Shown here piece after piece: positions 1-32,000 of a stretch of 32,000 nucleotides of DNA. How positions within the stretch are numbered: the first letter of the stretch is position 1; each line of letters starts with the position of its first letter. A model generated the notes under the pieces. It was not told where the DNA came from. It did not search any database and saw nothing but the letters and a program-made list of their open reading frames with translations. Made by a program: the position numbers and the translations under genes. Source of the stretch: Breznakia blatticola (GTDB taxonomy: Bacteria; Bacillota_I; Bacilli_A; Erysipelotrichales; Erysipelotrichaceae); the NCBI RefSeq assembly GCF_004365815.1, contig NZ_SODD01000014.1, positions 13,737 through 45,736 of the forward strand, given 5' to 3'.

Positions 1-945
1 TTCAATAATATGTAATCTAAAGAAAACATTCGCAATAATTGGGTTTCTTGGAGTAGAAATAAATCCATTTAAATATTCTTCTTTCGAAATACCAGCTGGC
101 AATCCTCCAGGTGACATAATTTCAATTTTATCTTCATACATTGTTATACGGATATGTGCATTAACATCCCATGTTCTGTGTACTATTGCATTTGCTATTG
201 CTTCACGAAATGCTTCTTTTGGAACCATATATACTTCATTTCTTTGCATACCAACAATTTCTTCTATTTTGTAGAAATTAGTAAATATTTCGTCGATACG
301 ATCAAACTGTTTTAAAATTGAGACATTCGAAATCGTCTCTCTAAATGTTATTTTGTTCAAACTTGATTCGGTTCGGATTACATCGATTCCTGGAAAATTA
401 TTATTATCCGCTAGTAACTCCGCCGCATTATTGTATTTTTGTGAAGAGGCAAATAATCCAAGTGTTTTTAAGGTATCTACATTAGTTTTTTCAACACCCA
501 AGATTGCTTGTACCTTTTTGTACAAATATTCAAATGTCAAATTCTCTTCAATACATGGCAACTCATCAAATGTAACATTTTCTCCAATCATTATTAATCT
601 TTTCAATTCAATATGATCTACTTCAATTGTTGATGTATCATTTCGTTTATACGCTTTTCCTTTATACAAAAATGGCTTGCTAATTCCCTCTTCAACAAAT
701 AATGTTACTGTTTTATTTGTCTGATTAATTGTTAATGTAAACGTAGGTCCAGGTTTTATTGCATCATTTATTTTATTTTCTATATCTAAACAAACAGCTT
801 CTGGATTAGATAGTCCAACAGTTTTTCCTTCATCTGTAATTCCAAATATAATTTCTCCACTTCCGTAATTAGCATATGCAGAGACGGTTTTTAAAAATGT
901 ATTGCTTACTTTTTCTTTGTATTCAATCGTTCTACTTTCTTTCAT
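1..945 (-). CDS. AlbA_2 (Schlafen-like) DNA-binding domain plus HATPase_c_4 ATP-binding protein, putative regulator; 3' end runs off the window
   Basis: Absent from the supplied ORF track because it is open to the window edge. Reverse translation from ATG (rc of 943-945) gives MKESRTIEYKEKVSNTFLKTVSAYANYGSGEIIFGITDEGKTVG... and later ...VPKEAFREAIANAIVHRTWDVNAHIRITMYEDKIEIMSPGGLPAGIS..., open for all 315 codons. GAGGT Shine-Dalgarno (rc of 953-957) lies 7 nt upstream. Confidence 0.75.
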   Translation of the reverse strand, partial: MKESRTIEYKEKVSNTFLKTVSAYANYGSGEIIFGITDEGKTVGLSNPEAVCLDIENKINDAIKPGPTFTLTINQTNKTVTLFVEEGISKPFLYKGKAYKRNDTSTIEVDHIELKRLIMIGENVTFDELPCIEENLTFEYLYKKVQAILGVEKTNVDTLKTLGLFASSQKYNNAAELLADNNNFPGIDVIRTESSLNKITFRETISNVSILKQFDRIDEIFTNFYKIEEIVGMQRNEVYMVPKEAFREAIANAIVHRTWDVNAHIRITMYEDKIEIMSPGGLPAGISKEEYLNGFISTPRNPIIANVFFRLHIIE

Positions 946-963
946 TTCACTTACCTCAATTAC

Positions 964-992
964 ATAGTATCATGCATAACTTTTCGTTGCAA
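964..992 (-). promoter_or_regulatory. Sigma-A type promoter for the AlbA_2/HATPase gene
   Basis: Minus strand reads TTGCAA (987-992), a 17 nt spacer ending in TGa, then TACTAT (964-969). The ATG at 945 is about 18 nt downstream of the -10. Confidence 0.5.
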
Positions 993-1045
993 CGCAAATG
1001 CGACGTAAATTTTTGCGTTGCATTTGCGTCTTTTGCGTCGCAACA
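986..1045 (-). promoter_or_regulatory. Array of ACGCAAA/TTTGCGT heptamers overlapping the -35; candidate operator
   Basis: TTTGCGT on the plus strand at 1012-1018, 1023-1029 and 1032-1038. The inverted copy ACGCAAA is at 992-998. Outer arms GTTGCAACGCAAA (986-998) and TTTGCGTCGCAAC (1033-1045) can pair at 12 of 13 positions. Confidence 0.35.
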
Positions 1046-1080
1046 TAAAAAAATAGCCCACCAATATGTATTGATGGGCA
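1045..1080 (-). terminator. Rho-independent terminator after the dnaB/MBL-hydrolase unit
   Basis: Minus strand GCCCATCAATA-CA-TATTGGTGGGC hairpin (1056-1079, one mismatch), followed by TATTTTTTT (plus-strand A-run 1047-1053). Confidence 0.7.
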
Positions 1081-1232
1081 GGGAATTGAAAAGCAGGCGA
1101 AAGGGTCCTGCATACATAAACAATATGGGTCCTACCTCCAATATTGTTCTTATAGAATATAACAATTTTGGCTAGGACATGCAATCCAAACAATAGATAT
1201 ATTGTTTGTTATAACATATATGTGTTTATGTG

Positions 1233-1979
1233 CTAGTTATGACCTCCGCGAACGATTTCAAATTGCGGTGCAGCAACAATTCGTAAGCTTGAAATATCAA
1301 CATCATGTGCCACTAATGTTTGTTTTAATGTATCACATGCTTGCTTGTATGTATTTCCTTCTTCTGAGATATGTGCTAACACGATTTCTTTGGTTTTATT
1401 TCCAATAACTTCTGCTAGCACCTCTGCACTATCTTCATTACACAAATGGCCCATATCACCAATAATTCTTTGTTTTACAAAGATTGGACGACTTGTTGCC
1501 ATTAGCATTTCTAAATCGTGATTACTTTCAAAGATATAATAATCTGCATTTTTAATATACGGTTTAATCGCTTCTGATATATATCCAGTATCTGTAATAT
1601 ATACAAGTTTTTCACTATTACTTTTGATTACGTATCCACATGAATCTTGTGCATCATGACTGGTTGGCAATGCTTGCACTTCAAGGGTTGGTAGTTCTAT
1701 ACGATCAAAGGGTTTCATTTGGTAATAATTTTGTGTATCTAACTGACAAGTTGCATAGGTATCAACATTGGCAAACATTTTCAGTTGCTGAATATGATCA
1801 CTATGTGTGTGCGTCACAAAAAGTGCATCTGCTTGATGATAATCATATGACAATCTTTCAAAGCAACCACTTAAATACTTTTTGGTTGAACCACAATCAA
1901 TCACAATACTTGTTTGTCCATTGCGAATCAAACAACAATTCCCTTTAGAGCCACTGGCTAATAAAGCGAATTTTATCAT
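1233..1979 (-). CDS. MBL-fold metallo-hydrolase (YycJ/WalJ-like)
   Basis: 248 aa. HTHSDH (HxHxDH) zinc motif, N-terminal FALLASGSKGNC typical of this family. Its ATG overlaps the dnaB stop (ATGA). Confidence 0.85.
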   Translation of the reverse strand: MIKFALLASGSKGNCCLIRNGQTSIVIDCGSTKKYLSGCFERLSYDYHQADALFVTHTHSDHIQQLKMFANVDTYATCQLDTQNYYQMKPFDRIELPTLEVQALPTSHDAQDSCGYVIKSNSEKLVYITDTGYISEAIKPYIKNADYYIFESNHDLEMLMATSRPIFVKQRIIGDMGHLCNEDSAEVLAEVIGNKTKEIVLAHISEEGNTYKQACDTLKQTLVAHDVDISSLRIVAAPQFEIVRGGHN

Positions 1980-3364
1980 TGATAACCACCTTCATATCTC
2001 GTGTTCACAATATTCACGAACTTGTTGATTGATTTTTGGAATTTCAAATTGAAGTTACCGATACGACCATTACGGTGTTTTTGAATCGATACTTCTACAT
2101 CGATACTATCTTCATCATCTGCTGGTGCATCGTCTGTTTTTTGATAGTCATCACGCGATAAGAACATAACGATATCGGCATCTTGCTCAATCGCTCCAGA
2201 TTCACGTAAATCCGATAACATCGGTTTTGCTTTGTCTCCAGTACGTTGTTCCACCGAACGCGATAATTGCGATAAGGCGATAACTGGTACATTTAACTCT
2301 CTAGCTAACATCTTCAAACTACGTGAGATTTCTGATACTTCTTGTTGGCGGTTTTCACCACTACGTTTTCCACTACCGGTAATCAACTGCAAGTAGTCAA
2401 TAATAACTAGATCTAGGCGATCATCCATATCTGCTTTTAACTTACGACATTTCGAGAAAATTTCTGCCATCTTGATCGATGAAGAATCATCTGTAAATAA
2501 ATTAATCGCACTAATGGTTTGAGCTGCTTCAAATAATCGATTCATCTCATCGTTGTTTAATTTACCGGTACGAAGTGTATCTCCTTTGATACTTCCTTGC
2601 GCACTTAACATACGACGGATCAATTGTTCGTTTGGCATCTCCAAAGAGAAAATTGCCACAACTCCACCAGATTTTTCGCGGTTTCGTTTGGATGCATTTA
2701 ATCCTAAATTCAAGGCAAATGCGGTTTTCCCTACCGATGGACGTGCCGCTAGAATAATTAAATCCCCACGTTGAAATCCATTGGTAATACTATCTAATTC
2801 AGTATAACCTGTTTCTACTCCGGTAATCCCACCTGGTGATTTTCTTAACATTTCTATATTTTCAATTACGTTTTTTACAACGACTTTTGAACTTTGAAAA
2901 TCATTTACACGACGATTACGCGTTAAACTCAATACTTGTTTTTCTGCTTGATCAAGAAGTTCTTCTAAATCTAATGAAGTATCAAAACCTTCGGTACGAA
3001 TACGATCAGCAACTGCGATCATCATTCTTCGTTTACTTTTATCTTTAATGTTTTCAATATACGATTTTACGTTTGCACTACTGATTGCAGTATTCATTAA
3101 ATCAATAATGTAGTCCGCATTACCAGCAAGTGCTAATTCTTTTCGATCTTCTAAACGTGAAATTACGTTGTTTGGATCAATGGGTTGTCCAACTTCCATC
3201 AAATCCATCATCACCCGATATATCGTGCGATGCGCTTCTTGATAGAAATCTTCTTCTTGTAGTCCTTGTTCGTAGGCAACTTCAACTGCATCATTATAAA
3301 TTAGTAATGCACCAAGTACTGCCTGTTCAGCATCTACACTGTGTGGGTAAACATTGTTCATCAT
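1976..3364 (-). CDS. dnaB: Replicative DNA helicase DnaB
   Basis: 462 aa. N-terminal PHSVDAEQAVLGALL, Walker A ARPSVGKTAFALN, IIDYLQLI, SQLSR and ESGAIEQDADIV motifs. GAAGG RBS upstream. Confidence 0.95.
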   Translation of the reverse strand: MMNNVYPHSVDAEQAVLGALLIYNDAVEVAYEQGLQEEDFYQEAHRTIYRVMMDLMEVGQPIDPNNVISRLEDRKELALAGNADYIIDLMNTAISSANVKSYIENIKDKSKRRMMIAVADRIRTEGFDTSLDLEELLDQAEKQVLSLTRNRRVNDFQSSKVVVKNVIENIEMLRKSPGGITGVETGYTELDSITNGFQRGDLIILAARPSVGKTAFALNLGLNASKRNREKSGGVVAIFSLEMPNEQLIRRMLSAQGSIKGDTLRTGKLNNDEMNRLFEAAQTISAINLFTDDSSSIKMAEIFSKCRKLKADMDDRLDLVIIDYLQLITGSGKRSGENRQQEVSEISRSLKMLARELNVPVIALSQLSRSVEQRTGDKAKPMLSDLRESGAIEQDADIVMFLSRDDYQKTDDAPADDEDSIDVEVSIQKHRNGRIGNFNLKFQKSINKFVNIVNTRYEGGYQ

Positions 3365-3372
3365 CTTGCCTT

Positions 3373-3822
3373 CTATTTCTCTGATAGGTGAACATTGATC
3401 TCACCAATCACCTTGTTTTTATATAAATCGACTTTTACTAGTGTTGTTCCTAAACTTGATACATTATGTACATCCACTAATTTTCTTTTGTCGATGCTAA
3501 TGTTATGTTGTTTACGTAAACCTTCAACGATTTGTTTGCTTGATACGGAACCAAACACACGTCCACCTTCTCCAGTTTTCACTTTAAATTCTACAACTGA
3601 TTTCTTCAGTTTTTCTTTTAATGCTTCTGCATCTGCTTCTTTTTGCGCTTCTGTTGCTGCATGTTCATCGTTTTGTTTTTTCAATACAGCTTTTGCTGTA
3701 TTTGATTCCACAACAGCAAGTCCTCGTGCAACTAAAAAGTTTCTTCCGTATCCATCTGCAACTTCAACGACTTCTCCTTTTTTACCGACTTTCTTCACGT
3801 CTTCAAGTAAGATTACTTTCAT
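3373..3822 (-). CDS. rplI: 50S ribosomal protein L9
   Basis: 149 aa. [31 protein letters not shown]-terminus is canonical L9. Sits immediately upstream of dnaB, as in other Bacillota. Confidence 0.95.
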
Positions 3823-5785
3823 AGCTTGTGTCCTCCTGATTCAAATAATTGCGAATAGCATCTTTTAGTTCATCACATAATGCCTCGCTTGTCATACCTT
3901 CTCTTTGTACGGCGGCTGCGGTGAAGTGACCTCCACCTTTCATATCCTCCATAATTACTTGTACGTTAACTACACCTTTACTTCGTGCAGAAATCGCAAC
4001 TTGATTTTCATTAATTCGAGCAACCACAAATGCTGCTTCGATATTTTTAATCGCCAACAGTTCATCTGCACCAATGGACATCAGTGAACGTGTCATAATG
4101 CGACTATCTTCTACACACGATATTAGAATATTATCATTGTACTTTTTGGCATATTTTAATACATTGATCTTTTCTTCAAATTCCGTGTAATCTTCTTTTA
4201 ATAAGGTTTCTACCTGCATTGGATCCACACCCCATTTTTTCAATTGTGCACAGGCTTCGAAGGTTCTAAATCCCGTACGCATTTGGAAATGGTTGGTATC
4301 AATCACAATACCTAAATACATAATGCTTGCTTCTGCATCATTGATATCTACTTTCCCTGGTTGATAAGCAATCAGTTCTGTCATTAACTCACATGTACTA
4401 CTTGCACTACTTTCTAAGTAGACAATCAGTGGTTTTTTCACAAAGTCAGGTCCTCTTCGATGGTGATCAATCACCAGAATACGATCTGCTTTTTCAACAA
4501 GTTCTTGGGCATTACTTTGAGCCGGATTGTGATAATCACTCACAATCACTAAGTCATTTTTCTTACGTAAGCGTAACGCTTCTTCTTGCGTAATAAAGGT
4601 GTGACGATTTTCTAAACTTGAACCAAAGTATACCATTGCTTCTTTGGTATGTTTTTCAATTCCACCACTTTGACTTACGATATACGTTTTCTTTTTATAA
4701 AACTGTGCAAGTCTAGACAAAGCTAGATTACTTCCCATGCAGTCAAAGTCCATTTCTTTATGACCCGTAATAAAGATTTGTTCGCTATCTTGCATCACTT
4801 CTTTAATTGCTTGAGCCATAACCCGCACACGTACTCTTGAACGTGTACTTTTCGCTTCACTTTTTCCACCATAGTATTTTACATCTGCATCATTTAGTTG
4901 ACTAGCAACTTGGTCTCCACCACGGCTTTGCGCGAGTTCAAGTAAGTCATTTACTTTTCCATCTAACTCACTTAATTTCTCACTACCACGTGCAAATGCC
5001 ATCGATAATGTAATATTTACATCAATCTCTGCAGCTTTGGTACGCACATAATTGATAATATCAAATTTCTCACCAAGAATATGTTCATAAATTTCTTCAT
5101 CTAATACCATAAAGAAACGATCACTACGTAAACGACGAATACAAATTCCATGTTTGTTTGCCCAATCGACAATTGGTTGTCGTAGATTTAGGTTCACATT
5201 GGTAATTGTCGTTTCATCTTCAAAGGCTTGCATGTCTTGGTAGTTATCCATATGTACAAGTCCAAGTACTAATGATTCTTTCTTATAGGTTTCTTTTAAG
5301 TCAGAATATTTTGAAATATCGCGAACAAACAATACATGTTCTTGTCCTTTACGACTAATTTCATATGTGAATTCTTTTTTGCGGCCAACAACTGTATCTT
5401 GACCACCTTGTAACAATTCTTCAATTTCAGGCACAAAGGTTGTAACCTTTTTACCGATTAAACTACGATAGCCACGATCCATTAAGAAATTGGAAATCCA
5501 CAATACTTCAAATTGCTCGTTGTATGTAATAATTCCAACCTTCCCAAATGAAAAGGCACCACCAGCTTCACTTCCTAAAATTTCTGAAATATTAACTGCT
5601 TCATTTTCACGTGCATTTTGAATTGAATTAATAATCCAAGCCACGAATATTGCATTCACTAAAAAGATGATAATCAATGGTACTGCGGCATCGATTAACC
5701 CAACAGCTAATAATAAAATCAGGGCAACTGCTTCAAGTACAAGTAGTACGACTACTTGCATTCGTATCCCATCGAAATATTTCAT
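3803..5785 (-). CDS. gdpP: GdpP/YybT-type DHH-DHHA1 phosphoesterase (cyclic-di-AMP phosphodiesterase family)
   Basis: 660 aa. Two N-terminal TM helices, central PAS/degenerate GGDEF-sized region, DHH motif ([10 protein letters not shown]) and DHHA1 motif ([10 protein letters not shown]). yybS-gdpP-rplI-dnaB synteny. Confidence 0.85.
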
Positions 5786-5794
5786 GTTCCTCTC

Positions 5795-6682
5795 CTACTT
5801 TTCAATTATTTTTTCAATATGTCCACCAAAACTTACATAGATGCCTAAACACATCATAATGTTTTGTATAACAGGAATAAAACAGGCAATTAATGCACCT
5901 AGCACAATCGCTCTACTTCTCTTTTTGACACCATAGCTAATACATTCAATAACTCCAATCGTGATAGCGATCATCATACATACCAAATACAACACAAGAA
6001 TTGCATCTTCGTATGCGGCAGGTACACTAACAAATTGACTAATCGCATAAATCACTAACCCAACGGTTGCTAGCATTCCTACTTGTTTTGGAATACGTAC
6101 TTGGGTAATTGGTTTTAATGGTGCTACTTGAATACGTAAACGTGCCAAAATTACATGGCTTGCCACATGGATCACAATCCCTTGCATAAATGCAGAGCCA
6201 ATATATACAATGAGTACTACTAACATTGCTAAGGTTCTTGCGCCACTTGCAATTCCTGCTTGTTCCACCATCTTTGTTAGATCCATAACTTCTGCAATGA
6301 TATCATAGCCAAAGATATGGCCAAACACGATTACAGTAAGTGCACTGACAAGTAACTGTGAAACTATAGCTAGTATAAGTAAATATGCATTCTTCCAACC
6401 TTTTTTTAATCCAATCCCATAACATACACCACTTACCATCGCGGATATCAAAAGTACCATACCGGTAAAGGTAGAAAATAGAATCGAAGAAAGGATGCAT
6501 GATATAGCCACAATCAGCCCACTTTGTATATCATAGCGTACCATATATACAATTAAAGGAATACTAAGTAGCCAGAAAATCATTTCCTCTAGCACTCCTG
6601 CAAATTGTCGATTTAAAATCAGAAGGATGGCAACCATTGCAATCATCATTGCTCCTTCTGTAATATTCCTAGTTTTTCTCAT
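5795..6682 (-). CDS. yybS: YybS-family (DUF2232) polytopic membrane protein
   Basis: Multi-TM protein directly upstream of gdpP. The track ORF (to 6766) starts at a TTG with no RBS. I prefer the ATG at 6682 (MRKTRNITEGAMMIAM...), which is preceded by GAAAGG. Confidence 0.7.
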   Translation of the reverse strand: MRKTRNITEGAMMIAMVAILLILNRQFAGVLEEMIFWLLSIPLIVYMVRYDIQSGLIVAISCILSSILFSTFTGMVLLISAMVSGVCYGIGLKKGWKNAYLLILAIVSQLLVSALTVIVFGHIFGYDIIAEVMDLTKMVEQAGIASGARTLAMLVVLIVYIGSAFMQGIVIHVASHVILARLRIQVAPLKPITQVRIPKQVGMLATVGLVIYAISQFVSVPAAYEDAILVLYLVCMMIAITIGVIECISYGVKKRSRAIVLGALIACFIPVIQNIMMCLGIYVSFGGHIEKIIEK

Positions 6683-6763
6683 ATGTATACCTTTCTCTAT
6701 TTTACTATTTTTACTACCTGAATGAAAGAGAAACAAGAAACCTATACATTTGCACAAGTATCT

Positions 6764-6804
6764 CAAAAGAAAAAAGTAGCGAGTGTGTATTCACCTTCAC
6801 TACT
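6764..6804 (-). terminator. Rho-independent terminator after the lipoprotein gene
   Basis: Minus strand AGTAGTGA (6797-6804) pairs with TCGCTACT (6775-6782): 8 bp including one G-U. It is followed by TTTTTTCTTTT and overlaps the TAG stop at 6800-6802. Confidence 0.6.
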
Positions 6805-7567
6805 GTTCTTCATAATCACTAAAATCAGGGAAATCTATCGATTTCTTCATAAAACTACTGTAGGTATTTTTATAGTAGAGTTTCATTTTCAATTCTTGCG
6901 TATTTTGTTTCAAGGTAAATGAAAATGATAAATCTTGTGTATCTACATATCCATTTGTATCAATACGATATTCTACTACCGTTGTATCCAGTTCAATCAT
7001 ATCATCTGTAACAACTATACCTGATAAGGCTTCAGTAAGTCTATCCGCAATAAATTCTTTAACCACATCATCTTTTAATTTCACCTTTGCCTTTTGATTG
7101 GTTCCATCTTTTTCAATGGTCAAATCTTCCATATTGGATTTCCCAAAACTTTGAAGTTTTGTGGTTTCGGTTACTGAATCATCTTCTTCATCTAGTTTGG
7201 TTTTGACTTTTTGACCACTAGCAGCTGTATACATATACCCATCTTTGCAATACATAGTAATCGAATCTTTCATCCCTGAATTATCCGTTTCCATTACGAC
7301 TTTAGCTTCTCCAGTTTTTGTATCCGCTAAGTTATTTAAGATAAAATCCATATCTACACGTACATACATATTTTCATCCGTATCACTTAGGATTTCTAAT
7401 CCCATAATACTTTTTCCAGTTGTATGTGTCGCATCATCGGTTTTAGCGATTGCACGATTTAGCTTTTGAATGGCATTTTCTCCTGTTGCTTCTTCACTGT
7501 TTGTACAACCAATAAGTAGCACACTCACACAAGCAACAAGTACCATTATTTTCTTTAATATTTTCAT
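6800..7567 (-). CDS. Lipoprotein of unknown function
   Basis: 255 aa. Signal peptide with lipobox MKILKKIMVLVACVSVLLIGC-TNSEE. The rest is a soluble acidic domain. Confidence 0.75.
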   Translation of the reverse strand: MKILKKIMVLVACVSVLLIGCTNSEEATGENAIQKLNRAIAKTDDATHTTGKSIMGLEILSDTDENMYVRVDMDFILNNLADTKTGEAKVVMETDNSGMKDSITMYCKDGYMYTAASGQKVKTKLDEEDDSVTETTKLQSFGKSNMEDLTIEKDGTNQKAKVKLKDDVVKEFIADRLTEALSGIVVTDDMIELDTTVVEYRIDTNGYVDTQDLSFSFTLKQNTQELKMKLYYKNTYSSFMKKSIDFPDFSDYEEQ

Positions 7568-7574
7568 GTTTTTA

Positions 7575-7602
7575 ATTATACGCCATCTTTTTTCAAAAGC
7601 AA
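7575..7602 (-). promoter_or_regulatory. Promoter placed so that the lipoprotein mRNA would be leaderless
   Basis: Minus strand TTGCTT (7597-7602), 16 nt spacer, TATAAT (7575-7580). Only 7 nt (TAAAAAC) separate the -10 from the ATG at 7567, and there is no Shine-Dalgarno. Confidence 0.4.
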
Positions 7603-7657
7603 TGAAACCTGTGTGAACATTTTGGATATCAAGTAATCAACACATAAGAAAATCGTA

Positions 7658-7683
7658 TATAAAAAGCTCGTAATAACGAGCTT
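7658..7683 (-). terminator. Rho-independent terminator after the DUF975-like gene
   Basis: Minus strand AAGCTCGT-tatt-ACGAGCTT, a perfect 8 bp stem (7664-7683), followed by TTTTTAT. Confidence 0.75.
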
Positions 7684-7690
7684 AGTTCTA

Positions 7691-8446
7691 TTAAAATTCT
7701 ACTGTATTCACGAAATCATCTTGTTGATTGTCATTTGCATTTTGTGAATAGTCTTGATCTGGATAAAGTTTTGATTTTAATTGTTCGTACACATCAAATT
7801 GTGTAAGTGTTTTATATGGTAATACATACAGGTTTGAAATACCATAAGAAACAAGAGCCAACATTTCCCATAAAATAAATGATAAATCTAATACAAAGAA
7901 ATTCAACTTACTTCCTTTACTTAAAATACCTGATTCCGTTAATGTTTCACCAATTCCAAGTTCTGGTTGATCTACGGCGATTTGTTCAACCAAATAGAAA
8001 CGGAAAGTTAAGTAAATTCCAGGAACAACTAATAATATATATCCAAGTGCTATTATAACATTTTTAACAAACACCTTTAATACAAAGTTAATAAATCCTC
8101 CAAATGATGCCAAACTTGAAAACGGTACTGCATCGCTTGCTGTATGTTTTGAAAGATATCCTGCAGATAACATTAAAAAATAATTAAAGAAAGCTACAAC
8201 CGTTGAAATTAAAAACGATACCGGTATTGTAACAAGCAATGAATTAAAGTATGCTTTTACAACCAAGTTCGCTTGTGATTGTGTCAACGATTCATACGTT
8301 GCACTAGCTCCCATCGAAAATGTTGGTGTAAAAAAATTTGCTACAAAGTTAAAAATAATAGGAATGGCTGCTAATGCACCTAAAAACAGTATATTACGGT
8401 GCAAAATATTTTTTGCTCTCACCTTCGCTAATTGACGATTAAACAT
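7691..8446 (-). CDS. Polytopic membrane protein, DUF975-like
   Basis: 251 aa. N-terminal RQLAKVRAKNILHRN followed by several TM helices resembles DUF975 proteins. Strong AGGAGG RBS. The family assignment is from memory only. Confidence 0.55.
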   Translation of the reverse strand: MFNRQLAKVRAKNILHRNILFLGALAAIPIIFNFVANFFTPTFSMGASATYESLTQSQANLVVKAYFNSLLVTIPVSFLISTVVAFFNYFLMLSAGYLSKHTASDAVPFSSLASFGGFINFVLKVFVKNVIIALGYILLVVPGIYLTFRFYLVEQIAVDQPELGIGETLTESGILSKGSKLNFFVLDLSFILWEMLALVSYGISNLYVLPYKTLTQFDVYEQLKSKLYPDQDYSQNANDNQQDDFVNTVEF

Positions 8447-8461
8447 ATTCTCCTCCTCTAG

Positions 8462-8758
8462 TTAATCTTCTGGTAATTTAAATACTTGCTCACCATCACC
8501 CTTGGTCAAGTTATATTTACCTCTTGCATAATTGACAACGTATTCTTCGTTATTCAATTTGCTTTTTTCATCTTCAAACTTTGCTTTTTCTTGTCGCAAA
8601 GTTTTTAATTCTTCTTCATAACCGGAGATATTTTCACGCAAAGTAAGTGTTAATTGCACTTCTTTTACAACTTGGGCAATGCAGTATATCGATGCAATCA
8701 TCAACAATGCAAGAATAACATAATGTGATGGTTTCCTTTTTTTCTTTGCTTGAGCCAT
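8462..8758 (-). CDS. divIC: Septum formation initiator family protein (DivIC/FtsB-like)
   Basis: 98 aa. Basic N-terminus, single TM (YVILALLMIASIYCIA), coiled coil (EEELKTLRQEKAKFEDEKSKL), C-terminal YARGKYNLTKGDGEQVF. AGGAGG RBS. mfd-yabO-divIC neighbourhood as in Bacillus. Confidence 0.7.
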   Translation of the reverse strand: MAQAKKKRKPSHYVILALLMIASIYCIAQVVKEVQLTLTLRENISGYEEELKTLRQEKAKFEDEKSKLNNEEYVVNYARGKYNLTKGDGEQVFKLPED

Positions 8759-8798
8759 GTATACCTCCTTTTTATGTAGTTATAGTTTACTTGTTTTA

Positions 8799-8939
8799 TT
8801 AGAAGAATTCAACATTTACACCATATAGTGAATCACGTAAATCCAATAATTCGATATATGACATTTTTTCCAACTCATCTTTTGATTGTGTACACATCGG
8901 AATTGAGAGTATCTCATTAATCAAATATTCAATATTCAT
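8799..8939 (-). CDS. Candidate 46-aa small protein between rqcP and divIC
   Basis: Below the track cutoff. ATG (rc 8937-8939) to TAA (rc 8799-8801) gives MNIEYLINEILSIPMCTQSKDELEKMSYIELLDLRDSLYGVNVEFF. It fills an otherwise unexplained 185 nt gap inside an operon. RBS is weak or too close. Confidence 0.3.
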   Translation of the reverse strand: MNIEYLINEILSIPMCTQSKDELEKMSYIELLDLRDSLYGVNVEFF

Positions 8940-8943
8940 TCCT

Positions 8944-9225
8944 TCAGTTTCCATAGTCTTCCTTTCTTATTTCAATTCGTTTTTCCTCAATTACTTCAAA
9001 CATTAAGGTTGCATCGTTTTTTGATACTTGTTTTGGTGTATCAAGTACTTTTACTGTAAGTTCACGATTTCCAAATTGTATGGTAATCGTATCACCAATT
9101 TCTACATTGGTCGCTGGCTTTGCTCTTCTGCCATTGACCATAACTCTTTCTTTATCTGCAAGTTCTTTACTTACACTTCTACGTTTTAAGATTCTTGCTA
9201 CTTTCAAATATTTATCTAATCGCAT
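8944..9225 (-). CDS. rqcP: S4-domain RNA-binding protein (YabO/RqcP family)
   Basis: MRLDKYLKVARILKRRSVSKELADKERVMVNGRRAKPATNVEIGD is a canonical S4 domain. I prefer the ATG at 9225 (AGGAG upstream, just after the mfd stop) over the track start at 9264, which lies inside mfd. Confidence 0.8.
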   Translation of the reverse strand: MRLDKYLKVARILKRRSVSKELADKERVMVNGRRAKPATNVEIGDTITIQFGNRELTVKVLDTPKQVSKNDATLMFEVIEEKRIEIRKEDYGN

Positions 9226-9232
9226 AGTTCTC

Positions 9233-12200
9233 CTATAATTTGCCACATTGGGCAATAAATTCAATGATTAACTCTAAATAGTTTTTGACTTTTGGTAGTT
9301 TTGCTACAATCTTTTTATTTACATATGCAATGCGTATTTCTTTGGAGATGGTCGTTGCTAGTTGGAAAAGTTTAACCCCATCTACACTACTACTCCATTT
9401 TTCAGTGAAATTGACTTCGACATCGCGATCTTTTTCTCTAAAACTTTCTACGTGTTTCTCATTCACCAATAAATCCAAACGCTTTTTCTCAAATAACATA
9501 CCGACTTGTTTTGGTAGTTTTCCATATAAGTCTGACGTATCTTTATATAAACGATTTAATTTACCTAATGTTGATACTCCATCAATTTGTTGGTAAAGAG
9601 ATAGTTTTTCATAATCTTCCTCTTCGAACTTTTCAGGAAAATAGGCATCCACTTTTACATTGGTACGAATGATTTCCTTTTCTGGTTCGATTTTGATTCC
9701 TTTACTTTCCTTGATGGCATCATTTAGCATTTCTAGATACATATCGATACCTACAGTATCAATAAATCCTGCTTGTTTTGGACCAAGCATTTCTCCTGCA
9801 CCACGAATGGTTAAATCACGTAATGCAATTTGATAACCCGAACCAAGCTTTGCAAAATCTTTCATCGATTGCAAACGTTTGGTCGCAATTTCACTAAGTT
9901 GTTTATTTGGTGCATATAGTAAGTACGCATATGCTAAACGACTACTTCGTCCGACTCTACCTTTGATTTGATACAACTGACTTAACCCAAAGGTGTCTGC
10001 ATTTTCAACCAAAATTGTATTTGCATTTGGAATATCGATTCCCGTTTCAATGATTGTTGTACAAATTAGGACATCGTATTCCTTGTTGGTAAATTGTAGC
10101 ATTACATCTTCTAAGTCTTCTTTTGACATTTGCCCATGAGCAACACCAAAGCGAACACCTTTCATGTCTTTTGCTAGTTTACTAGCTACACTATAAATAT
10201 TTTTTACTTTATTGTAGACATAGAATACTTGTCCATTGCGTGAAAGTTCACGTTCAATGACTTCTTTAATCAAACTATAATCTTTTTCGATTACATAGGT
10301 TTGTACACTTAAGCGATTGACTGGTGGTGTATTTAGTTGTGATAGAGAACGAATTCCAACAAGTGACATCTGTAACGTTCTTGGAATTGGCGTTGCCGAT
10401 AAACTTAATACATCAATCGTATTTTTTAATTCTTTAATCTTTTCTTTGTGTTCTACCCCAAAGCGTTGTTCCTCATCAATGATTAATAATCCCAAGTCTT
10501 TAAACTTAATATCTTTGGATAGTAAACGATGGGTTCCAATAAGTAAATCGATTTTCCCTTCTGCTAAGTCTTTTTTGATTTGTGTCATTTCCTTTGTTGA
10601 AACAAAGCGATTTACAACTTTGATTGTAACTGGAAAATTACGCATTCTAGCAACTGCTGTTTTTACATGTTGCAAAGAAAGAATCGTCGTTGGACAAAGA
10701 AATGCAACTTGCTTATTATCGGTAATTGCTTTAAAAGCTGCTCGTAAAGCAACTTCGGTTTTTCCAAAACCAACATCCCCACAAAGCAAGCGGTCCATTG
10801 GCACTTCACTTTCCATATCTTTTTTGATTTCCTCTGTAGCCGTTTTTTGATCTACAGTTAGTGAATAATCAAAATCATCTTCAAATGATTTTTGAAGTTC
10901 ACTATCTGGTGCATAGGCATGACCAATATGCTTTTCACGCAACGAATATAATTTCACAAGACGTTCAGCAAGTTCTTTTACATTCGCACTTACTTTTTCT
11001 TTTGTTTTTTCCCAATCTTTCGTTCCTAGCTTATTCAGTTTAGGACTTGCTCCTTCTTTAGACACAAACTTACGAACTAAACGAAATTGTTCCAGCGGAA
11101 CAAATAGTATATCATTCCCTTTATAGACAACCTTTAAGTAATCTTTATGAATACCATCTTTTTCTTTCGTGACAATTCCTAAGTATTGTCCGACTCCGTA
11201 AAGTTTATGTACAACAAAGTCACCTGGTTGTAAGTCTTGGTAATGTTGTAAGACTTCAGCATCTTTAAACTTATTTTGATAACGTGCTTTATAGTGTACG
11301 GTATCAAATAGTTCTTGTGATGTATAAACCGCAATCTTTTCATTTGTTGCAACAAAGCCACTAATTAATGGAAGTGAAGCAAATAAGGATTCTAATGACT
11401 TGTCAATTTGTAAGAGAAGTTCTTTTTCCATTTCACTTACACTTACATACACTTCATAGTCTTGACTATATGTGCGTATTTCTTCTACTTTTCTTTCGAG
11501 TGGAATATCTAATGTTTGTAGTTCACTAATATTAGAAAATATTGGTTGTTTTACACTGACAAAGCGATGAATTTTCATATCTTTTCTAGTGAATGTATAA
11601 AATTCGTAAGCTATCGTATAAATTGGCAACATTTCACCAATTTCACTCATCTCTTGAATATAACCGATATTTTCACCAAATATCTTTTTATGATATTCTT
11701 CACAGTCCTCATAACTACTTAAGATACGATATCCAAAGTTTCCATAATCTTGGATACTGTAGTTTTCTTCCAACAGTGAATATAATGCACGATCTGCTGG
11801 TTGAAATGCTTTCTTTCCAATTCGTTCTTTAATGTCTTCAAGCAATTCATCATCAGCAAACTTTGTAGATAGTTGATTGATTATTCGTGTTTCTTCAGCT
11901 TGCGAGAATAGTATGTCGCTTGCACAAATAATCGTCGCTTCTTGAATCTGTTTTACTGTTTTCTTTGTGGATATATCAAAGAAGCGAATACTATCAATGA
12001 CATTATCAAAGAACTCAATTCGTATAGGTAAATCATAATTCATCGAGAATACATCAATAATTCCCCCACGGGTTGCATATGTTAGTGGTTGATCTACATA
12101 ACCAACCTTTTCATAACCTGCTTCAAATAGGGTTTGTTTTAAACTGTCATAACCAATTTCTTGATCAATTTTTAATTCGATAATATGCTCTGCAAACACC

Positions 12201-12577
12201 TTTGGATTTGGCAAAAACTTAGTATAAGCTCCTACATGTGTAATGATTACTAAGTCATCTTCATGTAATAAGCGATATAAGATTTCTACTTTATTAGCTA
12301 CTACCTCATTGTTTTGACTTAAGGCTTCAATTCGCATACTTTCTTCTACGCTAAAAAGCAGCACTTTATCTTTTAAGAGGGGGGATAACCGCTCGTAAAG
12401 TTTCTGTGCTGTATATAAATTATGTTTCACAATAAGCATGCTTTCTTTTTGCTTTTGGTAAGTTGAAGCAATCATTAAACTCTCTTCAACTTCGCTTAGA
12501 TTTCCAAGTTGATTACTCTTGGCTGCAAAAGCTTTGAAGGCATCATTGTGCGATAAAACTTTTAGTAAGTTATTCAT
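9233..12577 (-). CDS. mfd: Transcription-repair coupling factor Mfd
   Basis: 1114 aa. Walker A GDVGFGKTEVALRAAF, DEEQRFGV box, superfamily-2 helicase C-terminal motifs (QLYQIKGRVGRS). pth-mfd synteny. Confidence 0.95.
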   Translation of the reverse strand: MNNLLKVLSHNDAFKAFAAKSNQLGNLSEVEESLMIASTYQKQKESMLIVKHNLYTAQKLYERLSPLLKDKVLLFSVEESMRIEALSQNNEVVANKVEILYRLLHEDDLVIITHVGAYTKFLPNPKVFAEHIIELKIDQEIGYDSLKQTLFEAGYEKVGYVDQPLTYATRGGIIDVFSMNYDLPIRIEFFDNVIDSIRFFDISTKKTVKQIQEATIICASDILFSQAEETRIINQLSTKFADDELLEDIKERIGKKAFQPADRALYSLLEENYSIQDYGNFGYRILSSYEDCEEYHKKIFGENIGYIQEMSEIGEMLPIYTIAYEFYTFTRKDMKIHRFVSVKQPIFSNISELQTLDIPLERKVEEIRTYSQDYEVYVSVSEMEKELLLQIDKSLESLFASLPLISGFVATNEKIAVYTSQELFDTVHYKARYQNKFKDAEVLQHYQDLQPGDFVVHKLYGVGQYLGIVTKEKDGIHKDYLKVVYKGNDILFVPLEQFRLVRKFVSKEGASPKLNKLGTKDWEKTKEKVSANVKELAERLVKLYSLREKHIGHAYAPDSELQKSFEDDFDYSLTVDQKTATEEIKKDMESEVPMDRLLCGDVGFGKTEVALRAAFKAITDNKQVAFLCPTTILSLQHVKTAVARMRNFPVTIKVVNRFVSTKEMTQIKKDLAEGKIDLLIGTHRLLSKDIKFKDLGLLIIDEEQRFGVEHKEKIKELKNTIDVLSLSATPIPRTLQMSLVGIRSLSQLNTPPVNRLSVQTYVIEKDYSLIKEVIERELSRNGQVFYVYNKVKNIYSVASKLAKDMKGVRFGVAHGQMSKEDLEDVMLQFTNKEYDVLICTTIIETGIDIPNANTILVENADTFGLSQLYQIKGRVGRSSRLAYAYLLYAPNKQLSEIATKRLQSMKDFAKLGSGYQIALRDLTIRGAGEMLGPKQAGFIDTVGIDMYLEMLNDAIKESKGIKIEPEKEIIRTNVKVDAYFPEKFEEEDYEKLSLYQQIDGVSTLGKLNRLYKDTSDLYGKLPKQVGMLFEKKRLDLLVNEKHVESFREKDRDVEVNFTEKWSSSVDGVKLFQLATTISKEIRIAYVNKKIVAKLPKVKNYLELIIEFIAQCGKL

Positions 12578-12584
12578 TCACACC

Positions 12585-13145
12585 TCACTTCTTGTTGTAG
12601 GTTTCCATGACTTGATTGAAACTTTTATTACAGGCTTCAATTGCAGCATCTGCTGCATTTGATACAGCTTGTTGGAAATCACTTTGATCTTCCTTTGCGA
12701 CTTTACCAAGTACATAGTCTACCGTAGGGATACGTGGATCACGTCCAATCCCTACACGAATACGGCGAAGTTCATCAGTACCTAAATGACGTATGATGCT
12801 TTTTACACCATTTTGTCCTCCTGCACTTCCTTTTTCTCGTAATCGTAATTTTCCTACTGGCATATCTAAATCATCATAGATTAGCAATATCTCTTCATCA
12901 GGAATATCAAAGTAATCTGCAATAGCAATAACACTTTCTCCTGAATTATTCATAAACGTCATCGGTTTTAGTAAATATACTTTCTCCCCTTTTACAAAGG
13001 TTTGGGTATACAATCCTTTAAACTTTTCTTGGTTTATCTCAACACCGAGTTTTCTAGCAATTTCATCCATTACCATAAACCCTGCATTGTGTCTTGTTTT
13101 TTCATATTGTTTTCCTGGGTTTCCAAGTCCAACTATTAATTTCAT
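12585..13145 (-). CDS. pth: Peptidyl-tRNA hydrolase
   Basis: 186 aa. MKLIVGLGNPGKQYEKTRHNAGF and GGQNGVKSI motifs. Confidence 0.95.
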   Translation of the reverse strand: MKLIVGLGNPGKQYEKTRHNAGFMVMDEIARKLGVEINQEKFKGLYTQTFVKGEKVYLLKPMTFMNNSGESVIAIADYFDIPDEEILLIYDDLDMPVGKLRLREKGSAGGQNGVKSIIRHLGTDELRRIRVGIGRDPRIPTVDYVLGKVAKEDQSDFQQAVSNAADAAIEACNKSFNQVMETYNKK

Positions 13146-13402
13146 TCTTCTTTTAACCCCTTTCTACGAACCCGCGCAATTTCATCTTGAATGGCACGAT
13201 ATTGTACACATACAATTTCATTGATTTCATCTACGCTCAAGTTCTTGTTTGCCACAATCGACACTGACAAATCACTTTGCACAATCACTGAAATTTGTCC
13301 ATCTTTTAAGCGAATGGAACGAATTAGATCATATACAAGTTCTTCTTTTTCTGGTTTCCCAGTATAGCGTGATGTAATTATTGCGCGTTCTTTACTTGCC
13401 AT
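13142..13402 (-). CDS. Small hypothetical protein, translationally coupled to pth
   Basis: 86 aa from the ATG at 13402 (GGAGG about 11 nt upstream): MASKERAIITSRYTGKPEKEELVYDLIRSIRLKDGQISV... Its stop overlaps the pth ATG (ATGA). The track start at 13444 has no RBS. No family recognised. Confidence 0.55.
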   Translation of the reverse strand: MASKERAIITSRYTGKPEKEELVYDLIRSIRLKDGQISVIVQSDLSVSIVANKNLSVDEINEIVCVQYRAIQDEIARVRRKGLKEE

Positions 13403-13429
13403 CTTTATCCGTCCCTCCGTTATGTATCT

Positions 13430-13458
13430 ATTGTACAACACCACTTCAACTACTTCAA
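13430..13458 (-). promoter_or_regulatory. Sigma-A type promoter for the small-ORF/pth/mfd operon
   Basis: Minus strand TTGAAG (13453-13458), 17 nt spacer, TACAAT (13430-13435). Confidence 0.5.
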
Positions 13459-13545
13459 TTTAGAAAACCAAGTTTCCTAAAGTCGTTTTATTAGTATATC
13501 AATTTCTACATAAAATACTAGAGCAAAATCAAAATTCACAAGTTA

Positions 13546-14181
13546 CTAACTTATTACATTTTCTAGATATTCATCCAATGCTTGATAAAACTGAGCAATA
13601 TGCAATCCATCAACAAGTGCATGATTACATAGTACTGTAACTGGTATTTCCACTTTACCATTTTGAGATGTATATTTCCCCCATGTAATCCGAGGATTGC
13701 TATCAGCAGGAGATGGCGTTGGATTACTTAATGCAATATAAGAAAGCCAAGGAAGACTTGAGATGAACAGTAATTCGTTTGCATCTTCTTCATCATCACT
13801 TGTACTTCTTGCTTCTCTAGCATCTTCTTGCGCCTTTATAGCATAAGGAAGATACTTTTTAAAAGGCATATTTGTTGATAATGTGCAGTAACAATACGTT
13901 CCATCCTCTAATACAACTGTATGCGATGTTTTGCAATCCGCATATTCAGCAATTCCATCATTCATTATACGTTGACGAAATTCAGGCACACTGTTTGCAG
14001 CTCTAGCCACACAATAATTAAACGTTAAAAAGAAGGGTAACTTCTTTTCTTTTACCACCTGTATAAACTTTGTAATATCTACTTGTACAGTCAATCCTAC
14101 ATATGGATTTGCCAAACTTTTGAAATATGTAAAATGATCTTTTCTTTTATATACATTCATATCTACTACTTTATAATTCAT
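13546..14181 (-). CDS. CatA-like O-acetyltransferase (chloramphenicol acetyltransferase family)
   Basis: 211 aa. N-terminal YKRKDHFTYFKS and C-terminal PVTVLCNHALVDGLHIAQFYQAL align with the CAT (V)HHAVCDGFH catalytic region. The catalytic His is retained; the preceding His is Asn. GAGGA RBS. Confidence 0.8.
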   Translation of the reverse strand: MNYKVVDMNVYKRKDHFTYFKSLANPYVGLTVQVDITKFIQVVKEKKLPFFLTFNYCVARAANSVPEFRQRIMNDGIAEYADCKTSHTVVLEDGTYCYCTLSTNMPFKKYLPYAIKAQEDAREARSTSDDEEDANELLFISSLPWLSYIALSNPTPSPADSNPRITWGKYTSQNGKVEIPVTVLCNHALVDGLHIAQFYQALDEYLENVIS

Positions 14182-14234
14182 GTCTTTATCCTCACAGTAT
14201 CCTTATTGTACAATGCAACAGCTTATTATCAAAC

Positions 14235-14286
14235 CTATATTTCCTGGGAAATATAGAAAAACTAAACCACTAGTCTTATGACTAGG
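14235..14286 (-). terminator. Tandem hairpins downstream of the 214-aa membrane protein gene (possible terminator)
   Basis: Minus strand CCTAGTC-ataa-GACTAG (14270-14286) is followed by TTTAGTTTTTC. Next comes a perfect 9 bp hairpin CTATATTTC-ccag-GAAATATAG (14235-14256). Confidence 0.4.
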
Positions 14287-14344
14287 CTATATTGAAATAT
14301 TCATATTTTTCATTTTTCTACTTGATCAAAACTACACCAACTAA

Positions 14345-14989
14345 CTACTTTATAACTTTTTTCCTTTCAATGAAACACTTAAGCAAGAAAATCCAAAACA
14401 ATGTCGCAACGAAAGCAGCAAGTATACCCCAAAACATCGTATTTATGGACTTATCCATTATAAATGATAGCTCATTCAATAATGAATATTCTAATTGTGA
14501 GTAGATGGTTATATCTAGCGGACAGTTCTTACCATATGTTAGTTTTTCGGCAACAAACACAAAAAGTACAATGATATAATACAATCCAACCAAATCAAAC
14601 GTTTCTTTTTCATAATATACCTTATACTCCTCTTCCGAGGACAATTTCAACTTTTGTATTTTACTTATATCATTTTTCTTAGTTTGAAAATTAATGTCTC
14701 TATATCTACCAAATAACCCCCCAATTATTGTGAAAAAGATCAAAGAATAAAGTTCCGCATTTCTCCCAAACAAATCCAACAGATTTATAATAATCCAAAT
14801 CAATAGACACGTAGTAGAAATCAAAATATCTCTCTTCGTAATTTTAGCGATGTATCTTAAAGCAATATAAACAACTAGTACAAAAATTACTAAAACAAGC
14901 ATTTTGATTATAAGATCCATAATCAATAATACATGTTCGCATATCTTTACACTTGCAAAAATCTGTTCTAACCCCTTCAGCACAAGCAT
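14345..14989 (-). CDS. Hypothetical polytopic membrane protein
   Basis: 214 aa ORF with about 5 hydrophobic helices and a central charged loop (KKNDISKIQKLKLSSEEEYKVYYEKE). No recognisable RBS at either candidate start (14989 or 14920). No family recognised. Confidence 0.5.
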   Translation of the reverse strand: MLVLKGLEQIFASVKICEHVLLIMDLIIKMLVLVIFVLVVYIALRYIAKITKRDILISTTCLLIWIIINLLDLFGRNAELYSLIFFTIIGGLFGRYRDINFQTKKNDISKIQKLKLSSEEEYKVYYEKETFDLVGLYYIIVLFVFVAEKLTYGKNCPLDITIYSQLEYSLLNELSFIMDKSINTMFWGILAAFVATLFWIFLLKCFIERKKVIK

Positions 14990-14997
14990 TAGAATAA

Positions 14998-15084
14998 TTA
15001 AAATACTAGTTTTATTATTTCGCTTTTAAATTTTTCATCATTTTTTATTGTATCCTGAATTTCATTAATCAATTGTTTTATCAT
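14998..15084 (-). CDS. Candidate 28-aa peptide upstream of the membrane protein gene
   Basis: GAGGTGAAAAG-ATG (rc 15082-15084) to TAA (rc 14998-15000) gives MIKQLINEIQDTIKNDEKFKSEIIKLVF. Strong SD at good spacing. The stop lies 8 nt before the next ATG. Confidence 0.3.
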   Translation of the reverse strand: MIKQLINEIQDTIKNDEKFKSEIIKLVF

Positions 15085-15216
15085 CTTTTCACCTCATCTA
15101 TATACTTATAATACAACGTTACAAATCCTTCTTTTTAACAATTTTTCTCCAATATATGAATACGGAGATATTTCAAATGAGTATGGAATACTCACCTTTC
15201 ATAATTCCTTACATGA

Positions 15217-15246
15217 AAAGAAACACAGTTTTACCCATGTTTCTTT
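15217..15246 (-). terminator. Weak hairpin at the end of the SipW/TasA-like operon
   Basis: AAAGAAACA (15217-15225) pairs with TGTTTCTTT (15238-15246): perfect 9 bp, AT-rich, overlapping the TAA stop. Only a short T-run follows on the minus strand. Confidence 0.3.
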
Positions 15247-16189
15247 AGTCTACTTGTTGTATTGATAATTTAAAATCGAAATTCACAAATAAGTGATAAT
15301 CATTATTTGCATAGTTTCCATCTTGTGTAGCTGCCTTTGGTTTTACAAACCCTTTTGTTGCATCATGCATAACATAGACAGACGTATTATTTGTCTCATA
15401 CTCTTGCATCAGTTGTTGTAAGATTCGATCTTTCTTACATGCATCACACAACGTAGCACTTCCATCTTGTACATCAATTGTATTTAGATTTGTACCATCT
15501 ATACAGTTATCCCACTTCCATGTAAGCGTTTGGTTTTTAAGTCCGTATAGTTTTCCTAAATCTTCACCAGGTGTAAATGTAGTATCAATAAGTGCTTTAT
15601 CCATACGCTCTTTGATTGTGCCTAATGAATTTTGTGTACTTAGTGCACTGTCAAATGTTTGAATACCTTCCCCTTTTAAAGTAAAGATAACTGGCCAATA
15701 TCCATTAGTCTCTGTGACTTGTACTGCATTTTCTAACATATAGTATGTTTTTGCACTATCATATGGACCTTCATCTAAGGTACATGCATCGTTTTCACAA
15801 ACATAGTAGGTTTGTGGTACATATGTGTATTGCATAAAATCTACAGGTTTCATCATTGCCCAAAACCCATTTCCTAAGAATATATTTTGTTGGTTCAATT
15901 CATATGTCAATTCACCATCTACTTCTGGTTTTCCATCAATTGATATATGAAGTCCATCATCATTACTTTCTCCTGGTAAGACAATATTTCTACCAAGCGT
16001 GTCTTTTGTTGTAAATAATTTACCTTCAGCTGTAGCTACAGTTCCCCATAATGCAACACGCGCAGAGTTTTGATTTTCTTCTTGTGTCACATACCGACCA
16101 AGTACCCCACTTGTTATGGGTAATACAATTAATGAGGCAAGTAGTATAATTGCCACTAGTTTTTTTGCATGTTTATGTATCCAATTCAC
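15245..16189 (-). CDS. TasA/camelysin-like secreted protein with SipW-dependent-type signal peptide (paralog B, 314 aa)
   Basis: GTG start at 16189 with AGAGGT RBS 5 nt upstream, overlapping the sipW-1 stop by 17 nt. N-terminus KKLVAIILLASLIVLPITSGVLG-RYVTQEENQNSARVALWG. Shares ordered motifs with the 361-aa protein: VLPGESND, GKPEVDG, YWPVIFTL, LTWKWD and a C-terminal FDFKLSIQQVD. Confidence 0.7.
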   Translation of the reverse strand: MNWIHKHAKKLVAIILLASLIVLPITSGVLGRYVTQEENQNSARVALWGTVATAEGKLFTTKDTLGRNIVLPGESNDDGLHISIDGKPEVDGELTYELNQQNIFLGNGFWAMMKPVDFMQYTYVPQTYYVCENDACTLDEGPYDSAKTYYMLENAVQVTETNGYWPVIFTLKGEGIQTFDSALSTQNSLGTIKERMDKALIDTTFTPGEDLGKLYGLKNQTLTWKWDNCIDGTNLNTIDVQDGSATLCDACKKDRILQQLMQEYETNNTSVYVMHDATKGFVKPKAATQDGNYANNDYHLFVNFDFKLSIQQVD

Positions 16190-16766
16190 TGCTTACCTCT
16201 CTTTCCGCTTTCGCTTGCTTTAATCTTTCTATTTCTAAACGGACCGTTTCAAGATCCTCTTGTTTGATTTGCTTTTCTTTTGCATATGACATTTCTAATA
16301 ATAGAAATGCTAACAACAATACGCTTATGGTTCCAAGTGGATGTTTCATCACATTGATAATCGCTCCAACAAAAGGAATACTACAAATGACTTTCCCTTT
16401 GATGTTTTCCTTTGTGATTGGATCATCAACCATTCCATTTGCATCACCTTTGGTGTAAATATTATCTTCATCTATACTTACAACACGATGAACGATAAGT
16501 TCATACCCATCTTGATACACCACAATATCATCAATAGATACATTTGTTGTATCTTTCACGATAATAAGATCATCTTTTTCTAATGCAGGTTGCATACTTC
16601 CCGATAACACAACGGATGCACCATAACCAAATGGAGTTGGTAGTGCATTACCTACGATGGACTGTGCATTATATAAATACACAGTAAATCCAATATAGAT
16701 TCCAACAATGATAAGAATTGGTGTACGCAAAATGCGTGATTTTCTACTCTTCATCATGTTCTCCAT
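16173..16766 (-). CDS. sipW: Signal peptidase I, archaeal/ER type (SipW-like), copy 1
   Basis: 197 aa. N-terminal TM, catalytic Ser box VVLSGSMQP, His box LIVHRVV, TKGDAN motif, second TM, then a charged coiled-coil tail. The start could be 16766, 16757 or 16754 (GGAG precedes the ATGATG pair). Overlaps the 3' end of the upstream gene. Confidence 0.85.
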   Translation of the reverse strand: MENMMKSRKSRILRTPILIIVGIYIGFTVYLYNAQSIVGNALPTPFGYGASVVLSGSMQPALEKDDLIIVKDTTNVSIDDIVVYQDGYELIVHRVVSIDEDNIYTKGDANGMVDDPITKENIKGKVICSIPFVGAIINVMKHPLGTISVLLLAFLLLEMSYAKEKQIKQEDLETVRLEIERLKQAKAEREVSSELDT

Positions 16767-17628
16767 CTTTCTTCTTTTTCCAAATTATGCATGCTACAAG
16801 TACAACAGCAATTCCACCTAACATAAGATAATACATTACATTTGTTGTATCTCCGGTGTTTGGATTACGTAGTCCACCATCCGCAATTTGTGAATTTTCA
16901 TCACTCCATGCATAGGTACGAATCACGACAGTTACAGTTAAGTCTTCATCGACTGCACGATTGCCTAAATAGGTATCAAAGTCATCATCACCTTGTTCAA
17001 ATGGCCATTCCCAAAACAATGTGTAATACGCATAGTTTTTAGCATACAGACTAGCTTCATCACGAATAAAACTGCCCTTTGCTAGACGCTCCATTCCTTG
17101 ATCACTACCTAAAAGATAGTCACCAGTATAACTTTTCATCGCAATGTTTACAGGGAAATCAACATCACTTGGACTTGTTAGTACTTCACAGGTCATTTGA
17201 TATTTTACAGTAGTTGATCCATTATTTTTGATATGAAAGGTGTACTCATTTTCTGTTCCTGGAGCGATTACTTCTTCTCCATTTGAACTTACTACGCTTA
17301 CTTTTCCATCATCATTTGTATATGTAAGCTTAAAAATTTCAACATCTGTTTCTGTTGACCAAGTTTGTTTATTATCAAAGGTTTCAATCCCCTCTGTATT
17401 TTGTTGTGTTCCTACCCCATTGGCATTGTTTGTAATTGCAATAGATGAACTACCGCCTTCATCGTTTGTTTCATCAGATTCCACTGCAACTGATGGAAAC
17501 AATGAAATTGCTTCTTTTTCAATCTGTGATATGTAAATAAGATGATTTCCTATCACACTTACTGTAATTGCAACACAGATGAAAAGCACACATACCAATA
17601 GCCAAATCTTTCCTTTTCTATTTTGCAT
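16744..17628 (-). CDS. Diverged TasA-like paralog with C-terminal sorting-like anchor (294 aa)
   Basis: N-terminal TM (IWLLVCVLFICVAITVSVIG), acidic linker and TasA-like core motifs (VIAPGTENEYTFHIKNNGSTTVKY; YYTLFWEWPFEQGDDDFDTYLGN). C-terminus NPNTGDTT, then a TM (LMLGGIAVVLVACIIW), then KKKK. AAAGGAG RBS. Confidence 0.7.
   Translation of the reverse strand: MQNRKGKIWLLVCVLFICVAITVSVIGNHLIYISQIEKEAISLFPSVAVESDETNDEGGSSSIAITNNANGVGTQQNTEGIETFDNKQTWSTETDVEIFKLTYTNDDGKVSVVSSNGEEVIAPGTENEYTFHIKNNGSTTVKYQMTCEVLTSPSDVDFPVNIAMKSYTGDYLLGSDQGMERLAKGSFIRDEASLYAKNYAYYTLFWEWPFEQGDDDFDTYLGNRAVDEDLTVTVVIRTYAWSDENSQIADGGLRNPNTGDTTNVMYYLMLGGIAVVLVACIIWKKKKDGEHDEE
16747..16866 (-). other. C-terminal sorting-like signal of the 294-aa protein
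   Basis: NPNTGDTTNVMYY-LMLGGIAVVLVACIIW-KKKKDGEHDEE. Confidence 0.5.
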
Positions 17629-17684
17629 AGTTCTCCTTTTAAAGAAGCAACAAACAATCTGTCAATTGTTTGCTATTTCTTTAA

Positions 17685-17716
17685 ATATAGCCCTTAGCGC
17701 ATACCAAGGGCTATAT
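17685..17716 (-). terminator. Hairpin 16 nt after the 361-aa gene stop; candidate partial terminator or attenuator
   Basis: Minus strand ATATAGCCCTT-ggtatgcgct-AAGGGCTATAT, a perfect 11 bp stem. Only TT follows, then AAAG. A second imperfect hairpin lies at 17646-17674, just before the next RBS. Confidence 0.4.
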
Positions 17717-17731
17717 AACATAAACTATAAA

Positions 17732-18817
17732 CTAGTCTCTTTGAGTTATAGTAAGGTTTAAATTAAACATCACTTTAAATGATGATGGACCAAATGGTTT
17801 CCCTAAATATGCACCGTCTAATCCTTTTTCTTTCATAAACTCACCTTGCATCCCATTAAATCCTGTTGAAGCAAAGCAATTTACATCAAAATCAGTATCT
17901 CCTCTATTTGCTGCCATTACATTTCCAATCATGGTATCTACTTTATCGTATTTTCCGTTTGTAGTTGAATCGTCATGTGTAAATGCCCACTCCCATGTGA
18001 TTTTAGGCAATGCAGCTTGGCTTAGGTCAGTACCTGATTCAAAATTTACACCTGAAGTCTTATAAACAGCGTTAAACTTATTTGCAATCAGTTCTAGCGT
18101 ATCTTGTTGGTATGCACTCGCCCCTGTAGGGTTTGTAAATCCATTCCAATCTGTTCCATCTTGGTTCGTCATTTTAAATGTAATCGGATAATAGTCTGGA
18201 CCTGCGTTTCCATCTGATTTTTCCAAGTTTGCAATTTCTACAGCTTCATAAAAAACATCACCATCTTTTGTGTATCCATTTGTTTTCGCATAGTAACTAT
18301 CGCTATCTCTAAGAACATATAAATCATATTCGCCTGAATACGCTTTATACTCCGCTTCTGTAGATATACTTGTTTTTTTCATTTGAAAATACTTATCACC
18401 TCGAATACGGAAATTTTGTGTTTTCAATTCTCCAGTAATAACACCATCAACCTCTGGTGTTCCTGTTAAATTCAAATTAAACGTATCATTTTTTGTTCCT
18501 GGTGCCAGTACATTATCTCTAGTCTTATCAGAGTTAGCTAATGCTGATACACTAATCGAGTTATCAGTTACATCAGTTGTAATTGTATTTCCATTCGCTG
18601 CATCTTTGTAGTCTGTTCCAAAGATATTATTGTCAGCGGTCATCACAACACCCCATTTAGCAACACGTGCAGTATTTTCACCAACTGCTGTTGTAGTGTA
18701 TTTTGCGAAAGTTCCACTTACAATCGCTGTTGTTAATAATGTAACAACTAATAATCCTGATGCAAGACGCATCGATTTATTCTTTTTTAATTCTTTTTTC
18801 GTTTTCAAATTGTTCAT
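17732..18817 (-). CDS. TasA/camelysin-like secreted protein with SipW-dependent-type signal peptide (paralog A, 361 aa)
   Basis: N-terminus KKNKSMRLASGLLVVTLLTTAIVSGTFA-KYTTTAVGENTARVAKWG resembles the GGGTFAYF/GGGTWAAF SipW-cognate signals of camelysin and TasA. VLAPGTKNDTFNLNLTG resembles the TasA KPGD...NxG core. Sits directly downstream of sipW-2. Confidence 0.75.
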   Translation of the reverse strand: MNNLKTKKELKKNKSMRLASGLLVVTLLTTAIVSGTFAKYTTTAVGENTARVAKWGVVMTADNNIFGTDYKDAANGNTITTDVTDNSISVSALANSDKTRDNVLAPGTKNDTFNLNLTGTPEVDGVITGELKTQNFRIRGDKYFQMKKTSISTEAEYKAYSGEYDLYVLRDSDSYYAKTNGYTKDGDVFYEAVEIANLEKSDGNAGPDYYPITFKMTNQDGTDWNGFTNPTGASAYQQDTLELIANKFNAVYKTSGVNFESGTDLSQAALPKITWEWAFTHDDSTTNGKYDKVDTMIGNVMAANRGDTDFDVNCFASTGFNGMQGEFMKEKGLDGAYLGKPFGPSSFKVMFNLNLTITQRD

Positions 18818-18914
18818 CTAATCTTTTTTCCTCCTATTAAACATACATCCTTTACTCTTTAAACTATATATTTCACTGTTTTGTTGTGGAGCAAAACAGG
18901 TGAAACCACACTAA

Positions 18915-19562
18915 TTACTTATCTTCTTTAGATTGTTCTGCTTTTAGCTTTTCTAGTTCTGCTAAAAGTGCTTCAGTTTCATTAGCACTTGCTTTTTCAA
19001 AACCTTTTCTTCTAAAGATGTCATATCCGACAAGTAAGAATAATGGAACAACAACACAGACAATCAAACCTTGTGTTGTTTGCATAAACATTGCAATGTT
19101 CCCTGCACCACCAATACGGAAATCATAAATTCCAACTAAGTTTTGTTCTGGTATTGGATCTGCATCATTTGTATTATTGGCATCCCCTTTTGTGATAAAT
19201 GCCAATTTCCCTTCTACATCTTGTATTTCAACTACACGGTGAGTTACAACTGCATTTTTTTCGCTTTTTGGATCAAAGTAAGTAATAATATCTCCTACTT
19301 TAACTTTCTTCGCATCTGTCACATTACAGATAATTAAATCACCTGATTGAATCTCAGGGTACATCGAATCCGTTAACACAATCATTGGTGCTATTCCACC
19401 AATACTTGGTACTTTTTCCGGTTCTGTATAACTCTTAACTATTAATGTCACATTGATAATCAATATCGGAATTAAGATGATACTCATAATAATTCCTACA
19501 ATCGTCAACACTTTGTGCTTTGTCGATGTATTTTTCATTTTCTTTGTTTTCAATTCGCTCAT
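18915..19562 (-). CDS. sipW: Signal peptidase I, archaeal/ER type (SipW-like), copy 2
   Basis: 215 aa. N-terminal TM, Ser box MIVLTDSMYP, His box VVTHRVV, TKGDANN motif, second TM (LIVCVVVPLFLLVGY), then tail ETEALLAELEKLKAEQSKEDK. Confidence 0.85.
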   Translation of the reverse strand: MSELKTKKMKNTSTKHKVLTIVGIIMSIILIPILIINVTLIVKSYTEPEKVPSIGGIAPMIVLTDSMYPEIQSGDLIICNVTDAKKVKVGDIITYFDPKSEKNAVVTHRVVEIQDVEGKLAFITKGDANNTNDADPIPEQNLVGIYDFRIGGAGNIAMFMQTTQGLIVCVVVPLFLLVGYDIFRRKGFEKASANETEALLAELEKLKAEQSKEDK

Positions 19563-19770
19563 TTATTTTCCCTTCATTTCATTATTCATTCTCGAATAAG
19601 TTTATTAAACATAATTAATTAACGAAAATCATATAGAATAACTATATCGATTCTCTCGTTTTTACTCAACGTTATTTCTGTGTCTTTTAACGCATTTTTT
19701 GAACAATCCATACAATTAATTCATAATAAATATTTTTTAATTCATAGCCCCTTACCTAAGTTATGTTTAC

Positions 19771-19800
19771 ATTTTAAAATTATTATATATAAACTGTCAA
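19771..19800 (-). promoter_or_regulatory. Sigma-A type promoter for the sipW-2 operon, leaving a leader of about 200 nt
   Basis: Minus strand TTGACA (19795-19800), 18 nt spacer, TAAAAT (19771-19776). Confidence 0.45.
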
Positions 19801-19856
19801 CGATAACGAATGATGAATTCTAGATTCATTTTTTCCAACTTATTTTATCGATTTTC

Positions 19857-19910
19857 GCAAAAAAAGACTTACGTATAGACGTTGATTCATTGCGTCTATT
19901 CGCAAGTCTT
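19857..19910 (-). terminator. Rho-independent terminator after the 1362-aa adhesin gene
   Basis: Minus strand AAGACTTGCGAATAGACG-caatgaatcaa-CGTCTATACGTAAGTCTT (18 bp stem, 2 mismatches), followed by TTTTTTT. It begins 6 nt after the stop codon. Confidence 0.75.
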
Positions 19911-19915
19911 ATAAA

Positions 19916-22900
19916 CTAATTTTCAGTCTTATAAAGTGATCGCACCTTATTCCGTATTAATAACGCAACACTAACTGCTGCCATAAATAGCGTAAGCAAT
20001 AATTTCGATGCACTACTTGTATCACCAGTTTCAATTGATGGTTTTGAATTTGGTGTTTGATTTGAATTAGCACTTCCATTTGGTTTTGAATCTTTTGATG
20101 GTAAATTAGCACTTGGTTTATCTGGTGTATTACCACCTTCATTTGGCAGACTATTACAAACATCTATTTTACGATATACCGCTGTGAATGTTGTGCTTTC
20201 TTCCATATTCATTTTTGCGATATCTTCGCTTGAATATACACTTGACGATCCATTCATCGACCATCCAATATGTTCATAGTTTTCATTACTCTTTACTGAT
20301 GGAACATAGGACACTTGATTTCCAAATACTACTTGTTCGTTCATCGTATTTGTTGTATTACCAGAAGCATCTACTAAGATTCCTTGTTCTCCTTGTTCAA
20401 ACACGACAAGCAGTTCATCTGCACTCCATGTTGCTGTATAAACAGTTGTACTACCTGCTTTTCCAAAGACTTTTGTAGGTTCTACATCCCATCCTGTAAA
20501 TGCGAATCCTTTTTTCGTTACTTCTGGAACCTCATAAGCTTTTCCAGGTTTTCCTTCTACGTAACTTCCAAATGCTCCTTGTGAATCAACTCCACCATCG
20601 TACATAAAGATTACCGTTGCATTGTCTACTTCTTCATACTGCGCAACAAATTCAGAATTTTTTGTAATCTTCATTTTTGCAATATCTTCACTAGCATATA
20701 ACGTACTTGAACCATTTAAAGACCATCCTTTAAATGTATGTCCCTCGTATACTTTAATCTCCGGCACATATGTTACTGTATCTTGATATTTCACGTCTTC
20801 TGCATATGTATCAATTTTTGCATCGTCCGCATCAAACATATCTCCATATTCACCTGGTAGGAATGTTACTTCAAGAGATGATGTTTCCCAAATTGCTGTA
20901 TAAACACTTGTGCTACCAGCACTGCCAAATACTAATGTAGGCTGTTTATCCCACCCAGCAAACGTATAGCCGTCTTTTATGATTGAAGGTGATATATACG
21001 CTGTTCCTGGTTTCCCAACGATTACACTCATATATTCTAAGTTATCGTCAACTCCACCTTTATAATCAAAGATAACTGTTACTTCGCCAATCTCTTCATA
21101 AATTGCAGTAAATACCACATTACCTGTGACTTTTAGATCGTTAACTTCATCACTTGTGTATAATATTTCACTTCCATCTTTTGACCAACCAACAAACTTG
21201 TATGAAGCATCAGATGTCACTGATGGAACAAAGGTAATTTTTTCTTTGTATACTACCCTTGTTTCCACTGTATCAACAGTATCATTTGCTTCATTTGTTA
21301 GTACACCATGTTCTCCTTTTTCAAAGGTAACTTTGTATGAAATTGGTGTCCACTGTGCATGATAAATACTTATACTATTTGCTTCACCAAACACTAATGT
21401 TGGAGTTTCATTCCATCCATCAAATTCATAACCTGTTCTTGTTGGAACTGGTGTAGCATATGCTGTCCCTGGTTTTCCATTGATTGTCTTCATGAATTTT
21501 GAGTCATCATCTAATCCACCATTGTAGTTAAAGATAACTGTTGCATTATCTATTTCTTTATATACTGCAGTGAATGTCACATCTTCAGTTACGTTGTATT
21601 TCTCAATCGCTTCATTAGAATAGATTTTCCCAGTGCCCGCGTGTTTCCAACCAACAAATTCATAATTTGTATTTGCCGTAACACCTGGCACAAACGTGAC
21701 TGTATCACTAATTTTTACTTTTTCTGATACTGTAGAGGCCGTATCTCCCGTTTTATTGCTGAGTGTACCATTATCTCCTTGTTTGAATGTTACGTTATAT
21801 GATAATCGTTTCCATTGTGCTGTGTAAATTGTTGTACTTCCTGCATCACCAAATTTCTTAGTTGGCTCTACATTCCAACCGATGAATTCATAACCTTCCT
21901 TCGTAACTGAAGGAACTGTATAGGTTTCATTTGGTTCACCACTTACAATTGTAATCTTCTCATCATTATCATCAATTCCACCATCATAGTTAAATATGAC
22001 TGTCGCCGTTCCGTTTTTCTCCCAAACAGCTGTATATGTTTTATTACCAACAATTGGTTGTTTGTCCATTGCTTTTGGGTAAATAATTGCTCCATATGCT
22101 TTATCTTCCCATCCCACTAAACGATAACCTTCTCTTATTACTTGTTTGTAGTCTGGAGTTGGATTCATTGCAGTTTCATAATCACCTAAAGTTTCATAGT
22201 CTGTCACTTGTGTCCATTTTACATCTGCTTCAGAACCTGCAATATTTCCACCATTCAAATCATATGTAATATCAGCAACTACTACTTGATCGTATACCAT
22301 TAAATCAAAATGTGTATTGGTAGTATTTCCTACTGTATTGCCACCTATACTTCCCGTACCTGCATTATAGAATACTTCTTTTGCACCACTTCCATCATAA
22401 TACGTTCCACGTATAGCTACTCGATAAAATTCGTCTCCAGAACATGTTTGTGTCACTTGTCTAAAACTTCTTAGATCCTGCTCACTACGTATTTTAATTT
22501 CGTTTATTTTTGTTAGTTTACTAAACCCATCAGTATAATCATAGTTACGAGTACCATTCGTTAAGAAACACGAACCACCCATTGCAACTGTTTGAATATC
22601 TATCCAGTAATATTCAAACTCAACATATCCACCTGTTAAACTTCCAGACTCACTCAAAAGAAGTGGATGATAAACGTCGACTCCAACTTTCTGATTTCCA
22701 TTTTGTAATTGAACATTAAGATCATATGTAATATTTCCTGTTCCTATTGCGTCAACAATTTGACCATTTACCGTAGGCTTAATTACAGGTTCGATTGGAT
22801 ACACTCCAGGCGTTAGAGCTACAACTCCAGCTGCATCAAGATATGTCCCAGATAATATATCTGTCGTTTCTACTTTTTTTGCTGTGTCCTTATATAACCA

Positions 22901-24004
22901 CTTCGCTTGATATCCAGCTGATAGTGTTACACCATCAAGCGAAGGTAATGTATACGCTGTGTTGACTTCCCAAAAAGAAGTTGTTGTATTTTTCGTATAC
23001 TGAAGTGATTGATTATATAGTTTCTTTTCGCTACTTAGTACTGTTCCATTTGTATCTTGTGCTTGAAGTTCTACTTCATATGTAAATTGCTTCTTTAAAT
23101 TTGCATCAGTTCCTGAAAGCGCATTTACTCTATCAAACTCAGACTTATTTGAAAAAACAACCATGCTGTTTGCAACCGCAGAAGAACTCGTACCGCTTAT
23201 ATTAAAAGATGTAGATGTATAGGAAGCCCCAACTGTTTCACTTATGATTTGAACACTTTTGAATGGACTAATCGTATTTATTTTAAACGCTTCATTTCCC
23301 ACAGAAGTAACTGTACTTGGAATCGCAAAAAACACTGAACTTCCATCTTGTATCATCTGAAAAGAAAATGCGTTATTACCGATTGTCACCAATTTAGACG
23401 GTAAAGTAATGGCTGAAGTTGTGGTTTTTCCGTTGACCTTTATATATTCTACTGCACCAATGGAACCTAATGCTAACTCGCCAATAAACGTAATATTATC
23501 TGACAGAGTAATTTGCTTCAAACCAGTTTGATGCAAGGCTTTTGTTTGTAATGTTGTCACGCTATCCGACATCTCTAAAGATGTCATTTGATACTGTGCA
23601 TTAAACGCGCTTGAGTTGATTGTAGTTAATTTTGTTGGTTGTGTCATATCTGTCTTTGTAATTGTATATGGCATGTATGAGCCAGTCCAACCTGGAACGC
23701 TTCCATTTCTTGCAAATGCAAACGAACCTATAGACACTACTTTCGAACCATTAATTTCATCTGGAATTGTTAGTTCCACATCTTTTAGGGTAGATTCACT
23801 ACCAGCAACCGAAATGTACCAACTTTTGTTCAAAGAGGTAATCTCTATCCCTCCTGATACACTTCTATAATTAAACACACTGCTAGCACTATAGTCTGAT
23901 GTTTTAATCACATCAGCACTTGCTCGTATTGATTGCTGTTCAACAGTGAAAATCGCTGCAAATGCAATAACCACTGCAAGTGCAACACTTATAATCTTTT
24001 TCAT
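19916..24004 (-). CDS. Giant surface adhesin: Sec signal peptide, BspA-type leucine-rich repeats, Listeria-Bacteroides (InlB B-repeat/Flg_new) repeats, C-terminal sorting-like anchor (1362 aa)
   Basis: MKKIISVALAVVIAFAAIFTVEQQSIRASA-DV signal. LRR_5-like segments (LTIPDEINGSKVVSIGSFAFA, ITLSDNITFIGELALGS, ITLPSKLVTIGNNAFS). Repeats carry the ...GG...P..TKEGYEFIGW signature. C-terminus SIETGDTSSASK, then a TM, then RNKVR. Confidence 0.85.
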   Translation of the reverse strand: MKKIISVALAVVIAFAAIFTVEQQSIRASADVIKTSDYSASSVFNYRSVSGGIEITSLNKSWYISVAGSESTLKDVELTIPDEINGSKVVSIGSFAFARNGSVPGWTGSYMPYTITKTDMTQPTKLTTINSSAFNAQYQMTSLEMSDSVTTLQTKALHQTGLKQITLSDNITFIGELALGSIGAVEYIKVNGKTTTSAITLPSKLVTIGNNAFSFQMIQDGSSVFFAIPSTVTSVGNEAFKINTISPFKSVQIISETVGASYTSTSFNISGTSSSAVANSMVVFSNKSEFDRVNALSGTDANLKKQFTYEVELQAQDTNGTVLSSEKKLYNQSLQYTKNTTTSFWEVNTAYTLPSLDGVTLSAGYQAKWLYKDTAKKVETTDILSGTYLDAAGVVALTPGVYPIEPVIKPTVNGQIVDAIGTGNITYDLNVQLQNGNQKVGVDVYHPLLLSESGSLTGGYVEFEYYWIDIQTVAMGGSCFLTNGTRNYDYTDGFSKLTKINEIKIRSEQDLRSFRQVTQTCSGDEFYRVAIRGTYYDGSGAKEVFYNAGTGSIGGNTVGNTTNTHFDLMVYDQVVVADITYDLNGGNIAGSEADVKWTQVTDYETLGDYETAMNPTPDYKQVIREGYRLVGWEDKAYGAIIYPKAMDKQPIVGNKTYTAVWEKNGTATVIFNYDGGIDDNDEKITIVSGEPNETYTVPSVTKEGYEFIGWNVEPTKKFGDAGSTTIYTAQWKRLSYNVTFKQGDNGTLSNKTGDTASTVSEKVKISDTVTFVPGVTANTNYEFVGWKHAGTGKIYSNEAIEKYNVTEDVTFTAVYKEIDNATVIFNYNGGLDDDSKFMKTINGKPGTAYATPVPTRTGYEFDGWNETPTLVFGEANSISIYHAQWTPISYKVTFEKGEHGVLTNEANDTVDTVETRVVYKEKITFVPSVTSDASYKFVGWSKDGSEILYTSDEVNDLKVTGNVVFTAIYEEIGEVTVIFDYKGGVDDNLEYMSVIVGKPGTAYISPSIIKDGYTFAGWDKQPTLVFGSAGSTSVYTAIWETSSLEVTFLPGEYGDMFDADDAKIDTYAEDVKYQDTVTYVPEIKVYEGHTFKGWSLNGSSTLYASEDIAKMKITKNSEFVAQYEEVDNATVIFMYDGGVDSQGAFGSYVEGKPGKAYEVPEVTKKGFAFTGWDVEPTKVFGKAGSTTVYTATWSADELLVVFEQGEQGILVDASGNTTNTMNEQVVFGNQVSYVPSVKSNENYEHIGWSMNGSSSVYSSEDIAKMNMEESTTFTAVYRKIDVCNSLPNEGGNTPDKPSANLPSKDSKPNGSANSNQTPNSKPSIETGDTSSASKLLLTLFMAAVSVALLIRNKVRSLYKTEN
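19919..20032 (-). other. C-terminal sorting-like signal of the 1362-aa protein
   Basis: (SI)ETGDTSSASK-LLLTLFMAAVSVALLI-RNKVRSLYKTEN. Confidence 0.5.
20162..22006 (-). repeat. Four in-frame tandem repeats of about 154 aa (about 462 bp), each a pair of Listeria-Bacteroides repeat domains
   Basis: Units start ATVIFNYDGG (aa 667), ATVIFNYNGG (821), VTVIFDYKGG (975) and ATVIFMYDGG (1129). Each ends ...FTAVYKEID / FTAIYEEIG / FVAQYEEVD / FTAVYRKID. A fifth, degenerate single repeat precedes them (ADITYDLNGG..., aa 577-665). Confidence 0.85.
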
Positions 24005-24213
24005 TTTATGTTCCTCTCTTCATTTCTATCTCTATCTCTATGTCTAGAAATCTAGACTCCAACATCATAAGTGTATAAAGATAATCGCTGACAAACAAGT
24101 TTTTTCTTGTTTGTTTTATGTGTTTTATGAACCATAACTTCTACTTAATTGAAAATGCGAGGTATACACTACTGTATACACCCCACATTTCATTATCTTT
24201 ATTCACTCTATTG

Positions 24214-27200
24214 TTATTTTTTAGAACGTTTTATTTTACTCCATCCAAATCCACCTAGAGCAAGTACTGCTACTAGTCCAAGCAACAAATACACGTTTAC
24301 ATCAGTAGTATCTCCTGAATTCACTGTGTTGCTAGTTGCAACATTAGGTTTACTGTCTTCTGGTAGTTTCTCATATTGTGCAATAAATGTTACATCTTCT
24401 GTGATCAACATTTGTTTAACTTTCTCACTACTGTATACATCTTCAGTTCCTTTAAGCAACCAACCTACAAACTTGTATCTTTCGTTTGGCTTTACAACTG
24501 GAACATATGAGACAGATGTGTTGAATAACACACGCTCATCAATTGTTACCGCTTCCTTATTATCATCGCCAACCAAAATACCACTGTCACCTTTTTCAAA
24601 TACAACCTGGTAATCATCACGCTCGCACTTCCATGCACCAGCAAAAATATAGTTACTGTTTTCAAGCGTTGTACTAGTTGTACTCCACCCTTGGAATATC
24701 CAACGGTCTTCTCCGATTACAATCGGATCACTACTAAATTCTGTAGCGTGTACTGTTGTTCCTGTTCTAAATGCACCTAATGCTTCTGGCGCCATATTCT
24801 TAATACTTTCAGGAAGTTCTTTTCCTTTTGTAACACTTACAAATTCATGATATGCATAGTATCTATTTAATTTCGGATGATTTTTTGCAGCTATTTTATC
24901 TCCAACAACACTAGCAGTTACTGGAAGATTACCCGTTGCATCTTCTTTTCCATCCCTTAGTTTTAGTTGTACTGTAACTGAATTTACTGTACCACTTTTA
25001 GCTTCAACGATATCCCAAATCAGTTTATTTCCTTCAATTCTTGCTGAACTATTTTCAGTAAGAACATCTATATCAGCATCTGTACCACTCAAGAAGTCAA
25101 AGTATTTTGATAAATCCACTTCTACTTGAGATGTAATCGGAAGTTCATCTTCATTAATATACTGAATCGCTTCTGATAGAAGTTCTGTAAATTCGTTGTC
25201 ATCTTTTGCAAGATAGAATGTTTCGTTATCAAATGAAATATCTTTCAAGTTCTTTTCGTATTCTGCTTCAATTGAAGCAATACCAAGAGGATATACCCTG
25301 ACACCTGCATCACGTAAAATTGCAGCTTCAGCCACACCATCACATTCTTCTTTTGGAAGTTTTGTTCCATCTTCTAACTTAACATTTGGAATTCCATCAG
25401 TTATGAAAATAATAACTGCTTCTCTACTTGTATCTTCTCTATTATCAATCAATTCTTTTGCCGCAAGCAAACCTTCCGAGTAATTTGTATAATTACTTTC
25501 AATCAACGTTCTTTTTTCTGCTCTTAACGCATCTCCATCTTCAAGGAATCCATCTGTACTCCATAATGAATCTGTTCCAAAAGCTGTTAAAGCGATTCTA
25601 TTGTCGTATCCTTCACCATTTTTTTCCAAAATCATATCATATGCATCAGATAAAATATCTTCCATAATTAATGATCTAGGATACTTATCATCTGTACCCG
25701 AAATGTTTTTTGGAACTAGCATAGAATCACTATAATCGAGCACGAATACATAATCTAGTCTCGTATTTAATTTAGAACGTGCAAAATCCACACGAAGTTC
25801 TGCTTCATTTAAAGCATCATTTGTCCACTTCGCAGAAGACTGCAGCATTACATCTCCACTATAGTTTTGCGCAGTACTTTCATATCCACTAACCTCAGGA
25901 TATCCAACCGGAGGTGTATTAACATCTGGAAGGCTTCCTGTTAATGTCATTAATTTTTTATGAATAACATTAGATATACCCAAACATCCCTCATACGCAC
26001 GTCCATGGAAAGTTTTTATTGTTTCTGGAATAACTAGTTCTCCAGTGAAATCACAAAATGCAAAAATATATATTCCTGAAATATGTTCAACATTTTCACC
26101 GAAGGACAAAGTTCCAGTAAACCCGCTTTCATAAAAGATGGATCTTTCTGTCAAGTCACAATCTACAAATAAGTTTCGTGGTTTAACTGTCGCATTTTTA
26201 CCAAACTGATGAAACGCTGCTTCTCCGACATACTCTATACTAGAAGGTAATGCCAAATCCCCAGTAAACTTTGTCATTGCAAATGCATAATGCCCAATTG
26301 TTTTTACTGCATTTCCAAGCGTTAATGTTCCTGTAAATCCACTTTCTCGAAACGCGGCAATTTCATCAAGATTACAGTTTACTGTTAAATTGTTTAGACT
26401 TCCAACTGTTCCAAATTTTTCAAATGCAAACTCTCCAACATATGTCAAAGTCTCAGGTAAAACTAAGTCTCCACTAAATGACGTTGCCCCTCTGAACGAT
26501 TGCTTTGCAAGAGTCTTTACAGAGTTACCAATTGTTAGTGTTCCTGTAAATCCACTTTCTTGAAACACGGCAGTTTCATCAAGATTACAGTTTACTGTTA
26601 AATTGTTTGGTCTTCCAACTGTTCCAAATTGATAGAACGCCCATGATTTTACTAAACTAAGAGTTGAAGGAAGCACTAAATCTCCTGTAAACCCTGTTGC
26701 CTGATAGAAACTTTGCGTTTCAATAGTTTTTACACTTTCACCAATCGTTAACGCACCTGTAAATCCACTACGATAAAAAACAGCTGGTTTAGACAAATCA
26801 CAATTTACTGTTAAGTTTCCTGGTTTTCCATTAACTCCAAACTCTCTAAACGCGTACGTTCCAACACCTTTAACTGTGGAAGGTAGTACTAAATCTCCTG
26901 TAGCGTTTTTCACTTGGCGAAAAGCCTCTGTTCCAATATACGCTACGTTTGGCCCAAAGGTCACTTTTCCATTGATATTTGCACTTTGAAAGACATTTGA
27001 CTTTGGAAGTGAACAATTTATATCAACATTTTGCACCTTCCCATAATACCCAAAATAATAAAATGCGTACTTATTGACTAAAGTTACTGTACTAGGAAGA
27101 ACAAAATCTCCTGTAAACCCTGTATAGCTAAAACTATACTCACCAATATCCTTTACCTCAGGACCAATAGTTAATGAACCTGTAAAAACGCTGCCATAAA

Positions 27201-27999
27201 ATGCTTGCTCAGATATCGTTTCACTATTTACTGTCACGTTCCCATTAATCGGCTTTTTATAACTACCAAAACAATAAAATGCATAGTCTCCAACTTTCTT
27301 CACTGTACTAGGAATTACGATGTCTCCTGTAAATCCATTTACAAGAGTAAATGCATAGTCTTCAATTTCAGTAATTGTTGAAGGAAATACAAGGCTTCCA
27401 GTAAAAGTCCTTCCAGTATCTTTATAGAAGGCCATCGCACCAATTTTAGTTACTGTATATTCTTCACCATCTGTTGTTGCTAAAACTTTTGATGGAATCA
27501 CCAAATCTCCAGCATATGCAGCATCTTTTGTTCCCGTTACTGTTGCTGTCTTAGTACCATCTGTTGAAAATGTATATGTTAATACACTATCAGCTTCTGC
27601 TACAACCCCAGTTCTTGGTTGAACTTTTCTAGCCACATCACCCGTGTTGACTTGTTTAACTTTTGCACCTTCTTTTGATTCTTCTACATTGTTTTCACTT
27701 TGTGATGAATCTTGTGCATCCGTCTTTTCTTCATATTCTTTTATCTCATCTTCTAGTGCTGGAATTTCTATTGGTTCATCAACTATTTCTTCCTCCACTA
27801 TAACAATCTCTTCTGCTGTTTCCGATTCACCAAGAGTACTTCCATTTTCTGGAGTACCTTCTTCTTGTGGATTCTCTTCAACCACTTCCTCATTCGCTTT
27901 ACCCATTACTGAATAGTTACTTACTTGCCCTATTACCACAAACATAATAATTGCTACCGTAAATAGCTTGCGAATAAAACTACTTTGCGTTCGTTTCAT
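24214..27999 (-). CDS. Giant surface adhesin: signal peptide, acidic linker, BspA-type LRR array, vWFA domain, Ig-like region, one Listeria-Bacteroides repeat, C-terminal sorting-like anchor (1261 aa)
   Basis: N-terminal KLFTVAIIMFVVIGQV signal or anchor. Glu-rich region aa 36-115. About seven 70-aa LRR units. MIDAS DYSDS. C-terminus NTVNSGDTTDVNVY, then a TM, then KIKRSKK. AAAGGAAAG RBS. Confidence 0.85.
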   Translation of the reverse strand: MKRTQSSFIRKLFTVAIIMFVVIGQVSNYSVMGKANEEVVEENPQEEGTPENGSTLGESETAEEIVIVEEEIVDEPIEIPALEDEIKEYEEKTDAQDSSQSENNVEESKEGAKVKQVNTGDVARKVQPRTGVVAEADSVLTYTFSTDGTKTATVTGTKDAAYAGDLVIPSKVLATTDGEEYTVTKIGAMAFYKDTGRTFTGSLVFPSTITEIEDYAFTLVNGFTGDIVIPSTVKKVGDYAFYCFGSYKKPINGNVTVNSETISEQAFYGSVFTGSLTIGPEVKDIGEYSFSYTGFTGDFVLPSTVTLVNKYAFYYFGYYGKVQNVDINCSLPKSNVFQSANINGKVTFGPNVAYIGTEAFRQVKNATGDLVLPSTVKGVGTYAFREFGVNGKPGNLTVNCDLSKPAVFYRSGFTGALTIGESVKTIETQSFYQATGFTGDLVLPSTLSLVKSWAFYQFGTVGRPNNLTVNCNLDETAVFQESGFTGTLTIGNSVKTLAKQSFRGATSFSGDLVLPETLTYVGEFAFEKFGTVGSLNNLTVNCNLDEIAAFRESGFTGTLTLGNAVKTIGHYAFAMTKFTGDLALPSSIEYVGEAAFHQFGKNATVKPRNLFVDCDLTERSIFYESGFTGTLSFGENVEHISGIYIFAFCDFTGELVIPETIKTFHGRAYEGCLGISNVIHKKLMTLTGSLPDVNTPPVGYPEVSGYESTAQNYSGDVMLQSSAKWTNDALNEAELRVDFARSKLNTRLDYVFVLDYSDSMLVPKNISGTDDKYPRSLIMEDILSDAYDMILEKNGEGYDNRIALTAFGTDSLWSTDGFLEDGDALRAEKRTLIESNYTNYSEGLLAAKELIDNREDTSREAVIIFITDGIPNVKLEDGTKLPKEECDGVAEAAILRDAGVRVYPLGIASIEAEYEKNLKDISFDNETFYLAKDDNEFTELLSEAIQYINEDELPITSQVEVDLSKYFDFLSGTDADIDVLTENSSARIEGNKLIWDIVEAKSGTVNSVTVQLKLRDGKEDATGNLPVTASVVGDKIAAKNHPKLNRYYAYHEFVSVTKGKELPESIKNMAPEALGAFRTGTTVHATEFSSDPIVIGEDRWIFQGWSTTSTTLENSNYIFAGAWKCERDDYQVVFEKGDSGILVGDDNKEAVTIDERVLFNTSVSYVPVVKPNERYKFVGWLLKGTEDVYSSEKVKQMLITEDVTFIAQYEKLPEDSKPNVATSNTVNSGDTTDVNVYLLLGLVAVLALGGFGWSKIKRSKK
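24217..24324 (-). other. C-terminal sorting-like signal of the 1261-aa protein
   Basis: VNSGDTTDVNVY-LLLGLVAVLALGGFGW-SKIKRSKK. Confidence 0.5.
25255..25758 (-). other. von Willebrand factor A domain with intact MIDAS, inside the 1261-aa protein
   Basis: YVFVLDYSDSM contains DxSxS (GAT TAT AGT GAT TCT = rc of 25723-25737). Downstream are RIALTAFGTDS and AVIIFITDGIPN, in the usual vWFA order. Confidence 0.7.
25960..27522 (-). repeat. Array of about seven 70-aa BspA-type LRR units (coding repeat)
   Basis: Recurring FTGDLVLPSTxxxVxxxAFxxFG...NLTVNCxLxxxxVFxxSGFTGxLTIGxSVKTIxxxxF between aa 160 and 680. Confidence 0.75.
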
Positions 28000-28277
28000 T
28001 TCTTCTTTCCTTTCCTAGATAATACATCGAACTATCATCTACATACACACACTTTTCGATATGCGTTCTACTTGCCAACAATAGAATTTTTTACACATAC
28101 AGTAAACAAATTCTCTCATTTGCAACCCCACTATATAAATCATAAATATCCTCGCCAATGCACTCAATTGTATTTCAGTGAGAATAATGATGATTTGTTG
28201 CGTAATGTTCGGATTATCAACTCTTGCTGACACGCACTTCACAAAAACTTTATAATCTCCATATTTGTATTACAAAT

Positions 28278-28310
28278 CCAATAAAAGGTTGACACTAGTG
28301 CCAACCTTTT
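28278..28310 (-). terminator. Rho-independent terminator after the 1151-aa adhesin gene
   Basis: Minus strand AAAAGGTTG-gcactagtgt-CAACCTTTT, a perfect 9 bp stem (28283-28310), followed by ATTGGATTTG. Confidence 0.65.
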
Positions 28311-28370
28311 GGGTATTGGTGAATATCACCATTCATCATACATAGTTAGTATAGGATCTATGTTAAATGA

Positions 28371-31300
28371 CTATTTGTTTGTACGTCTTCTTCTTGTGAA
28401 GATTGCAATACCAGCAAGAGAGATTAATAGTAATGCCATCATTTCATTAATTGTTGATGATAAATTAACTCCTGTTGCAGGATCACCTGATGTATCTTTG
28501 TCTTTATCTTTACCTGGTGTTGATGGATTTGCTTTTACTTCTTCTTTGATTGTTACTTTCACTTGTCCAACAACAACTTCAAGATCTTCTTCACTAACAA
28601 GCATTCTTGCTGCTTTAGCAGAAGTAGGACTTGTTAATACTAAGTCAAGAATTACATCTTCTCCAGCTTTTGCATTTTTTAAAGCATCCATGTTTTTGAT
28701 GTATACAGGTAAATCTGTAATTCCATCTAAATAATCATCTTTCCAAGCTTTCGCTCCTGCTTTATTAATAATAAATGCTTCAACTGTTCCATCTTCAATG
28801 TGTGAAGTTAATTCACTCATTTCTAATGTAATGTCATTTCCTTCAATATAGTAAAGTGCTTTTCTCACGATATTCACTTGTACTGTTTTAGTTGTAACAT
28901 TATCAACTGAATCAGTTACTGTAATTGTTACAAGGAATGGTTTAATTTCTTTTAAATCTTCAGGGTTGAAGTCAACTTTAGCAAAGTCAGAAGTAACAGT
29001 TGGTGCTAATAATGAATTATCACTTACTACTAATCCGATTTGTTCGAAGAATTCTGCTTCAGTTACTTCGCTTTCTGCACGATATGAAATAGTTACTAAG
29101 TCACTATCAACAACTGGTGCAGTTGTATCAATTACATTTACTGTAATATCAATTGATGTTGTATTTCCTGTTGGATCAGTTACATATAATGTAATTACCG
29201 TTCCATCTTTGATTACACTTGTATCTAAGTCAGCAAAGTTTGTAGCTTTTACGTTTACATCTGCTAAGACATCATTATCTTCAGCTTTTGTAACATTTAC
29301 TGCTTTTAAGAAATCTTCATAAGTTACTTCTGTATTCACTTCAAATTCAACAGTTTCATTTTCAACTTCAAACGTTGGATCTGTTGTATCTGTTACTGTT
29401 ACAGTAACTGAAAGTGATGTAGAGTTTCCTGTTTTGTCAGTTACAGTTAATGTAATCACTGTTCCTGTTTCATCCACTACATCTAAATCAATATCTTTGA
29501 AATCAACTGATGTGATTTCTAGGTCATCAGTAGATGCTGGGTCATTATCTGACTTTGTGATTGTTCCAAGTTGGTCAAGTACATCTTGAAGTGTTGAATC
29601 ACTTGATAATTCTAATCTTGCTTCATCATTTTCAATTGTAAATTCTGGATCAGTTGTATCAACAACTTTTACAGTTACCTCTACAGTTGCTGTTAGTCCA
29701 GCTTTATCTTCAACATATAATGTTACTTTTGTACCATCTTCATTAACTACACCTTGTTTTAAATCTTTAAAGTCAGCAGATTTAACTTCAAGTGGTTTAG
29801 AACCTTCATCATTATCATTAGATACTGCATTTAATGCTGTAGTTAAATCAGCAAGAGTAATTGTATCTCCTACTTCTAATACATATTCTTTAGTATCTAC
29901 TGTTAATGTAGGTACAGTTGTATCTTCAACTTTCACTTTAATTGTTACTGATTTTTTGTTACCTGTTGGGTCTGTTACAGTTAACGTAACATCTTTTCCT
30001 ACTTTATCAACACGAGTTTGATCAACTTTAGCAAAATCAGAGTAATCAATTGTTTTCACCATCGCTGGATCATTATCTTCGATTGTAATTTTTCCAAGTA
30101 GTGATTCTAATTCAGCAGCTGTAGTTACAACACCCGCTTCAATTGTAATATCTTTTTTCTCAACATCGAATGTTGGTTTTGTAGTATCAGATACCGTTAA
30201 TTCAACTGGAAGTGATGTAAAGTTTCCAGATTTATCAGTCACAGTTACATAAATAGTTGTAACACTTGGTTCATCTAAATTAATACTTCCAAATTCAGCA
30301 GATGTAATATCCATGCTATTTGTAGATGCTAGATCATTATCTGATTTTGTAATTGTTCCAAGTTGATCAATTACATCTTGAAGTGTTGAGTTCTTTCCTA
30401 ATTCCAATCTTGCTTTATTTTTCTCGATTGTGAATTTTGGATCAGTTGTATCAACAACTTTCACAACTACATCAGTAGTTGCTTTGTAACCTGAATTGTC
30501 AGCTACATAAAGAATAACAGTTGTACCGTTTTTGTTAACTTCATCTTGTTTTAGTTTTGTAAAGTTGTCTGATTTAATTTCTAGTGTAGATCCTTTATCA
30601 TTGTCACTTGCTGTAACACCAGATGCACTAATTAAATCAGCTAAACCAATAGTTTTTCCAACTTCCAATACGTAGTCATCTTTAGTTTTAGATAATGTAG
30701 GTGCTTGTGTATCTCCTACCTTAACTTTTACAGTTACGCTAGATGGATTGTTTGAAGCATCTTTTACAGTTAAGATAATATCTTTTCCTGTTTTATCTAC
30801 TTTTGTTTGATCTAGACTTGCAAATGCAGTTGACTCAATTTGTCCAGCATATGCTTTATCGTTATCTGTGTTTGTAATAGTACCTAAGTATTTAGTAACA
30901 AACGCATCTAAATCAATGTTTTCACTAGCTTCAATTGTTACTGTTTTGTTTTCTACATCAAATGTAGGAGCAGTTGTATCTTCAACTTTCACAAGTACTT
31001 CTTGTTTAGTTTCTAATCCTGCTGCATCTGTAACAAAGAATACTACTTTTTTACCTACTGTATCAACTTCATCTTGTTTAATATCACCAAAGTTTTTCGC
31101 TTGAATTGTCATAGGTAATGAGTTTGGATTATTGTCATCAATCACAACATCACTTAACAACGCTGCAACATCCGCAACTGTATACTTATCAGCTGCTCCT
31201 AATTCAAGGATTAACTCTTTTGTTGATGTTGTAAATGTAGGGACTGTTTTATCTTCAACAGTAAATGCAATTTGTTTCTCTACACTATTACCATCACTAT

Positions 31301-31826
31301 CTGTAACTTTATATTTCAATGTGAATGATCCAGTATCATTTAATTTGTTATTTTTATCAACCAATGCATCAGTTAAGTTTGTAATTACTACATCGCTTGT
31401 AGCTAATGCAGTATCTTCAACATCTGTAGCACTTGTAATGTATGAACGTGGATCAAATGCATCTCCTACTTCAAGAGTAGCTGTTGCTGTAGATAATGTT
31501 AATTCTGGCAATTTGTTTGAGTTAACTGTAATATCTACTTCTTTAGTTATTGTATTACCAAACATATCTGTAGCAGTTACAACAATTTTTGTAGTACCTG
31601 CTTTTACACCCGTTACTTCACCAGTTGAACTTACTGTCGCAATTGTTGGATCTTGAGAAGCATAAGTAATTGAATTTACCTCTGCTTTTACTTTACTAAA
31701 TGTATCTTCACTAACTACAACAGTTGTGATATTTGTTTTCGTTCCAGAACCCAGTGTATTTGCTTCTTTTACAGTAGCAGGAGTTGCAATAGCAACAACC
31801 GTCAATGATGATGGGTTGTAATCCAT
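28371..31826 (-). CDS. Giant surface protein: Big_2 domain, ten Ig-like (DUF5011/HYR-like) repeats, C-terminal sorting-like anchor. The 5' end is unresolved (at least 1151 aa)
   Basis: ASQDPTIATVSSTGEVTGVKAGTTKIVVTA matches Big_2. About 90-aa units are bounded by D-T-T-x-P-T/K/E-F/L linkers, with internal DND and VTDxxGN motifs. C-terminus DTSGDPATGVNLSS, then a TM, then RRRRTNK. No signal peptide at the first ATG, and the frame stays open upstream to 31967. Confidence 0.8.
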   Translation of the reverse strand: MDYNPSSLTVVAIATPATVKEANTLGSGTKTNITTVVVSEDTFSKVKAEVNSITYASQDPTIATVSSTGEVTGVKAGTTKIVVTATDMFGNTITKEVDITVNSNKLPELTLSTATATLEVGDAFDPRSYITSATDVEDTALATSDVVITNLTDALVDKNNKLNDTGSFTLKYKVTDSDGNSVEKQIAFTVEDKTVPTFTTSTKELILELGAADKYTVADVAALLSDVVIDDNNPNSLPMTIQAKNFGDIKQDEVDTVGKKVVFFVTDAAGLETKQEVLVKVEDTTAPTFDVENKTVTIEASENIDLDAFVTKYLGTITNTDNDKAYAGQIESTAFASLDQTKVDKTGKDIILTVKDASNNPSSVTVKVKVGDTQAPTLSKTKDDYVLEVGKTIGLADLISASGVTASDNDKGSTLEIKSDNFTKLKQDEVNKNGTTVILYVADNSGYKATTDVVVKVVDTTDPKFTIEKNKARLELGKNSTLQDVIDQLGTITKSDNDLASTNSMDITSAEFGSINLDEPSVTTIYVTVTDKSGNFTSLPVELTVSDTTKPTFDVEKKDITIEAGVVTTAAELESLLGKITIEDNDPAMVKTIDYSDFAKVDQTRVDKVGKDVTLTVTDPTGNKKSVTIKVKVEDTTVPTLTVDTKEYVLEVGDTITLADLTTALNAVSNDNDEGSKPLEVKSADFKDLKQGVVNEDGTKVTLYVEDKAGLTATVEVTVKVVDTTDPEFTIENDEARLELSSDSTLQDVLDQLGTITKSDNDPASTDDLEITSVDFKDIDLDVVDETGTVITLTVTDKTGNSTSLSVTVTVTDTTDPTFEVENETVEFEVNTEVTYEDFLKAVNVTKAEDNDVLADVNVKATNFADLDTSVIKDGTVITLYVTDPTGNTTSIDITVNVIDTTAPVVDSDLVTISYRAESEVTEAEFFEQIGLVVSDNSLLAPTVTSDFAKVDFNPEDLKEIKPFLVTITVTDSVDNVTTKTVQVNIVRKALYYIEGNDITLEMSELTSHIEDGTVEAFIINKAGAKAWKDDYLDGITDLPVYIKNMDALKNAKAGEDVILDLVLTSPTSAKAARMLVSEEDLEVVVGQVKVTIKEEVKANPSTPGKDKDKDTSGDPATGVNLSSTINEMMALLLISLAGIAIFTRRRRTNK
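28374..28493 (-). other. C-terminal sorting-like signal of the 1151-aa protein
   Basis: TSGDPATGVNLSSTINEMM-ALLLISLAGIAIF-TRRRRTNK. Confidence 0.5.
29391..30980 (-). repeat. Two copies of a three-domain (about 265 aa, about 795 bp) super-repeat within the Ig-like array
   Basis: Copy 1 (aa 283-547, nt 30186-30980): DTTAPTFDVENKTVTIEA / QAPTLSKTKDDYVLEVG / TDPKFTIEKNKARLELG. Copy 2 (aa 548-812, nt 29391-30185): TKPTFDVEKKDITIEAG / TVPTLTVDTKEYVLEVG / TDPEFTIENDEARLELS. The two are colinear throughout. Confidence 0.75.
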
Positions 31827-32000
31827 TACACCAACACTTAATTTCTTAGATTCTTCTTTTGTAGGATCAACATTAAGAATTAATCCTGTATTTGCTCCTG
31901 TATTATGTAGAATGGCATTCTTAATGCAACTGTCATAGTCATCATATTTGTTAGTGTTTTTGTTATATTATTATGAATTCTCATCTTGATTGTTACGAAT

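Follow-up and report, generated by a model that had tools for sequence, protein, structure and literature searches.

The five co-oriented genes described here, from the insect-gut bacterium Breznakia blatticola, make up a variant of the SipW-dependent fibre operons, in which we infer that the secreted proteins polymerize. We consider with moderate confidence that they form a single operon, which would encode a heteromeric surface fibre that is anchored to the cell wall and is made without a pilus-polymerizing sortase. The evidence for a fibre is indirect, and comes from the N-terminus of the secreted proteins, the jelly-roll core of the anchored protein, the anchor itself, a pair of RNA hairpins, and the neighbours in related loci. 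The cassette is widespread among gut Firmicutes, where it is unnamed and unstudied. The initial annotation of this DNA had called it a candidate undescribed fibre system, and no account of the twin-peptidase arrangement was found in the searchable literature.

All five open reading frames are present, in the order originally given, on the minus strand of the 32,000-nucleotide stretch of DNA that was analysed (the window). The first, sipW-A (18915..19562; first named sipW-2), encodes an ER/archaeal-type signal peptidase I (TIGR02228) of 215 residues. It is followed by MAJ1 (17732..18817, 361 residues), the presumed major subunit; ANC (16744..17628, 294 residues), the anchored protein, which matches TIGR01167; sipW-B (16173..16766; first named sipW-1), which has 197 residues, or 193 if it starts at Met5 (16754); and MAJ2 (15245..16189, 314 residues), the second paralog, which has a GTG start and a GAGAGG ribosome-binding site. 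The motifs on which the first description was based (SGSM and TDSM, HRVV, GDAN, SGTFA-KY, SGVLG-RY and ARVA[KL]WG) all occur in the translations, as do G[TK]PEVDG, YYPITF and YWPVIF, ITWEW and LTWKW, and the C-terminal TQRD and QQVD.

The last three genes are tightly coupled, as had been proposed: using the longest open reading frames, ANC and sipW-B overlap by 23 nt and sipW-B and MAJ2 by 17 nt, so that the stop codon of ANC and the start codon of MAJ2 both fall inside sipW-B. The Met5 start of sipW-B is favoured because it has a GGAG ribosome-binding site; it is also the start in the public gene call, and leaves an 11-nt overlap with ANC. The median gaps across related loci are -4 nt between ANC and sipW-B and +19 nt between sipW-B and MAJ2. 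The best promoter-like site in the region (TTGACA-18-TAAAAT, 19771..19800, minus strand) is a consensus match only, at 11/12 positions, and falls within the 353 nt that separate sipW-A from the last adhesin gene. Directly 3' of the MAJ2 stop codon is a terminator-like hairpin with a U-rich tail (15219..15244, minus strand; region z = -3.06), which likely marks the end of the operon, although it was not flagged by the consensus terminator scan and is a weak candidate. Three giant adhesin genes do lie upstream of sipW-A, as first reported. Their products have Sec signals of the ordinary kind and carry sorting signals themselves; in this genome the three genes are neighbours rather than demonstrated parts of the module.

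Both peptidases proved to be genuinely of the SipW type, in agreement with the initial annotation: they pass TIGR02228 (112.7 bits for sipW-A and 72.9 bits for sipW-B, with a cut-off of 51.85) and their catalytic Ser, His and Asp residues are intact. These are Ser66, His108, Asp127 and Asp133 in sipW-A and Ser57, His93, Asp108 and Asp114 in sipW-B, and the catalytic columns are kept in 85-98% and 94-100%, respectively, of 48 orthologs each. The two peptidases of an Oscillospiraceae cassette score 98.7 and 91.4 bits with the same model. sipW-A has hydrophobic segments at its N- and C-terminal ends, and a charged cytoplasmic tail. Judged by sequence, the pair have the enzyme type of B. subtilis SipW but are not its orthologs; with NF046067, the Bacillus SipW equivalog model, they score 98.3 and 67 bits, below the 190-bit cut-off. 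Over the aligned region the Breznakia peptidases share 32% identity, and the two types form reciprocally monophyletic clades, about 25% identical to each other, each of which spans all sampled families. This ancient divergence, together with their constant co-occurrence, points to two maintained, non-redundant functions. Most likely SipW-A serves MAJ1, while SipW-B serves ANC and MAJ2, which sipW-B overlaps. The pairing of sipW-B with MAJ2 is supported by Clostridium sp. AM22-11AC, in which SipB and MAJ2 are fused in frame.

The description of the 361- and 314-residue proteins as clear paralogs stands (BLASTP E = 1e-15, 30% identity), with the similarity confined to the N-terminal ~130 residues. 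An hhalign comparison of the two families gave 99.6%, E 3e-24. Cleavage is predicted at SGTFA38/K39YTT in MAJ1 and at SGVLG31/R32YVT in MAJ2. Further conserved motifs in MAJ1 are the ARVAKWGV strand, APGTKN, GTPEVDG, YYPITF, ITWEWAF, DTxxGN and a C-terminal ITQRD; in MAJ2 they are ARVALWG, GKPEVDG, LTWKW and a C-terminal IQQVD. MAJ2 is unusually long in Breznakia and contains five cysteines, its orthologs usually having ~204 residues. The MAJ1 family comprises 5,168 clusters at 50% identity, none of which is annotated. The AlphaFold2 monomer model of MAJ1 is β-rich (pLDDT 83.7, pTM 0.77), with residues 34-47 disordered. Residues K39, Y40, T42, A50, R51, A53, K54, W55 and G56 are invariant or nearly so, and the segment that holds them is disordered or weakly packed in the model. 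Such a combination of invariant sequence and predicted disorder is typical of an intermolecular strand. Neither MAJ1 nor MAJ2 contains an FctA/SpaA Pfam domain, a pilin motif, a sorting signal or a hydrophobic tail, the sequences simply ending in TQRD and QQVD, which makes polymerization by a sortase impossible.

ANC consists of an N-terminal signal/anchor helix, a disordered linker (49-85), a core predicted by AlphaFold2 to be a jelly-roll (89-242), and a sorting region. Its C-terminus, NPNTGD-TTNVMYYLMLGGIAVVLVACIIW-KKKK, corresponds to a sorting motif, transmembrane segment and basic tail, and scores 17.6 bits with the TIGR01167 LPXTG anchor model (cut-off 15.9). The combination of PxTGD, transmembrane segment and charged tail is found in 26 of 48 ANC orthologs, PxTGD being the family consensus, and other orthologs have a transmembrane anchor only. 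ANC had been described as an anchored paralog: the anchoring is borne out by the sorting signal, while the relationship is weak in pairwise comparisons with MAJ1 and MAJ2 (E 0.002-0.004) and emerges in the profile-profile comparison with MAJ1 (97.6%, E 4e-12, over 40 columns around APGTxN). The motifs common to ANC and MAJ1 are APGTxN and WxW[AP]F...DTxLGN. A search for a sortase gene, covering the window and the 10 kb upstream of it in the sister contig, found none.

Between MAJ1 and ANC are two strong stem-loops (17639..17716, minus strand, made up of 17716..17685 and 17684..17639), followed by an AAGGAG ribosome-binding site. The RNA of this gap has a minimum free energy of -39.2 kcal/mol, which a comparison with 200 dinucleotide shuffles places at z = -7.09. 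Strong structure recurs at this position in 41 of 46 related loci (median z -4.3). The hairpins are presumed to be an attenuator or an mRNA-stabilizing element.

We infer the following mechanism, including its cleavage sites, peptidase-substrate pairing, polymerization and subunit roles. The secreted proteins would be exported, each with an uncleaved N-terminal signal anchor, and two dedicated ER/archaeal-type peptidases would cut after a small residue in the putative site S-G-x-[FLY]-[AG]/[KR]-Y-x-T. Cleavage would release the conserved N-terminal segment KYTT...ARVAKWGV, which may act as a donor strand into the β-sandwich of the next subunit, on the principle known from TasA, BsaA and archaeal bundling pili. 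MAJ1 would form the shaft, produced in excess by virtue of the hairpins, which would attenuate transcription or stabilize the upstream mRNA. ANC would be the base or nucleator of the fibre, a covalently anchored counterpart of TapA, joined to peptidoglycan via PxTGD by a sortase from another part of the Breznakia genome; MAJ2 may be a minor subunit, serving as initiator, adaptor or cap.

The main alternative is a surface complex of fixed stoichiometry, with ANC as the jelly-roll binding module on the wall and MAJ1 and MAJ2, as secreted partners or ligand-binding proteins, docking on it. In this view the peptidases do no more than process unusual signal anchors, and long fibres are absent. The Foldseek matches of ANC are compatible with this, being to generic jelly-rolls (E ~1e-4) that include carbohydrate-binding modules, ephrin-receptor ligand-binding domains and protease C-terminal jelly-rolls; jelly-roll domains are as common in non-polymeric binding modules. 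Nor do structure or HMM comparisons significantly link the proteins to known filament subunits. The MAJ1 model has no Foldseek match in the PDB at E<0.5, and its matches to two archaeal filament subunits are non-significant (E ~2, probability 0.03-0.04), although the Natrinema Tafi pilus (9p0a) and TLP-1a (9ikj) have the top TM-scores among these non-significant matches; the queries were full-length models including the signal helices, which lowers TM-scores. In addition, PMC11580942 describes BsaB, a TasA-like paralog in C. perfringens, as forming dimers only. However, the conserved hairpins 3' of MAJ1 imply a large excess of MAJ1, conservation in MAJ1 and MAJ2 peaks at the two ends (the new N-terminus and the very last C-terminal strand) and not in a surface pocket, and the genetic logic is that of known fibre operons. 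We regard a non-polymeric complex as rather unlikely.

The secreted proteins had also been called TasA-like, and this was not demonstrated. Apart from the LPXTG anchor of ANC, the three proteins hit no Pfam or NCBIfam family. PF12389, which is present in all true TasA relatives, gave no match at E<=1 with MAJ1, MAJ2 or ANC, nor with the 53 members of the MAJ family that were examined. TIGR04088, with which TasA scores 38 bits in the same library (cut-off 19), matches none of the MAJ and ANC proteins, and neither does the BsaA family model TIGR04090; the 53 members are negative for these models too at E<=1. The proposed SipW-cognate style of signal survives as a resemblance of motif (GTFA/KY against GTWA/AF in TasA) and fails as a match to TIGR04088. 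Profile comparison with the TasA family gave 13% for MAJ1 (E 0.0022, in the signal peptide only) and 2% for ANC, in a test of low power, where a BsaA-like control reached only 11.7%. Foldseek searched PDB copies that include the TasA structures 8AUR and 5OF1, but TasA is absent from the matches listed for MAJ1 and from the top 50 for ANC, the queries again being full-length models with their signal helices.

These results bear on a further alternative, in which the proteins are very divergent members of the TasA/BsaA superfamily and form a shed biofilm-matrix scaffold, with ANC as no more than a minor tether. It draws on the hhalign pairing of the MAJ1 signal and GTFAKY with TasA GGTWAAF (E 0.002-0.009), on a second pairing of MAJ1 APGTxNxYxFxLxNxG with TasA LKPGDxxxxxFxFxNNGS, and on the BsaA-like control, which scores no higher against TasA than MAJ1 does. 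Related loci also contain weakly BsaA-like proteins: a small protein of this kind is encoded in 15 of the 29 loci with enough downstream flank, and one of 189 residues matches TIGR04090 with E 2.6e-7 (30.6 bits, below the cut-off of 60). The negative family models and Foldseek searches count against it, and the anchored protein is kept in almost all loci, which argues for attachment rather than shedding. We consider this explanation improbable.

The gene order of the cassette recurs in Oscillospiraceae, Lachnospiraceae, Ruminococcus, Christensenellaceae and Erysipelotrichaceae, so that the survey across Bacillota suggested at the outset found it in several families. At least 438 species genomes carry a relative. 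The full cassette is present in 47 of 82 non-redundant loci, or 51 if four divergent fifth genes are included; of the incomplete loci, about 20 are broken by contig ends, in six a fifth gene could not be detected beside the other four, and a further four show fused genes or another order. In the 29 loci with enough downstream flank, a giant adhesin gene is found in 23 and a class B sortase in 8. The literal reading of a duplication, in which a sipW-tasA pair was recently copied in tandem in Breznakia and the peptidases are redundant, draws on a gene order that resembles two peptidase-substrate pairs. It is refuted by the identical order in these families and by the low identity of the peptidases and their separation into two deep clades; the flat GC content over the whole window also counts against it. 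The module is not duplicated in the sense of a local event, but has an ancient twin-peptidase layout, which defines the cassette.

A close likeness is to the sipW-bsaA locus of C. perfringens. According to PMC11580942, most strains have sipW, bsaA, a bsaB-like gene bearing LPXTG, and a second bsaB-like gene beside srtB. On that account, both systems begin with a SipW-type peptidase and a major secreted subunit, followed by two paralogs, the first of which carries a sortase sorting signal; both have a class B sortase nearby (here, in related loci), large VWA/adhesin proteins in the neighbourhood and an adjacent two-component regulator. The C. perfringens locus, as described there, has one peptidase, whereas the cassette has two that are ancient and co-conserved. 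The cassette subunits are larger (361 and 314 residues), lack TIGR04090 and PF12389 matches, and cannot have the N-E-K isopeptide triad mapped onto them.

B. subtilis tapA-sipW-tasA and B. cereus sipW-tasA-calY likewise have a dedicated ER/archaeal-type signal peptidase, signals ending in G-T-[FW]-A before a conserved N-terminal strand, a β-rich core, and an accessory protein, TapA, which nucleates and tethers the fibre but, unlike ANC with its sortase signal, is not covalently anchored. They differ in that the cassette signal fails TIGR04088, homology in the mature domain is undetectable, and MAJ1 is followed by conserved hairpins and more genes rather than by the operon end. With the SpaA/FctA sortase pili the cassette shares a wall-anchored base subunit with a sorting signal, nearby adhesins, and a protein of the signal peptidase family encoded in the locus. 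In the S. pyogenes FCT loci this protein is SipA/LepA, a peptidase-like chaperone of bacterial type that lacks the catalytic residues, whereas the cassette peptidases are of ER/archaeal type and catalytically intact. The proposed chaperone-free donation of an N-terminal strand resembles archaeal bundling pili AbpA, Tat-dependent Tafi pili and cannulae (PMC9245690, PMC12337348), which use other secretion routes and have neither sortase anchoring nor twin peptidases.

More tentatively, the cassette may represent a third route to Gram-positive pili, combining subunits that are unrelated or very distantly related to TasA, two substrate-specific ER-type peptidases, donor-strand polymerization, and a covalently sortase-anchored paralog. 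The giant adhesin encoded directly downstream in most gut Clostridia would then be displayed on the fibre. If the fibre is real, it would combine SipW-dependent strand-exchange fibres with sortase anchoring, which have hitherto been treated apart. The two peptidases kept in one operon make a natural test case for signal peptidase substrate specificity, and five families could receive models and names. Little is known of the surface structures of those Clostridia that dominate the gut and rumen (Oscillospiraceae, Lachnospiraceae, Ruminococcus), and it is among these bacteria that the cassette is so widely carried.

The five co-oriented open reading frames reported by the initial annotation are present on the minus strand exactly where it placed them. 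They are sipW-A (18915..19562; its sipW-2), MAJ1 (17732..18817, 361 aa), ANC (16744..17628, 294 aa), sipW-B (16173..16766; its sipW-1) and MAJ2 (15245..16189, 314 aa from a GTG start). MAJ1 and MAJ2 are secreted proteins, and ANC is a related protein with a sortase sorting signal. The overlaps of 23 nt (ANC with sipW-B) and 17 nt (sipW-B with MAJ2) hold for the longest reading frames, but the first shrinks to 11 nt if sipW-B starts at Met5, a start that is favoured by a GGAG ribosome-binding site and with which the public gene call concurs. In related loci an overlap between ANC and sipW-B is the norm (median −4 nt), and sipW-B and MAJ2 lie a median of +19 nt apart. MAJ1 and ANC match Breznakia proteins at 100% identity, which places the window in a Breznakia chromosome.

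The best-scoring promoter-like site is upstream of sipW-A. Folding of the 103-nt gap 3' of MAJ1 gives a pair of long hairpins (−39.2 kcal/mol, z = −7.09), and the same gap is strongly structured in 41 of 46 loci. A hairpin with a U-rich tail, weaker than the post-MAJ1 pair, follows MAJ2. Such an arrangement is consistent with a major subunit required in excess over the products encoded downstream. The multi-pass membrane protein 3' of MAJ2 (14345..14989, minus) was excluded from the operon, because it is not conserved beside the cassette in related loci and a terminator-like hairpin intervenes. It weakly matches Acyl_transf_3, and measures 214 aa from the first ATG against 246 aa in the sister strain (L001:13734-14474), owing to a frame difference near the 5' end of the window ORF. 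A chloramphenicol acetyltransferase gene (PF00302, CAT; 13546..14181, minus) lies between the cassette and pth-mfd.

Both peptidases are of the SipW (ER/archaeal) type, as had been proposed: they match TIGR02228 at 112.7 and 72.9 bits (cut-off 51.85), and score under the Bacillus SipW equivalog cut-off. In an Oscillospiraceae cassette both peptidases are likewise above the TIGR02228 cut-off. SipW-A and SipW-B are 32% identical across 161 aligned residues, and their orthologs split into two clean clades (48/0 and 48/0), with identities of 57% and 47% within clades and 25% between them. The module had been described as duplicated; as a recent local event this is contradicted by the two-clade split. 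As judged from the sequences, the twin peptidase is an ancient and maintained feature, because the clades are separate and both retain the catalytic residues. A charged cytoplasmic tail of heptad-like character, with a conserved L..EL..L pattern, is also retained in both clades beyond the second hydrophobic segment (16173..16290 and 18915..19010 in the window). The C-terminal tail of B. subtilis SipW has a signalling role that is independent of peptidase activity.

A MAJ relative was found in 438 of 185,579 species genomes scanned, a sample that favours conserved members because the search patterns were derived from the MAJ1 consensus. Using purpose-built HMMs, the full order peptidase-MAJ-ANC-peptidase-MAJ was recovered in 47 of 82 non-redundant loci, and four further loci have a divergent fifth gene. 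The remainder include about 20 loci interrupted by contig ends, six with the first four genes and no detectable fifth, and four with a variant order or fusion (L019, L033, L058 and L060). The identical five-gene order occurs in the nearest metagenomic relative and in several Oscillospiraceae genomes. An exhaustive profile search (E ≤ 1e-3) places 5,168 clusters at 50% identity in the MAJ1 family, whose listed members carry the sole name 'hypothetical protein' in their sources. A foreign island was dropped as an explanation for the locus, because GC content is flat across the window (0.30-0.37).

Some organisms hold more than one copy, since two metagenome-assembled genomes each contain two separate cassettes: RGIG4003 (L016 and L077) and Candidatus Alloscillospira (L037 and L043). 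In Clostridium sp. AM22-11AC (L019:11641-13191), a 516-aa ORF carries a SipW-B-type domain (residues 2-134) in frame with a MAJ2-like protein reading LARYSG...SAKVAAF...; this is either a natural fusion, which would back a SipW-B/MAJ2 pairing, or an artefact of assembly or frameshifting. A 618-aa ORF in L058 matches both the ANC and the peptidase models. The Breznakia MAJ2 is about 100 residues longer than usual (314 against ~204 aa), and has five cysteines (VCENDAC, DNCID, LCDAC), which is uncommon among the secreted proteins of anaerobes. Comparably long forms occur in L004, L009 and L010. The last of these, the named isolate Aequitasia blattaphilus PAL113, belongs to a different genus and is the best genome match outside Breznakia, which together with its long MAJ2 hints that the cassette may have moved laterally between lineages. 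Hominibacterium faecale SF3 is another carrier in culture.

The proposed paralogy of MAJ1 and MAJ2 is clear over the N-terminal third (BLASTP E = 1e-15), and their family profiles align at 99.6% (E 3e-24). ANC is related more remotely: by hhalign its family profile aligns with that of MAJ1 at 97.6% (E 4e-12) over only 40 columns around APGTxN, and the ANC and MAJ1 consensus sequences have WxW[AP]F...DTxLGN in common. The C-terminus of ANC consists of NPNTGD followed by a hydrophobic stretch and KKKK, and it scores above the cut-off of the LPXTG-anchor model. The majority of ANC orthologs end in PxTGD followed by a membrane-spanning segment and a charged tail, and some have a transmembrane anchor only. 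The AlphaFold2 model of MAJ1 is confident (pLDDT 83.7, pTM 0.77), and that of ANC (pLDDT 75) has a jelly-roll core. The predicted new N-terminus of MAJ1 (K39, Y40, T42 ... A50, R51, A53, K54, W55, G56) is conserved, and in the monomer model this segment is disordered or packs weakly. Within the MAJ1 family, K54 on the presumed donor strand is a nearly invariant Lys, E122 (in PEVDG) and D294 are invariant, and the C-terminal end has a conserved Gln-x-Asp (Q359, D361); MAJ2 has Leu in place of K54. A putative BsaA-style intermolecular isopeptide lock in MAJ1 is conceivable from these residues.

The three secreted proteins had been described as TasA-like. PF12389, TIGR04088, TIGR04089 and TIGR04090 gave no match at E ≤ 1 to MAJ1, MAJ2, ANC or 53 MAJ family members, and the same HMM library does recover TIGR04088 in TasA itself. 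Across the 53 members, Pfam and NCBIfam return DUF4179 alone, weakly, in 22, probably from the signal-anchor region. Nothing relevant was found among solved structures (PDB) with the three proteins and both family profiles. Foldseek with the MAJ1 model found nothing at E < 0.5 (two subunits of archaeal filaments come up at E about 2), and with the ANC model returned generic jelly-rolls at E about 1e-4, with TasA absent from the top 50 matches. Against a 35-member TasA profile, with the TasA sequence verified against 8AUR and 5OF1, MAJ1 scored 13% (E 0.0022, signal peptide only) and ANC 2%, scores that decide neither for nor against superfamily membership because a control with BsaA-like proteins from related loci reached only 11.7% against TasA. 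BsaA is a remote homolog of TasA according to the literature. A link between MAJ and the neighbouring BsaA-like proteins was tried and dropped, since nothing aligned apart from the signal peptide (45.7%) and one short strand at the C-terminus (80.6%). We do not assign MAJ1, MAJ2 and ANC to the TasA/camelysin family.

Neighbours were counted in the 29 complete cassettes whose downstream flank runs to 7 kb or more. Of these, 23 are followed by a protein of 1,000 aa or longer, 15 have nearby a small protein weakly matching the BsaA family, and eight a class B sortase. No sortase gene was found near the Breznakia locus, in the window or in 10 kb upstream in the sister contig. A WSWR motif in the giant proteins of related loci prompted the idea that they are tip adhesins ending in a MAJ/ANC-like pilin domain, but hmmsearch and hhalign were empty (probability <1%) and the idea was abandoned. 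One of them, in a Lachnospiraceae genome (L022:13407-18146), begins with a MAJ-type signal, GLQGIKAKYTTSVSVRG, rather than an ordinary Sec signal, which makes it a possible substrate of the cassette peptidases.

Breznakia has three giant adhesin genes on the minus strand, encoding a BspA-type LRR protein with Listeria-Bacteroides repeats (19916..24004), an LRR protein with VWA and SHIRT (24214..27999) and a Big_2/SdrD_B protein (28371..31826). All have sorting-type C-termini, with an xx[TS]GD-type motif (IETGD, VNSGD, TSGD/PATG) before a hydrophobic segment and basic tail. This unusual style is the same as NPNTGD in ANC, which suggests that a single non-canonical sortase may serve all four proteins. 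Upstream of the adhesin genes lie genes for an OmpR-type regulator and for a protein of 454 aa. Upstream of Oscillospiraceae cassettes (L005-L008:6808-8807 and L089:1-1911) is a divergent, Agr-like pair, a LytTR response regulator and a HATPase_c_5 kinase. The regulators beside these cassettes resemble bsaRS of C. perfringens.

Gene-neighbourhood surveys have described paralogs of BsaA/TasA that occur alongside LPxTG proteins, signal peptidases and sortases (PMC11580942). In most C. perfringens strains the bsa operon parallels the cassette, in that bsaA is followed by an LPXTG-bearing paralog adjoining srtB (PMC11580942). We found no account of the MAJ family or of a twin-peptidase cassette in the literature on SipW in these taxa, or on archaeal-type signal peptidases with sortases and pili; the family and the conserved cassette, whose function is predicted, are thus apparently undescribed. 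The main rival to a fibre would be an anchored complex of jelly-roll binding proteins that does not polymerise. The reading we favour is a predicted SipW-dependent, donor-strand-assembled fibre, because the MAJ1 N-terminus is conserved despite its disorder or weak packing in the monomer model, ANC carries an anchor, MAJ1 is implied to be in excess over the downstream products, and the genomic neighbours and the bsa parallel agree with it. Polymerisation, the cleavage sites and the pairing of peptidases with substrates are what we infer from this reading: MAJ1 would form the fibre shaft, ANC a sortase-anchored base or nucleator and MAJ2 a minor subunit, with one peptidase for each substrate class.

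What the first reader, a model, noticed from the sequence alone, without database searches (positions are those of the whole stretch)
16747..28493. Four surface proteins share a non-canonical [T/S]-G-D sorting-like C-terminus, with no sortase in 32 kb
The C-termini read NPNTGDTT... (294 aa, nt 16747-16866), SIETGDTS... (1362 aa, nt 19919-20032), TVNSGDTT... (1261 aa, nt 24217-24324) and DTSGDPATG... (1151 aa, nt 28374-28493). Each is followed after 5-15 residues by a 13-17 residue hydrophobic helix and a Lys/Arg tail. The tripartite layout is that of sortase substrates, but the pentapeptide is not LPXTG. The positions before T/S-G vary (PN, IE, VN, DT), while G-D-[T/P]-[T/S/A] after the putative scissile bond is conserved. 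That is the opposite of the usual conservation pattern. This could be the recognition signal of a specialised sortase class encoded elsewhere, or of a different processing or anchoring enzyme.
Basis: partly seen in the sequence, partly recalled or inferred. Interest (0 to 1): 0.65.

Follow-up and report, generated by a model that had tools for sequence, protein, structure and literature searches.

The report
Ordinary sortase anchors, class-B type
The four C-terminal tails are most likely ordinary sortase cell-wall anchoring signals of the "PxTG-D" kind handled by class B sortases in clostridia and relatives, so the conserved Gly-Asp is a known feature, not a new sorting system.

Summary
The window comes from a Breznakia species (Erysipelotrichaceae). 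All four tails are at the stated coordinates, and no sortase lies in the 32 kb. The reading "non-canonical signal, inverted conservation" does not hold.

- The 294-aa protein belongs to a large Clostridia family. 171 of about 198 members end in x-P-x-T-G-D plus a hydrophobic helix plus Lys/Arg. T, G and D are invariant in the alignment, and position P3 is Pro in 89% and Val in 7%.
- In 16 of 74 related loci a class B sortase gene lies 1.3-8.9 kb away on the same strand.
- Published work shows that Bacillus anthracis SrtB needs the Asp after Gly, that Clostridium difficile SrtB cleaves SPKTG|D and PPKTG|D, and that a Streptococcus pyogenes class B sortase accepts Val or Pro at P3.
- The window's NPNTGD, SIETGD and TVNSGD (P3 = P, I, V) fit this pattern.
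- The fourth tail most likely uses DPATG|V, five residues downstream of the reported TSGD. Its ORF is a fragment of a 2297-aa protein.

The sortase is presumably elsewhere in the genome, which I could not reach. Whether the Pro-less tails are cleaved is unproven. Side finding: the 294-aa protein sits in a cluster that resembles the Clostridium perfringens sipW-bsa operon.

The parts
16744..17628 (-). 294-aa protein with an N-terminal membrane or signal helix, a beta-sandwich core and a C-terminal sorting signal. It is a cell-wall-anchored paralogue of the neighbouring secreted proteins.
16849..16866 (-). NPNTGD sorting motif of the 294-aa protein (putative cleavage between T and G).
   Evidence: TIGR01167 scores 17.6 and 22.3 bits against a 15.9 cut-off. 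T258, G259 and D260 are invariant in alignment A1.
19916..24004 (-). 1362-aa surface protein with a signal peptide, BspA-type LRR and Listeria-Bacteroides repeats, and a sorting-signal-like tail.
20021..20038 (-). SIETGD motif (P3 = Ile), followed by TSSASK, a 16-aa hydrophobic helix and RNKVR.
   Evidence: No LPXTG-anchor HMM hit.
24214..27999 (-). 1261-aa surface protein with a signal peptide, LRR_5 repeats, VWA and SHIRT domains, and a sorting-signal tail.
   Evidence: The only architectural homologue, P0122, ends in VVKTGDTTT plus helix.
24310..24327 (-). TVNSGD motif (P3 = Val, P1 = Ser).
   Evidence: The isolated tail scores 18.6 bits on TIGR01167 (cut-off 15.9), with the Gly of SGD on the Gly of LPXTG.
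28371..31826 (-). 1151-aa ORF without a signal peptide. It is the C-terminal half of a 2297-aa LapB-repeat/Big_2/SdrD_B surface protein that is intact in another strain.
28467..28484 (-). DPATGV, the more likely sortase pentapeptide of the fourth protein.
   Evidence: HMM alignment (15.3 bits against a 15.9 cut-off). Homologues carry LPSTGV, TPNTGV and TNTSD at the aligned position.
28482..28493 (-). It is probably incidental.
16173..16766 (-). SipW/archaeal-type signal peptidase I, copy 1.
   Evidence: TIGR02228 scores 72.9 bits against a 51.85 cut-off.
18915..19562 (-). SipW/archaeal-type signal peptidase I, copy 2.
   Evidence: TIGR02228 scores 112.7 bits.
17732..18817 (-). 361-aa secreted protein, a paralogue of the 314-aa and (weakly) of the 294-aa proteins. 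Candidate matrix or fibre subunit.
   Evidence: No Pfam, NCBIfam or PDB hit.
15245..16189 (-). 314-aa secreted paralogue of the 361-aa protein.
   Evidence: E = 1e-15.

Best explanation
The tails are sortase-dependent cell-wall sorting signals of the x-[P/V/I]-x-[T/S]-G-D type. This type is the common form in Clostridia and Erysipelotrichia and is associated with class B sortases.

Proposed mechanism (inferred, not shown here):
1. After Sec export, the hydrophobic helix and the Lys/Arg tail hold the precursor in the membrane.
2. A membrane sortase, encoded elsewhere in the Breznakia genome, cleaves between T/S and G.
3. The sortase transfers the protein to peptidoglycan.

The conserved Asp after Gly is part of what the enzyme reads, as shown for B. 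anthracis SrtB. Three window proteins carry this signal (NPNTGD, SIETGD, TVNSGD). The fourth carries an xPxTG-V signal (DPATGV).

Shown here: the sequence anatomy, the family-wide conservation, and the genomic linkage of the 294-aa family to class B sortase genes in other genomes. Inferred: cleavage, anchoring, and the class and presence of the Breznakia sortase.
For: - **HMM scores.** The NPNTGD tail passes the curated LPXTG-anchor model. The TVNSGD tail passes it when scanned alone, with its Gly aligned to the LPXTG Gly. The DPATG tail is 0.6 bit below the cut-off.
- **Family conservation.** 171 of about 198 relatives of the 294-aa protein carry [TS]GD before a helix and basic tail. P3 is Pro in 153, Val in 12 and Ile in 1. 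P1 is Thr in 167 and Ser in 4. T, G and D are invariant in A1.
- **Linkage to class B sortase.** 16 of 74 related loci have a class B sortase gene on the same strand, 1.3-8.9 kb from the anchored gene (8 of the 30 loci with at least 8 kb on both sides). The nine candidates scanned against NCBIfam match TIGR03064 at E = 2e-33 to 1e-70, and the rest match the class B profile.
- **Class specificity.** The only other sortases in 95 loci are two class C enzymes in unrelated pilus clusters. Their substrates end in LPxTGG, not TGD.
- **Lineage relatives.** Their tails read VVKTGDTTT (P0122) and APDTGD, NPSTGD and APDTSD (L086).
- **Literature.**
  - B. anthracis SrtB requires the P2' Asp of NPKTGD (PMC11987632).
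  - C. difficile SrtB, its only sortase and the housekeeping one, cleaves SPKTG|DN, SPQTG|DV and PPKTG|DS between T and G (PMC4155245, PMC8225981).
  - The class B sortase Spy0129 accepts (E/Q/V)(V/P)PTG (PMC3019223).
- **Chance.** About 3e-6 for [TS]GD in all four tails.
Against: - No sortase gene was found in the window or in the additional strain DNA I could read (L001, L005, L104). The rest of the genome could not be reached.
- The SIETGD tail has no hit to any sorting-signal model.
- No window tail hits the sortase-B target model TIGR03063.
- All 16 sortase-linked loci have Pro at P3. The loci with Val at P3 show no sortase in the flanks available.
- A Pro-less motif (NVQTG) and two SPxTG proteins of C. 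difficile are not processed by SrtB (PMC4155245, PMC5569036). So a motif plus helix plus basic tail does not guarantee anchoring.
Confidence: 0.7

Rival explanations
1. Only the Pro-containing tails (NPNTGD, DPATGV) are true sortase substrates. The Pro-less tails (SIETGD, TVNSGD) are decayed signals that are no longer cleaved, so these two large adhesins stay as C-terminally membrane-anchored proteins.
For: - C. difficile SrtB does not cleave NVQTG in vitro, and CD0183 and CD2768 are not anchored despite SPxTG motifs (PMC4155245, PMC5569036).
- The SIETGD tail has no LPXTG-anchor hit.
- All sortase-linked loci have Pro at P3.
Against: - T/S-G-D-T-[TS] is retained in both tails and in the only architectural homologue, VVKTGDTTT. 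Decay would not be expected to leave this intact.
- Val at P3 recurs in 12 family members whose signals are otherwise intact.
- A class B sortase that accepts Val at P3 is known (PMC3019223).
- The TVNSGD tail passes TIGR01167.
Confidence: 0.2
2. The conserved G-D-T-[TS] is read by a new sortase class or by a non-sortase enzyme, such as an exosortase- or rhombosortase-like protease or the adjacent SipW-type peptidases.
For: - No sortase is in the window.
- Two SipW-type peptidases lie next to the 294-aa gene.
- P3' is Thr in this lineage, against Asp or Asn in most relatives.
Against: - The same TGD signal is linked to ordinary class B sortases in 16 related loci.
- No exosortase-, archaeosortase- or rhombosortase-type enzyme or signal scores above its cut-off.
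- SipW-type enzymes cleave N-terminal signal peptides (established knowledge).
- Sortase genes are commonly unlinked to their substrates.
Confidence: 0.07
3. The shared [TS]GD is a chance or compositional coincidence in Ser/Thr/Asp-rich linkers.
For: - The linkers are low-complexity.
- The TSGD of the fourth protein is probably incidental.
Against: - The probability for all four is about 3e-6.
- T-G-D is invariant across the 294-aa family.
Confidence: 0.02

Closest known systems
Clostridium difficile SrtB and its (S/P)PxTG substrates
   Same: - Tripartite signal with Gly-Asp after the scissile Thr (SPKTGDN, SPQTGDV, PPKTGDS).
- The P4 residue is variable.
- A class B sortase acts as the general anchoring enzyme and is unlinked to most of its substrates (PMC4155245, PMC8225981).
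   Different: - Two window tails lack Pro at P3 (Ile, Val), and one has Ser at P1.
- The comparable C. difficile NVQTG motif was not cleaved in vitro.
- The Breznakia enzyme is unidentified.
Bacillus anthracis SrtB and IsdC (NPKTGD)
   Same: - N-P-x-T-G-D is exactly the pattern of the 294-aa tail.
- The P2' Asp is required for activity (PMC11987632), which explains conservation after the scissile bond.
   Different: - No haem-uptake (Isd) context here.
- The IsdC model scores only 12.4 bits on the tail.
- The substrates are large adhesins and a matrix-cluster protein.
Streptococcus pyogenes class B pilus sortase Spy0129, motif (E/Q/V)(V/P)PTG
   Same: - A class B sortase that accepts Val at P3 (PMC3019223).
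- The related locus L086 has FctA-domain proteins with APDTGD and APDTSD tails flanking the same cluster.
   Different: - That motif has Pro at P2 and no Asp at P2'.
- It polymerises pilins through Lys acceptors. Nothing here shows polymerisation.
Clostridium perfringens sipW-bsaA-bsaB-bsaC operon with adjacent srtB
   Same: - A SipW-type peptidase, paralogous secreted matrix proteins, one paralogue carrying a sortase signal in most strains, a VWA-domain protein, and a class B sortase next to the operon.
- The authors propose that SrtB anchors the BsaB-like protein to peptidoglycan (PMC11580942, PMC7395162).
   Different: - No sequence-level match of the window proteins to TasA/BsaA models or structures.
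- Two peptidase genes here.
- No sortase gene in the Breznakia cluster.
Classical LPXTG / class A sortase signals
   Same: - Overall layout.
- HMM TIGR01167 is passed by two tails and nearly by a third.
   Different: - No Leu at P4.
- Pro is absent in two tails.
- Asp, not a variable residue, follows Gly.

Membership tests
Sortase-dependent cell-wall sorting signal (LPXTG-type; TIGR01167 / PF00746) | N-terminal signal peptide on the precursor | tested here: met
   Read from the sequence only; no predictor was run. The 1362-aa and 1261-aa proteins have typical signal peptides, and the 294-aa protein has an N-terminal hydrophobic helix. The 1151-aa ORF lacks one, but the full 2297-aa allele has it.
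Sortase-dependent cell-wall sorting signal (LPXTG-type; TIGR01167 / PF00746) | Pentapeptide ending in T/S-G, then a short spacer, a hydrophobic stretch of about 16 aa, and a Lys/Arg tail at the extreme C-terminus | tested here: met
   Spacers are 7-9 residues and all helices are 16 aa.
Sortase-dependent cell-wall sorting signal (LPXTG-type; TIGR01167 / PF00746) | Score at or above the curated HMM cut-off (15.9 bits) | tested here: inconclusive
   294-aa: 17.6 bits (full protein) and 22.3 (tail). 1261-aa: 18.6 on the tail only. 1151-aa: 15.3. 1362-aa: no hit. The Pfam Gram_pos_anchor model is below its cut-off for all four.
Sortase-dependent cell-wall sorting signal (LPXTG-type; TIGR01167 / PF00746) | A sortase encoded in the same genome | not testable with these tools
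   None in the window. The rest of the Breznakia genome could not be fetched.
Sortase-dependent cell-wall sorting signal (LPXTG-type; TIGR01167 / PF00746) | Cleavage after Thr/Ser and amide linkage to peptidoglycan | not testable with these tools
   Needs biochemistry.
Class B sortase substrates | Asp (or Ala) at P2', directly after the P1' residue | tested here: met
   Asp in three of the four tails, and in 171 of about 198 family members. The requirement is shown for B. anthracis SrtB (PMC11987632).
Class B sortase substrates | Asn or Ser/Pro at P4 and Pro at P3 (NPxTG, (S/P)PxTG) | tested here: not met
   Met only by NPNTG. SIETG and TVNSG have Ile or Val at P3. Val at P3 is accepted by Spy0129 (PMC3019223).
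Class B sortase substrates | Match to the sortase-B target model TIGR03063 | tested here: not met
   No window tail hits the model. Homologue P0122 scores 15.5 bits against an 18.15 cut-off.
Class B sortase substrates | Genomic association with a class B sortase gene | tested here: inconclusive
   Met for the 294-aa family in 16 of 74 related loci. Not met in the window or in the closest relative's locus L086.
Exosortase / archaeosortase / rhombosortase C-terminal sorting domains (PEP-CTERM and relatives) | Match to a curated CTERM sorting-domain model, and a cognate enzyme nearby | tested here: not met
   Only sub-threshold hits on the fourth tail (PEP_CTERM 12.6 against 16; PEFG 12.6 against 25). 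No such enzyme is in the window.
SipW-dependent TasA/BsaA-type matrix operon (context of the 294-aa gene) | SipW-type signal peptidase I in the cluster | tested here: met
   TIGR02228 scores 72.9 and 112.7 bits against a 51.85 cut-off.
SipW-dependent TasA/BsaA-type matrix operon (context of the 294-aa gene) | Homology of the secreted subunits to TasA or BsaA | tested here: not met
   No Pfam, NCBIfam or PDB sequence hit. Foldseek gives only generic beta-sandwich matches with TM-score at most 0.29.

The most novel reading that the evidence does not exclude
Breznakia has a class B sortase subtype whose specificity is dominated by the primed side (G-D-T-[T/S]). It tolerates Pro-less pentapeptides with Ile or Val at P3 and Ser at P1, so SIETG|DTS and TVNS|GDTT are genuine cleavage sites.
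Probability: 0.15. Interest if true: 0.5.

Novelty: new member of a known kind. Interest (0 to 1): 0.2.

Why it matters
It matters little beyond annotation. Pattern searches for LPXTG, and even the curated HMM, miss some of these tails. Surface-protein inventories of Erysipelotrichia and gut Clostridia would therefore under-count anchored adhesins unless x[PVI]x[TS]GD is allowed.

If the Pro-less tails are truly cleaved, the cognate class B sortase would have a recognition rule weighted to the primed side. That would interest people working on sortase-mediated ligation.

The side observation is that a widespread cluster of a SipW peptidase, paralogous secreted proteins and one anchored paralogue is often linked to srtB. 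It supports the published but speculative idea that such fibres are tethered to the wall by a sortase-anchored subunit.

Tried and rejected
**Attempts to reach the rest of the genome**
- Walking along the genome with the look-up of encoding contigs. The 1151-aa ORF and the MBL-fold protein are not on record. The DnaB contig is only 10 kb and has no sortase.
- The genome-contig scan with the 294-aa family did not return the Breznakia genome itself; the best hit was 39% identical.
- The metagenome scan with the 1362-aa C-terminus found nothing. The second scan found 15 distant loci, none close.
- A literature search for the assembly accessions, and one for Breznakia plus sortase, found nothing.

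**Searches that did not help**
- The homologue search with the 1261-aa protein was swamped by Bacteroidales LRR proteins. Only P0122 shares the architecture.
- The AlphaFold2 model of the 294-aa protein (pLDDT 71) with Foldseek against the PDB gave only generic beta-sandwich hits, TM-score at most 0.29.
- PDB sequence searches returned nothing useful: no hit for the 361-aa protein and one non-significant hit (E = 0.23) for the A1 profile.
- NCBIfam found no SipW-type signal in the 361-aa and 314-aa proteins.
- Rfam and tRNA scans of the window found nothing.

**Ideas rejected**
- The 214-aa multi-pass membrane protein (14345-14989) as an exosortase-like enzyme. It has no family hit except a weak Acyl_transf_3 match, and the gene is not conserved in the relative L086.
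- TSGD as the motif of the fourth protein.

Full report
**Observation**

All genes of the window are on the minus strand.
- 294 aa: ...RNPNTGDTTNVMYY, then a 16-aa helix, then KKKK.
- 1362 aa: ...KPSIETGDTSSASK, helix, RNKVR.
- 1261 aa: ...NTVNSGDTTDVNVY, helix, SKIKRSKK.
- 1151 aa: ...DKDTSGDPATGVNLSSTINE, helix, RRRR.

[TS]GD occurs at 0.0028 per position elsewhere in these four proteins. One occurrence in a 15-aa window has a probability of about 0.04, and all four about 3e-6.

No sortase is present in the window. A class B sortase profile run with --max, and class B and C seed sequences, gave nothing better than E = 0.04 on all six frames. Every ORF was also scanned with Pfam or NCBIfam. 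This includes the partial ORF at the window start, which is a Schlafen AlbA_2 / HATPase_c_4 protein.

One correction applies. The 1151-aa ORF has no signal peptide, and a stop codon lies upstream in frame. In strain GCA_029893755.1 the same DNA (99.5% identical) is the 3' half of a 2297-aa gene with a normal signal peptide. Window bases 31907-32000 do not align with that strain.

**Organism**

DnaB is 100% identical to that of Breznakia sp. PH1-1. The next hits are other Breznakia at 58-65% and then Amedibacillus. Breznakia belongs to the Erysipelotrichaceae.

**What the tails are**

The NPNTGD tail passes NCBI's curated LPXTG-anchor model: 17.6 bits in the whole protein and 22.3 on the tail alone, against a cut-off of 15.9. 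Scanned as isolated tails:
- TVNSGD scores 18.6 bits, with its Gly on the Gly of LPXTG.
- The fourth tail scores 15.3 bits, with P-A-T-G (not TSGD) on PxTG.
- SIETGD has no hit.

The 294-aa protein has 183 database relatives at E <= 1e-3 and 130 loci in species-representative genomes, almost all Clostridia. I examined about 198 distinct family members.
- 171 carry [TS]GD before a hydrophobic helix and a basic tail.
- Among those 171, P3 is Pro in 153, Val in 12 and Ile in 1.
- P1 is Thr in 167 and Ser in 4.
- P3' is Asp, Asn or Thr, and P4' is Ser or Thr.
- In the 24-sequence alignment A1, T258, G259 and D260 are invariant.

So the "conserved after, variable before" impression comes from a sample of four. 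Family-wide, Pro at P3 and T-G-D are conserved together, and Val is the recurrent alternative to Pro. The window's three TGD tails have Pro, Ile and Val at P3.

Lineage relatives behave alike:
- The only architectural homologue of the 1261-aa protein ends in VVKTGDTTT plus helix.
- The closest relative of the cluster (54% identity, L086) has NPSTGD. Two flanking FctA-domain proteins there end in APDTGD and APDTSD.

**Which enzyme**

In 16 of 74 related loci, a gene for a class B sortase lies on the same strand, 1.3-8.9 kb from the anchored-protein gene. Among the 30 loci with at least 8 kb on both sides, 8 have it. The nine candidates scanned against NCBIfam match TIGR03064 at E = 2e-33 to 1e-70, and five of them exceed the equivalog cut-off.

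The only other sortases in all 95 loci are two class C enzymes inside unrelated pilus clusters. Their substrates end in LPxTGG, not TGD. For one or two sortase genes in a genome of about 3 Mb, roughly 1% of loci would have one within 10 kb by chance. That figure is my own estimate.

Published work explains the Asp:
- B. anthracis SrtB needs the P2' Asp of NPKTGD, which is read by a Tyr in the N-terminal helix specific to class B (PMC11987632).
- C. difficile SrtB is that organism's only sortase and acts as the housekeeping one. It cleaves SPKTG|DN, SPQTG|DV and PPKTG|DS between T and G (PMC4155245, PMC8225981).
- The class B pilus sortase Spy0129 accepts (E/Q/V)(V/P)PTG, that is, Val or Pro at P3 (PMC3019223).

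A conserved Gly-Asp and a loose P4/P3 are therefore known properties of class B signals.

**The fourth protein**

I searched the representative library with its last 599 residues. The Gram-positive homologues have these tails:
- LPSTGV (P0383, which has the same overall architecture and a signal peptide)
- TPNTGV
- ATNTSD (P0364, the closest at 44%)
- SVNTHD
- LPGTGD, LPITGE and LPSTGQ

MAFFT puts DPATG-V in the column of LPSTG-V, TPNTG-V and TNTS-D. With DPATG the spacer to the helix is 9 residues, like the other three. With TSGD it is 14. I conclude that the signal is DPATG|V and that TSGD is incidental. I cannot exclude a doubled motif.

**Caveats**

- The Breznakia sortase was not found, because nothing outside the window and a few kb of other strains could be read.
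- All sortase-linked loci have Pro at P3.
- C. difficile SrtB does not cleave the Pro-less NVQTG motif, and two SPxTG proteins are not anchored in vivo (PMC4155245, PMC5569036). Cleavage of SIETGD and TVNSGD therefore remains an inference. It rests on retention of T/S-G-D-T-[TS] and on the recurrence of Val at P3 in signals that are otherwise intact.

**Context**

The 294-aa gene sits between two SipW/archaeal-type signal peptidase genes (TIGR02228, 72.9 and 112.7 bits) and two secreted paralogues.
- The 314-aa and 361-aa proteins match each other at E = 1e-15.
- The 294-aa and 361-aa proteins match at E = 0.002, sharing APGT.N and WEW.F..D..DT.GN.

The order secreted protein, anchored paralogue, peptidase recurs in the related loci.

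This layout mirrors the C. perfringens sipW-bsaA-bsaB-bsaC operon. There srtB lies next to the operon, most strains have a BsaB-like gene with an LPXTG motif, and BsaC carries a VWA domain. The authors propose that SrtB tethers the fibre through that subunit (PMC11580942, PMC7395162).

I could not show homology to TasA or BsaA. This is therefore a functional analogy, not a family assignment.

**Verdict**

The anatomy is real. The interpretation as a new or inverted signal is not supported. These are sortase sorting signals of the PxTG-D (class B) type, with lineage-specific Pro-less variants and one mis-aligned case. They are a new member of a known kind and of low interest, with a modest chance (about 0.15) that the Pro-less tails reveal a sortase specificity dominated by the primed side.

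Noticed in passing
window 15245-19562 (minus strand): A conserved cluster holds two SipW-type signal peptidase genes, two secreted paralogues (314 and 361 aa) and a sortase-anchored paralogue (294 aa). The family is found in 130 loci of species-representative genomes, often with srtB nearby. The layout parallels the C. perfringens sipW-bsa operon, but no sequence homology to TasA or BsaA was detectable.
   Followed up: partly
window 28371-32000; L005:2736-9629: The 1151-aa ORF is the 3' half of a 2297-aa surface-protein gene that is intact in GCA_029893755.1. Window bases 31907-32000 do not align with that strain, so the gene is truncated or rearranged in the window's strain.
   Followed up: partly
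window 1-983 (minus strand, runs off the start): A partial ORF encodes a Schlafen AlbA_2 / HATPase_c_4 protein. This stretch is absent from GCA_029892945.1, where a SPOUT methyltransferase gene follows the MBL-fold gene instead. This is strain-variable gene content.
   Followed up: partly
L001:20050-20408 (equivalent to just beyond window ~7690): In GCA_029893755.1 the contig ends in an ISL3-family transposase fragment right after the DUF975 gene. The window instead continues into the DUF2232, GdpP, L9 and DnaB genes. This is either an IS insertion or an assembly break in that strain.
   Followed up: no
window 13546-14181 (minus strand): A chloramphenicol acetyltransferase-family gene (Pfam CAT, E = 1e-29) lies between pth and the surface-protein cluster.
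   Followed up: no
window 14345-14989 (minus strand): A 214-aa multi-pass membrane protein has no family assignment apart from a weak Acyl_transf_3 hit. It lies directly beside the cluster and is replaced by a different small gene in the relative L086.
   Followed up: partly
L086:5136-7775 and L086:13264-15897: In the closest relative of the cluster, the flanking surface proteins carry FctA (pilin-type) domains. Their tails are APDTGD and APDTSD, so Ser can replace Gly at P1' in this lineage. P0364 (TNTSD) and P0386 (VNTHD) point the same way.
   Followed up: partly
window 24214-27999: The 1261-aa protein combines BspA-type LRRs with VWA and SHIRT domains. A VWA-domain protein (BsaC) is also part of the C. 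perfringens bsa operon. This may be a coincidence.
   Followed up: no
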